Origin: an uncultured delta proteobacterium
Lineage (GTDB): Bacteria; Myxococcota_A; Polyangia; Haliangiales; Haliangiaceae
Length of the DNA: 64,000 nucleotides
Assembly: GCA_963848295.1 (NCBI GenBank)
Contig: CAWKDB010000004.1
Location: 270,296 to 334,295 of the forward strand
Reading direction: 5' to 3'
Shown here: positions 1 to 64,000 of the stretch, in pieces
Numbering within the stretch: position 1 is the stretch's first letter
How the letters are laid out: each line of letters begins with the position of its first letter
Notes under the pieces: generated by a model
The model's input: the letters and a program-made list of their open reading frames with translations, nothing else
Database searches by the model: none
What the model was told of the DNA's origin: nothing
Made by a program: the position numbers and the translations under genes

Positions 1-732
1 AGGGGTTCCGGCAACCGTGGTCACGGTGGTGCCGGCGATCTCGCGGATGACGTGGTTGCCGGTGTCTGCGATGTACACGTTGCCGAGTCCGTCGACCGCG
101 AGGCCGGTCGGAGCGACGAACCGGAACGATGCGCTTGTCGCCGGACCGTCGTCGCCGCCGAAACCGAAGTCCCCGGTCCCCGCGATCGTGGTGATGACGC
201 CGCTGGTCGCATCGACCCGGCGGATCCGACCGTTGCCGGTGTCGCCGATGTACAGGTTGCCGGCGCCGTCCAGCGCCACGCCCGATGGGAGATCGAGTTG
301 GGCGTTCGCGGCGGAACCACCATCGCCAGAGAACCCCGCGGTCCCGGTGCCGGCGACCGCGGTGACCGCGCCGGTCGATGCGTCGACCCGGTCGACGATC
401 TGGCCGCCGGTGTTCGCGAAGTACACGTTGCCGTTCGCGTCGGCCGCCACGCCCGTCGCGCTCGGTGCCGGCGAGGCGGTGACCGCGGTCGCCGTCGCCT
501 GCCAGTTGGTCTGCTCGCACGCGCCGCGTTGACACACGCCGAATGGCACGGCAATGCAGTTCGTGCCCTCGGCGTGACTTGCACATCCATTCACCAGCGC
601 TGGATCGATGCAGCCGCCGCCTTGCGGCTCGCACACCGTCGACGTCGGACACGTCGTCCCGTCGGCGCAGGTCGTCGTCGTCGGCGTGAAGCACCCGGCG
701 AGCGCGGCGAGCGAGAGCGCGGCACGCTTCAT
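1..732 (-). CDS. NHL-repeat beta-propeller lipoprotein, paralog 2 (runs off the window's left edge)
   Basis: Not in the ORF track because it has no stop inside the window. Manual translation from ATG 732 gives MKRAALSLAALAGC (lipobox), a Cys-rich segment FTPTTTTCADGTTCP...GGGCIDP, then NHL repeats (PSGVALDGAGNLYIGDTGNGRIRRVD). The ATG overlaps the TGA of the 729-3929 gene. Confidence 0.85.
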   Translation of the reverse strand, partial: MKRAALSLAALAGCFTPTTTTCADGTTCPTSTVCEPQGGGCIDPALVNGCASHAEGTNCIAVPFGVCQRGACEQTNWQATATAVTASPAPSATGVAADANGNVYFANTGGQIVDRVDASTGAVTAVAGTGTAGFSGDGGSAANAQLDLPSGVALDGAGNLYIGDTGNGRIRRVDATSGVITTIAGTGDFGFGGDDGPATSASFRFVAPTGLAVDGLGNVYIADTGNHVIREIAGTTVTTVAGTP

Positions 733-3700
733 GGGGCGGGGAGGCGCTCCAGCTCGATCAGCATGCCCGTGCAGGAATCGGTGATGCGCACGTGCGTGGA
801 ATCGACGATGGCCACTGCCGTGAGACACCCCGTCGTCGAGGCCGGGAAGGTCGTACGAGGCGGCGCACCGTAGATCGTGCGTACCGGCCCGGTGCCGTCG
901 ACCACGCCCGCGTCGTCGGCGAGCAGCATCCGCACGGCGTTCGTCGACGTCACGAACACGTTGCCGACATCGTCGCAGGCCAGGCCGAGCGGAAAGTCGA
1001 CAGGTAACTCGCTCGCTGGCGCGCCCTCGCCCGATGACGCGGCGGCGCCGTTACCGAGCACCGTCGTGATCGTGCCGTCGGCGGCGATCCGACGCACGCG
1101 CTGGTTGCCGGTGTCGGCGACGAAGATGTCTCCGTTGCGGCACCCGGTGAGCGCCCGCGGCTGATCGAACAGCGCCCCCGACGCCGGGAGGCCGTCGCCG
1201 GAGAAGCCGGCCGTCTGGGGCGTGCCGGCGAACGTCGACACGGTCGCGCCGGTCGCGTCGATGGCGCGGATGACATGGTTGCCGGTATCGGCCACGTAGA
1301 CGATGCCGGATGCAGGATCGCGGTAGAGACCGGTCGGGTCGGACAGCTCGGCGGTCGCGCTCGGTCCGTCGCGCCAGCCGGCGACGCCCGACGCGAGGTC
1401 CGCGATCGTCCAGGTCTCCGGGGTCGCGGGATCGGTCACGGTCACGACGTGCACCAGCTCGTGGCCGGCTTCGGTCGGGTTGGACTCGGTCAGATAGATC
1501 GATGTGACGCCATCGAAGGCAACGCCGGCCACGTTGCCGAAGTTCTGATCGCGGAACCTCGCGAGGTTACTCGTCGCGGTTCCGACCGCGTTCGGATAGC
1601 GACCCGTGACGACATCGAGCGAGGTCGCGTCGACCGCTTCGACAGTCCCGCTCGTGCCGCCGGCGACGAGCTCGAATGGCGCGGCGGTCACCAGCGCTCT
1701 GGGATCGGCGAGCCGAGCCTGGGCCAATGGCCCGGTGCCCGCCGGATCCACCGGCCCCGCAACGGTCGTGATGAGGCCGGCGGTGTCGATGCGGCGGACA
1801 TGGCCGCCGGGGCTGCTGGAGGCGTCGGTGACATAGATCTGCCCGAGTGTGTCGACCGCGACCCCCAGAGGGGCGAGCAGGGCGGCTGTAGCGGGGCCGC
1901 CGTCGCCGTCGCCGTTGATTCCGACGTCACCGGTGCCCGCGACCGTGGTGATGACGCCAGCCGTATCCACCCGCCGGATGCGGTTGTTCTGCGAGTCGGC
2001 GATGTAGAGGTTGCCGAGCCCATCGATGGCGACCCCCGTAGGCGTGTACAGCTCCGCGGTCGTCGCCGCGATGCCGTCGCCGTTGTACCCGGAGGTTCCC
2101 GTGCCTGCGATCGTCGTGATGATACCCATCGTGTCCACGCGCCGAACGCAGTAGTTGTACGTGTCGGCGATGTAGACGTTGCCGAGCCCATCGACCGCGA
2201 CGCCACGGGGATAGTGCAGCTGCGCGGCGGTGGCCGCGCCTCCGTCGCCGCTGTAGCCGAGCGTCCCGACGCCCGCGACGGTCGTGATGACGCCGGTCGT
2301 GTCCACGCGCCGGACCCGGTTGTTGAAGGTATCGGCGATGTAGAGATTGCCGGCCGCGTCGACCGCGACGCCGTAGGGGAGAGACAGGTTTGCTGCGGTC
2401 GCGGCGCCGCCGTCGCCGCTGTACCCAAGGGTCCCGGTGCCCGCGACGGTCGTGATCGTGCCGTCGGGATCGACGCGCCTGATGCGGTTCTTGGACTCGT
2501 CGGCGATGTAGATGTTGCCGAGTCCGTCGATCGCCACGCTCTCGGGGGCGCTGAGCTCGGCGGCGGTCGCGGCGCCGCCGTCGCCGCTGTACCCGAAGGT
2601 CCCGGTGCCGGCGACCGTGGTGATGACGCCGGAGCTGTCGATGTGTCGGATCCGGCTGTTGTTGGTGTCGGCGATGTAGACCTCGCCGAGGGCGTCGATC
2701 GCGACGTCGTTCGGGTCGCCGAGCTGGGCGTCGGTCGCGGCGCCGCCGTCGCCGATCGTCGACCCGCCCCCAGCGATCGTCGTGACATCTCCGGCGGAGT
2801 CGACATACAGAATGACGTCGTGGTCGGTGTCGGCGATATAGGTCCCGAGCGCGTTGACCGCCACACCGTGCGGCGAGCTCAACGTCGCGGACGGTGTGAA
2901 CGGCTCGACGTTGCCTGCCATGTCCAGGTCCAGGATGCGGCCGTTGCCCGAGTCGGCGATATAGACGTCAGCCCCGTAGGTGGTGACGCCGAACGGTTGG
3001 TCGAGCCCGCTGGTCGGGGCGAACGTCGTGATCACGCCGCTGGTGTCTACGCGACGGACGCTGTTGTTGCCGGTGTCGGCGATATAGACCTCGCCGTTCG
3101 CGTCGACCGCGACCCCGTACGGTGAGGACAACTGCGCGCTGGTCGCGGCGCCGCCGTCCCCCGCGGACCCGAGAATCCCGGAGCCCGCGATCGTCGTGAT
3201 GATGCCGGCGCTGTCCACGCGCCGGATGACATTGTTGCTGGTGTCGGCGATGTAGAGATCGCCGAGGCCGTCGACCACGACATCAGCGGGGTAGTACAGC
3301 TGCGCGCTCGTCGCCGGGCCGCCGTCTCCGGAATCGCCGTGGTTCCGGGGGAGGCCGCTGCCCGCGACCGTCGCGATGATCCCCTCGGTGTCGATGCGCC
3401 GGATCCGGTTGTTCCCTCGGTCAGCGATGTAGACTTGGCCGAGCCCGTCGACCGCGACACCTTGCGGCGTATCCAACTCCGCCTCGGTCGCGGCGCCGCC
3501 GTCGCCAGCGTATCCCTCCGTTCCGGTGCCCGCGATCGTCGTGAGGAACCCCGCGGTGTCGAGGCGCAGGATCCGATGGTCAGACGTGTCGGCGATGTAG
3601 AGGTTGCCGGCCTGATCGACCGCCACGCGAAACGGACTCGAGAGCTGGGCGGTCGTCGCGTTGGCTTGCCCGCCGATCACCACCGTCGCTTGCCACGTGG

Positions 3701-3925
3701 TCTGCCCGCACACACCTTGCTGGCACACTCCGAACGGGAGCGCCGAGCAGTTCGCGCCTTCGGCTTCGCCGGTGCACGCGGTCACGAGAGTCGGATCGAC
3801 ACAGCCGCCGCCAGCCGGCGCGCATATCGTCGACTCGGGGCAGGTCGTGCCGTCGGTGCACGTCGTCGTCTGCGGCGTGAAGCAAGCCGCGAATACCGCG
3901 AGCACACCGAATGCGATCGCGCGAG

Positions 3926-3929
<4 letters not shown>
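729..3929 (-). CDS. NHL-repeat (teneurin-like) beta-propeller lipoprotein
   Basis: Lipobox FAAC and a Cys-rich N-terminus, followed by more than 12 repeats of PxGVAVDxxGNLYIADTxNxRIRRVD...TTVAGTG..GYSGDGG.AT.A.L. Confidence 0.92.
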
Positions 3930-6808
<2,879 letters not shown>

Positions 6809-6839
6809 CACCGTGATCGTATCAGTTACCATCACCTCG
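6809..6839. promoter_or_regulatory. Back-to-back -10 boxes of divergent leaderless promoters (putative)
   Basis: + strand TACCAT (6827-6832) lies 7 nt before GTG 6840. - strand TACGAT (6821-6816) lies 7 nt before GTG 6808. Neither start has an SD sequence. Confidence 0.55.
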
Positions 6840-7802
6840 GTGAAGAGCCTCGTGGTCCTCCTGGTAACCGTGTGGGGCGCGGTTGCTCACGCCGAGCCGA
6901 AGCCGTGGGCGCTCGGGGTCTCGGACGCCGAGCAGGCGACCGCGCTCGCGATCTACAACGACGCCAACGCCGAGTTCGAGGAGGCGCGATACGCGCAGGC
7001 ACTCGCGAAGTACCACGACGCGATCAAGCATTGGGAGCACCCGGCGATCCGCTTCAACATGGTGGTGTGCCTGATCAACCTCGACCAGCCCCTCGAGGCC
7101 TTCGACGATCTCGAGCTCGCGCTCAAGTACGGTGCCGCGCCGTTCAGCGCCGACGTGTTCGCGCAGGCGCTGACCTACCAGAAGCTGCTGCTCGGCCAGC
7201 TCGCGAGGCTCGAGGTCACGAGCGCCGAGCCGGGCGCTACGGTGATCCTCGACGGCGCGAAGCTGTTCGTGGCACCCGGAAGCGTGACGAAGCTGGTGAG
7301 GCCCGGAGATCACCAGATCGTCGCGACGAAGCCCGGATTCCTCACCGCCACGACTCCGCTCGTGCTCGTCGGCGGCAAAGGGACCGTGGTCGACGTGAGG
7401 CTCGTGAAGATCGAGCCGACGCACATCGTGCGGCGATGGTCGCCGTGGAAGCCGTGGGTCATCGTCGGTGTGGGGGTGGCGCTCGCGGCGGCCGGGGGCT
7501 ATCTCGAGTGGCGCGCATACGAGGACAACTCGAACTACGACTCGCGGTTCAAGGCGGACTGCCCGACCGGTTGCGGCGGCCCCGTGCAGCCGCCGATTTC
7601 AACGTCGCTGGTCTCGCTGCGCGACCGGGCGCGCAACGCGAACATCTCCGGGATCACGCTGCTGATCGCGGGAGGCGCGGCGCTCGTGACGGGCTCGTAC
7701 GGTGTCTACGTGAACCAACCCCGCGCGGCCGGACTCGAGAAGAACATCACGGTGACTCCGTCACTCGGCGGTGTTTCGTTGACCTTCGCTGGCTCGTTCT
7801 GA
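6840..7802 (+). CDS. Secreted TPR + PEGA domain protein with C-terminal TM/beta segment
   Basis: Signal peptide ending AHA-E. TPR-like helices (YAQALAKYHDAIKHWEHPAIRFN). PEGA motif GATVILDG...VRPGDHQIVATKPGF. Hydrophobic C-terminal segments. A typical myxobacterial kinase neighbour. Confidence 0.85.
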   Translation: MKSLVVLLVTVWGAVAHAEPKPWALGVSDAEQATALAIYNDANAEFEEARYAQALAKYHDAIKHWEHPAIRFNMVVCLINLDQPLEAFDDLELALKYGAAPFSADVFAQALTYQKLLLGQLARLEVTSAEPGATVILDGAKLFVAPGSVTKLVRPGDHQIVATKPGFLTATTPLVLVGGKGTVVDVRLVKIEPTHIVRRWSPWKPWVIVGVGVALAAAGGYLEWRAYEDNSNYDSRFKADCPTGCGGPVQPPISTSLVSLRDRARNANISGITLLIAGGAALVTGSYGVYVNQPRAAGLEKNITVTPSLGGVSLTFAGSF

Positions 7803-8048
7803 CACGAGTCGCCAACCCATTCATCACCGGCATCACGACGGCGCAGCTCGCGACGCGACGCGCGCGCCGAGAGATGACCGGCGACCGAGCTCGACCCGCG
7901 GTCGCCCCGAGCGCGCATTGCCTGGGCGTAATGCTCCGGCAAGGCTGTCGCATGACCGGCGCTCTACGCTCTTCCGAGTCGGTCGTCGAGACGGCGGTGA
8001 CCACCGACCGTTGCCGTTCCACCGCGTCGTTCAAGAAGCAGGAGATCC

Positions 8049-8645
8049 ATGAAGCGCATACTCGTCACCATGTTGCTCGTCGGGGGTGCCGCCGCGGGCT
8101 GCATCAAAGACAACCACCCCGCCGTCGCGAACCCGCCCGAAGCGCACAGCGTTACCGGGGCCTCCCGGCCGGGCGAGCCGACGCAGGTCGTCGCCACGAT
8201 CGACGGCCATGCGGTCACGGTCAAGGACGTCGATGCGATCATCGCGGCCCAGCTTGGCCAGCTCCAGCAGCAGTTTCAGGCGGAGCAGTTCGCCCTACGG
8301 AAGCAGGGCCTCGACGCGGTGCTGTTCATGCGGCTCGCCGACACCGAGGCCAAGAAGGACGGCACGACCGAACAAGCCTGGGTCAAGCAGCGCGTCGAGG
8401 CGTCGGCGCCCGCGGCCACGGAGGCCGATGCGAAGACGTTCTACGACCAGAACTCCGCGCGCATGGGTAGCCGCACGTTCGACCAGGAGAAGTCCCGGAT
8501 CATGGCGTTCCTGACCAACCAGAAGCGCGAAGTCGAGGTGGAGAAGCTGTTCGCTGATCTGAAGAGCAAGGCGAAGATCGAGATCACGCTCAAGCAGCCC
8601 GCCAACGTCGTGGCCGATTCGCACGAAGTGCCACCCAAAAAATAA
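8049..8645 (+). CDS. Lipoprotein with SurA N-terminal/PrsA-like chaperone domain, no catalytic domain
   Basis: AGGAG SD, lipobox AAGC, VVATIDGHAVT, TEADAKTFYDQN and LKSKAKIEI motifs. Confidence 0.7.
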   Translation: MKRILVTMLLVGGAAAGCIKDNHPAVANPPEAHSVTGASRPGEPTQVVATIDGHAVTVKDVDAIIAAQLGQLQQQFQAEQFALRKQGLDAVLFMRLADTEAKKDGTTEQAWVKQRVEASAPAATEADAKTFYDQNSARMGSRTFDQEKSRIMAFLTNQKREVEVEKLFADLKSKAKIEITLKQPANVVADSHEVPPKK

Positions 8646-8791
8646 ACAAACCTCCGCTACCGCGGTGACCCCCGCGACCGGAGCGAGCTCACCGTGGTCG
8701 GGCATCGCGATCGAAACCCGTCGCGATCGCACAGGTTCGAGCTCGAGAACGCCAGCTGCCTGCGGGCGCGCGGTTGTGGCTCGACGCGCAG

Positions 8792-9493
8792 CTACGTAGC
8801 GCCGAGTGCCCAACGGAGCGAGTTGCGGAGCACGCTAGCGCCATCGTCGAGAGCACACGCTCCGTGCGCGATGACGAGGTGGCGCGGAGACCAAGCGATC
8901 GCGCGCGCGAGCGACGCCCGGAGTCGAGCCCGCCGCAAGAACGACAGACGCCACTCGCGCGGCGTGCTGCCATCGTGACCGACGAGCCCGTCGAGCTTCA
9001 TGAGAAACCGCTGAAACCCGCCGAGCGTATGCTCGTCGAAGCGCTGCACGAGATCGCCGACAATGCACGTGCTCGACGCGCGATGAAAAAACACGACCTC
9101 GGTCAGCGCGAAGCTTCCCGCCACGCAGACTTGATCGATTTGACCGAGCCATTCCGGCGGGGCGTCGTCGCCGAGCTCTCCGGTGAATGACAGGTCCTTG
9201 CGCTTCTTTGCGAGACCTGGCGGGGCGTAGATCCGGAGTGAAGGCCACGCCGCGGCCCATCGGGTGAGCGCGAGGTGGTGGAGCTTGTTTGGCTCGACCA
9301 CGAATCGCGGCTCGCCGAGTTGGTCGATGGCAGTGCGTACCCGCTCGTCGAGCGCAACCGGCGACCACACCCATAGCGCACCGCTGTCGAGCCGAACGAC
9401 CACCATGCGCGTCGGATATGGAAACCCGTGGAACGAGACCGGGGTCCCCTCGACGATCCAGATCCGTTCGCCGATCGGCTCGAGGACGTTCAT
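8792..9493 (-). CDS. DUF4336 family protein
   Basis: YPTRMVVVRL..G.LWVWSPV, EPNKLHHL, EVVFFHRASSTCIVGD and HLVIAHG motifs. Confidence 0.88.
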   Translation of the reverse strand: MNVLEPIGERIWIVEGTPVSFHGFPYPTRMVVVRLDSGALWVWSPVALDERVRTAIDQLGEPRFVVEPNKLHHLALTRWAAAWPSLRIYAPPGLAKKRKDLSFTGELGDDAPPEWLGQIDQVCVAGSFALTEVVFFHRASSTCIVGDLVQRFDEHTLGGFQRFLMKLDGLVGHDGSTPREWRLSFLRRARLRASLARAIAWSPRHLVIAHGACALDDGASVLRNSLRWALGAT

Positions 9494-9542
9494 GCGCTGA
9501 CGATGCCACGGCCACGGCGGGAGTTGCGCGCAGCGGGCTCGC

Positions 9543-10115
9543 TCAAGTGCGGTTCGCAGCCTGGTTGATCCTGAAGTGCAGCTTGGCGACTTGCTCGGGA
9601 GTCAGCTTCGATCGCAGGACAACACCACCATACGAGCGGAATCGCGCATCGAGGTCGTCTGGATCGGGCTCGCGGAGCAGGATGAAGATCGCCGAGTCAC
9701 CGGCTGCGACCGTGGCGCGGATGTTGTCCACGAACTCGTCGGAGACTCCGAGCTCGTTCTTCCACCACGAGTCATCGACCGCGCCGTGCTTGGCGCCGAT
9801 GATCGAACCGCCGACGGCGCCGGCGACGAACGTGGTGGCGGCCGCCACGGTGCCCACACCCGCGGTGACCGGAAGCGCGAGCGCGGCGAGCACGATCCCG
9901 ACGAACGAGCCGAGTAATCCGCCGACGATCGCACCTTCGCCTTTCGACGATTGGTAGCTGCGATCGATGGTCAGCTCTCCACGATCGTTTCGATACGCTG
10001 CCACGGCGCCGTGGAGATTGGCCGACCAAGCTTCGTCGCGCGCCCTGATCTGGCCCAGTACAACCGCGGCCCGTTCGATGTCCTGCTTGAAGGCGACGAC
10101 GACGAGCTCTGACAT
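9543..10115 (-). CDS. DUF1269 family membrane protein
   Basis: MSELVVVAF start, Gly-rich TM segment GAIVGGLLG and GVSDEFV...GDSAIFIL...YGGVVLRSKLT. TATGAT lies 6 nt before the ATG. Confidence 0.82.
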   Translation of the reverse strand: MSELVVVAFKQDIERAAVVLGQIRARDEAWSANLHGAVAAYRNDRGELTIDRSYQSSKGEGAIVGGLLGSFVGIVLAALALPVTAGVGTVAAATTFVAGAVGGSIIGAKHGAVDDSWWKNELGVSDEFVDNIRATVAAGDSAIFILLREPDPDDLDARFRSYGGVVLRSKLTPEQVAKLHFRINQAANRT

Positions 10116-10236
10116 GCCCCGATCATATGCCGTCAGCTGCCCCGTGGTTGCAACGTGCGCCTCCGCGCGGTGCCGATGGTGCGAACGCGCGGTGAGCGCC
10201 GTTTCGTGACCTTGCTGCCGATCGTTTGCTCCCGCG

Positions 10237-11619
10237 TCATCGCGAGATTCGCTCGAGGGACTTGTTCGTCGCGGACGGCCCGGCAAGCGCGAGCAACCCC
10301 GCGATGAGCCCGGTGCAGCCGATCGCGGTGAAGCCGGCGCGAAACGACCAGGCCGTGACGAGCACGGGTAAGCCGAGCGCGCCGACGGCGCCTCCGAGGT
10401 GCCCGAGCCCGTCGCTCAGGGCGAATCCTGTGGCGCGCGCCCTCGTCGGGTAGCTCTCGACCGTGAACGTGTAGGTTATTTGGAGGTACATGCCGAGCGC
10501 CATCGAGCCGAGGAACGAGCCGGTCGCGATCACGACGTCGCTCGCCAAGCTTCCGATCGCGAGCATGCCGCCGAGCCACAACACCGTCGACCCGACGATC
10601 AGCAGCTTCCGCTCCAGGCGGTCGGCCAGCGCGTACATGACGAGCGCGCCGACCGGATACCCGAGCGCCCCCACGGCGAGATACCCGAGCGAGCTCGCGA
10701 TCCCGATGTGCTGGCTCGCGAGCAGCGTGGGCGCGTCGCCGAGGAAACCGTAGTTGCCGACGTACCAGAAGAACCACATCGCCGCGAAGATCGCGAGCCG
10801 GCCGGCATAAGGTCGGTGAAAGAGATAGCTCGTCGGGAAGCGCCCGCGCTCGCTGCTGATCGGCTCCGGGTGCGGCTCGGCGAGCGCGACGCCCTTCGCC
10901 TTCGCCACCGTCTCCATCTCGGAGACCAGCTGCTCCGCTTCGTCGATCTTGCCGTGCAGCACGAGCCAGCGCGGCGACTCCGGTAGCCGCGACCGCATCG
11001 CCAACGCGATCACGGCGATCGCGCCGCCGATGACAAACAGCAGTCTCCAGCCGAACGAATAGTGGGGCACGAGCGCCAGCGCGACGAACGGCGTGACGGT
11101 CTGGCCGATGATGCCGATCAAGAACGTGAGGACCGAGATCCTGCCGCGCTTGCCCGCAGGCGCCATCTCGCCGAGGTACGTCGACACGAGGTTGAGATCG
11201 GCGCCGACGCCCATGCCCGTGACGAACCGCCAGAACGACAGGCTGACCAGGCCGGTCGCCGCCGCATCGCCGAACGAGCCGACGGCCGTGAGCAGCATGG
11301 TGAACAGCATGGTGCGGTACCGACCGTAGCGATCGGCCATCGTCCCGATCACGTACGAGCCCGCGATGTACCCGACGAGGCCGACCGCGAGCGCGACGAA
11401 CAACGATTCGTTCCCCGTGAGATCGAGCTGTCGCCCGATCGCGGGCATCGCATAGCCGATGTCCGTGATGTCGTAGAACGTAAAGAAGTAGCCGATGCCG
11501 ATGATGATCAGGAACGACCGCGAGAACGACCACACCGGGATCCGATTCATCCGGCCAAGGACGTTCGCGCCCTTCGTCGCGATCTCGTCGCGATCGTCGC
11601 TGGCGTCGCCGCCGGTCAT
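10237..11619 (-). CDS. MFS transporter (sugar porter / aromatic acid type)
   Basis: About 12 TM segments. GTMADRYGRYR, LPESPRWL, ADRLERK and ESYPTRARATG motifs. Confidence 0.92.
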   Translation of the reverse strand: MTGGDASDDRDEIATKGANVLGRMNRIPVWSFSRSFLIIIGIGYFFTFYDITDIGYAMPAIGRQLDLTGNESLFVALAVGLVGYIAGSYVIGTMADRYGRYRTMLFTMLLTAVGSFGDAAATGLVSLSFWRFVTGMGVGADLNLVSTYLGEMAPAGKRGRISVLTFLIGIIGQTVTPFVALALVPHYSFGWRLLFVIGGAIAVIALAMRSRLPESPRWLVLHGKIDEAEQLVSEMETVAKAKGVALAEPHPEPISSERGRFPTSYLFHRPYAGRLAIFAAMWFFWYVGNYGFLGDAPTLLASQHIGIASSLGYLAVGALGYPVGALVMYALADRLERKLLIVGSTVLWLGGMLAIGSLASDVVIATGSFLGSMALGMYLQITYTFTVESYPTRARATGFALSDGLGHLGGAVGALGLPVLVTAWSFRAGFTAIGCTGLIAGLLALAGPSATNKSLERISR

Positions 11620-11686
11620 GGTTTCTCGCGACCACATTTGCACACGTCGTGCGATGGAGCACGGGTGGCGCGGACTCGCCGGGTGG

Positions 11687-12955
11687 TCAGCCCGATCGCG
11701 TGCGCGCGTCCCCTGTCGGCGACGTCGATACCGGCGCGGGGAACAGCCCGAGCTGCCGCGCCACGCGATCGCGATCTGCCCCCGAGACCGGCAAGAGCGG
11801 CAGGACTTGCCGGTATCCGCTGCCGATCGCCGGCGCGCAGCGCTCCCCGGGGACGTAGCCGCCCCCGAGGTCCGCCTCCCGAACGGTCGCATTGTCCTCG
11901 CTGTCGGCCTGTCGGCTCAGCAACTCCGGCGAGGCGTGCTCGCGAAGGACGCGGCCCAGCGCGGAAGCGAGATCGTGGGCGGCGCGCACGCTGGAGTTGA
12001 GGCCCAGCGAGGCACCTAGCGGCAGCGCGTTCGCGGCCGCACCGAGCAGCCACACCGTCGACGTCGACGGGCGGGCCGCGATCCCTACCGGCATTCGCTC
12101 GAGCTGGCCCTGGCGCAGCTCACCCAGTGGTGTGCCGAGGTCGGGCAAGTAGCGCGCGACGAGCCTTGCCAGATCGTCGGCATCGGGTGCGGTACCGGCC
12201 GCCACGCGGGCATCGAGGCGCTCCGACGGCGGTAGCTGCAACGCGATCCTCGTGCCTCCGCCCGCAAGCGGCCACAGCGCGACGGTCGCCTCGCCGAGCG
12301 CGATCCTGATCTCGCGGCCCAGCGGTGGTCCGCCGTCGACCTCGAACACCGCGATCAGCTCCGGCGGCGCGAGCGTGCGCCATGGTAGCTCGAGCTGGCC
12401 GCGGACCAGCGAGTCGGCACCGTCCGCGCCGATCAGGAACGGGGGCTCGCGACGGAGGATGCGGCGCACCATGTGCTCCTCGTGAGCGACCACGTAGCCC
12501 GTCGGCTCGCTATCGATGACGTCGACGTTCGCGATCACGCGGTCGCGGCTCGCCTCGATGTTGCCGAGCCGGTGCCGCCACTGGACCGCGACGTGGCGGT
12601 CACGCAGTTGATGCACGAGCTTGTCGCACAGCCGCCAGCACGGCACGACCGCGGCATAGCCGAACCCCGACGGTGAGTCCCGAAGGTCCAGCGCCGCGAC
12701 GCGCGCACCGCGGTCGTAGATCGCCACGGTATCGATCGCGGCAGCTTCATCGGCCAGGTCGAGCTCCACGCCCGCGTCCTCGAGCCGCGCCAGCGTATCG
12801 GGATGCAGCACGACCGAGAGCTTGTCGGTCCGCGGCGCCCACGAGCCATCGACGATCTCGACTTCGATCCCGCGCTCTCGCAGGAACAGCGCGGCCGCGA
12901 GCCCGACCGGTCCTGCGCCAACGACTAGAGTGTGGTCGGTCTTGCGATGCGCCAT
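11687..12955 (-). CDS. FAD-dependent monooxygenase (FAD_binding_3 family)
   Basis: LVVGAGPVGLAAA Rossmann motif and LIGADGADSLVR. The GD motif is degenerate (GAAAN). Start at MAHRKTDH; the ORF-track extension upstream belongs to the Sel1 gene. Confidence 0.82.
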   Translation of the reverse strand: MAHRKTDHTLVVGAGPVGLAAALFLRERGIEVEIVDGSWAPRTDKLSVVLHPDTLARLEDAGVELDLADEAAAIDTVAIYDRGARVAALDLRDSPSGFGYAAVVPCWRLCDKLVHQLRDRHVAVQWRHRLGNIEASRDRVIANVDVIDSEPTGYVVAHEEHMVRRILRREPPFLIGADGADSLVRGQLELPWRTLAPPELIAVFEVDGGPPLGREIRIALGEATVALWPLAGGGTRIALQLPPSERLDARVAAGTAPDADDLARLVARYLPDLGTPLGELRQGQLERMPVGIAARPSTSTVWLLGAAANALPLGASLGLNSSVRAAHDLASALGRVLREHASPELLSRQADSEDNATVREADLGGGYVPGERCAPAIGSGYRQVLPLLPVSGADRDRVARQLGLFPAPVSTSPTGDARTRSG

Positions 12956-13008
12956 GCGGCACCTTCGTCGAGAAGTCTGCTCTTGGAAGAAGCAAGTCGC
13001 GTACCGGA

Positions 13009-13773
13009 TCATGGCGCGGCCGAGGCGCTGGATCCGCGCTGTTCGGGAGCCGCCGGCCTGCTGGTCGCGACGTTTACGCGCGTGCGTCTGCGCGTACAGC
13101 GCGCGGGTACGCACGAGATCGACCGCGACCCCGCGCCTGTCCTTGTATGCCAGCGCGAGTGCATCGCACTCGTGCCCATCTTTGCTGCACGCTTGCTCGA
13201 GGAACGCCAACGCTCGCCTGGGATCGGCCGCGACACCCTCGCCGTGATCGAGTGCGAGGCCTTGCGCCGTGCAACCCCCGGCGACGTCCAGCTTGCACGC
13301 GCGCTCGAACGCCGCATACGCGTGCTTCGGTTCGGCCGGCCCCCGAGCCCGTTGCGCCACTCCACGCCAAGGTCGAAACATCCAGGTCCGTATCCGCTGT
13401 CACACGCCGTGGTCAAGAGTCCTCTCGCGAGGCGGAAATCCTGGTCGGGATCGCCAGTGGATCCGATGTGGTGGCCGAGGTCGTTGCCCACGAGCCCGCA
13501 CGCGAAGTGCCCGGCCCGGTCTTTCACGTTGCATGCGGCCACGAAGTACTTGTGCGCGCCTTCGACGTCGGACTTGCCGAGCTTACCTTCGCGGAGCACG
13601 TACCCCGCCGCGACGCAGCTCCTCGAATAATGCAGCGTGCAGCCGTGATCGAACGCATCCAACGCCTGAGCTGCGGCCTTCGGTTCGAGCTTGGTGCCCA
13701 GCGCGTAGCACGCGTCGCCGCTCCCACATGGTGCGGGGTCCGCCGCCGCCGTTGCTGCGACTGCTGCGATCAT
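13009..13773 (-). pseudogene. Sel1-like repeat secreted protein, frameshifted near 13340
   Basis: Cys-paired Sel1 repeats (ACYALG...FDHGC, CFDLG). They continue in a second frame (AFERACKLDVAGGC...LEQACSKDGHEC). The shift may be a sequencing indel; the 3' end is uncertain. Confidence 0.7.
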
Positions 13774-13959
13774 TGCGTGTGCGACGAGCTTACGAGCGCC
13801 GACCTTATCTCGGCAGCCCGATCGAGAACGACTACGAAGACGTCCGCCGTCAACATGCGTGGCAGTGAAACCGCCCTACGCGGCGACCTGACGGCAGGCG
13901 CTCGACGACGTCATCTGTGGACCTGTAAGCAGTGAGCGCGGTCGCCGTTGTTGGACGTC

Positions 13960-14247
13960 ATGCGGATGTTTATCCTCGGAGTGCTCGTCACCGCCGGCTG
14001 CTGGCGACTCCACGCGAGCCGCACGTTCCCGATGCCCACGCGGCCGGATCGGCAGTGCACCGCTGGCTGGAACGAGCTGTGGATCTGGGATTGCCTCGAA
14101 GGACAGCACGTCGTGATCCATCAGTTCTGCGGCGAGTGGGGCGGATGCAAGCCGCCGCTCAAGGACGTCTATGCGTGTGGCGAGACCTCGGGCTACGAGC
14201 GGTCCATCCAGCCCGGCCACTGCGACATCAGTGCGCCCGGCTGGTGA
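13960..14247 (+). CDS. Small Cys-rich lipoprotein, hypothetical
   Basis: MRMFILGVLVTAGC lipobox, with 6 further Cys. Confidence 0.55.
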   Translation: MRMFILGVLVTAGCWRLHASRTFPMPTRPDRQCTAGWNELWIWDCLEGQHVVIHQFCGEWGGCKPPLKDVYACGETSGYERSIQPGHCDISAPGW

Positions 14248-16877
14248 CGGTTACCCGCGTGCGGCTCGGGCTTGTCCGTAGTGCCTGCCTTGTCCGACCG
14301 CCGGCGATCCCGGCGACGACGCCCGATCAACAGCGCCACGAGCGCGGAGATCGGCGCGGCTCCCAGGCCGGTGCCACCCGCGGCACAGCCGCCGCCATGG
14401 GAGCCATCGCCGGCACCGGAACCGGAGCCACCGCCGGAGCCGGAGCCGCCGCCAGAGCCGGAGCCGGAGCCGGAGCCGCTACCGCTGCCGCTTCCCGAGC
14501 CCGAGCCGCACGAGCCGGTGTCGATCATGACGCAGGTCCCGTCGGCGGTCGCGCCAGCCGCCACGCTGCACGCTTCGCAGTCGTTCGGATCACCGCCGCC
14601 GCATGCGGTGTCGCAACACACGCCGTCGACGCAGAATCCGGTCGCACAGCCGGTGGCGTCGTCGCATCCACCGCCGTCGGGCGCGACCGTCAACACCCGC
14701 GACTCGACGCGTGGCGCACCATACGGCGCTTGCAGCACGACCCGGCCATAGACGACGGAGGCGGTCGAGTCGCCGGTGGCCGCGAGGCCGATCGTCGGCA
14801 GCACGCCCGATGCGGCCACGAGCGGCGACGCATCCAGCACGCTGCCATCGCTCGCGATCCGCGCCGCGTGAAGCGTGTACGTCAAGGTGTCGGTGCTGTC
14901 GGCCCACATCACGACGTAGTCGCCGACATACGCGACCATGCTCGGCTCGACATAGCTTGCGACGGGAGAGATCACGATCGGCGTCGCATCGACGATCGCG
15001 CCCGACGCCATCACGCGTGCGCCGAGCACGCGAGTCGAGAGACCGGCGTTCCAAGCCACGAAGAAGTCGGTTCCATTCGACGTCACGGCGGGCGCGTAGT
15101 CGTAGCTGGCGGGGCCGACGACGATCGGCGTCGCATCGCTCACGACACCCGCCGGGGTAACGCGCACCGCCGCGATGGTGTCGTGCGTGCTGTCTTCCCA
15201 CGCGACGAGCGCTTCGCCGCCGTTGCTCGCGATCGCCGGCGTCAGCTCCGTCGAAGCTCCGGCGTCGAGTTGGAACGCGGCGGTATCGAGGATCGTGCCA
15301 TCGGGGCGCACGCGCACGCCCTCGATGCGGTACTGCGCCGCCCACACGACGAGGTACACACCGCCGACGTACGCGACGCGCGGGTTCGCGACGAACGACG
15401 AGGTCGTCGGCAAGTGCAGCGGGACGGCATCGAGCACGCTACCGTCACCGGCGACCCGCGCGGCCGTGATCCAGCCGCTGCTGGCGGCGACCACGAGATA
15501 GTCAGAACCATCCGACGCGACCGCCGGCATATTGGCCGAGAAAGGAATGACCTCGAACGAGTGGGCGTCGAGCGCCGTGCCATCGGGGGCGAGTCGCACC
15601 GCGTACGTGCAGCCGCTCGTGCCATTGGCGCAGCGCGAGTCGACCCACACCGCGAGCGAGCTCGTCGCCGCGCTCGCGATCGCCGGCGTCTGCTCGGTGT
15701 TCGCCGCCGTCGAGATCGCGATCGCCGACGGATCGAGAATGACACCGGCGGTCGACACGCGCGTGCCATACACGCTGGACTCGCCGTTGTTGTGCGGGTA
15801 TCCCGACCACGCCGCGAGCACGCCGGATGCACCGCGCGCGAGCGCAGGTCCAGCGAAGCCGATGCTCGACGGCGAGAGCGTCAGCGCCGGTGCGTCGCGC
15901 ACGACGCCCGCCGGTGACACGCGCGTCCCGGCGATCCCCGATCCGGTCGTCCACGCGACCAGCTGATCGCTGCCGTCGAATGCGATCGCGGGCTGGCTGC
16001 CTTGCGAGCTGATCACGAGCTCGGAACCCAGCGTCGCACCCGAGGTTGCCATCCGTTGGCCGTGGATCGCATTCGGGAATGTGTGGGCATCCTGCCAGGC
16101 GACGAGGTAGCTCGTGCCGTCGAACGCGACCACCGGCGACTCCTGGCCGGTCGTCGATGCGCCGAGGGGAATCCCGTCCGCGTCGAGCACGGATAGGGAT
16201 GTGGTGACGCGCGCGACGTAGATCTCCGAGTAGGCGGAGCCAAGCCGTGAGTCTTGCCACGCGACGAGGACGTTCGTGCCGTCGAACGCGACGCGCGAGT
16301 TGCTTTGCGACCCGAGCGCGCCGCTGATCGTGACCGGTCCCTGGACGACCGTGCCGTCGGTACCGACGCGTAGGCCGACGATGTCCGGGTTCGATGTCGC
16401 GGTCGTGTACGCCACGAGATAGTCGCTGCCGTCGAACACGACGTCCGGCGACTCGCCCGCGGTCGCGAGCTCGATCGGCGACGCATCCAGCACGGTGCCC
16501 GCAGGGGACACGCGATCCGCGTACACGCGATTCGACTCGGTCATCCACACCACGAGATAGTTGGTGCCGTCGAACGCGACGCGCGGCGCGAGCAAGGTGT
16601 CCTGGATGGGCGCCGAGATCCGGAACCCGACGGGATCGAGCACCGCGCCTCCCGCCGAGACTCGCGCGCCGAAGATCTCGGGAGATCCGAGCTCGCGGAA
16701 GTCGCTCCACACCACGAGGTAGTTGGTGCCGTCGAACGCGACCGCGGCTCCCTGTTTCGTACCGAACGAAACGCCCGCGACCGGAGGATCGACCGCGACC
16801 TCCGCGGAGAACGGCGTGGCGCCGGCGGTGGCTGCGGTCACGCCGATGCAGAGCAGGATCGAGCAGGTGTGATTCAT
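14193..16877 (-). CDS. MYXO-CTERM-sorted surface protein with (A)FDGTNYLVVW beta-propeller-like repeats
   Basis: Signal peptide, then about 12 repeats of P.VAFDG.NYLV.W...I.G.RV...G.VLD. Cys-rich CATGFCVDGVCCDTAC, a GS linker and a GGGCAAG...hydrophobic-RRRR tail. Confidence 0.88.
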   Translation of the reverse strand: MNHTCSILLCIGVTAATAGATPFSAEVAVDPPVAGVSFGTKQGAAVAFDGTNYLVVWSDFRELGSPEIFGARVSAGGAVLDPVGFRISAPIQDTLLAPRVAFDGTNYLVVWMTESNRVYADRVSPAGTVLDASPIELATAGESPDVVFDGSDYLVAYTTATSNPDIVGLRVGTDGTVVQGPVTISGALGSQSNSRVAFDGTNVLVAWQDSRLGSAYSEIYVARVTTSLSVLDADGIPLGASTTGQESPVVAFDGTSYLVAWQDAHTFPNAIHGQRMATSGATLGSELVISSQGSQPAIAFDGSDQLVAWTTGSGIAGTRVSPAGVVRDAPALTLSPSSIGFAGPALARGASGVLAAWSGYPHNNGESSVYGTRVSTAGVILDPSAIAISTAANTEQTPAIASAATSSLAVWVDSRCANGTSGCTYAVRLAPDGTALDAHSFEVIPFSANMPAVASDGSDYLVVAASSGWITAARVAGDGSVLDAVPLHLPTTSSFVANPRVAYVGGVYLVVWAAQYRIEGVRVRPDGTILDTAAFQLDAGASTELTPAIASNGGEALVAWEDSTHDTIAAVRVTPAGVVSDATPIVVGPASYDYAPAVTSNGTDFFVAWNAGLSTRVLGARVMASGAIVDATPIVISPVASYVEPSMVAYVGDYVVMWADSTDTLTYTLHAARIASDGSVLDASPLVAASGVLPTIGLAATGDSTASVVYGRVVLQAPYGAPRVESRVLTVAPDGGGCDDATGCATGFCVDGVCCDTACGGGDPNDCEACSVAAGATADGTCVMIDTGSCGSGSGSGSGSGSGSGSGSGGGSGSGGGSGSGAGDGSHGGGCAAGGTGLGAAPISALVALLIGRRRRDRRRSDKAGTTDKPEPHAGNRHQPGALMSQWPGWMDRS

Positions 16878-16893
16878 CGTGCGCCAGCGGGTT

Positions 16894-16908
16894 TGCAACG
16901 CACGTGCC
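16894..16908 (-). promoter_or_regulatory. Putative sigma54 -24/-12 promoter
   Basis: GGCACGTGCGTTGCA on the - strand (GG-N10-GC), 17 nt upstream of ATG 16877. Confidence 0.4.
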
Positions 16909-17099
16909 CCGCGCAACCGGGTGCGAATGCAGCCCTCGTGACCCGGCGAGCGTCGTCGCGCGTTCACGTGCGCCCCAAGGCTTCGCACGCGGTCACTGCC
17001 GCGTAACATTGCAGCGCGATGACAACGCGGACGACGCTCGTGACGATGGGCGCGGCGGCGGTCACGCTGGCGATGGCGATCGCGCTGCTGTCCTGGTGA

Positions 17100-17834
17100 T
17101 CACTTCGGCAGCACGAAGTCGTGGCTGACCTTGATGCCGTGCTGCGTCGCGGGGAAGCGCAGGCGCTCGACGTGCCCCTCGATGCAGTCGAGCGCGGAGC
17201 CCGAAGCGTCGACCGGTCCCAGGCTCATCGCGACCTCGCCGCTCGGCAGGACCGTGATGTCGTAGGTGACGCGAGCGGGGCCGACGCAGTCGGAGAGATC
17301 GACTTGAACGACCGCGGCGACCACGGTCGCGGCCGCGGGCGCGTCGGGAAGCTTCGGCTTCGGTTTCGGCTTCGGCTTACGCGCCGGCGCCGCGTGCACG
17401 CGTGGCCGGGCGGGTGCGGATACGCGCTCGGTTTCGGCGCGAGCCTCGTCGGCGCGCTGCTCGGCGGCGACGCGCTGCGCCTCGGCCTGGGCGACCGCCG
17501 CACGCTCGCGGGCGCGCACTTGGTCGATCGCCGAGGTCTCAGGGGGTACAGTGGTCGACACTGGCGCGGCGGGCGATCGAGCGTGCACCGCGAACGCGAG
17601 GCCGAGCGCCGCGACCGCGATCCCGACGGCGACCGACGCCAGGACCGACATCCGCGCGGCGGACGGCGCGACGGCCGGGGGCTCCGCCGTGATCGCGCGG
17701 TCCTCGGGCGCGGCCACCGCGGCCGGCAACCACGACGTCTGTCCGCAGTACGCGCACGACACCTGCTCCTGCCCGGGCACGACCTGCAGTGGCGCATCGC
17801 AGTTGGGGCAGCGAATCGAGGTCGCGGGGTCCAC
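17100..17834 (-). CDS. Zinc-ribbon + TM + Pro-rich linker + TonB-C/AgmX-like C-terminal domain protein
   Basis: CPNC...CAYC, a TM helix, a KPKPKPKP linker and C...CIE...LRFP at the C-terminus. TAAGCT lies 7 nt before the GTG. Confidence 0.7.
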   Translation of the reverse strand: MDPATSIRCPNCDAPLQVVPGQEQVSCAYCGQTSWLPAAVAAPEDRAITAEPPAVAPSAARMSVLASVAVGIAVAALGLAFAVHARSPAAPVSTTVPPETSAIDQVRARERAAVAQAEAQRVAAEQRADEARAETERVSAPARPRVHAAPARKPKPKPKPKLPDAPAAATVVAAVVQVDLSDCVGPARVTYDITVLPSGEVAMSLGPVDASGSALDCIEGHVERLRFPATQHGIKVSHDFVLPK

Positions 17835-18032
17835 CGCTTCCAGCTTACCGCGGCGGCGGCCGGCCGATCAGCGCGGACGCCTTCGCGACGTCGTGGCGGC
17901 CGAGCGCTGCGCCGGCAGCTTCGGGATCGCGCGCGACGAGGGCGAGACCGCGTCGCGCGAGATCAGCGCGTGCGAACCGGTCGAGGTTGGAATCGACGTT
18001 CGCGAACACCACCTCGTGCACCGTGCCGTAGT

Positions 18033-18129
18033 GCGCGGCACCTCCCGCGCGGACGAGCATGACATGCGAGGACGCCGCTCGGCGTCAGCCGAGGGCGCCC
18101 TCCACGAAGTGGAGGCGGCGGGAGTCGAA
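18033..18129 (-). repeat. ~96-bp direct repeat, copy 1: tmRNA 3'-end fragment (att core 18109-18129) plus hairpin trailer
   Basis: The - strand reads TTCGACTCCCGCCGCCTCCAC, matching the T-loop/acceptor 3' end typical of tmRNA. Near-identical to 19100-19195. Confidence 0.85.
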
Positions 18130-18254
18130 ACGTTAGGACACATCTTTCTCGACGAGCACTTGCCCGATTCTTCGAGACAAACGGCCCGACTGATTCCCGC
18201 TGCCGCCTTCGTATGGCGTCTGCTTTTGCAGCGTCCGTGGCAGCGCCGACGTGA

Positions 18255-18635
18255 TCAGCCGAACTCGATCGTGAGATTGCCTAGATCGATAATCGCTCGC
18301 GCAGCTCTTAAGAAGTCCATGCCGATGATCCCACCGAATTCGAAGCCGTAGTCCATCTCGCCGATCTCGACTTCGAATCCATCGAGGCCGTGATCGCCGA
18401 CCGCGAATCGATCGACTTGCCTCATGAAGACGTGCTCGTGGCCGCCGACACCTCGAAGCCGACGCAGCTGATCGCGCGGCTCGAGATAGATGTCAGCCTC
18501 CGCCGCGAGGTCGGCGTTGATCACTGTACTCACCGCACCCGTGTCCACCAGGACGTCTGGGATCTCGACCGTCGTGCCTCGGTACCTCAGGGTCGCGGTG
18601 ACATATACGAGCTCATGCTGGGAGATGAGTTGCAC
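18255..18635 (-). CDS. Retropepsin-like (clan AA) aspartic protease
   Basis: LVDTGA catalytic motif, flap GVGG and GIIGMDFL. Confidence 0.9.
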   Translation of the reverse strand: MQLISQHELVYVTATLRYRGTTVEIPDVLVDTGAVSTVINADLAAEADIYLEPRDQLRRLRGVGGHEHVFMRQVDRFAVGDHGLDGFEVEIGEMDYGFEFGGIIGMDFLRAARAIIDLGNLTIEFG

Positions 18636-18891
18636 GCAGCCCCCGGACGCCAAGCCAAAGACGTTCTTCGATCTCTAATTCGACCATGCTCGTGTGCACG
18701 AAGCAGAACTCGCGGTGCGGATGCTCGCGTCGGAGCTCGGCGTAGCGCTTCATCGTTGCTCGCCCGTCGGGGCAATGGTCGATCACTGCGATCCTGTCGT
18801 AGACGCGATGATCGTTCTCAGAGTGTGCGTCCAACGCCTCGATCACGAGCCATTGATCTGGATGTGCCTCGCGCACTTCGGGCCAACGCAT
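18613..18891 (-). CDS. Small DUF5678-like partner protein of the aspartic protease
   Basis: 92 aa, MRWPEVREAHPDQWLVIEAL. Overlaps the protease start; TACGCT lies 5 nt before the ATG. Confidence 0.72.
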   Translation of the reverse strand: MRWPEVREAHPDQWLVIEALDAHSENDHRVYDRIAVIDHCPDGRATMKRYAELRREHPHREFCFVHTSMVELEIEERLWLGVRGLRATHLPA

Positions 18892-19052
18892 GAACCAGCG
18901 TAGTCGCTGAATCTGACATCGAGCAACTTCCGCGCGAGGCGGCGGGTGTTTCTATGGAGAGATCCCATTTCTCGACGACAGCATCGTGGCAGCGCGTGAA
19001 GAAAGACACGCCACCATGGCCTCAACATGTGGAAACCATAGTCGAATAGATA

Positions 19053-19072
19053 GTGGAGGCGGCGGGAGTCGA
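19053..19072 (-). repeat. tmRNA 3'-end fragment, att core copy 2
   Basis: GTGGAGGCGGCGGGAGTCGA is identical to 18109-18128 and 19175-19194. Confidence 0.85.
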
Positions 19073-19099
19073 CGACGCGCAGCAACGGAGTTGCAAGCG

Positions 19100-19195
19100 G
19101 CGCGGCACCTCCCGCGCGGACGAGCATGAAATGCGAGGACGCCGCTCGGCGAAGCCGAGCGCGCCCTCCACGAAGTGGAGGCGGCGGGAGTCGAA
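19100..19195 (-). repeat. ~96-bp direct repeat, copy 2: tmRNA 3'-end fragment (core 19175-19195) plus hairpin trailer
   Basis: Differs from 18033-18129 at only about 4 positions. Confidence 0.85.
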
Positions 19196-19302
19196 GGCGG
19201 CCTGAAGGATTCACGAGTTCCAAATCGGATGGGAATCGTGGAGGTTTGAGCCGGCGCGCGAGACCCATCCGTGTCGCTTCGTGCTGCTCCGCGATCACGG
19301 AT

Positions 19303-21464
19303 TCAGGGAGGTGCCTGACATGAAGCGCTAAGTCCATCGAGTGCGCCAAGCAACCACGAGTCGTCGGGATTGAGGGACAGCAAGCGCTGATCGCCGCTTG
19401 CCGTGAACGCCGCGTTGCCAGAGTGCACTTGTCGATAAGACTGCATCGTCAGATCGGGCGCGCACGTGGCCGTGCAGGGAGTTGCAGCATGTGCTGTCTC
19501 CAAAGACGCGAACAGCGAGGGATCATACTGAAATCGGATCCGTGGATCGCTGGGGTTCACCGCGTAGCGAAAGCCCCGCACGAAGACGTTTCCGTCGATC
19601 TCGATCCTTGGCCATGCGAACAGCTCGTCGCTTGCCTTCGCGAACCCCATCGCAAGTCCGCCTCCAACGCCGGCCGTGGAATTGCCCTGGTGTTTGATGA
19701 TGTCCCACATCACGCTGCCGAACGCATGGAACGAATGGCCAGGTGGTTTCGATTGCTCGATCGCGTCGCACACGATCGGGACGTACTCAGTCGCGCCGGT
19801 GACAACATAAGACCGCTCGCCAGGACGCGGGCGCCACACCGAGATGTCCCCGTACGAGTGTTCGATCGCACCTTGGCGTTCTTCGCGACGTGAAAGGCGA
19901 ACAACGAATCGCACGGCTTGTGGATCACAGGAACCTGGCCACGTGATTCGCGATCAGCTTCGGGTCCTCCTGAAACATCGCGAAGGTTGCGCAGAGGGCC
20001 GTGTCGCGCTCTTCGACGGTCTTGTAAAAGCGATTGTGGGTGGTTCGTTTCTTGGTCACTTTCCAGACACCTTCAATCGCATTGAACTCGGGCGAATAGG
20101 GCGGCAGTCGGAACAGCTCGATGCGATGGCGGTTCTCCTTTAGCCACAGCTTTCCGTCTTCCTTGAGATTGTGGCAGGGACCGTTGTCGATGATCAGGAA
20201 GATCTTGCGCCGGGTTCGAGCAACGACCTGCTTGAGGAAGTCGAAGAACGTGAGTCCGTTGAAGACGGGCGCAAACTTGTAGTGGAACCGTGGTCGTTGC
20301 TCGAGCGTAACGACGCCGAAGACGTGCGCCGTCTTGCGCATGCCGAACGTGTCTACGCGGGGCTGGCAGCCAACTCGGGACCACGTTTGGTGGAGCGTCC
20401 CGTCGAGCCAGAAGCTGGCCTCGTCGCCGAAGGCAACGACGCCGCGGCACTGGCGCGCTTTTTTTAATCTTCGGCAAGGTCTCTCGCAGCCACGTGGCCT
20501 GCCGCGCAGATCGGCTCGGGCCAGCCGTTTACGCGGCCGCTGGACCGAGAACTTGAGTTGGTGCAGGAGCCTCGGCACGTGATGATTGTGATAGCGAACG
20601 CCGAACCGCTCCTCGATCAGGTCGCCGATCATCGGACCGGTCCAGACACCGGACTGATAGCCTGCCTGCATCGGGCCCAGTTCAATGATGATCCCCAGAG
20701 CCTCGCGTTGCTCGTCGGTGAGCTTCGGCGCAGGGCCTTCGGCAATCGAAGTCCGAAGCCCCTCAACGTGATCGACGTCGTACCACTGGAGCCAGCGATT
20801 GACGGAGCCGCGTGTGATGCCGAAGTCGACCGCGATGTGCGTGACTTTTCGTCCATCGATGTATGCACGAACAGCACGGCCCCGACGCCATTCGCCGAGG
20901 TCGTTCTTGAGTTGCGCTTCGACGATAAAATCGTCGAGCTGTTTGAGCTGCGTGCCACGGCGACGCGAGCGACGAATTGCCTTGCCTGGTTGAGATCGAG
21001 CCACGATCGCCGCACGATGATCCTCTCGGGATCCTTCGTCAATAGGCGAGGATCTCAGCCTGTGCGATCTGTTTAGACCTGGCGTGTTGTCGCTGAAGAA
21101 TCCCGCGAGGATCAAGGTTACGTCGCGAACATCTGAGTTCGCGAAGACTTGTTGGAATTCTCCGAAGATCGCCTCGAGGTGCATTCGGAATGGCGTCGGC
21201 CCACAGCGAGTGGCGCTTCCCGACTTTTCGTCGGTGCGCGTGATACCAGGTAATAAATGGACGCGCGGCTTCGACGGCCATCACGAAGGGAATTAAGTCA
21301 CCCGAGGCGACGGCCGCACTCCGCTCGCTCAATGTCACGGCCTTAACAGAGTTGTCGAGGCGCTTGCCTTCCGAGGTGAGGCGCGAGTCCGCCATCAGAA
21401 TCACCTGCGAATCGTCGGGATTCTGGTCCGCAGGTCGAGATGCGAAACCCAACGCGAGTGTCAT
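19303..21464 (-). pseudogene. Proteasome-beta/Anbu-like Ntn-hydrolase, split by IS630 (plus a frameshift near 21188)
   Basis: The N-terminus MTLALG...ILMADSRLT....K...SG has the Thr1/DSR/Lys pattern. It continues LILAGF.SDNTPGL, then after the IS resumes in frame as VRLSRR...VVTGA...TAGVGGGL. Confidence 0.62.
19901..21074 (-). mobile_element. IS630 family element (HTH ORF + DDE_3 ORF, A7 slippery site)
   Basis: HTH (VNRWLQWY, WTGPMIGDLI), then FGDEASF, LIIDNGPCH and LPPYSPEFNAIEGVW. T7 run at 20459-20465. Imperfect IRs AAC(A)GA(A)TCGCAC(A)GGC at both ends; boundaries approximate. Confidence 0.9.
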
Positions 21465-21640
21465 CTAGGCCACGTTATCGTACGTCCGTCCCGAAGACTT
21501 GCATTTCCCGCTCGACGCCACGAATGAAATGTTGCCGAGCGGTCTGTTGCCCGACGAGGCAACGTCGCCACGCAGGACGACAGAGCATGAGCTCAGCACA
21601 GCGGGCCCCAGGACGACGACGACGCGTGCGCCGGAGCAAG

Positions 21641-22490
21641 CTATGCATGTGCCGCAAGAAGCGGCGCTAGCCGATCGATCTCTCTCGACACTTCGTGAGC
21701 AATCTCTTCGGGGATGCTGAGCACGATCGTGAGCGTCGCATTGTACGGCGTACCCGGCGGCGCGCCTGCGAGCGCGCGGCAACCTTCTTCGAACACGCGA
21801 TCGATTTCGCTCGGAACGTTTTCGACAGCTAGCTGTGCCTGGCTCATGAACTTCGGAAGGAGCTCGAGGATCCGGTCCGTCTCTTTCGACGCGCAAGTTG
21901 TGTGAATCCACTCGAGGCCCCATCGGACTAATCGCCGGTAGAGGTCCCCGACACGGTGAGCTACGTACTCCAGCAGCTCAGGGTCGCCAGGTTGTCCCGG
22001 TGGACCTAGGCCATCGGCGAGACTGTTTCGATGAGACGGGTGAAGGTCTTCAGCGCTGAGGTCGCGTCGTGCATCGACGACCGGATCGCCTGGGGCAACT
22101 CAGGAGGTTGGAGCACCCGTGGCACACTCACGACGATGCCGTACTTCAGGTCTCGCGCTTCGTCACGACTGCTAGCGATCTCGTCGCGAAGTAGCTGGCC
22201 GAATAGACGATGCGACCACCCGAGTGAGCGCTCGGCCACGATCCGCGCGGCCTCGATGCTGATCGTGCGCCCGTTCAACGTCGGCGTGGCCTCTTTGGAA
22301 GGGCGCTCGCCGATGTTTTCCTGAACGTAGGCCTCGTGCTGTCGCTTCCAAGAACCCAGTACTTCGACAGTGTACCGAACCACGTCGCGATCGACCTGGG
22401 TGGCGTGTGTCGCGCATAGCCAGATCCCGTTCTCTACCGACGACCGCCCCTCGCTCGTCATTTGACCGTCGAAACGAGGTCCTCGAACTC
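21641..22490 (-). pseudogene. HNH-like nuclease domain protein, N-terminally truncated, frameshift near 22005
   Basis: GPRFD...RSSVENGIWLCATHATQVDRD...LGSWKRQHE. The C-terminal part continues in a shifted frame (LGPPGQPGDPELL...MSQAQLAVE) to 21641. Confidence 0.65.
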
Positions 22491-22520
22491 CGCAATCGTA
22501 CCATGCGCTAGCGTAGTTAC

Positions 22521-22658
22521 GTGGAGCGGTCTCACTGGATCGAGCGCATCGCCCGCGCACGCGCCAACCATAACGTGGTGTGGCTGGCAGGCGTTCGGCG
22601 CGTTGGCAAGACGACCCTCGCCAAGGCCCTGCCGCACGCGCGCTACTTCGGCGCATAG
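22521..22658 (+). pseudogene. AAA_14/DUF4143-type ATPase N-terminal fragment
   Basis: Manual translation gives VERSHWIERIARARANHNVVWLAGVRRVGKTTLAKALPHARYFGA*, which has a Walker A motif and then stops. Confidence 0.65.
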
Positions 22659-22993
22659 GCCACGTGCAACTGCGACGTCGCTGACCCCGACGTGCTCGAG
22701 GCGACGTTCCTCGAAGACTTCCACGCGTTCGATCCGGTCGAGCGCTCGCTGCCGCTCACGCCGGACGTCGGCGGTCTGCCCGACGAGGCCACCGTCGCCG
22801 ACCTGGTGCGGGCGACGCTCGCGCGGGGCGGCCGAGCAGCGTCCGCGTCGCCCGGACGGACGCCGAGCGGAGGGCAGCTGTGATGGCTGCAGCGGGGGCC
22901 CGGCGGACCGCGCGCATGGTCGGGTAGCCTGGCGAGCTGACTCGCCGGGCTACCCGACCGCACCCATATCGGCGTCGATCACCCAGCCGATAG

Positions 22994-23400
22994 TCACTGC
23001 CCTGCCATGAAGACGAGCGGGTAATCGACCACAGCTCGCTCGTCGAACCGCGCGCCGGCGGGCACCGCGAACGCGAGGATCTGCTCGCACACACATGCGT
23101 CGACCGTCGCGTCGAAGCCGCGGATCGCGACGTTGCCGACGGCACCGGCGCGATCGACCTGAAACGACTCGTAAAGGTCGCCGCCGACGCCCGGCTCGCG
23201 CGCCAGCAGTTGCTGATAACATGCCAGGATCGGACGATGGCGCTGGCGCATCAGCTCGCGCACGGGATCGGGAAACGTCGTCGGCGGCTCGGGGGGCAGT
23301 GCGGGCGGAGATTCCTCGGCGAATCCTTCGAGTCTCGGCGGTACATAGGTCGGAGCGAATGAGCGCAGCGGCGGCACACGCGGACCACAGCGCGTCACAC
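22994..23400 (-). pseudogene. AgmX/PglI C-terminal domain fragment
   Basis: ILACYQQLLAREPGVGG....F.V...G.V...DACVC...F.VP...VDYPLVF. Its 5' end abuts the att trailer at 23419. Confidence 0.6.
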
Positions 23401-23418
23401 CATCGGCGTCGCGAACCA

Positions 23419-23469
23419 CTTACGAAAACAAAGAAGGCCTCGCATCTGCTCACGAGACCCTTCGTTTCC
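23419..23469 (-). terminator. Terminator-like trailer downstream of the tRNA-Ala fragment (repeat shared with 48123-48175)
   Basis: - strand GAAGGGTCTCGT-loop-GCGAGGCCTTC-TTTGTTTT. Confidence 0.6.
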
Positions 23470-23519
23470 TGGTGGAGCCAAAGGGGGATCGAATCCTGAC
23501 CCCTAGAGTGCGATTCCAG
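23470..23519 (-). other. 3' fragment of tRNA-Ala(CGC), an integration-site (att) scar rather than a full tRNA
   Basis: - strand CTGGAATCGCACTCTAGGGGTCAGGATTCGATCCCCCTTTGGCTCCACCA contains the anticodon arm (CGC), T-loop TTCGAT and the Ala acceptor end GCTCCACCA. No 5' half is present. Confidence 0.8.
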
Positions 23520-23696
23520 GCGGCTTGGGGCCATTCCGCGAACTTAGGAGCCGCCGACGTTACCAGGTTCGAGGGAGCTTCGTGGAACGCCGAGCCCTAC
23601 GAGTGGGTCTCGATCAGAAACACGCGCTCGGTAACATCGATCGGCTGTCTCGCCCTTCGTTTCTGGGGCAGCCAACCAACTGAGCGATCGGCTCCG

Positions 23697-24634
23697 TCAG
23701 AGCATAGAGATGGACATCACGATCGGTTGATCGGCCAATTCTTCGGAGACGCCGCCGCTAAGCGATCGCCCCTCTCGGGCCAAGGCGACGACAAAGTTCC
23801 GCTCAGAAAATTCCGACCGGAGTTCGTACAGGAAGCTACCGGTAACATGATAGTGCAGCTGACCGAGGAGCATCGGGTCCTCATCGGCTGGTGTCAGCTC
23901 GAGACCGAGCTGCAACGATTGTCCGTAACGCGAGGCGAACTCGGCGTCCGGTAGCAGCTTTTCGATATCAACGAAGAAGCTGGTTCGTGGACGCGGCGGT
24001 GGCATCGAGACGGATGCTTCGCCTTGCGTGGACACGACCCGACTCGTTTCCCTCGGCGCGAAAGTTAATGCCGACAGTCGGCGCTTCGAGAACAGCAATG
24101 GCAACGAGACCTTCAGGAAGCTGAAAACGAAGTTGCACATGATGGAGCTGATGCTTACTTGTGGAGCGGATCACCACTTCGTGGTCGCGGTACAGCGCTG
24201 TCTCTTTGCTCGTCACGACCTCCTGTCCAAAGACGAAGAGCCCCGTGTTGGTTTTGAACTTGATCTGCGGCAAACCAGGAACGAAGTCTCCGCTCCGCAG
24301 CCACTCGTCGTGCTCACGTTTCCATGTGCGAAGGAGCGCAGGAGGGAATGCGGCTTCGTCTCTATCGACGATGTCGGCGCACGGGCCACAGAGCCAGATG
24401 CCGTTGGAAAAGGCTGAACGCTCGGGCCGGGCTTTGGCTGGCATCGTATCGTGCACCACCTGGGGAAGCGCCAAGTATGTGCGCCGCTCGCCCGGTCTTT
24501 ATCGATGCGGCCTCATCAGAAAGGCTAGGCAAGATTGTCCGCGTTCGACAGCGGGGGCGCGAGCAGAGAAAGGCGGCTCGCTCACGGAGTAAGCGAATTG
24601 TCAGCTGACTAAAGTTGTCTCGTGGCAGCGACAC
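23697..24634 (-). CDS. HNH-like nuclease domain protein with unknown C-terminal domain (2 frameshifts)
   Basis: RDNFS...RAAFLCS.P.C...GRAAHI.GASPGGARYD / ERSAFSNGIWLCGPCADIVDRD...LRTWKREH / C-terminal piece 23697-24010. TAGAAT lies 6 nt before the GTG. Confidence 0.72.
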
Positions 24635-24690
24635 GTGGCCATTCTACGCCGCAGTTGGCTACGACTAGAGGTCGATGCCATAATGCGGCG

Positions 24691-25517
24691 ATGGGGTCGG
24701 AGGTGAGTGAAGAGGGCGGTCCTGTGGCCACCGCGAACCCAAGAGCGGTTGACGCTCAGGATGACCGACTGATCGCCTTGTGGAAGGAACAGGAGGCGAT
24801 CGCGATGCACTTCAACGACCTCATCGCGCGCTTCAGAATCCAGAGCGCTCGGCGGTACCGCCGCGATCGGTGCCGTCGGTGCCCTGGTCACTGAAGCTTA
24901 CCGCCAAGACGGGCGGAACTGTGCCAACAGTCGCGTGGACGATTTTCGCTCTGATGTCGTTCTTGTTTGTCGCGTGGACTGCGCTTTGGATGCTCGACTA
25001 TGGCTACTACCAGCGGCTTCTCGGTGGCGCGGTGCGGACGCTACTCGATTTCGAAAAAACGTTGCCCTCGTACGCTGCGCGAGTAAGCACTCGCATTGAA
25101 GAGAACTTCAGGACCGCGTATCACGGCCATTTTTGGTTCTATGCATTGATACACGGTGCGCTCGGGATGCTCGCGATGTTCGCTCTATACGACGCGGCCG
25201 GATGGGGAGGCTGGCTTGCTCTCGGAATGACCGTCATCGCAGGATGGACGACCGCTGTGCTATGCAACGTCTGGCCGTCGTCGGCTTCAAGAGCGAAGGC
25301 CGCACTGGCGCGAACCGAGTTCGTGGCTAACAAGATCGTGGAGGTGGCTGAAGCACGGTCCGCTGCGATTAGAAAAAAGGCAGAAGCGAAGGCTGTAGCG
25401 AGAACAACAAAGGCGAAGGCGAAAGCAGATGCAGCGCAGACGGCGCGCCTGGCCCTCGATGAAGTCCGAGCACAGAGGGAGCGCGCGAAGGAGCTAAAGC
25501 GCGACGACCGGGCGTAG
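24691..25517 (+). CDS. Multi-TM membrane protein with C-terminal coiled coil (frameshifted about 24845-24895)
   Basis: HFNDLIARFRIQ...WMLDYGYYQRLLGGAV, with about 4 hydrophobic segments. CATAAT lies 6 nt before the ATG. Confidence 0.62.
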
Positions 25518-25519
25518 AA

Positions 25520-26220
25520 GTGATCCGCGAGCTCTGTTGGGTGGGTCGTTGCACTAGCAGAGCGAGAAGCGTCGCTCTTGCGAAAGGATCTCAACGATTC
25601 CATTGGAATATGCGCTCTCGCTGCTGGCCAATCGACAGGGCGCGCGCCCTGTTATTTCTCGCAAGCACAAAGCGAAGACTGGAGCGCCAACTCACGGTAG
25701 CTGCCGACTTGCGCGCGCAGCTGACGGCTGAGTATCGAGAGCTGCTGTTCCAACAAGGCGACGCTCTCGCGCTTGGAAAAGAGCTGCAAAGCTCGCCTGA
25801 CGATCTCGCCGATGTCTTCTCGATGTGTCGGCGTGGGAGTGACTTCCTGTTGCTTGGCGATCGGGGACGCGCTGAGGAGTGGTATCGTGACGCCCTCTCT
25901 CGCTCTAGCACCGGTGATGAAAAATACTCCGCGCTGTGGGGACTCCGCCCCGAAGCTCGAAATACGGCACTCCGCGCGAGACTCGAACGTGATCGTGGTT
26001 GCTGAACTGCCCTGATCGCGACGTCGACGACGTCGCGGATCGACTCGTCCAAGATCAACTACGGTGGCGACGCTTCTGCGGAGAAAAGTGCGCTCGAGAG
26101 TTCTTCGCCGCTGAACACTTCGAGATGGTCGAGACGTTCAGCTCGTGTGACTACTGCGCGGTCCGAGGCCCGGCCGCGCTGATGCGGTGCCCGAGTTGCG
26201 GAGCCGCGCGACAGAGCTGA
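25520..26220 (+). CDS. Hypothetical TPR-like protein with C-terminal Cys pairs (possibly one frameshifted gene)
   Basis: LGDRGRAEEWYRDAL helix, plus an overlapping ORF with CDYC and CPSC. Confidence 0.35.
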
Positions 26221-26319
26221 CGGGGTGAGCAACGTTTGCTATGGCGATCTCTGTCGCGTCATTGGTACCGAGATCTTCCGCGACGATATTACGGAACCGT
26301 ACTAAACCAGACCTCTTAG

Positions 26320-27484
26320 ATGGACACGAGGGAGCGCATCCTGCTTCCGTTGCACGACGCGACGTCCGGTCTCGAGATGACGTCGCCCCGCTGTTCTTGC
26401 ATCTTCTACTCTTCGAAAGCGTGATCCTTCAGTCGATCAGGCTCACCGATGTTGCTGCGCTCGTTCGAGCCATCGGCGCTGAACAAACGATCGAGTCCTG
26501 GACTCGGGGTGCGTTCACATTCGGGTCACGCCCGAGACGCTCGGGTACCCGGACGATCCCGATTGGAGTGCGGGTTCGTGACCGTCGACATATCGGATCC
26601 GGAGGCGGATCTGAGCGCCGCGATGCACGATGCGTTCGGCGTGTTGGCCCTCCCGAAACCGATCCGGAACAAGCTCAAGCTCGCGGTGGTACGCCGATGT
26701 CTTCGTGGTGGTTCGACACCGCACGGACGGGTGGCGATCGACGATGCGCTCGTCGAGATCACAGGTCAGTCGGCTGCATTTCTCCGGGCCATTCAGCGCT
26801 CTGCGGAAAAATACGCCCCGGGATTGGTTGTTCCGCCGGGCGCGATTTCGTGTGAGATCGACGACCCACTGACCCACCAGCTGCGCTACACCGCCAAAGG
26901 GCTTGCCGACACCCGCGGTGGTCGCCGAGGTGGTTCGCCGAGCGAGCCTCGCCGTGGCGTCTCTGAATGCAGAGCTAGGTCGCATGGAGCGCGATAACGC
27001 CGTGACCGCACTCGACGACGAATCGACCGAGTTGATGGGAGCAAGGATCAACGCTCTGTGGCAAGGCTTCGACCCGACGGAGGGTGCCGACTCGTTCGCG
27101 CGACTCGTAACGCTGCTCGACCTACCCAGCTTCGACGACGGGATCCGGGACCGGAGCCTGAACGTAGAACGGTTTCTCGAGTTACGCTCCACCGACGAGT
27201 GCCTGAATTTTCGGGCATTCTTACACAGCGCCGGGACTCTAAGTGACGCCGAGCTACGCGCGCGAGCAACAAGCCTTCGCGCTCGGCTCGGCAACATCGT
27301 TCAGAGCGCTCCAGGGCGAATACTCCGATTCTTGGCGACGGCAGCGATAGGAGTTAGAGCAAGGGAAGCGTCAATTGGGGTCGCGGTGGGTGCCGGCGAT
27401 TCGTTTCTGTTGGAGAAGCTGTTCCCGCGTTCCGGCATCGTCACATTCGTCGGGAAACAGTACCCATCGCTCTTCAAGGAATAG
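26320..27484 (+). CDS. Hypothetical protein (several frameshifts)
   Basis: Protein-like segments in successive frames: LLLFESVILQSIRL / FVTVDISDPEADL / PAVVAEVV...FVGKQYPSLFKE. Confidence 0.55.
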
Positions 27485-27690
27485 CCGGGCTGGTTCTACC
27501 CAGGCTGCATTCGAAGGCTCTCGAGGTTTGGGGGCGCGACTCCGCGCACCTGCGGCAGTGGGAGGCATTGACATGGTCCGCGGGAAACGATTTAGCTTTC
27601 AGCTATCGACAATCACCGAACTGGCTGAAGGCGATCTTTCGTTCTATCATTGCCGGCCGTAGGGCAACGCCAGCCAAGGGGGAGGACTAG

Positions 27691-27865
27691 ATGACGGAAT
27701 CTCAGAAGGGGAAGGACGCGGCGAACGAGACAAAGGCGCCTAAGAGTGCCGACCTCAATGAGCAGCTCCGCCAAGATGCGCGCGAGCTACGCGCGGTCGC
27801 CGAGAAGTACATCGTCGAAGAAGGCCGCGTGATCACGCGCGCGACGATCCCGCCCAAGATAAGGG
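27691..27865 (+). CDS. Small ~56-aa protein (stop uncertain)
   Basis: Strong SD GGAGG. MTESQKGK...ITRATIPP; an out-of-frame TAA at 27860 is followed by a terminator. Confidence 0.5.
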
Positions 27866-27884
27866 CAGAACGATATCGCCGTGC

Positions 27885-27912
27885 AGGGGCCCATTCATGG
27901 GTCCCTTTTTTT
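27885..27912 (+). terminator. Rho-independent terminator
   Basis: AGGGGCCCAT-TC-ATGGGTCCCT-TTTTTT. Confidence 0.8.
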
Positions 27913-27923
27913 ATACTCGACGA

Positions 27924-28729
27924 ATGTCTGCATTGGCGAAGCGGGTTGGGGTCGAGGTCGCGAGGCGGCCTTCGCAGGAGTTGGTTGTGCAGAGCGGCAC
28001 CGACCTTGCCGAGTTCAACAGCGGCGTCAGCGAACTCCTCAGCGAGATAGCTCCCGATGATAAATCACCCAGGTTAACGCCCGAGCTGCTAGCGAGCGTC
28101 GAGGAGATCGCAAAGGTAAGCAACTCGACCCACTGCTCGAAGCGATCGCATCGGTTTGCGCGGTTCATCTCGACGAGCCGGGCCAGGTAGTCGACGTCAA
28201 TCTGATGGTGCCGCTCAGAGACAAGGCGACGAGCTGGCCGCTGTGTGAGCAGAACGTGAACGCTACGAAGGCCTTCGGCCGCGATGTTCACAATCGGGCA
28301 GACGAGATCCTTCGGATCCACACGAGTACCAACTCGGGCTACGACGGGTTCTGGTTGCCGGTCTTTAGCGCGGTCTCTGCACACATGCCGGGGGCTGCGA
28401 AGGCGTTTCGTAACCAAACGCCTCAACGCATTTTCACGCGGCACGTCGGTAGCCATCATTTTGGCGACGCCCACGCAACCGAGGATATAGCGCGTGTGAT
28501 CGCCTATCTGGCCAACGTCCCGTTCCAAGTCTTTCTAAGTTTTCCGATCGTTCGGGATCACGACACTATCGGCGTCATCAACGTCAACATCGAGCAGGAC
28601 GAACTCAAGCTCTATAACCGCGCCGAGTTGTTGAGGTTGCATCACACACTGAGACCATTCCTTGTTGCCGTCGAGGCAACTCTCGATCAACTGGCGCTCG
28701 ATGCTCCGGCGCCAACGCCGCCCGCTTGA
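27924..28729 (+). CDS. GAF-like domain protein (frameshift near 28130)
   Basis: VDVNLMVP...MPGAAKAF...FLSFPIV...TIGVINVN is a GAF-like strand pattern. TATACT lies 6 nt before the ATG. Confidence 0.58.
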
Positions 28730-29565
28730 TGTCGCACTACATTCGCAGCGCCTCCGATTTCGCCCAAGCGATCAAGAAGGGCGTAACGATGGAGAGCAAG
28801 GTCCTGGACTTCAAGCGAACCATCAACAACTGGAACGCCCCGAAGTCCGCGCCGGATCGTGTCCGGCAAGACGCACAGATGGAACTCTGTCGCGACATCA
28901 CGCAATTCGCGAACACGGATGGCGGTTGCCTCGTCGTCGGCGTCGATGAGACTGCGAACTCCGACGGTGTCAAGGTTGCTGGCGAGACGGTTTTCGTCAG
29001 CGACGGCGAAGGAATGCGAGCCTGGATCGAGCAGGCTGTCGCGAACTACTGCGTGCCGGCGACGTTTTCCATGGACGTGCATTCGGTCAAGCTTCTCGCC
29101 GGCACCATCTTGACGGTGAACGTTCCGCCATCGATGGCCACGGTATACATTTGGGACCGGCACGCGAAGACGATCGAGGTCCTCGCGCGCACCAGTTTTG
29201 GCAAGGCTTGGTTGAACCCCGGAGAGTTGGAACGTCACATCATGAACGGGTCGAGAGCGGCGCGCCTTTCATTCGAGGAAGTGATGTCCGAGGCCAAGTC
29301 AAGACGCGTCGAGGACGTTGAACTCGTCGGCGGTGTACAACGTCTCGCCGGTCGAGCGATCGGCCCGCTCGTCAACGGCCCGGTTCGAATCGGCATGATT
29401 CGTCCGACAACGTTCGACCTCATGATCCCGATAACCGGTGCCGGTGTCGTTGCGTTGACCGTGCCATTCGGCCTGCTGCGAGAGGTATGGCTAGATGCGT
29501 CGAGTCTGATCCACGTGATGCTTCACGTCGCAGTCCATTGGAACGATCGTTTTTCATTCCGTTAA
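28729..29565 (+). CDS. Schlafen/AlbA_2 domain protein
   Basis: ESKVLDFKR...ELCRDITQFANTDGGCLVVGVDE...C.P. The ATG overlaps the upstream TGA (TGATG). Confidence 0.85.
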   Translation: MSHYIRSASDFAQAIKKGVTMESKVLDFKRTINNWNAPKSAPDRVRQDAQMELCRDITQFANTDGGCLVVGVDETANSDGVKVAGETVFVSDGEGMRAWIEQAVANYCVPATFSMDVHSVKLLAGTILTVNVPPSMATVYIWDRHAKTIEVLARTSFGKAWLNPGELERHIMNGSRAARLSFEEVMSEAKSRRVEDVELVGGVQRLAGRAIGPLVNGPVRIGMIRPTTFDLMIPITGAGVVALTVPFGLLREVWLDASSLIHVMLHVAVHWNDRFSFR

Positions 29566-29640
29566 GCTCAGAATCTAGTCCGTCAAGGACGACATCAGCG
29601 GAGCGAGATCTCGGGCACTGGAAGTCCTTGCGAGTCCTAA

Positions 29641-30968
29641 GGGGCCGCGAATGCAGAAGTCGGCCGGTCAACGTAGCTCCTTGCGCGGCTTGATGACGTA
29701 GTTCCAGTCGCCGTGGAAGTCGTCCCGCTCGATCTTCAGCGCGCGAAGTTCCTTGGCAGAGACCTTCTTGCCGGTCGGGTACTTGCGACGGTCGAGCCGG
29801 GCGCGGACGACGAGGCCGCCGCGGTTGGTCGTGTTGCCGATGAGATTGACGACCGTCTCGTAGGTGCGCAGCGGTCGGCCGCGCCAGTTGATCGAGATGA
29901 ACGAGAACAGGCGATGCTCGACCTTGTTCCACTTGCTGGTGCCCGGCGGGAAGTGGCTGACGTGGATCGCGAGGTCGAGCTTGTCGGCGACGCGCTGCAG
30001 TTCGTGCTTCCACACGTGCGAGCGATAGCCGTTGCTGCCGCCCGCGTCGGCGGTGATGAAGATCTCGCGCGCCTCGGGGTAGCGCTTCGCGCCGACCTGC
30101 TTCCACCACGCCTCGATCGACGTGACCGCGAACACCGGCGTGTCGTGATCGACGCCCACGCTGACGAAGCCGTCGTTGGCGCCGACGTCGTAGACGCCGT
30201 ACGGGATCGCCTTGCCGATCGCGTCGCGCGGGAAGTCGTGGACGTCGACCAACTCGGGCTCGCCCTTCGGCTGCCACTCGCGCCCGCCGTTCTTGAAGTT
30301 GCCGACCAGCTCCTTCTTCTTCGTGTCGACGGAGATCACCGGAACGCCGCGCTCGAGGCAGTCCTCGGCCTTCGCGTTGATGTGCTCGAACTGCGCGTTG
30401 CGATCCGGATGCTGCGCGCCTTCGACGGACTTGTTCGGCGCCTGCAGGCTGTAGCCGTGCTCGCGGAGCAGCTTGGCGACCGTCTTGTCGCTGATGCGGA
30501 TGCCGTGCTGCGCGAACAACTCGGCCGCCAGCACGTGCGTGCTCTTGCACGTCCAGCGCAGCGGCGACTCCGGATCGCCCCGCGTCACCGGGTCGACGAG
30601 CTTCTCCAGCGCAGGCCACACCTCGGGATGCGCGACCTCGAACGGTCGCTTGCCGCTCCTGCGTCGAACGTTGACGACGTCCTCGGGTCGCGCGCCGCCG
30701 CGAGCCTCGTCGCGTCCCTTGCGCACCGTGCTGATCGCGAGGCCGGTCGCGCGCGCGACCGCAGCCACGCCGCCCTAGCCGATCGCGTCGGCCTCGGCAC
30801 CCGCCCACAGCCGCGCGCCGCTCGTCCATGGTCGCCTTCAGCAGGCGCCACTTCTGGCGAACCGACTTCTCCGCGTCCACACCGAACGTAGATCACGCCG
30901 CTGCGTCCTGTCGATCCCCTGCGATCCATTTCGATCGCGGTTCGATCGACTCGACCATTCGCGGGCCC
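29641..30968 (-). mobile_element. ISAzo13 family element; transposase 29668-30880 with 5' frameshift/stop
   Basis: TRGDPESPLRWTCKS, ISVDTKKKELVGNFKNGG, TADAGGSN and PPGTSKWNKVEHRLF. IRs GGG(G/C)CCGCGAATG; TAA at both flanks (29638-29640, 30969-30971). Confidence 0.93.
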
Positions 30969-30991
30969 TAAGCGAGATCTGATGCTGGCGC

Positions 30992-31654
30992 ATGTTCGAA
31001 GATGATGGAGCTCAGTCGCAGCAAGCCGCGCTCGCCGTTGTTCGGAATGCGTGGCATCAACGCGAGGAGCAGCAACGACGCGTCTTGATTCAGGCAATGC
31101 AGATGGGTTGGCTCGAGGCGCTCCCGCAACTGCAGCCAAATCCCGAGTTGCTGCTCGGTCTCGAAGTCGTCAGGCTCAGCGGCAAGACCTCGGAGGGCGA
31201 CGTTGTCGAGTCGGTTGCGCTACCGTGGCGGCTTCTATTGGATGAGCTGAAAAGAAACCCAGCATTTCTCCATCTCTTCGATCCGCGCAAGATGGAGGAG
31301 TTGGTGGCAGCTGCGTATCGGACCGCCGGCTACGAGGTCATTCTCACGCCGCGCTCGGGTGACCTCGGTCGCGACGTGATCGCCACGCGGTCGGGGCACC
31401 TGTCGGTCCGGATCCTTGATCAGGTGAAGAAGTACGCGCCGGGTAACCTCGTCACCGCGAACGATGTGCGCGCGTTGCTCGGCGTGTTGTCTGGAGATCG
31501 CCGGGCGTCGGAGGCCGTCATCACCACGACTTCCGACTTTGCACCGAGAATAATGGACGATCCTGGCATCGCACCGTTCGTCCCCACGCGGTTAGAACTA
31601 CGCAACGGCAACGACCTCGCGAGTTGGCTGACTGATGTTGCTGCACCGAAATAG
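30992..31654 (+). CDS. Mrr-like (type IV) restriction endonuclease
   Basis: PRKMEELVA..Y...GYEVILTPRSGDLGRDVIA...QVKKY....V...VRAL.G...TTSDF (Mrr_cat D..QxK). Confidence 0.88.
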   Translation: MFEDDGAQSQQAALAVVRNAWHQREEQQRRVLIQAMQMGWLEALPQLQPNPELLLGLEVVRLSGKTSEGDVVESVALPWRLLLDELKRNPAFLHLFDPRKMEELVAAAYRTAGYEVILTPRSGDLGRDVIATRSGHLSVRILDQVKKYAPGNLVTANDVRALLGVLSGDRRASEAVITTTSDFAPRIMDDPGIAPFVPTRLELRNGNDLASWLTDVAAPK

Positions 31655-31761
31655 GGTCTGGAAGAAGAGCGACACTTGCTCGCGTTGTATCGCTCTTCAT
31701 TGTAGCGGGCGGCGGCAACATGGCTCGCGGCGGTAGCCAGACAGGCGAAAGGTCGTGACGA

Positions 31762-32310
31762 CTAATCACGAGGCCGACGTCTACGTGGCGACTGTCCGGT
31801 CCTCTTCTTGACCTTCCGCTCGAGGCCGCGTGGGCTGATACCGAGCCTCTTGGCCGCGCGGGCGACGGTGTCCTCCTGCGCGAGCGCGTCATCGATTAGT
31901 TCGTCCGCCATCTCCTGAAGGGTCTTGGGTTCTGCGGGCAGTGGCGGGTAGCACGCTATGCGGTGAAGCTCGTCGACCCGAGCGTCCTTGCCAAGGCACT
32001 TGAACGCCCCAGCTCGCCACGCTGCGAACTCGAGGTCGTCGCTCACGAAGGCGCTGAAAATCACCGACAACGTCGTCGGCGAGACTCTGCGCAGAGCGCG
32101 CACCACGTCGAGACCGTTCGGGCCGCTGCCGAGCACTTGATCGACGACCGCGAGTCGCGGCTTGAGTTGCTTCGCTAGCGATAGTGCTTCGTCGCTACTA
32201 CTCGCCGTGCGCGTGTCGCAGCCGAGGTGACGCAGTCGTCTCGCGATTGCCGCAGCCAGCACCGCGTCATCATCGACAACCAACACCACGATGCCTTCTT
32301 CGCCGTTCAT
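31762..32310 (-). CDS. Response regulator (REC + Fis-type HTH, RegA/PrrA-like), orphan
   Basis: VLVVDDD, AVVD...NGLDV, SA, K, and a C-terminal VARAAKRLGISPRGLERK. Confidence 0.85.
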   Translation of the reverse strand: MNGEEGIVVLVVDDDAVLAAAIARRLRHLGCDTRTASSSDEALSLAKQLKPRLAVVDQVLGSGPNGLDVVRALRRVSPTTLSVIFSAFVSDDLEFAAWRAGAFKCLGKDARVDELHRIACYPPLPAEPKTLQEMADELIDDALAQEDTVARAAKRLGISPRGLERKVKKRTGQSPRRRRPRD

Positions 32311-32435
32311 CAACGCCTCCCGCGATTACGCTAACGAGGCATGTGGCAATCCGTCAACTACGAACTTTTGTCGCATGGTTTGCTCTTGATCATGCGATCG
32401 AGATTGCGTAGGGTCTTTCGCGAGAGGCGTTTCTC

Positions 32436-33712
32436 CTGAGATATCCCCTCAGATCAGCCCGAACACAGCGCGGAAAATTTCCTGCTGCCGAACGATGTGG
32501 TCGAACGATTTCATGAGCGGCGCGAGCTTCTCGTCTCCCATGTACGGAATGGCCTCGTAGAGGTGAATGCCTTGGTTGAGGAGCGACATGGTGCGCTTCT
32601 TCGAGGTGTTGGTTTTCATCAGCCGATCCAGTCCGCACGCCTCGCCGGCGGCGCCGAGCAACGTCAGCAACGCCTGTGCGACTGCCGCCAGAAGCAGCAA
32701 GCGGTCCCGGCGATCCGTGGTGCCGATGTGCGTCGCCGATAGCCCCATGCCGAAGCGAAAGTTCTTCTGGTCGCGAAACGTTTCTTCGATCGTGAACCGT
32801 TGGCCGTACAGCTTCACGATCTCTGCGGCCTTGAGCTCGCTCAGCGTCGTCGCTAGGCACCACGCCTCCTTCATCCTCTTGGCGTGCATGACGATACCGC
32901 CGGCACTTCGGCGCGCGTGCGCGTGACTCGAGCCCCGCGCAGGATCAGGGCGCGACCGTTGTCTGGCACCCACGCGTTCGCCGTCTTCCGAGTTCCCGTT
33001 GCGTCCTCGACCTGAATCGCTCCTCGAAAGCGGATAACGAAATCCCAGCCGAGCGTCTGCAGGAACCGATACAGCTTCTGATTGCCGAAGCCGCGATCCG
33101 CCAGCACTGTGATCTTCACGTCGGGCGCGACGCAGTCGTGCAGCCGTTCGAGCAACCGATACTCGTGGTCATTCCGCTTGTTCTTGAGCGTGGTCTTGCT
33201 CACCGTCATCCAGATCAACGGGTCGCCCGCCCAGGCTGGTGATAGGTAGCCCGCCAGCCGCGTGGTCGTCGCCATCGAACTCTGTCCAGTCGAGCGCGAC
33301 GACGATCTCTTGCGCTCTGCGACGACAAACTGGGCCCACGGTCGGAACAACGTCCACACGTCGATGCCCGGGTTTCCGAGCAAACGATCGGTCTGCTTCA
33401 CCCCGTGCTTCTTGTCGTTGTTGGTGACGCGCGCGTATCCACGACCGATCGCGTGGATCGACAGCACCGCTGCGTCGACGGTGCCCACGACACCGTTCGC
33501 CAACGACAGCACGCGCATCGCATGCAGATCATCACCGAAGATTTGGTGCACCGTCTTCGCGACTTCCAGCGGGTCTCGAACAAACTCTGTCATCGATTGA
33601 CGGCTCATCATGCCGCTCGAACCGACGCGCGAGCTCCGAAATTCCGCCTCAGCTGGGAAAAATCCGGAGCGCTTTCGATCACCTACGCCGCCAAAGCGAG
33701 GGGATCCATCAG
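32436..33712 (-). mobile_element. IS4 family element; transposase 32449-33611 (frameshifted)
   Basis: VVALDWT, VLADRGFG and YGQRFTIEETFRDQK (YREK-like). Ends CTGA...TCAG; 9-bp TSD GCGTTTCTC at 32427-32435 and 33713-33721. Confidence 0.92.
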
Positions 33713-33813
33713 GCGTTTCTCACCTCGAGGGTCGAGGCTGAGGTTTGGATAGCGGCACGAGCGCAGGTTCGTGAGCGCTGCCGCGCATTGCACAATTTTC
33801 GAAGGAGCATCCG

Positions 33814-34208
33814 ATGGGGCGAGCGGTCGTATTTCGTGCGTGTCTTTCGGTTTGCTGCTAGCGACGGCCACGTCGCGCAGCGACAGCTCACCTCCTTCGC
33901 TGCCGCCGAGCGCAGAGTCGGAGCCGATTACCGGAACCGCCGTTGACCCAGCGCCCGGCTCCGAAACCCAGCGCCACGATCCGTTCACGCCGTACGACGT
34001 CGGCGATCCGGCGGGAACCTGGTCCTACAATGAACTTACCGCCGCCGAAAAGGCGATCGTCGACAAAGGCCGCGACACGAGCGGGATGGTGCCGGTGCAC
34101 GCCGCATTCGGTGCGGCTGTCGCCGAACGCGCGCAAACCGCCGCCGCGACCTCGGCCGAGCATCAGCTCGGGATCGACAACCTCGAAACGCTGGGAGTCG
34201 TGCCATGA
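33814..34208 (+). CDS. Small secreted hypothetical protein (5' frameshift)
   Basis: GAAGGAG SD before ATG 33814. Its stop overlaps the next ATG (ATGA). Confidence 0.55.
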
Positions 34209-34715
34209 AGTGGGCTTTGCTAGCCGCACTCGTCGTCGCGAGCGCCTGCAACGCGGAGAGCGTGCAACGCGATTCGATTGGGAAGGTCGACTACATCGTT
34301 CCGTCGAGCTGGCATTCCGCGAAGTCCGCGACGAAGACCTCGGCGACCGTCGTGTGGACCCCGGAGGATAACGCTCGTCGCGAATCCATCTCGCTCGTCT
34401 CTAGCCCGATCGACGAAACGCTCGCGAAGTCTGGCCCTGGGGCGCTCGGTCCGCTCGTCGCGCGGGCGCAAGGCGCGCTCGGCCACCTGCCTCCGCCGTC
34501 GGTCGAGCCGATCTCGAGCGAGCACGGCCTGTCCGGCGTCGAGGTTCAACTCGACTTCACGCCATCGGGCCAGACTGCTCGCTATCACCGCGTCCATGCC
34601 GCCCTGCTCGACGGTAACCGCGTGATCCACGTGCTCTACACCGCCGCGGATCCAGAATCCCACGCTCGCAAACCTCAAGCTCGTGATCGCGAGTCTCGCG
34701 CACGAGGAGGGCTGA
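34205..34715 (+). CDS. PsbP/DcrB-like lipoprotein (frameshift near 34658 artificially fuses it to RHS in the ORF track)
   Basis: Lipobox ASAC, YIVPSSW and RVIHVLYTA. The shifted frame ends ...LKLVIASLAHEEG* just before SD GAGGAGG and ATG 34718. Confidence 0.6.
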
Positions 34716-34717
34716 TC

Positions 34718-37700
34718 ATGTCGATGCTTCGCAAAGCGCTCATCACCGCCGCCATCCTCGCGCCAACCCACGCATGGGCGAGCCCAGAGATATGCGGCAA
34801 CGATATTGACGACGATGGCAATGGTCTGACCGACGAAGGTTGCTATCCATCTCTAACAACGGGAGTGTGCGAATCTCCGCTATCTTGCGGCGATACCGGG
34901 ATGGTCAGTTGGACGACTGGCTCACTGCACTATGACCTTCCGCCGGACATTGCACCTGCCGTGCCATTCGGTCCCGGAATAGGATTCAGAAGATTCTATA
35001 CTCCGAGCTATTCCCCAGCTGGACTGACCTTTGGCTCGGTCAATGAACAGCCGCTCGGTCCGGGATGGGGTCACACGTACATGACCTGGCTCGACGCCTA
35101 CACCGTCGGTCCCACGAACTACATCGTCCTGCACACCAGTCAAGGCCGAGACGTACTCTATACGGAAACCGGCGCATGTGGAAGCGATACTTGCTATGCG
35201 CCGCAAGCGGGCGACCACGTGATGTCGCTCAAGTACGATCCAACTAACTTCGTCTACTACGTGCAGCTCCTAACCGGCGAGACCCTGAAGTACAACGCGG
35301 TCGGTCAGATCATCGAGATCTGGGACAACCTTCAGCCGACGCCGAACAAGGTGCTCATCACCTGGACGAGCACCACGAACGGCAACGTCTCTACGGTGAC
35401 CGATGCGTCGGGCCAGCGCCAGCTCTCGTTCACGTACACCAACAACCTGCTAACGTCGCTCCAGTTCCAGATCTACAACTCGTCGATCGGCGGTTGGGTG
35501 GTCCAGCACACCACCACCTACGACTACTCGCTCGGCGTCACGCGCGACGCAACGAGCGGCTGGTACGTTCCGGCGAGCGCCAGCGAGTGGAACGAGCTAC
35601 TTACCGGAACCGGCATAGCGACCCCAACCAACGCCTGGGGATGCCAGGACACTTCGGGCAGCCTCACGTCGATTTCCGGGTTGGGGTCGGTGAGTCTCGC
35701 CGCGCATGGTGCTGGAGGGAGCTATAACCAATCCGTCAGCGGCTGGTCCCGCAAAGCCGTCAAGCTCGCCGACGGCGGCACGTCATACTGGCAATCCGCT
35801 TCGAGCATCTGCAACCCAGCGACGACGAGCTGCACGACGTTGGGCTTGATCGGCATGACGGCGACTCCCGGCGCGGAGCGCGACGTCATCACCGCCGGCG
35901 ACGGCAACGGAATGCGCGGTACGGCCATTGAGCGCACCGGCCCACCCGCAAGGATCTGGGCCGCAGAACGCTGGGACACTTCGAACGACGGTAACGTGAC
36001 CAGTATTACCAATGTGAAGTCGTGGATCATGACTACCAATCACACGAGCTACACAAATCTTACGGTGGACGGCGCTAGCTTCGGAACTCCGACGTGGGCC
36101 ACGGGTACGAGCGCGAATGGCAACCTCACGATCGGCGCGGTTAGCCTCGACTCTGCTGGCAGTGAGTACCTCTATCTCGCGGAGTGGAACGGAACGGCGC
36201 TGACCACTGCGCAGGAAACGACGCTGCATCAGCGTCTCACCAACGGTCCGGGGATCCTCTCGTCCGTAACGATCGGCGGCCAACTCGCGCAGCAATATAA
36301 GTACAGCCCGTCCGGCTACGTGTCTCAGGTTCTCGACGGCGGCGGTACGCAAGTGGCGGCGTTCTCGTTCTCGTCAACGGTTGCCGGCCAGGTGGATTTG
36401 ATCACGACCCCGCGAGGAACCGTGGGCTTTGACTACAGCGCGATGCGTACCGGGTGCACTGGCGATACGATTCTCTACTTCAACGCCAACGGCACCTCGT
36501 GCACGACCGACTCGGACTGCAGCGCGTCGAGCTCGATCTGCGGCGGATCGAATGGCACCACTGGCAGCGGCCGCTGCTTCGTCGCCGGACGATGTATGAC
36601 CACGAGCACGGCGAACGGCGAGGAGGTCGTTACGAATATCGCGTCTCTTGGGCCGACTGGCGTTGGAACGTGCACCGGAGCGTGCGCGGACGTCTCCCAG
36701 TACTCGTGGTCGACGGCGAGCGGTCTCGTAAACGTGATCGGCCGCAAGGACGCGGCCGCAACTTCACTTCCGCCACGTACAACTCGAACGGGCTCCCGAC
36801 CCAGGTGGGGTACGGCGACACGGACAACGATCCGACTAACGGAGGAACGAATCGAACCGCGTACTACTTCTACGACACGACATTCCCGGGCCGGCTCGCC
36901 GAAGTGCGACGACCGAGCGATATCAGCTCGAGCTCATCGAGTTGCTCCGCATCCAACACGACGGGGTGCGAGCGCACGCTCTACACCTACGACTCGACGA
37001 GCCAGCAGCTCAAGACCGTCGAGCAAGACGGCTACACGCTGACAAGCGCCGGCGCCCAAACCACCTACTCGAAGATCATCACGTACTCCCATGACTCCGT
37101 CGGCCGCATCAGCGAGATCGACGGGGCGGTCTCGGGGATAAAGACTACCTACGACTACTACCCGCTCTCGTCAGGATCCAACACGAGCTACCTCCTGGAG
37201 GACGATACAAGGCGCAAACAAGGGAATGGTAATAAACGTACTTTGAGCCGGAAAATCACCGGTGTACGACTTCTGGGGACAATCTGACGAGATTGTCAAG
37301 GATTCCGACGGGCAACTACACCTGCGACACCTATGAGACAGCGCGCGCGGTCTTCTTAGCCATGCGCAAGCGAGCAAATGGATGGGGAAACTCGACGCGC
37401 GGAGGAACGAAGATCACCAGCAAAAGCTGGGCCGGCGATGCTGGGCCGCGTTTGACGGTGCTGACGCGTTCTGACTCGCGCGCGGCGTCTGATACACGTA
37501 CTACATGTTGATGGCATGATTGAAGAAGATGAACCGAAGCGATGATCTGGCAACTGAAAGAGCGAGAGTGGTGATGATCAGATTATTTACGACGTTGACG
37601 GTCCCATCGACTCAGTATTCAGACCGTAGAACTGCGGCGGAACGCGCGACGCGCAAGCAGAAAGTACTGGCTCTGACCAGGGTTCGGCCAGCTCGAAGAG

Positions 37701-40320
37701 AATTATTAACCTGGAGGCGACGTTGACGTAGACGAATCTCGTCGACGACGTCGTCGGCAAGCTCAACGAAGTCGACGGTTACAGGAGCCCGTCTCAGACC
37801 GTATTCGACTACTACAGCACGCTGGTGCGACAACGGGTTACCTCGGTCGAGAAGAACAGGTCTAGCTTGAGCCTCGGAGACGTGGAAACTGCTCCACGCC
37901 TGGACGGGCGGCTGAGCCTCAAGTACACTGACGGCGACAGCAAGGTCACTGGAAGCACGCGCGACGAACCTCGGCGTCTGGTGAATCTGATGTTGCCTGG
38001 ATCTCGCTCATTCTATGATTCGCGCTCCGACGACGTGGCTAGTTGACTGACTACGATCTCGTTGAAGACGTAGGTGGAGCCAGACCCGCGACCGATGAGG
38101 CGTTCACTGATGACTTCCTGACCCGTACGCGGAGCGCTGATGATCAAGGCTCGTGCGCGATGACCTGAACAGCGCATCCTGAAAATCGAGCGAAGCCACG
38201 ACGCGCTTCCTCCCTGCGTGACCTGCTCGATGAACCGCGGTTGGAAGAATCCGCTCGTGGGTCGAGCTGGCCGACGTCGATGTGATCTGAATGTGCTCGT
38301 CGACAGACATAGGTACAGTAATGGCTCGCTCGATCAGCTGTACGTCTTCCACATCCAATGAACCTCGGGACGTGCCGCCGAAGAGAAGATCTCGAACGAT
38401 ACCAAGAGCGGACAGCCAACGACAAGCCCACCTACGACGCTGACGGCGACCTGATCAAGGTGTACTCCTTTCCTTCGACGGCTGAAGATCGACTGGAACG
38501 ACGGTGCTGGGGGCGTTTCGGACTTTGATCTCGCGGACCGTGATCAGCCGGACGCTGAAGTGTCCCGGTGATCGACACGGTCGCCTGGAACCCGTTCGAC
38601 CGTGGGCGTCTTACGACTGGGGGGCAAAGATCGGCGGCACGGCGCTTCAGAACGCCGCGGCTCGGGACAAGTCCGTACCAGATCACGAACGTCTAGGTGC
38701 TCGAGTGGGCACGAGCGGAACGGTGAACGCGGAGGTCGATGTCGCCCGCGACAACATGAATCGCGCCACTTCTCGCGTCTACTCGCCGGCCGTCACTGGG
38801 CTCACAAACTCGTATGATCTCTACGACGAGCAGAGCCGCGTGACCTGCGAGACGACGACCGCCGTTACTACGTGCCCGACCACGGGCTCGGGATAAAAGA
38901 CAACCACAGCCTGTCGCCGACGTTCATGAACCAGAAGATTGGAAGCACTCTTGCGCCCGATCGAGGGGAGCACTGGCGGCCTGACGAACAATTCAACTCG
39001 TCCGGCATGGGCTACGGCACTACGCATCAGATCACTGATATCAACCAGTCCGACGACCCCGGCGTTCGGCCAGACTGCTATGGCCTACGACGAGTTCGGC
39101 AACCGGTCGAACGACGACAACACGACGCATGACGAGCGATCGCCGCGACTACACGTACGACGCGCGCCACAACCTCGTGAACGTCGCGGGCAGTACTACA
39201 CCGGGAGCGCGTGGCACTACTACGACGTCGCGAACGCGTTCGACGCGAGGAATCGCCGCGCCTCCAAGTGGTTTACGACGAGACGACGACCAAGACGGTC
39301 AGTGGTTCTTCTACTACGACGCTTTCGACCGGCTGACGGAGGCCGGTAAACTCCGACATCTCGTCGCCAAGCACAAACTCTGTGTTTCACCTGTTCTGGC
39401 TCAACGAGAAGCTCGTGGCCTACTGGCAGGTGGATATCCACGACAACGTCGAAGCGTAACTGACGTCGGACGAGGCTGACCGTCCGCTGCAGCTCTGGAA
39501 CTGGCCTTCCAGCGGCGACGCGATTCGGTCTGGGCCATCAACCCTAGCGCGTGGGGGTTCGACACAAACGTCGTTGGGTCGAGCGTGTATCAACCAATCT
39601 TATTTGCTGGAGTATCAAGACGCCAAAACGATCGCATTTAGAACGACGGCGCGACCACACATCGTCCGGGACTTGCCATCAACGGCTTCCGGAACTCCGA
39701 TCCACTTCTCGGCAAGTACCTTCAAATGGATTCGCGCGCGCCCCAAACGCGGAGCAGCTATGTCTACGATGACAGCTCGCCGGTAGCCAATACCAATTCA
39801 ACGGGCCTCATGATGGCGAATGGCTTTCATCGTTCTGATACTTGCATGTCTCCGACGACTATTCGGCGTGACAGACAACTGAATTGATGGTGGTGGTGGT
39901 GGCGGTGGCGGTGGCGGTGGCGGCGGCGGTGGCGGTGGCGGTGGCGGTGGCGGGGACGGTGTCGGGGACGGGGGTGGAAGCGGTAGCAACGGCAGAGCCG
40001 GCGGTAGCGTCGATTGCGACACGGTAGGAACTGGATATCTTCCAAGCGATGATTTGGACTTAATGGCGACGAGGGACTTGGCGAGTGCGCGCGAAGCAAT
40101 GGGGGGGCCAAGGCGGCGGAAGTGGGAGCAGTGGTCAGACGCCTATCCCCGTGCGGCGACTGAGGAATTAGATTGCCATCTGCGCAGCTTGTACGGCCAA
40201 ATCAATCGTACAGTTTCCACAGTGGGACTACAACCGCCACGACAAGTGGTAGATCGGTTGCATATTCTTCACGATTCCGGCCAGAAGTCGAACTTGAGCT
40301 CGTCTAAGTACAATCACTAG
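34718..40320 (+). CDS. Secreted RHS/YD-repeat protein (clean to about 36760, increasingly broken after 37200)
   Basis: Signal peptide AWA-S, PEICGNDIDDDGNGLTDEGC, a DUF6531-like segment (GFRRFY...PLGPGWGHTY) and YD repeats. RHS core signature INGFRNSDPLLGKYLQMD at 39678-39731. The end coordinate is approximate. Confidence 0.8.
39889..39951 (+). repeat. (GGT/GGC)n poly-glycine tract
   Basis: About 21 consecutive GGY triplets just after the RHS core motif. Confidence 0.85.
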
Positions 40321-41599
40321 CAATTGACCAGTTTTCCAAACTATTGTACCAATCCAAGTTTTGCTCATGAACATCCGCGTTCGTGCCAACGTGACATCGG
40401 CGGCGGTCGTGATCAGGCATGCGGAGCCTGGGACTCCTGCACCAGCACCGGTATCTAGCTCTAGGCGATTGTTGTTGTGGGACTGTCCGCCAGACGGTAG
40501 GACAGCGTTTGGTAAGTCCTCGCGCTGCCACGTCGTGACAAGCGCGAGGACTTACCCAAGTAATCGGCGACCGACGACCGGACTGCGGACCTAACTAACC
40601 AAGCACGTCACGCAACGCGCGTCAGGACGGCAGGACCGGTCACGCCGAGGGGTTATAAACTCGAGCCCAGGCTGATCGCGTTCGATAGGCCATTGAACGA
40701 CTGCCGCAGGTCCGACCGCTCGGTCGCGATGCACACGCGCGCGAGCGCGGGATCAACTTAACAACGAGCGGACCTACCAATACGAACTTCGATTCGGGCA
40801 AGTGTTCCCCTGCTTGTAGCAGCCGAGAGTCCTTGGAACCGGATCGAGTGTGTCATCCCAGCTACCACGACAGAGCGCCAATGAACGTGAACGACGCCGC
40901 CAATACCCAGAACAGTCCGACCTCGCTGATTTCTTCTCCACGTGTTACGCGTTGCCCTGGATGCACCAAAGCCTTCTGTAGGTGCCCAGCTCGTCACGTA
41001 TCGTGCACCGCGTGAATCTGATCAAGCGGGACGTCGTGAACGACGTAGATCTCGATTCCAGAATCGAGATCGTCCGAGACGCTCACAATTGTGCCGTCAG
41101 CAGACGCGATGACGGATCGACTTTCATCGCCGGGCCGAAGTCAACGCCATCATGAGCGCGGACGCGCAGACGAGGGCTCCCATCCGGGTCGGGTGAGACC
41201 GCGTTCACGTCACCATAGGGCGAAAGTACTGACGGGCAACAACTGTTCACGATCACAAGAGCAAGAACCGTCGAGCAATGTGATTCAACGTAGCCGACGA
41301 TCGACAAGTTCGAACGGTAGGCTGCGATCACGACTGCGCCGCGGTTCTCAGCCGATTCTCTGGCCATGCGGTTCTGATAAGTATCTCGCGCTCTCTCAGT
41401 TCGACTCGCCTGGCCCGTTGTGGCCGGACACGTCCGCCGGGTCGTTATGGCGTGACCATCGTCGTGGTCAAGGTGCCGGGCCCTCGGGGAACCAATAGGC
41501 CTCCGGCGTCGCAGTGAGATCGATTGACGTGCCGATCGAGCACCGATCTCGAAGACGTCAGTCTGACCGGCGGTCAGAATGCGGCGGAATTGCTGGCTG

Positions 41600-42960
41600 C
41601 GGTAAAGCCGTCTCGATTGTCGCGGTGTCCTGTAGCGTCGTCTGGCCGCGTTGATCGAGCACCGAGTTGACGGTGACGTAGTAGCGCGACGCGACGCCGA
41701 CGGTTGGCGGGCTCGACGACAGCGTCAGCGTCGTGCTGATGCTTAGTCATCAGTGCTGGTGCCAAACACGTTGCCATTCATCTGCGGCTAACGACCATAC
41801 CTAGTCCGGCTCGAGCGGTGCCCGATCGGAGACGGTGGACAGTTCGCGATGCAAGCAGGCGCCCGAAGATCGCGGTGTTGGTTGTGCCGGGGAGCTGGAT
41901 GAACCGGTACGTGTAGTAGCGGCAGCATGCGACTGGGTCCACGTACTCGGAAGGCTCGCCAGATGCCCAAGTCGCGGATACTGCGGTCGAGTCGGTCTTG
42001 TAACCCGGCGCGAAGATCAGGTAGACGGGCTCGCTGGTGAAGAAGCCGCGCGTTTCGGCTTCCGGCAGCGTGCTGATCGCGAGCGTCGAGAGTTCGTAGG
42101 TTGTGAGCCCGGCGAGTGAGCGGTCGGTCGGCTGCAAACGCGGCCGATTCATGGACAGTTGGAGGTGGTGGTCGTCAGCCGGGGTGAACGCGCCGGCCAG
42201 AGTCGCTGTGCCGCCGTTGGCGACATCGAAGGAGTCGGGAAAGAAGGTCTCGGCGGCTATGCAAAACATGTGGACGCTGTCGGTCTGCGTCGCGAGATGC
42301 GTCAGCGTGAGCTGATCACCGGACGAGCCGTCGATCAAGTTCGGGACGTATGTGGACCAGAGGACTTGAAGCCAGACAGGCTCGTCGCGGCGATTTGCGG
42401 CGCGCCGGAACCGCGCGCTCTCCCATGCCGTACGCGCTCGTGGCGCTTCCGGGCGAAGAACATCTGGAGCTCGTGCGTCAATGCCAGGCCTCGAGACGGT
42501 GAGTCGAAGGTCAAGTCGATCCGCGCGGTGGCGCGCCGGTCGTCGGCGCGCGACGAGCGAGTAACTGAGGTCCACGCTGTCGGCTCTCATCTGAGGTAGC
42601 GCGTGCCGAGGACGAGGTAGAACGAAGCGCCGGGAGGTTCGGGATCGAAAACGTTCCCGTCCATCGCGCCGCTGCCGCTGTATTCGGTGAACGACGGAAG
42701 CGTGAGGGCCGAGATCGGTGTCGCTGACAGATTGAAGGTAGTACGATGCCCCGGCGGGTGACGAAGGTGATGTCGAGCGTGCCGGACACCGTGCGAAGAG
42801 ATCGGCGCGTGTCCGGCGCATCGACGCTCGCATCCGCAGGGTTGTGCTGCTCGAGCCCCCGATCGGAGGACCAGACTGCAATCGCCGACGTCCACGCCGC
42901 GTCTTCATCGGCGAAATCTAACGCACTCAAGCGCGAGCCCGTCGGGATTGCAACGCTTGC
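41600..42960 (-). pseudogene. Degraded secreted/lipoprotein gene
   Basis: Protein-like pieces in alternating frames (PADASVDAPD linker, VSGTLDITF, DQLTLTHL, LAISTLP). Boundaries approximate. Confidence 0.45.
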
Positions 42961-43111
42961 AATGCGACAAAAGTTCGTATTGACACGACGGCCGACCAGC
43001 GGCGCTATGGCCGAACCGGCAGCCCTTCAAACAAGGTCGTGAAGCCGAGCCTGAATCGAAGCGCGGTCATGCTCCAGTACTATGTGCTCCGAATCCAACG
43101 GTCTCGCGGTA

Positions 43112-43750
43112 CTAAGAGCGGGCCGCATCGAGCTCAGCCGCGACCTGGGCTATCAGCGCTGCCGGCACAATCGCACGAGCGTGCGGCCCCACTCGAGGAC
43201 GATGACACAAGCGGCGCAGGCTCGCGCGGTGAAGGACAAGCGAGCGTCCGTCGGGAAGCTCGGTGATCGGTGGGTTGGGTGCCAGCTCGAGACGAGACGA
43301 GATGCGCTTGCTCGCGGCTCGAACTCGATGACGACGTGATGCGGACCAGTTGCGTCGCGTAGGTGCGGACCAAATGCGCCTTCGAGTACTTCGGCGATTC
43401 CCGTCCTCGGGGATGTGGAAGTCGTGGCCCTTGAGGTACTCGGCTTCCGTGAAGCGCTCGATCGCGAAGACTGAGCGGCGAGCCACCACGGCATTTCGGC
43501 GGTGCTGAAGCCGCGCGCCGATCGCATAGAGACCCTGTCGGTACATGGCCAACGGAACGGCGAGCAGGCCCCTTGTGCGCGCCCGCGCCCATCAGCGTAG
43601 CGGTAGCGAACGAGCTTCCGATTGATGATCCGGTCTGGAGCGCCTCGATGATGTCGTTCTTCGCCCTCGTACGACTTCGTGCCGTGGTCGGCATGTACAC
43701 GCATAGGGCGCCGAAGGCTGCTAGCTCAGAATATCTCTCGTCCGTTCATA
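43112..43750 (-). pseudogene. Hypothetical protein, fragmented
   Basis: Overlapping frames with a natural amino-acid composition (KNDIIEALQTG, IERFTEAEYLKGHDFHIPE). Confidence 0.3.
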
Positions 43751-46229
43751 CGCTTCTCCAGCTTCATCAAAACGCTAACCACATCTTCGAGAAATTGCGT
43801 CTGCTTGAAACATGAAAATCCCGAAGCACCGGCAACGTGAAGCGTTCGCTCTTTGTGATCCTTCACCGGGCGAGTAGTTCGTTCTGCGGTGAGACACGCA
43901 TAGTCGCCGTCGCCTGCTTCGTGACTTCATGTCGCGGCCCTCGTCCTGGAGCTCGGCGAGGTCGCGCCTGACGGTGCGCTGGCTCTCCGATCTCTTCGGC
44001 GATCCCCTACCCAGCGGGCGCGTTCAACCCCTCGGCGCTCATCCACAACCCGAAGTGCTGGCGAACCTGCCCGAAATTAATCCGCCGATACATGCAGACC
44101 CCAACGCGATGGAAGGTCCACAATCGTGGGCAAAGCCGGGGAACAAAGCCTCCAGAAGGGGTCCATGGGTACCTGATCCAGCGGTTCTGCGAAGGTCTGA
44201 CTAACTGACCAGGTTATGGTCCCGGGAACCTCCAGTTAGGCAAAAGTTCCGGACTGCGTCTCGTACCTTGTTGCTCATGACGACGAAGCTCCTCCAAGTC
44301 CGAGCACCAATACCCGCCCCTTGCGCGCGACCTCAGCGGAAACCTACCGGCCATCCCTGAGGGGACGCGAGCATGGCGCACCGTCGCAAAGTTCCGGCCG
44401 CCCCCGGGAGATCAGAGGCCCCCACAAGCAGCTCATTCGTCTACCCGTTAGAGACGACGTGCGAGGACCTCGTGGAGCTGTGGTACCGGCGTGTACGGCG
44501 TCGATGCTCTGAACGAGATCGGCGAACTGCTGGGCGATGAACACGTGTCCGAGTGGGACTGGACCGACGGCGTTCGCGATCTTCGCACCGGGACGCAGGA
44601 GGTGTTGAAGCCACGAGCGGTCATTGCGTCTGCTGGTGCGCGTGACTCGGCCCTCGGTGCGTCTCGACGCCGTGACGCAGATGATGCGAACGAATAGCGA
44701 GGCGTTGCGAATCGTGACGGACTCGGACGTGGACCTGGCGAAGACGCCTGAGACCGTGAAGGGGCTCCCACGCAACGCGGGGTGGCTGTCGATAACGAAG
44801 AGCGACGAAACCGACGATGACGACAACAACGAGGATGAGCCGAACAAGCGATCGCCGCACTGGCTCGAGTTACTCATGCCAGTCGCCGGAAGCCGGCGGA
44901 GATGGCCCGGTTTCGTCATCGGAAAGGTGATGCACGGAGGATGACTCGGGATCAATCCGTCACCGCCTGGAATCCGCCGCAAGGCGCCGAAGGAAGATGA
45001 TTCGCGACTCGGATTCCGTCCCGACTGGGAACTTCGTGTCCTCTCACGATCTCTCGTACGCGGCGCGGAAAGTGCAGGGAAACGAGCCGTAGAGAGACAC
45101 GAGTGGCCTCTGGAGCCGCGTCGCGGCGCTCCAGGACGGATCCATGGCTCATCCTCATAGTGGAGCGGCTGAGCGCGATCGAGCGGCCGCTCGCTGCTGA
45201 AGAAATCGAAACGCTCATGCGCGCGATCGCGATGTCCCAGTAGGAGGAGCGGACCAGGTTTCTCGAATCGATCGAGGCGTTGCCTGTCGATGGCGGAACG
45301 CGTTCTGTCGCGACGTCGCCGTGGCGATTCGTGAGTCGTCGTCGGCGTCAGCGTCATGACGCAACGCGCTTGCACTCACAACATTCCGAAATCTAAAACA
45401 CGAAGGTGATTCCATGTCAAGCACGACTGCAAGAACTGAAGCCCTGAGCGACGAGACATCGAGAGTCTTCTATCGGTAACCAAGGTCGATCGACGCCATG
45501 CGACTCGCGGCGGATACTCTACGCCACCGAAGCCTACCCGGCCGAGCGCGCGGCGTCGGACGAAGCCGGAGCAGGTCCACCAAAACCGCCAAGGCCCAAT
45601 TCGAAGTTCATGCGTTCGATCGCGGACAACATCAAGGTTAAGCTGCTGGCGATCTCGTTCATGTTCGACCGACAACCTGGCGTTGGAGCTCTTAGGGCGA
45701 GAATCGCGGAGCATTGGACGAATCGGATAGCTCGCTAACCGAAGAGCCTCTGCCTCTTGTTCGCGATGCATCCCGGTGACGCAGCACTCTCGACTCGTGT
45801 GATCTCGACGAGGATGGGACGAGCTCTGCGTCGTGAGTACGCTGAGATGAGCTCGTCCGTGAGCTCATCCGGGCCGGATCCGCCGCTCGATGCGCCCGAT
45901 GTTCTCCTCGCCGTTGAACCTCTGTCGGAGAGCGACGTGGAGCTCAAACGAAAGGCGCAGGAGGTGGCGACTCGGTTCGGCGCGCTCGTAATGGTTGACG
46001 AGCGTGAACCTTCGAATACCGTTCCCTCGCATGCCGTCGGAGCCCACAACCAGGTCGCTTTCGACTCTCCGATCGGTTGCTCGAGCGGATCATTCGGCAC
46101 GCGAGGCGGCTCGGTAAGGGGCAGCGCGGTGTCCGATTCGCGCGGAACGACTCGATCCGGCCTTGTCGAGCGGCGCTCGATCGCTCAAGGGCAAGGATCG
46201 TGCAGCGTTAGCGCGAGGGGCCGAACAGA

Positions 46230-47290
46230 TCTCGGCCCGTATTCGGACCGCGCCGGGTATCGCGTCGTTCAAGTCGACGCGGCGGCAATTCGCGAAACGG
46301 CGTTCTCGACCGAGGAGAAGGCCGAGCGCTATGTCGAGATCTGCGCGCGCGCCTAGACCGGGAAGAAGGGACGACCAGACCGCGTCTTGGTCTAGTCCCG
46401 GCTACACCTTCAGGGGAAGGGGAACAAACAGGCGTCGATCGACGTCACGGAGGGGCCCTCAAGCAGTTCTTACCCGTCGCCGGTCTTGCTCCAGCTGCTC
46501 TCGGCAAAGCGATGCAAGGCATTGACGGGATCTCGGCTCGCCCGCACGCCCGTACCAAGAAGCTGTTGTCGCGGGAGACGAACCGCAGCATCCTTGCGCA
46601 GGCGAAGAGCTTCCTCACCTGGTGCGTCGAGCGCGGTCGGCTACGCGCGAACCCGTGCGCGCTGTGAAGGGCATCGGCCGCCGCCGGCCCCGCGGCAAGT
46701 CGCTCGGCAAAGACGGCAACGCGCTACACGTCAAGGAAGCGCGGCTTTGGTACGTGAAGGCGCTGGAACTCGCGCAAGGGTGACGAAGGCGCCACGGGGG
46801 CGCTCGTTGCGCTCTTGCTCGGGATGCGCGCAAGCGAGATCGTTTCTCGTCGAGGATGCGATCGATGAAGACGATCCGGCCGCGAGCTGCTGTGGACTCC
46901 ATGAGAAGAACGGGGGGCCGCCGCACCCTCGAAGGGCCCGCGGTGGTGCGCCCGCGCCTGGTTCGTTGCTCCAAGGACAAGCCGGCAGACGCGTTCCTTT
47001 TCCAAACGGAGAGGCCATCCGGCTGGCGCGATTCGATCATCGGCAACGTACGTCGCGTGTGGGTCCGGAAAAGGCTCGCCCGTCACAGCCGATGCAATGC
47101 GTGGCTTACTCGCGAAGGTCACCGCCGACGGGACTCGCGGGCGACTTCATCGCCGCTACCTCGGTCACGAGGACGAGCGAACGACGATGACTCCTATGCC
47201 GCTTCGGTTTAGCCAAGGCGGGTACAAATCGGACAGTCGTGCTCCAAAAGGGGTCCGGCGATCGCGGTTGACCCAACGGCGGCGCTGAGC
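46230..47290 (+). pseudogene. Tyrosine recombinase / phage integrase, heavily frameshifted
   Basis: N-terminal arm-binding-like GPYSDRAGYRVV...FSTEEKAERY. Fragments FLTWCV...NP, LLGMRASEI (catalytic Arg box) and RYLGHEDERTT (H box) followed by a TAT codon. Adjacent to att-like sites. Confidence 0.72.
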
Positions 47291-47329
47291 AGCGAACTAA
47301 AGGGCCGCAGGCTGGCTGACCTCATGGTC

Positions 47330-47482
47330 CAATCGTTCCGCAATCGTTCCGCAACTGCATTTTGCCCACTGCAAACAAAAGGGCCTGGCGACCTCACGAG
47401 TCCTTTTGGTTTCCTGGTAGCGCGGAAGCGTTCCGCAGGCGGTGCAACGTCTCGGATGTTCTGGGAGAAGTCGCGGAACGGA
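47330..47482. other. att-like site: arm repeats plus tRNA 3'-end core (47415-47425) and terminator-like trailer
   Basis: Tandem CAATCGTTCCG x2 (47330-47351), CGTTCCGCA again at 47429 and an inverted GCGGAACG near 47473. The - strand reads CCGCGCTACCA (tRNA-Met-like end), then GGAAACCAAAAGGACTCGTGAG...CCCTTTTGTTT. Confidence 0.6.
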
Positions 47483-47515
47483 TGCGAACCGACTCGGCTC
47501 GTATATCTTGATCTC

Positions 47516-47746
47516 GTGACCGCGCTTCGGGCTCATGTCGTCCACGGAAGGATCGTCGTTGACGAGCCGGTCGATCTACCCGACGGCGCCGAGGTTCGCG
47601 TCTATCTCTACGACGCGGCCGCCGACAACATGAGCAAGGAAGAACGCGCCGCCCTCGAGCAAGCGCTCGAACGTAGCGTGGCGCAGGCGGATGCTGGCGA
47701 GCTGATCGATGCCGACGCCGTTCTGGACGAGCTCCGTGATCAGTGA
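47516..47746 (+). CDS. Antitoxin (small acidic protein)
   Basis: GRIVVDEPVDLPDGAEVRV...LERSVAQADAGELIDADAVLDEL. Its stop overlaps the toxin start (GTGA). Confidence 0.75.
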   Translation: MTALRAHVVHGRIVVDEPVDLPDGAEVRVYLYDAAADNMSKEERAALEQALERSVAQADAGELIDADAVLDELRDQ

Positions 47747-48042
47747 GAGTTCGCTTCACGCCGCAGGCTTGGCTGTCGGTCCGAGAGAAGCACACGTCGT
47801 GGGAGCAGCATCGCGAGAAGGCTTCCGCGCTCTTTGTCGAGGAGCTGTCCGTAATCGTGAGGAAGCTGCGCGATGGCACGGACGCGGAGCGTCAGCCGTT
47901 CGGGGCGCGTGGCGGCCGGATCGTGTGGGGAATCCTCATGCCGAAGACGCGTAACCACGTCTACTACCGAGTCGACGATGCTGGTGACGTCGAAGTGTTG
48001 CTCGCCTGGAACGCGATCGCCGGGCGCATGCCGGACGTGTAG
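47743..48042 (+). CDS. RelE/ParE family toxin
   Basis: MRVRFTPQA...LF.EEL...ILMPKTRNHVYYRV...VEVLLAWN. Confidence 0.8.
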   Translation: MRVRFTPQAWLSVREKHTSWEQHREKASALFVEELSVIVRKLRDGTDAERQPFGARGGRIVWGILMPKTRNHVYYRVDDAGDVEVLLAWNAIAGRMPDV

Positions 48043-48122
48043 CTCCACGGTTGAGATCTCTTGAGGAACGGATCCGGCCGTAACTCCGCGTCTCGTCAGG
48101 GGACCTCTAGATCTGGGGAACG

Positions 48123-48175
48123 CTTACGAAAACAAAGAAGGCCTCGCATCTCTACGAGACCCTTCGTTTCCTGGT
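48123..48175 (-). repeat. Second copy of the tRNA-Ala att trailer, cut by IS21 after ACCA
   Basis: CTTACGAAAACAAAGAAGGCCTCGCATCT..CGAGACCCTTCGTTTCCTGGT is near-identical to 23419-23473. Confidence 0.85.
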
Positions 48176-48278
48176 TGATCGACGACAACTACTTCTGCCG
48201 GGCGGCGACAACTAATTTTGCCGGTCTCCGGGCCCGTCCTGAAGGCTCGTCAGACCCCCGGTTCCCACTCGGGTTCCG

Positions 48279-49757
48279 ATGGTCACCGACGAGCAGGTCA
48301 GGCTCTTGAGGCAGAAGCAGATGGAAGGCAAGAAGCAGGAAACAGCAGCAGCGGCCGCGTCGATGAGCGTGCGGTCCGCGAGGAAGTGGCAGCGCGGATC
48401 GCTGCCGACGGAGGCCAAGAAGCCAAGGACGTGGCGGACGCGGGAGGACCCGTTCGCCGAGATCTGGGATCGCGATGTGGTGCCGTTGCTCGGCACCGAC
48501 GAGAAGAGCGTGCTCCAGGCGACCACGTTGCTCGGCTGGGTACAGGACAAGCACCCGGGCAAGTACGACGACGGCCTGCTCCGCACGTTGCAGCGCCGGT
48601 TGCGTGACTGGCGGGCGTTGCACGGTCCGCCGAAGGAGGTGTTCTTCGAGCAGCAGCACGTGCCTGGTCGCGAGGGCGCGTTCGACTTCACCGACTGCGG
48701 CGAGCTCGGCGTGACCATCGGCGGCGAGGCGTTCGAGCACTTGCTGTTCGAGCTCGTGCTCACGTACTCGAGCTGGACGTGGGTCGACCTCGCGTTCGGC
48801 GAGACGTTCGAGGCGATGTCGGCCGGGATCCAGGGCGCGGTGTGGGACGCGGGCGGTGTTCCGCACGTGCTCCGCTCCGACAATCTGTCGGCTGCGACGC
48901 ACGATCTCAAGCACAGCGCCGGGCGCACGCTCACGCAGCGGTACAGGTCGCTGCTAGAGCACTACGGCGCGACGTCGACGAGGATCGAGCCAGGCGAGTC
49001 GCACCAAAACGGCGCCGTCGAGCAACGGCACTCGCGCACCAAGCGAGCGATCGCCGAGTCCCTCGTGATCCGTGGGAGCAAGGACTTCGTCGACGTCGCT
49101 GCGTATCGCGCGTTCGTCCTCGACATCGTGGCCAAGCGCAATCGCCGTATCGAGGCGAAGCTCGTCGAGGATCGCGCGGCGCTCCGACCGCTGCCGTCGT
49201 CACGGGTGCCGACGTACACGGTATTCAAGCCGCGCGTTCGTAAGTGGAGCACCGTTCGCGTCGGTCGGCAGACGTACTCGGTGCCGTCGCGGCTGATGGG
49301 ACACATCGTCGAGGCGCGTCGCCACCCCGACACGATCGAGATCCTCTACGGCAAGAACACCGTCGAGGTGATGCCGCGCGTTCGTGGCGATGGTGCCGCG
49401 CGGATCGACTACCGGCACGTGATCTGGTCGCTCGTGACCAAGCCTGGCGCGTTCGCGCGCTACCGCTACCGCGAGGAGCTGTTCCCGACGCTGACGTTCC
49501 GGCGCACGTACGACGCGCTCAAGGCGCGCACTGTGCGCGCCGACGTCGAGTACCTGCGCATCCTGCACCTGGCTGCGAGCACGATGGAGAAGCCGGTCGA
49601 GGACGTGCTCGTCGCGATGCTCGACGCCGGCGAGGCGATCAGCTTCGACGCCGTGCGCGAGCGCGTGGCGCCGATGCGTCCCACCGTGCCCGTGATCGAC
49701 ATCCCGCCGCCGGATCTCACCGCGTACGATCACCTGCTCGTCGGAGGTGCAGCATGA
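48279..49757 (+). CDS. istA: IS21 transposase
   Basis: WRTREDPF, FDFT, RSDNLSAA and NGAVEQRH. Confidence 0.95.
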   Translation: MVTDEQVRLLRQKQMEGKKQETAAAAASMSVRSARKWQRGSLPTEAKKPRTWRTREDPFAEIWDRDVVPLLGTDEKSVLQATTLLGWVQDKHPGKYDDGLLRTLQRRLRDWRALHGPPKEVFFEQQHVPGREGAFDFTDCGELGVTIGGEAFEHLLFELVLTYSSWTWVDLAFGETFEAMSAGIQGAVWDAGGVPHVLRSDNLSAATHDLKHSAGRTLTQRYRSLLEHYGATSTRIEPGESHQNGAVEQRHSRTKRAIAESLVIRGSKDFVDVAAYRAFVLDIVAKRNRRIEAKLVEDRAALRPLPSSRVPTYTVFKPRVRKWSTVRVGRQTYSVPSRLMGHIVEARRHPDTIEILYGKNTVEVMPRVRGDGAARIDYRHVIWSLVTKPGAFARYRYREELFPTLTFRRTYDALKARTVRADVEYLRILHLAASTMEKPVEDVLVAMLDAGEAISFDAVRERVAPMRPTVPVIDIPPPDLTAYDHLLVGGAA

Positions 49758-50569
49758 CCGCCGTTGCATCGGAGCGCCTCAGCGCGCTGTGCACCGAGTT
49801 CCGGTTGCCAACACTCGCGAGCGAGCTCGTGTCGCGTCTCGTCGCCGCTGGGCACGAGGCACTGATCCCGCTCGTCGCCGAGATCTTCGAGCTCGAGGCT
49901 GGCGATCGCCGCGAGCGCCGCGTCGAACGGCTGCTGCGCCTGTCAAAGCTGCCACCGGGCAAGACGCTCGACACGCTCGACGAGGCGCGCCTGCCGCGTC
50001 CCCTGCTCCAGCAGGTCCGCGAGCTCGCGCGCGGCGAGTTTCTCGACCGCGCAGTCAACGTGCTCGCGTTCGGCCGCCCCGGTGTCGGCAAGAGTCACGT
50101 CGCCGCCGCGATCGGCCACGCGCTCGTCTCCTCGGGACGCAGCGTGCTGTTCGCGCCGACGTACCAGCTCGTCCAGGAATTGCTCGCGGCCAAGCGCGAT
50201 CTCGCGCTGCCGCGTGCGCTCGCGAAGCTCGACGTGTTCGACCTGGTCGTCCTCGACGACATAGGCTACGTCCAGCAAGCGCCCGACGAGATCGAGGTGC
50301 TGTTCACGCTGCTGGCCGAGCGGTACGAGCGGCGTAGCGTTCTGATCACGTCGAATCTTGTGTTCAGTGAGTGGGACCAGATCTTCAAGAACCCGATGAC
50401 GACCGCAGCGGCGATCGATCGGCTCGTTCACCACTCGACGATCCTCGAGTTCGCCGTGCCGAGCTACCGCTCGGAGCGTGCCGGCAAGCCGACCGAGCCG
50501 CCGTCGACGTCGAAGGCGAAGACCAAGGCCGCGAGCGCTGCAGCGAAAGCGCGGAGGAAGACCAAGTGA
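49754..50569 (+). CDS. istB: IS21 helper ATPase
   Basis: GRPGVGKSH, LDDIGY, ERYERRSVLITSNL and AAIDRLVHH. Confidence 0.95.
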   Translation: MTAVASERLSALCTEFRLPTLASELVSRLVAAGHEALIPLVAEIFELEAGDRRERRVERLLRLSKLPPGKTLDTLDEARLPRPLLQQVRELARGEFLDRAVNVLAFGRPGVGKSHVAAAIGHALVSSGRSVLFAPTYQLVQELLAAKRDLALPRALAKLDVFDLVVLDDIGYVQQAPDEIEVLFTLLAERYERRSVLITSNLVFSEWDQIFKNPMTTAAAIDRLVHHSTILEFAVPSYRSERAGKPTEPPSTSKAKTKAASAAAKARRKTK

Positions 50570-50810
50570 TATTCGACGCGCGACTCACCCCAACGGTGGC
50601 GTCAACTACAACGCCGGCGCGGTCGCCGTCGGCGTCATTCACCCTGGGCTCGGGGACCGGCAAGAGTAGTTGTCGTATGCCGGCAGATCTAGTTGTCGTT
50701 GATCACGAACCACGGTCGACGTCGGCGCCAGGCTAGGGGGCGTGGCGTGACAGCCCGCCGATGCGAGCACGCAGGCAGCCAGCCGCTCGAGCTTCATTGG
50801 CAGATCCAAC

Positions 50811-52205
50811 CTAATTTAGATCCACGTGGAAGGCGTGGACGAGCGGCACGTCGTAGTACAGCCCGTCCGTGTCTCCACCAGCCTGCGAGAGATAGAGGGT
50901 ATCCGAGGCGGCGTCCCAGGCTGCGCCAAGGATGGCACGGACATCGTTCTCGAATGGCAGGTCAAAGTACCAGACGGCATAGGGAATCACCTCCCACGGG
51001 TTCTTCGCCCCGCTGGTTGCGGCGAGCAGTTCGAGGGCATCGTATGCCCACACCTGGTAGACGTACGGGTACGCGTGCGTTCCCTTGTCGTTGTTCGTCG
51101 GGTCGTAGCAGTAGATGTCGCCCTCACCGGTGGGCATGCCGTCGAGCGTAGGGTCGGCCGTGCCCTGGCCGTAACAGGGCACGCCGGTACCGACGCTGCC
51201 GAAGAAGAGGAGGCTTCTCGTGCCCTCGGGGAACACGACCCCGCCGATTCCGCACGATTGATTGACGTTTGAAGTCGGCGTGCCCAGAGCCTGGGCGTCA
51301 TATTGGCCGATCGTCCAGTGGCCGTTCGGGTAGCCCGCCAACGGCGTTGCCGGCACGGGTTCTTCGACGCCGACTTGCGTCGGGTCGAACGCGAACGCGG
51401 ATGGGCCCAGCGAGGTTCGACTGATGATCGGGACGCACCCGTTCCCAGCCAGCGCGCTGCCACCCAATGCCGCTTGCCACTCGGCGGGAATCGTTCCCAT
51501 GTAGCCGGCTACGAAGCCCGCCGACTGGGCGGTCGGCGATCCCAGGAACGCCGCGTCGGCGTCGGCGGGCGGCGCGACCACTTGCATCCCGCTGAACCCC
51601 ACTGCCTCGGCGCTACCGTCTCCCCAATCCGCGTTCGCCGTGAAGTGCGTGTAGTAGGCCTGGTACCCAGCGTCATAGTAGCTGGCATCCGAGAACAGCA
51701 GCTTGTCGCCGACGATCAACATGCCGCCGATGCTCGAGCCGTTACCGATGTCCACCGTGGGATCCATGGTGATCTCCTCCATGTGGCCCTCGGAGGGGTC
51801 GACCGGTTGCTGCAGGTACGTGGCCTGGTTCAGGTCATCAAGATTCGTGCTGTCGACGACAGCTGGGATGTCGATCTCCGCGACATGCAGGCCATCGTGA
51901 TCCGGGACCATGAACAGCGAATGATTCGCTGGGTTGTAGGAGATGGCTCCTCTTCCGAACGCGAAGCCCTCCGGGACGCGGAAGGCGCCGGCGTACACGA
52001 GGTTCGCCTTGTAGAGGAGGGGCGCGGCCGCCGGCGGGGCGGCGTCGGCGGCGTCGGCGCGGCCATCGGTCGGGCCGACGTTCGCCGGGTCGCCGCCATG
52101 ACAGGCCACGAGGAGCATCGCGAGGGTGGCCGGCAAGGGGAGCGCACCGCGGCGCAGGCGATGCCGGGCAACGTCGGGGTCGTGCCGATCGGTTGCGGTG
52201 AGCAT
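50811..52205 (-). CDS. Secreted lipoprotein, hypothetical (beta-rich)
   Basis: Lipobox LVAC, DAADAAP linker and LVYAGAFRVP. TACGGT lies 5 nt before the ATG. Confidence 0.75.
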   Translation of the reverse strand: MLTATDRHDPDVARHRLRRGALPLPATLAMLLVACHGGDPANVGPTDGRADAADAAPPAAAPLLYKANLVYAGAFRVPEGFAFGRGAISYNPANHSLFMVPDHDGLHVAEIDIPAVVDSTNLDDLNQATYLQQPVDPSEGHMEEITMDPTVDIGNGSSIGGMLIVGDKLLFSDASYYDAGYQAYYTHFTANADWGDGSAEAVGFSGMQVVAPPADADAAFLGSPTAQSAGFVAGYMGTIPAEWQAALGGSALAGNGCVPIISRTSLGPSAFAFDPTQVGVEEPVPATPLAGYPNGHWTIGQYDAQALGTPTSNVNQSCGIGGVVFPEGTRSLLFFGSVGTGVPCYGQGTADPTLDGMPTGEGDIYCYDPTNNDKGTHAYPYVYQVWAYDALELLAATSGAKNPWEVIPYAVWYFDLPFENDVRAILGAAWDAASDTLYLSQAGGDTDGLYYDVPLVHAFHVDLN

Positions 52206-52235
52206 GAAAGACCGTACAACGACCGCGCCCCACGT

Positions 52236-52514
52236 ACCAGTACAATAGTACGGTTTTTATTCCGGGAACGATCGCCGCGCGTGAACGAACACGATGCGCG
52301 TTTGATTCGTGATCGTGGACTTGCGACGGCAACGGGCTTCCAACGTCTTCGTTACGTGGCGCGCCGTCGCCGACGCGATGCGATCACGCAAAGCGCCACG
52401 AGGAGTCCGCCACCCCACGCGCCTGACGATCCGGGGGCGTGATTTCAGATATCTACGCGCGTCAAGTCGCCCGCGTGGACACATGCGTTCTGAAAACGGT
52501 ACGAGTGTACTGGT
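52236..52514. repeat. 279-bp non-coding segment bounded by 22-bp imperfect inverted repeats (MITE-like or paired operators)
   Basis: ACCAGTACAATAGTACGGTTTT (52236-52257) vs the reverse complement of 52493-52514, ACCAGTACACTCGTACCGTTTT: 19/22 identical. Confidence 0.6.
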
Positions 52515-52641
52515 GGCAGGAGAGCGCGTTGCAGGTTGGCGGTGGCGCGGCTCGAGCGCGCCGGCCGGGTGCGCCGCGCGAGCCTCGCGCTGATGGTCGC
52601 GTGCGCGCTGACCCGCGAGCGCATCTGAGCCGAGCGGCGGC

Positions 52642-53292
52642 TCACGCCGCCGGCAGCCCGAGCGTGCGCCGCGCGAACACGAGCGCATCCGCGGGATACC
52701 TCGCACCGAGCGTGCGTATCGCCGCGCGGCCCACGATCCGCGCCATCGTCGGGCGCGCCACGATCACGTAGCTGAGCCCGCCGACGAGGTGTAACACCGC
52801 CGCTTCCGGCCCCGTCACGTCGACGACACCCGCCCGGGTCCCCGCCGCGACGATCGCGGTCGCCCGCGCGACGAACGGTGCAAGCGGCAGCTGCTTGGCG
52901 CGCGCGACCCGCGTCGGATTGTCGAGCAGCTCGCGCAGCAAGAGCCGCACCCCGTGCGGGTACCGCGACGCCCAGCGCACCATCGCCCGCGCGAGCGCGT
53001 CGACCGCCCCGACGGACCGCTCCGTCGGATCGCCCTTGACCGGCGCCACAGCGCCCGCACGATCGAGCTCGCCCATCAGCTGATCCGCGATCTGGCCGAG
53101 CACCGCCGCGTAGAGCTGCTCCTTGCGCGCGAAGTGGTAGATCGTGCTCGCCAGCGGGAGCTCCGCCGCCGCGGCGACGTCCCGCATGCTCGTCCCGTGG
53201 ATGCCGCGACTCGCGAGCAGCAGCTCGGCCGCCGCGACGATCCGATCCCGCGCTCGCCGCCCCTTCGGCGTGTGACTGCGCCCCGCCTTCAT
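52642..53292 (-). CDS. TetR/AcrR family transcriptional regulator
   Basis: RIVAAAELL...G..GTSMRDVAAAA.L...TIYHFARKEQLY. Confidence 0.9.
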   Translation of the reverse strand: MKAGRSHTPKGRRARDRIVAAAELLLASRGIHGTSMRDVAAAAELPLASTIYHFARKEQLYAAVLGQIADQLMGELDRAGAVAPVKGDPTERSVGAVDALARAMVRWASRYPHGVRLLLRELLDNPTRVARAKQLPLAPFVARATAIVAAGTRAGVVDVTGPEAAVLHLVGGLSYVIVARPTMARIVGRAAIRTLGARYPADALVFARRTLGLPAA

Positions 53293-53601
53293 GGGCGCGC
53301 AGAGTGGATCTCGATTGCCACGTCGAACACCTCGCGGAACGATCCGTCGAACATCCGCCACAGCCTAGGTGAGCTGTCGCGGGTGTCAATGGCCAACGGC
53401 CCGGGCGCGCGTCGCCGACGCCCCGCCCACGGAGCCGGCCGCCGAGGCAGCGTGATCCGTCGCGCTGCCCGAACCGCGAGGGCAAGAGTCAGGCGCGGTC
53501 GCGGAGAACGTGCTCGTCATCGTCGCGGCGGCCGGCGCCGCGGCCGAGCTCCACGACGAGAACCAGCGCGCTCGCGCCATCGATCGACAGCCTCGCGCCC
53601 C

Positions 53602-54179
53602 TCAATTAGCCTTGGCGGAGCCCTTGACCAGCCCGTAAACCTGCTTCGCGAGCGCCTCGCTGTAGATCGAGCCCGGCACGTCGAACGCCTCGAGCGGGCA
53701 CCGATCCAGGATCGAGTAGACCGCGCCGTCCTTCTTGGCGAGGTAGTACGCGAAGTGCACCTCGGGCTGATACGTGTGCCCGTTCGTCTCGGTCTTCATC
53801 TGCATCGTGTAGAGGAAGCCATCCGGCTCCTCGCTCAGAACCTTGCCGTTGATGTACGAGTCCGCGTTATCGATCGTCAGCGCCTTGTCTGCCTGCTTGG
53901 CCTCGTCGATCTTCGACACGCCGACCACCGAGACCGTCAGCTTGTACGCCTTGGCGATCTTCACGTCGACACCACCGTTGCCGTTCTTCTCGAGCTTCGC
54001 GTCCTTCGGCACCTTCATCGACAGGTGGATGAGCGGCGAGACTTCGTGGAGGTCCTTCACGACCCAGCGCATGCTCGGAGCGTTTCTGCTCTGTGAGGTC
54101 GAGGACGATATTCAGGCAGTTCGGCGCGTCGAGCATCATGACGCCAATGAGAACGGGAACGCGGCTCCCGTCTGCGCAT
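53602..54179 (-). CDS. Hypothetical Lys-rich protein (5' part frameshifted)
   Basis: Clean ORF 53602-54072 with strong GC3 bias. AGGAG SD before ATG 54179 in another frame. Confidence 0.55.
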
Positions 54180-54283
54180 AACTCCTACGTTTGCCCTTTC
54201 GCATGTGAGCGTCCGGTCAACTGCACCCGAGTCTGGCAGCGCGTGGCGCCGCGCGCTGCTTGACGAGGCTCGACTCTCGCCGG

Positions 54284-54637
54284 ATGGCCACACCGCGACT
54301 CCCTGATCTCAACGACGTATGGACGCCAGAGACAGCACGGCAGATTCTCGACTTCTGCGACGCGAGCGGCGAGCCGCTCGCGGCCTGCGCGCGCCGGCTC
54401 GGCGTCACGCCGGCACGGCTCTACTGGTGGAAGACGCGACTCGCGAAAGCGACCGCGGCGCCGACGCTGGCGTCGCTGTCGCTGGTGCGCGCGACGATCG
54501 TGTCCGCCGAGGCGAACACGGCGATCACGATCCGGTTGCCGAATGGAATCGCCGTCGAACTCTCCGCCGAAAACGGCTCGCCGAGTCTCGTCGCCGCGAT
54601 CGTGGCCGAGCTGAGCAAGGCGCTGCCGTGCTCCTAA
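54284..54637 (+). CDS. tnpA: IS66 TnpA (HTH)
   Basis: SGEPLAACARRLGV...LYWWK and IRLPNG. Confidence 0.88.
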   Translation: MATPRLPDLNDVWTPETARQILDFCDASGEPLAACARRLGVTPARLYWWKTRLAKATAAPTLASLSLVRATIVSAEANTAITIRLPNGIAVELSAENGSPSLVAAIVAELSKALPCS

Positions 54638-55005
54638 TCCCGCGCTCGGTACGCGTGTACTTCGCGACCGAGCCGACGAACTTGCGGCTGTCGTTCGACG
54701 GTCTGTCGAACGCGATCCGCCACGCGCTCGGGTACGACCCGCTCGCCGGGCATGTGTTCGTGTTCGTGAACCGGCGCAAGAACCAGGTGAAGCTGATCGT
54801 GTGGACGCGCGGCGGCTTCACGATCGTGCATAAAAGGCTCGAGCGCGGCACGTTCACGTTTCCGGCGCGCGTGACTGCGGACGCGAAAAGCGTCGCGATC
54901 GACGTGCACGAGCTCGCGATGCTGCTCGAAGGCATCGACGTATCGCGCGCGAAGACGAAGCCGCGATGGGAGCCGCCGCCACGCACACGACCGACGACGA
55001 CCTAA
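54628..55005 (+). CDS. tnpB: IS66 accessory protein TnpB
   Basis: NLRLSFDGL, DPLAGHVFVFVNRRK and KRLERGTF. Confidence 0.92.
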   Translation: MLLIPRSVRVYFATEPTNLRLSFDGLSNAIRHALGYDPLAGHVFVFVNRRKNQVKLIVWTRGGFTIVHKRLERGTFTFPARVTADAKSVAIDVHELAMLLEGIDVSRAKTKPRWEPPPRTRPTTT

Positions 55006-55078
55006 CGATCGCTAACAACGATCACGTGCGATCCGTTTGCGCTTGCGCCGGATCGCGCGATGATCAAGATGGTGAAGC

Positions 55079-56782
55079 GTGGACTCCGAAGCGAAGAGCG
55101 CGGCGCCGGATCTCTCGACGGATCTGCTGCCCACCGGCATCGAGCTCCGCGGCTCGGTGCTCGATGTCCTCAAGGCGCTGCTCCCCGAATTCGATGACCG
55201 CGACGCGGTGCTCGGAATTGTCGGCAGGCTGGTCGCCGACAACGCGACGATGGCGCAACGGCTCGCGCGCATCGCGGCTCGCTTCAAGACGAGCGAGAAG
55301 ATCTCGAAGGCGCAGCTCGTCCTCTTCGCCGACGCGCTTCGGCGCGGCGAAGGTGAGCCCGAGCTCGAAGCCGACGCTACGCCGGAGCCCGATGAGGTCG
55401 ACACCGCCGACGAGCGCTTGCGTGCAGCGGCTGGGCTCGACGACAAAGAGGCCGCCGATCTCGCGAAGCTCCGCACGGGCAAGCCCCCGCCGCAACCGCA
55501 CTCACGTGCAGCGCCGCCCGCGCACCTCCCGCGCGTTGACCACCCCATCGCAGTGCCGGCGGAGCAGCGTGCGTGTCCGAAGTGCGGCGCAGAGCGCACG
55601 TGCATCGGGCACGACGTCAGCGAAGTGATCGACCTCATCCCGGCGCAGGTGATCGTGCGGCGCGACCTGCGCGAGAAGCTGGCGTGCACGCCGTGCGAAG
55701 GCGAGCTGGTGCGCGCGCCGGTCGGCGACAAGGTCGTGCCGAGCGGCAAGCTCGGGCTCGCGCTCGTCGCCGCGCTGCTCGTCGAGAAGTACGTCGACGG
55801 CCTGCCGCTGCATCGCCAGCGCGAGCGCTTGCAGCGTCTCGGCCTCGACCTCTCGGTCTCGACGCTCGCCGATCAAGTGAAGTGGTGCACCGATCTGCTG
55901 CGGCCGCTCTGGCGTGCGGCGCTCGCCGAAGTGATCGGCGCGCGCGTGATGCATCTCGACGGCACCGGGCTCCCGGTGCTCGATCCGAACGTGCCCGGTG
56001 GCAAGCGACTCGGCGCGCTGTGGGGCTACGTCGGCGTCAACGCGAGCGAGACCATCGCGGCGTATCTCTATGTGTCGACCGGCAAGGCGGTCGGCCAGCA
56101 CGCCAATGAGATGGGGCCGCAGGACGTCCTCGGGATGCGCACCGGCCTCACCGTCGCCGACGCGTCGAACATCTTCGACGCCAGCTTCGAGCGGCCCGAG
56201 CTCATCGAGTGCGGGTGCAACATGCACGGTCGCCGCTACTTCGTGAAAGCCCTCGACGCTGGCGACAAGCGCGCGGCGCTGCCGCTCGGTGCATACAAGA
56301 AGCTCTACGAGATCGAAGCAGAGATCAAAGACCTCACCGACGACGAGCGACTGGCCGAGCGGCGCAGGCAATCCAAACCCGTGTGGGACGAGCTCGTCGC
56401 CTGGTGCACGGTGCGCAAGAAGCACGAGCCGCCGGCATCGGGACTCGGCAAAGCAGTCCAGTACTTCATGAACCACCACGTCGCACTCGCACGCTTTCTC
56501 GAGTACGGCTACCTGCCGATGGACAACGGCATCGTCGAGAGGCTCCACGTCCGCGCGGCCCTGACGCGCAAGAACTTCCTCTTCGCCGGCGCCGACTCGG
56601 GCGGCGATCGCGCGGCGATCGCATACACGATCTTCGGCTCGTGCCGACTCGCCGGTGTGGATCCGATTGCGTACCTCGCCGATGTCCTGCCGCGGCTCAC
56701 GCGCCGCATCCGCCTGATCGACCTGCCTGCGCTACTGCCCGCGCGGTGGGCCGCCGCACGTGCCGCAGCGAACGCCGCGTAG
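55079..56782 (+). CDS. tnpC: IS66 transposase TnpC
   Basis: CPKCG zinc finger, KYVDGLPLHRQ, HLDGT, CNMHGRRYF and DNGIVER...RKNFLFAG. Confidence 0.95.
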   Translation: MDSEAKSAAPDLSTDLLPTGIELRGSVLDVLKALLPEFDDRDAVLGIVGRLVADNATMAQRLARIAARFKTSEKISKAQLVLFADALRRGEGEPELEADATPEPDEVDTADERLRAAAGLDDKEAADLAKLRTGKPPPQPHSRAAPPAHLPRVDHPIAVPAEQRACPKCGAERTCIGHDVSEVIDLIPAQVIVRRDLREKLACTPCEGELVRAPVGDKVVPSGKLGLALVAALLVEKYVDGLPLHRQRERLQRLGLDLSVSTLADQVKWCTDLLRPLWRAALAEVIGARVMHLDGTGLPVLDPNVPGGKRLGALWGYVGVNASETIAAYLYVSTGKAVGQHANEMGPQDVLGMRTGLTVADASNIFDASFERPELIECGCNMHGRRYFVKALDAGDKRAALPLGAYKKLYEIEAEIKDLTDDERLAERRRQSKPVWDELVAWCTVRKKHEPPASGLGKAVQYFMNHHVALARFLEYGYLPMDNGIVERLHVRAALTRKNFLFAGADSGGDRAAIAYTIFGSCRLAGVDPIAYLADVLPRLTRRIRLIDLPALLPARWAAARAAANAA

Positions 56783-56846
56783 CGCTGCCACGATCACCCG
56801 GGCGCGATCAAGTAGGCGATCCCGCTGCAGTCGACCGGACGCTCAC

Positions 56847-57708
56847 TTTCGCATTGAACTGGCTCGGCGAGACGGGGCGCCTCAAGGGGGATCTGAACCC
56901 TATCGGCCTCGCAGCCGGTGAAGCCGCGGCGGCAGTCCTGCTCGAGCCCAGCCAGCGCGCCGATCAACGAACGACCATCGCGCACATCATCGGGGTGGCG
57001 ACCGGAAAGGACGCTCCCATCGGGGAGGGCGACGTAGCTCCGCTTCGTGGACGCGTCCTCGCCGAAGTTCTGCAACCTCTGTTGACGAACGAGACGGCGG
57101 ACCTCTACTTGGATCTCAACGGGGAAGCCTGGCGTGCGCAGGAGTACGGCCACGCTTTGGTCGGGCTCGTTCCTAGCGGCCTGCAGAAGGTCAAGGGGCT
57201 GCCGTTCCGTACCGCATTCGCACCGTGGCCGAACAATGCCCATCACTTGATCCCGGACGCGCAGTTGATGAACGGTATCTTTGACTTGGCTGCAGATCTG
57301 CCCACCATTCAGGAAACGATCGTGCAGGGGCTGCTCAAGAGCCCCTACAACCTCCACCACTGGAAGAACATGATGATTCTTCCGTTAGACCCCAAACACG
57401 GCTGCGCGCTTGGCCTTCCAACCCATCCGCAGGGAGATACGCACCCGGCCTACAACATCGAGGTCCGTACGGGAGTCGACGAAGCGCTGTCACCGTACAA
57501 GGCGGTCATCAAGCAGGTCGCGGATAAGGAGAACGAACACGAGGTGGTCGACCCCGTCGACGTCAAGGAAGCGTTGGAGGCTCTCTCCGACGCCTTGCAC
57601 ACGAGCCTGATAGCCCTCAAGCCCGAGATCTTTGGGGCCTGCGCGAAGGATGAAGACATCAGCCTCGGCGCAATGACGCAATTCATCACAACCTCGCCTG
57701 GAGCATGA
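56847..57708 (+). pseudogene. Headless chimera: T6SS-associated thiolase/FabB-like adaptor fragment fused in frame to an AHH nuclease toxin domain
   Basis: GRLK...GEAAAAVLLE...DLNGEAWRAQEYG (PRK06147-like), then PWPNNAHHLIP...YNLHHWKNMMILP...LPTH...HPAYN. No start codon is evident. Confidence 0.72.
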
Positions 57709-57712
57709 GCCG

Positions 57713-58291
57713 ATGCGGTATGCCAAGCTTGTCACCGCTCCGACCACGAACCTGGATTACTGCTTTGCCGGGAGGATCCTTCATTCTGAGACCTGCGATA
57801 TCCGGATTTCCGACGGCGACAAAATCGGCACTCGCTATCCCGGTGACCCGTTTTCGGTGGAGGTGCACTTTGATCCCGAGATTCCTGGAGTGAAGCTGCC
57901 GACGTTGATCGGCAATACCCGGTCGCTCTTGATGGTGTCGGCGCAGGCCGTTGCACTGTTCGAGAAGCACCTCGATCTCGGTGACCACGAGTCTTTTCCG
58001 TTTTCACTCGTCAATCACAAAGGGCGCGTCCATAGCAAGGACTACGTATTCCTCAATCCGGTTGGCTCGCATGACGTCGCGGATCCAAGCTCCGTATTCG
58101 TGCGCTTCCGCAGCGGACGGATCTACAAATGCGGCAAGTGGATCCTCGTCGAAGCCAAGCTGCAGGGATTCCCCGATCTCATCCGTCCCTGTGAGCTGAC
58201 CACCGTGTACCTGGTCAGCGAACGCTTCATCGCGTTGGTGGAGGAGCATCGATTGACCAACTTCCAATTCGAACACCTTCAGCACGTCTAG
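57713..58291 (+). CDS. Imm11 (DUF1629)-like immunity protein
   Basis: KLPTLIGNT..LLMVS, LVNHKGRVHSKDYVFLNP and YLVSERF...LTNF. Directly follows the AHH domain. Confidence 0.75.
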   Translation: MRYAKLVTAPTTNLDYCFAGRILHSETCDIRISDGDKIGTRYPGDPFSVEVHFDPEIPGVKLPTLIGNTRSLLMVSAQAVALFEKHLDLGDHESFPFSLVNHKGRVHSKDYVFLNPVGSHDVADPSSVFVRFRSGRIYKCGKWILVEAKLQGFPDLIRPCELTTVYLVSERFIALVEEHRLTNFQFEHLQHV

Positions 58292-58308
58292 CCAGAAGTG
58301 GAACTGCC

Positions 58309-60668
58309 ATGAGCGGAATGTTCCTTTCGGTCGAGGTCGATAGCGCGAATTTCATGATCCCGCGGGGAATCGCGCTGCTTTCCAAGGGCCCTCTCGCCAA
58401 ACACCAGGACATCCATCAGATCTGTACGTTCTTCCGGCAGCGCGGCATTGCGTCGCTGCTTCTCGAGGGCACTCCCGAGGCCTACTTCGTCAACGCCATG
58501 CAAAGTGCGAGCGCCTACGCGATGGAGTTGCGGCGCACGCCGGACGAAGCCAAGGTCACCTCGTTCTCCCGACCGTTGCAGGATGCCATGAGCATCGGGG
58601 ATTGGTATGCCGCCCAGGAGATTGCGCGTCTGAGTCGCACCACCTGGAATCCCGACTACGAGTACGAGGATGATTTCCTGTATGTTCGCTTCTGGCACCA
58701 TTTATTGCTGGACGCTTCGACGACAGAAATCGAGGCAACCCTGGCGCACTACCAAGAGGTCATTGGCGTTCATGCCGACGTCCGTCTGGAAGTGTGTCGC
58801 GCGCTTCACAAGCCCGACGAAGATGGGTTCGACACGGCACTGCGAGCTCTGCTAAACGAGCGCAAGGCGAAGGTCGACGACCTCGTAGGACGTACCGTGA
58901 TTCCCGAGGAGCAAGGGTCATGGATCCAGCACTTCGCCCTGGAGGGGGTCGCGTTGCTCAAGCTCGCCGAACGCCGGGGGCTACATCCGGGTCCTGGATA
59001 TCTGCACTGTCCGGACATCGTGCGCGGCGAAAGCCCCTGGGTGTGGCTCTCATCCTGATCACGCGGCCACTCGGACGGACTTTCGCAGCGGTCGTAGCGT
59101 GAGTGTCATCGCCTCGCCCCAACGATCGCTGGTTGCGAGTGCGCGGAGTTGAATGACGTGACGTGCGGTGGCGATGTTCCATCGCGACCCCGCGCGCTTC
59201 ATCCGGACCTCGACGAGAGTCTTGCACGTCGCCTCGGTGTTTCCGCTTCCAATGGGAAGTCCGGCGGCGCGGAGCGCGGCGTAGTTCATGTTCTCGTGGC
59301 CGTTGTCGAGATACGTGATCGCGTCGTGGACGGGCTCGGTCTCACCAACTTTGACATGCTCGCGGCCGGACACGCGAAGCTCGCCGAGGATGTCGAGCGC
59401 AGCTGTCTCGACGTTGAGCAGGCGAAGGCGCCACCGAGCGATCCGCTTCTCGTGGTCGCCTTCGAGCAATCGCGAGGCCGCGCCGAGTTTCTCGATGAGG
59501 TGCCAGAAATCGACGCCTTGTTTCACGACGCGGTCGACACGTGCAGCCACCCCTCGCTGGAGGTGCTCAACCAGATCGTGAGCGCCATCGCTGAGCAGCA
59601 CGACCTTGAGCCGTGGCAGCTTGCGGAGGAGCTCGTTGACATCGCCGGCGGCGCCGTGAAGGAGTCCTTCGCAGCCATCGTCGGGCATGGCGCCGTAGCG
59701 GATCGTATGCAGCGCATCCCCGTTCTTGTCGTGCAGGGTCACGGTCGCGACCCACATCATGCGCCATGCGACCGTGATCGGTCGCTTCGGCGCGTCCGGC
59801 TTTGGACGGCCTGGCGGTCGCGGACGTGGTTCGATCGTCGGAAGCGAGACCCGATCCAGTCCGACGCTGGCGCTACGAGTTTCTGGAGGCGGCTCGTACG
59901 CCGTGATCAGCGCGTCATCGATGTCCACGTTGCGCTCGCCGTACAAGTCGCCGACGGCATGAGTGACCCGATCGAAGCTGCAGCGCGAGTACACGAGTCG
60001 ACCACTCTCGGCGGCACTTGCTTCTGCATCGCGCGCCGTTCCCGCTTGGACGTGATGCGCCATGGCCCGAGCGGTCTGCGGAAGCCAGCCGTCGGCGACA
60101 ACGCCAGCCCGGAGGCTGATCGTGTCCACGACCTTGCTGTTGCGCTTGCCGTCGCGTCGATACAGCGACCGCTCGACGCTGAGCGACCCCGCCATCGTGT
60201 GATAGGCGCCCTCGCAACGGCCGACGCGCGTGTACGCCGCACCATCAATCACGATCTTCTCGGCGTCGACGTCGAGACCCGCAAGCAACCCGTGATGGGC
60301 CGCGCGTTCGATTGCCGCCGCCGCTGCTCCGACCTCGCGCTCGATGTTCGCGTAATCGATCGACTTTCCGTCGGGACCACGTTTTGCGAGCTGCTCGACT
60401 TGAGCTGCCATCCGCTGCAGCGCCGGTCCAAGTGTCTTGTGTTGATCTGCGAGTTCGATCACGATGCGAATCACGGGGCATCCTTCCGTCGAAGAGTCTT
60501 GGTAAACCCTCGATGGCACGGGCTCTGCCCCACTTTCAAGAGACGTCTGGCGCTACGCTGCGGTCCGGATCTCCTCGTCGCTGCTCAGGATGAGATCCAC
60601 ACCCAAGCCCCTTCGTCCATGATCCGAACGCCTGGATGCAAGTCGACTACATCCCCCGCCGCAAGTAA
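58309..60668 (+). pseudogene. Imm49-like immunity protein, interrupted near its 3' end by ISKra4
   Basis: EYEDDFLY, FDTALRALL and ALEGVALLKLAERRGL. After the TSD the frame resumes ESPFVHDPNAWMQVDYIPRRK* (stop 60666-60668). Confidence 0.75.
59039..60604 (-). mobile_element. ISKra4 family element; transposase 59059-60474
   Basis: IRs GGGTGTGG(C/A)TCTCATCCTGA. 8-bp TSD AAGCCCCT at 59031-59038 and 60605-60612. Motifs LSDGA, VDFWHLIEKL and LPIGSGNTEATCK..RMKRAGSRW. Confidence 0.95.
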
Positions 60669-60944
60669 CCCTCCGCGCTGGGTACCTCGCCCGGCATCGC
60701 GGCGAGACCGCGTCTGGTGCCAATATTCCGTCACAACCATTCATGCGGCCTCTCGATGGTAGAACTTGAGCAATCCGCCGAGCCGTTCCCGGCAAGCGAC
60801 TGCGCCGTTTCCGACAACGGCCTGTGTGCCGCGCATGCGCATATTGATCGATCACTTGCGTCGGTCCGGCCGAAAATTTTCCAAGCTCCCGTGATCACGT
60901 CGCCGTCGAGGAATCTTGATCACTTCGGCGATCGCGAAAGGAAG

Positions 60945-61287
60945 TCTGGGGCGCGGTGACCGCGCTGCTGCGGCGTGAAGGGCTGTACTCCTCGCACCTG
61001 ACGAGCTGGCGCCGGCAACGGGACGCCGGGCAGTTCGGCAAGACGCCCCGCAAGCGCGGCCCGGTGGCGACGCCGCCGGATCCCCGCGACAACAGATCGC
61101 CGAGCACGAGCGCAGGCTTCGCAAGGCCGAGGCGCGGGGTGACCGCTACGAGCGGCTGTGCGCACCAAAAAAATTCTCGGAGCTGTTTGGGATCCCGCTG
61201 GACAGCGAGGACGAGACGAAGAGCCGATGCGGATCGTTGATGAAACCTCCGGACCGGACGGCGTGGACGCCACATGCGCCGCGCTCA
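60945..61287 (+). mobile_element. IS3 family remnant (end of orfA, start of orfB)
   Basis: [20 protein letters not shown]...RKRGP, A7 run QKKFSELFG, then MRIVDE...GVDATCAAL. Confidence 0.72.
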
Positions 61288-61522
61288 TCGCCGCGCCGCC
61301 GAGCACGCCGAACCGATACAAGTCGTGCGTCCAGTCGAAGCCGGCGCGCGGCGCGCTCTGCGTGTACGGCACGACGAACACCGAGCCGTCGGATTGCGTG
61401 ATCGTGCGATCGAACATGCAGCCGAGGAGCAGCCACGTCACGACGATCACCGCGATCACCTCGACGAGCAGCTGCAGGTCGGCGACGCTCGGCGACGCGG
61501 CGAGGCGCTCGCGGATCGACAT
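61285..61522 (-). pseudogene. Membrane protein N-terminal fragment, truncated at the IS3 remnant
   Basis: MSIRERL...TM helix...YRFGVLGG; starts just after the upstream gene's stop. Confidence 0.5.
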
Positions 61523-61525
61523 CGC

Positions 61526-61762
61526 CTAGCGGCGCCGGCAGATCGCGACGAGGAAGCCGCCGATATCGCGCGCGATCGGGAGATCCGCGAGCCGATGCTC
61601 GAGCCACCGCACCGTGCCGCCGAGCACGGGGATCTCGAGCACCTTCGCGAGCGGCGTGATCACGCGGATCCCGCGGGTCGTCACCCACTCGAGCTCGGGC
61701 GGGAGATAACCGCGGATCGCGCGCGCGTCGTCGTAGCGCGTGAACACGTGCTCGTCGTGCGC
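61526..61762 (-). pseudogene. Class I SAM methyltransferase-like C-terminal fragment, cut by the adjacent transposase element
   Basis: EHVFTRYDD...RGIRVITP...LEHRLAD.P....GGFLVAICRR. Confidence 0.5.
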
Positions 61763-61782
61763 CAGACTTCGGGACGCTGATC

Positions 61783-63978
61783 TCATTGGTGTTGGGTTTC
61801 GAATCGTAGGGGAAGGCGCTTGTGATCACTCGGCAGGATCAGGCCTCGCTTGTTAAGATGATCGAGCAGATGATGAATCGCGTCGTGTTCGGATCGATTG
61901 GCGGCGGGTGCGAGGCGGACATGGATCGCGTGTTCGGTGACTGCCACCTTTCCCGGCGCGGCGAGCAGGTTCGCGATGAGCTTCTTCGCTTCGCGCGGTC
62001 GCTGCATGTGCGGCGCGACGAGAGCCGCCAGCTCGGACTCGGCGTTCGCGCAGACGACGCGGATCACGTCGATGATCGTCTTGAGCTTGCCGGTGTGACG
62101 GACGAGCTTGCCGGCGAGCTCGGTCTCCTCGACGGCGGCGTGGGTCGGGATCAGCGGTCGGATCGCCTCCAGATCGCGCTGCCACTGGAGCGACTCGGCG
62201 AGCTCGCTCTCGACACGGTCGCACCGCGCGTCACCGCAGCGAGCCGAGCTAGCGTGCGGCGCGCATCGCCCTCGGCGGTCCGCCAGATCCGCAGCGCGCG
62301 CTCGAGCTTTCGACGTGCCGGATTCGGGATGATCGTTCCCGGCGGGTACGGCTCGACGCGCCGACCGTCGAGTTGGTTGATGCCCCAGCGTTCGACACCG
62401 TGCTTGAAGCCGTTCTCCTGGCGCCACCGGTGCCACAGGATCTCGACGAGGCGGCCGGCCGGCAGCTTCGACACCGCGAGGAAGCTCATCTGTCGTCCGT
62501 CGTTGACCCGTACGACGATGCGACGAATCCGTCCGCGACCCGCACCGAGGTTTCGCAGCCGGCTCTCGTGCAACCCGACGTCGTCGCCAGCGATCGTCGC
62601 TGGCTCGTAAGGCCGTCGTCGGCAGCTCGGCGTATGGCTTGCGCTCGTACGTGACGAAGTCGAAGTCGGCGTCGCGCAGGGCCGCGAGTTGTTCGGCAAA
62701 CGCGCCGCCGCGATCGAAGGCGAGCAGGATCCTCTCGTCGGCGCCGAGAGCGTCGCGCAGTCGCTTGCCCAGCGGCAACAGCCAGTCGGTCAAGTGACCG
62801 TGCGACGTGACCGGTACGCGAAACATCGGTCGCCCGTCCTCGTCGTGGACGTAGTAGTCGGTCGTGCCAGGCAACACGCGCTTGCCCTGCATCCGCCAGC
62901 CCTTTCGCACGACGTGCTTGCCGGTGTACGGCCGCAGGTGGTTGTCGACGTAGAAGATCGCGGGGCCGTCGTCGTTCGCCGCGGTCGCGATCAGGCGCTC
63001 GGCCATGCGCGCTTCGAGTGCGGTGCCGCCGTCGGTCTGATCGATCAGGCGACCGAGCAGCTTGCGCACGCCGCTCGCCGACGGCACGCGCTCGGCGCGC
63101 AGCAGCGTCGCGCCGGTCGGCGTCGCGAGGCGCCGTACACCCTCGACGACAAACTGCCGGATCGCGAGCGCGCAGATCACGGCGTCGAGCGCGATCCGCA
63201 GCCCGTCGGGATGGCGCCCCTCGAAGGCGCGCTGCGCTTCCTCGTGCAGCCCCATCTCGCCGGCGAGCGCCAGCAGGATCCAGCTGCCGACGTGCTGCAC
63301 CAGCTTGCCGCCGCGCACCGGCTGCGCCGTCATCGGTACGATGTCGGCGTCGCCCTCGTCGAGCGTAACCGGATCGTCGCCGAGATCGACGTCGCGATCC
63401 TGCGCAGCGAGCGACAGGGCGAGTTGCCCTTCGACAGCCGCGACGATCTCGGCCCCCGGCTCGTTCATCGCAGGCTGATCGCGATCGTTCTGCCACTGCC
63501 GGTAGACACGCCCCACCGTCGCGTGGCTGATCCTGTGTCTGCGCGGTTGTTCGCGATAGACGTCCACGGGCATTCGCCCCTCGTCGAACCTCGCGCACCA
63601 CGCAGTCCGCAACTCCGGCGTCACCTTGCTCGTCTTCCCCTGCCGCGGCCCGATCACCGCACCAAGCCCCGTCGTTTCTTCGCGCCGCCGAAGCAGCCGC
63701 AGATATTCGTCCGTGATCCCGAATGCGGTTGCGAGTCGGCCAAGGTGCAGCTGCCCAGACTTCGCGAGCGTCACCACGAGTACGTTCCGTGGTCCGCGAT
63801 CGTCGTCCTCGACGTCGAACGTGCCGATCAGCGTGCCGCTGATGAACACGCTCGCCCTCGTTTCACGCACGATCACCACACCGTCCGACGAGAAACGCCG
63901 GACGTCGTACTCAGGCTCGGGCGACGACTCGATCAGGGGCAGGTCGAGAGCTTCCATCGCCCGCACAACAACCGCCAA
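61783..63978 (-). mobile_element. Large putative DDE transposase of unassigned family (internal compensating frameshifts about 62230-62610)
   Basis: N-terminal HTHs, FYVDNHLRPYTGK, LAFDRGG and RWRQENGFK in the shifted frame. Confidence 0.8.
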
Positions 63979-64000
63979 CCGATCCGGATTCCCACAATCC

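Follow-up and report, generated by a model that had tools for sequence, protein, structure and literature searches.

An integrase-less 944-bp mini-island among tmRNA 3'-end copies at the far end of an island pile in an uncultured soil myxobacterium

Three 3'-end copies of the tmRNA gene ssrA lie close together in a 64-kb window (the whole stretch of DNA analysed), and their array forms the distal end of the islands piled up at ssrA. Two of the copies enclose a 944-bp unit, which is a real, well-delimited element of an already described kind, an integrase-less ssrA mini-island. In our preferred reading, to which we assign a probability of about 0.65, the cores are ssrA 3'-end copies at the far end of the island pile, and the 944-bp unit is an integrase-less derivative (CIME) that descends from a family of tyrosine-integrase islands in this myxobacterial genus, retains the att arms at both ends and would depend for its movement on an integrase from a related element. 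What is new here is an additional example, the kind of element itself being known, and the array works as site-specific accretion, not as an integron.

The three cores, all on the minus strand, are ssrA 3'-end copies at 18109-18129 (core 1, putative attR of the 944-bp unit), 19053-19072 (core 2, its putative attL) and 19175-19195 (core 3, putative attR of a large ssrA-proximal island). Their positions and spacings (944 bp from core 1 to core 2, 122 bp from core 2 to core 3) agree with the original prediction. Its assignment of the core to a tmRNA 3' end is also borne out, since the last 20 nt of the intact ssrA located by ARAGORN in the whole genome G000 (G000:C2:1500933-1501285) are identical to the 20-mer core. 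The intact gene is on contig C2 and the array on contig C4, and neither ARAGORN nor Rfam at the gathering threshold calls a tmRNA or other RNA gene within the window, as had been stated for ssrA. ARAGORN additionally calls a permuted tmRNA candidate with an unidentified tag in G000, which was set aside in the analysis. The assembly of G000 comprises 7.78 Mb in 11 contigs and is 85% complete; it contains only four exact core copies, namely ssrA and the three window cores. A fourth core outside ssrA, unremarked in the first reading, has two mismatches and lies about 520 bp to the left of the window (C4:269756-269775); it is an older copy. The core pattern was matched in 110 of 138 family genomes, and at least two copies are present in about 49 of the 138 by a hand count that includes some assembly duplicates, with two unpublished genomes among the rows. 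Additional ssrA ends are common in the family.

The intact ssrA is situated 5.9 kb from the end of contig C2, the window forms the end of contig C4, and these two contig ends have a 1285-bp segment in common (99% identical). The GC content is 0.65 behind ssrA, 0.63 from core 3 to the end of C4 and 0.59 in the 944-bp cassette, and the 18.6-kb stretch that separates core 1 from the fourth core has a host-like value of 0.69. On its outer side the fourth core abuts a gene that has a match (87% over 2.26 kb) in the DNA just behind the intact ssrA of G074. We infer the order ssrA, an island that contains a gap and measures at least 50 kb, core 3, the 122-bp unit, core 2, the 944-bp unit, core 1, an older unit of 18.6 kb, core 4 and host DNA, in which the C2-C4 connection spans an assembly gap that could hide an integrase. 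Most of the older 18.6-kb unit, which runs from core 1 to the fourth core at C4:269756-269775, occupies positions 1..18032 of the window. Positions 19196..64000, likewise passed over in the first reading, hold the distal 45 kb of the large island, which is IS-rich, has a low GC content of 0.63, reaches the contig end and would continue, beyond the assembly gap, in the 5.9-kb stretch that follows ssrA on C2. This island bears a dense set of IS genes (domains DDE_3, ISAZ013, DDE_Tnp_1, rve, IS66 and Transposase_29) together with Schlafen AlbA_2, Mrr and Imm49 genes, as noted for 19925-21184, 29668-30768, 32871-33611, 48279-49757, 55079-56782 and 61783-63978.

The 944-bp unit contains two ORFs only, neither with an integrase match, and keeps both cores and, as judged from its sequence, conserved left and right arms, in accordance with its original description as an integrase-less cassette. 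The right arm of about 115 bp (18130..18243, minus strand), seen in a 17-way alignment, carries the repeat pair CTGCCAC (18237-18243) and CTGCAAA (18225-18231), of which the second has the consensus CTGCCAG in relatives, and a conserved block at 18145-18155 that holds TTTCTCGACGA. The left arm (18936..19052, minus strand) has the repeat pair CTGCCAC (18986-18992) and CTGTCGT (18975-18981), located 60 bp from the core, and it also contains a core-like half site at 18936-18947. The 11-mers that had been proposed as possible arm sites, CGTGGCAGCGC at 18236 and 18985 and TTTCTCGACGA at 18145 and 18968, are the only interior repeats of at least 11 nt in the unit. Dinucleotide shuffles of the interior gave two such repeats in 23 of 1000 trials and one in 196 of 1000, so that the two repeats taken alone are of modest significance. 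Stronger support comes from conservation in relatives, where the alignment identifies CGTGGCAG(C) as the arm-repeat motif, and this part of the original proposal is retained. The left arm weakly resembles the final integrase codons, without significance (E 0.88).

A 12-bp copy of the right half of the core recurs 80-105 bp inside many left ends of differing arm types, including the window (18936-18947) and left ends in L011, L023, L149, L151, L161, L191, L193 and others. These half-site copies often lie where the cargo gene ends, and they could be used in cargo capture.

The cargo of the 944-bp unit consists of two overlapping genes on the minus strand. The downstream gene (18255..18653) encodes a retropepsin-like aspartyl protease with a DTG motif (PF13650, E 6e-12; TIGR02281 below cut-off), and its translation probably begins at a GTG located a few codons further downstream. 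The upstream gene (18613..18891) encodes a 92-aa protein of no named family: it matches no Pfam or NCBIfam family, and its structural model (pLDDT 79.9) has no match above Z 3.7 among 48,161 chains. It has 152 homologues and is common in metagenomes, and its Atlas matches are unnamed clusters only; a guess of DUF5678 was unconfirmed by family searches. A predicted promoter, TTGCTC-18 nt-TACGCT, lies upstream of the pair at 18897..18926 (minus strand). As to the earlier description of the unit as self-promoted, the block TTG..-18 nt-TA...T is conserved upstream of the gene pair in every context inspected, but a sigma-70 consensus scan returned no promoter sites for it.

In G020, G028 and L155 the same left arm, and then the gene pair, come after a core; in G022 and L149 the arm ahead of the pair is a related one, and in L150 the pair adjoins the right arm. 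At nine further loci with the pair or part of it, no core was present within the 2-8 kb examined. Since the pair is also found away from any nearby core, it can be regarded as a module of its own that is carried by an att-armed shell. From gene size, overlap and neighbours one may guess at a two-gene addiction or stress module; the literature searched, which covers few subscription journals, contained nothing on such a role for the protease pair as toxin and antitoxin. At L049:4464-5447 (G004), L036 (G017) and L183 (G123), other small units bounded by cores have arms of a different kind and carry two-gene modules that, judged by their translations, resemble RelE/ParE- and HicAB-type toxin-antitoxin pairs.

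Searches with the 115-bp right arm gave strong matches at six places in 5 of the 137 other family genomes and at 8 metagenome loci. Beyond G000, relatives and metagenomes together supplied 16 full right arms, all of which start with the CTGCCAC/CTGCCAG repeat pair and lie about 50 bp before an ssrA-end core. When metagenomes were scanned with a pattern that excluded the core, an ssrA-end core was nevertheless present at 8 of 8 loci; five truncated right arms (L059, L151, L152, L165 and L167) have no core following them. The pattern of right arm plus core matched no viral contigs and seven genome stretches, three of which, from other phyla, had neither arm nor core on inspection.

Seven complete units are closed by this right arm, with lengths of 944, 1498, 1506, 1727, 2712, 2768 and ~22,200 bp. 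A full-length frameshifted tyrosine integrase is present in the largest of them, the ~22-kb unit of G115, which begins at the intact ssrA with the CTGCCAC pair; a C-terminal integrase remnant sits in a 1.5-kb unit of G020, and the other five have no clear match. Intact PF00589 integrases of 403 and 393 aa, 83-85% identical to that of G115, were found in G111 and G090 behind the same CTGCCAC arm pair at cores, and both genomes also hold the right arm on another contig. The cargo before the right arm includes Mrr, AAA_21 with DUF4276, DUF6602, a conflict nucleotidyltransferase, ankyrin and DUF2695, as seen in a Pfam survey of 13 hand-chosen ORFs (10 with a Pfam family, two of these being integrases). 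Content between the same arms differs across genomes, which answers the check for variable cargo suggested with the original prediction. The frameshifts at L156:5139-5142 (G115) and L039:7219-7222 (G020) hit two different ssrA-island integrases at almost the same place (around residue 241 of the protein of 403 aa), in different local sequences; this coincidence could reflect chance or a mutation hot spot.

These observations can be combined in the following scenario for the preferred reading. An island with CTGCCAC arm repeats would have integrated by a crossover in the ssrA T-loop, displacing a 20-bp copy of the gene end. The integrase would then have been lost, with a small self-promoted gene pair, known also away from ssrA, filling the space between the arms, and later arrivals at ssrA would have pushed the unit outward. 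In this genome the 944-bp unit is probably stranded. The core-to-arm-pair spacing is 56-60 bp in six integrase-less left ends versus 37 bp in three integrase-bearing ones, and the second left-arm repeat also differs between the two types. As the cassette-type left arm differs from the integrase type, a direct deletion ancestor was not found. This counts against the preferred reading, as do the five truncated right arms that no core follows, the strong conservation of the right arms described below and the C2-C4 gap.

The strongest alternative, which we consider possible yet clearly the less probable account, is a dedicated non-autonomous cassette family, equivalent to the original proposal once its integron elements are taken away, whose small units would form circles of their own, be moved in trans by a co-resident integrase and be stacked singly at ssrA ends. 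The divergence data speak for it: among G000, G020, L155 and L150, shared genes differ at 40-48% of 4-fold sites and right arms at 8-24%, a conservation that exceeds the expectation for inert relics. Because the arms have diverged so much less than silent cargo sites, mobilisation of the 944-bp unit by a borrowed integrase is plausible on sequence grounds. Further support is provided by the common and distinct arm spacing of the six integrase-less left ends, by the tandem same-arm right ends (three in L155 and two in G020), by the gene pair directly behind the intact ssrA of G028, where 13.4 kb contain no integrase match, and by a second minimal junction in L150, in which the protease stop nearly abuts the right arm. 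Against it, the low arm divergence could also reflect repeated fresh deletion of active islands or arm exchange within tandem arrays, and the integrase remnants indicate a decay under way. The G000 right arm is moreover the most diverged among the gene-pair units compared, its second repeat having drifted to CTGCAAA. The G000 assembly (85% complete) has 15 PF00589 matches, none of them on C4 or at the end of C2; the best is about 31% identical, over the full length, to the G111 and G090 integrases, and no PF07508 serine recombinase was detected in the assembly. Contigs from four sequencing runs had neither a joint across the cassette nor a circle junction, although contigs drop rare variants.

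The closest G000 homologue (31%), an integrase at C10:389181-390275, is a weak candidate for cross-talk. Islands at the G000 genes for tRNA-Glu (C9:5235), tRNA-Ala (C10:4260503) and tRNA-Leu (C2:63632 and C10:389005) start with similar TGCCAC-type repeat pairs.

The gene-free 122-bp unit had been read as an empty cassette, an interpretation that our data do not sustain. On the minus strand it comprises, between cores 2 and 3 (19073..19174), the trailer T3 (19100-19174) and a 27-bp closing hairpin. The hairpin trailer T1 behind core 1 (18033..18108, minus strand) is a truncated unit of the same ssrA-end hairpin repeat and differs from T3 by three substitutions and one gap. The 122-bp unit has no ORF, is bounded by two full cores and folds into short triloop hairpins (z -3.3), with the first 12 nt of core 2 closing the final hairpin. 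It contains neither the left- nor the right-arm motif, and homologues lie directly behind the intact ssrA in G029, G100, G118 and G123. In 137 other genomes the pattern of tail, hairpin and core was matched in G029 by one search and in G100 and G123 by another, each time beside the intact ssrA. The G100 unit measures 104 bp and has a nearly full second core followed by foreign-looking genes; the second core is only partial in G029 and G123, and in G118 the tail follows ssrA without a second core. Given the missing arms and the homologues behind intact ssrA, the 122-bp unit is likely one unit of a hairpin-rich ssrA-end duplication rather than an emptied cassette. The shared trailer of about 75 bp noted in the original prediction is not part of the ends of the 944-bp unit. 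Because two 95%-identical trailers flank the cassette, the second repeat copy was probably the entry point for it or for its ancestor.

A search with the full-length trailer in 138 family genomes returned weak matches only, two of which (G100 and G123) are real partial homologues beside ssrA. A dispersed REP/MITE, which the original prediction had named as a finding that would speak against it, can be set aside because the G000 copies occur only at cores and the tail patterns were found in 1 of 137 and 2 of 137 relatives, all beside ssrA. In run X4, two low-depth contigs hold trailer pieces with other neighbours, too weak to use.

For the 122-bp unit alone one could instead propose a microCIME, an island remnant deleted down to its ends. 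Its lack of genes, its two full bounding cores and its length, slightly below the 130-220 bp given for microCIMEs in the cited description (PMC7563491), fit this proposal, as does the fact that its trailer also starts the 18.6-kb unit. We nevertheless regard it as improbable in view of the missing arm motifs, of the homologous hairpin units that directly follow intact ssrA (with the nearly full second core in G100 and partial ones in G029 and G123), and of the similarly built tandem arrays behind two G000 tRNA-Leu genes.

These tRNA-Leu arrays, at C10:1111600-1112711 and C10:2152500-2153225 (both on the minus strand), have a 188-bp period with six hairpin clusters and a 140-bp period with five 3'-end copies, respectively. 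They combine the tRNA 3' end with nested triloop hairpins and with inverted copies of the T-arm, and a module common to both resembles the T-arm of Leu(TAG) into whose loop a hairpin has been inserted. The array pattern was matched in 1 of the 137 other family genomes, and the literature searched, again with few subscription journals in its scope, contained nothing on a 'tRNA-linked repeat' with such a hairpin. The hairpin-rich duplications behind ssrA and the two tRNA-Leu genes may supply secondary att sites.

A broader proposal, which we hold to be unlikely, would unite these features: in the Kofleriaceae, self-sustaining sub-kilobase integrase-free cassettes with their own att-arm geometry would be circulated in trans by a rare tyrosine integrase, and hairpin-rich tmRNA 3'-end duplications would make fresh landing sites, giving a gene-capture array built of att sites rather than attC sites.

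Integrons are defined by IntI, attI, attC and Pc, with the attC box consensus RYYYAAC/GTTRRRY, and have in common with the present array that small gene units are stacked one after another at a single locus; they differ from it in that the array has no IntI and no attC, uses double-stranded att sites of the arm type and carries cargo with its own predicted promoter. The original prediction had spoken of an integron-like gene-capture array on tmRNA ends. A platform of this type, in which a fixed integrase would act at a single entry site on cassettes that lack promoters, is favoured by the tandem units, in which one recombination core recurs and the cargo varies, but it is largely refuted and very improbable, because 18001-19300 contains no R''/R' attC box pairs, C4 and the C2 end (with the gap in the assembly) have no PF00589 match, the cognate integrases score only 71-74 bits against an IntI cut-off of 265, the cargo has its own predicted promoter, and neighbouring units range from 0.1 to >50 kb and have unrelated arms.

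Our preferred reading of the 944-bp unit as an integrase-less island derivative is in line with several described systems. In the CIME definition cited here, tandem integration is followed by integrase loss, leaving attL and attR (PMC5704250), and in the account of Streptococcus salivarius the CIMEs that carry cargo measure 1.2-13 kb and the gene-free microCIMEs 130-220 bp, always in the position farthest from the target gene (PMC7563491). The 944-bp unit resembles the CIMEs of these descriptions in lacking integration genes, in retaining attL and attR in tandem with other elements, and in lying, like other decayed members, far from the target gene (through the putative C2-C4 connection). It differs in that the cited CIMEs come from streptococci, where ICEs or IMEs are given as their source, while the parent candidate here is an integrase-bearing island with the same right arm (G115) and a different left-arm spacing. 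At 0.94 kb it is also slightly under the published 1.2-13 kb, and the 122-bp unit differs from microCIMEs in having no arms.

In Dehalococcoides, as cited, tandem ssrA islands are bounded by 20-bp repeats, and 15 of 31 lack an integration module (PMC3146451). The likeness to our array extends to 20-bp ssrA 3'-end repeats, insertion in the T-loop, tandem arrangement and the frequent absence of the integration module, whereas the recombinase described there is the serine recombinase DsiB and that found here is a tyrosine integrase of ~400 aa with arm-type repeats (PMC3146451). The cargo of the 944-bp unit, a small protease gene pair, is a further difference. According to the cited Islander study, tmRNA is the most enriched target and tandem arrays occur (PMC4383910). 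With such tyrosine-integrase islands our array shares the regenerated gene and the displaced 3' fragment (PMC4383910), the displaced tmRNA fragments being in the same orientation as ssrA and downstream of it. These islands own an integrase gene, whereas the 944-bp unit has none and only larger members in relatives do. Since Islander, as described there, requires an integrase gene and at least 2 kb, units like the 944-bp one are filtered out and undercounted (PMC4383910). The Tycheposons of Prochlorococcus, in the cited preprint, are likewise small cargo elements that build islands at tRNA and tmRNA genes, but they encode their own integrase and often replication genes (bioRxiv 10.1101/2020.12.28.424599).

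The array provides a well-mapped case, from an uncultured myxobacterial family, of tmRNA-end islands that shrink to att-armed shells and swap small cargo of the defence or stress type, units that are overlooked by finders demanding an integrase and at least 2 kb. The parent integrase family, both arms and the minimal natural substrate are now identified, recombination being deduced from sequence. Movement of the shells in trans versus hitch-hiking becomes directly testable, circulation in trans seeming doubtful to us at present.

A further arrangement at ssrA ends was noticed at L142:323-1446 (G115) and L155:9485-10753, where a 12-bp inverted repeat and a transposase-like ORF come after the ssrA-end core. 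This ORF gave no Pfam match; it resembles REP-associated tyrosine transposases. In L155 the 12-bp inverted repeat appears again behind the last core.
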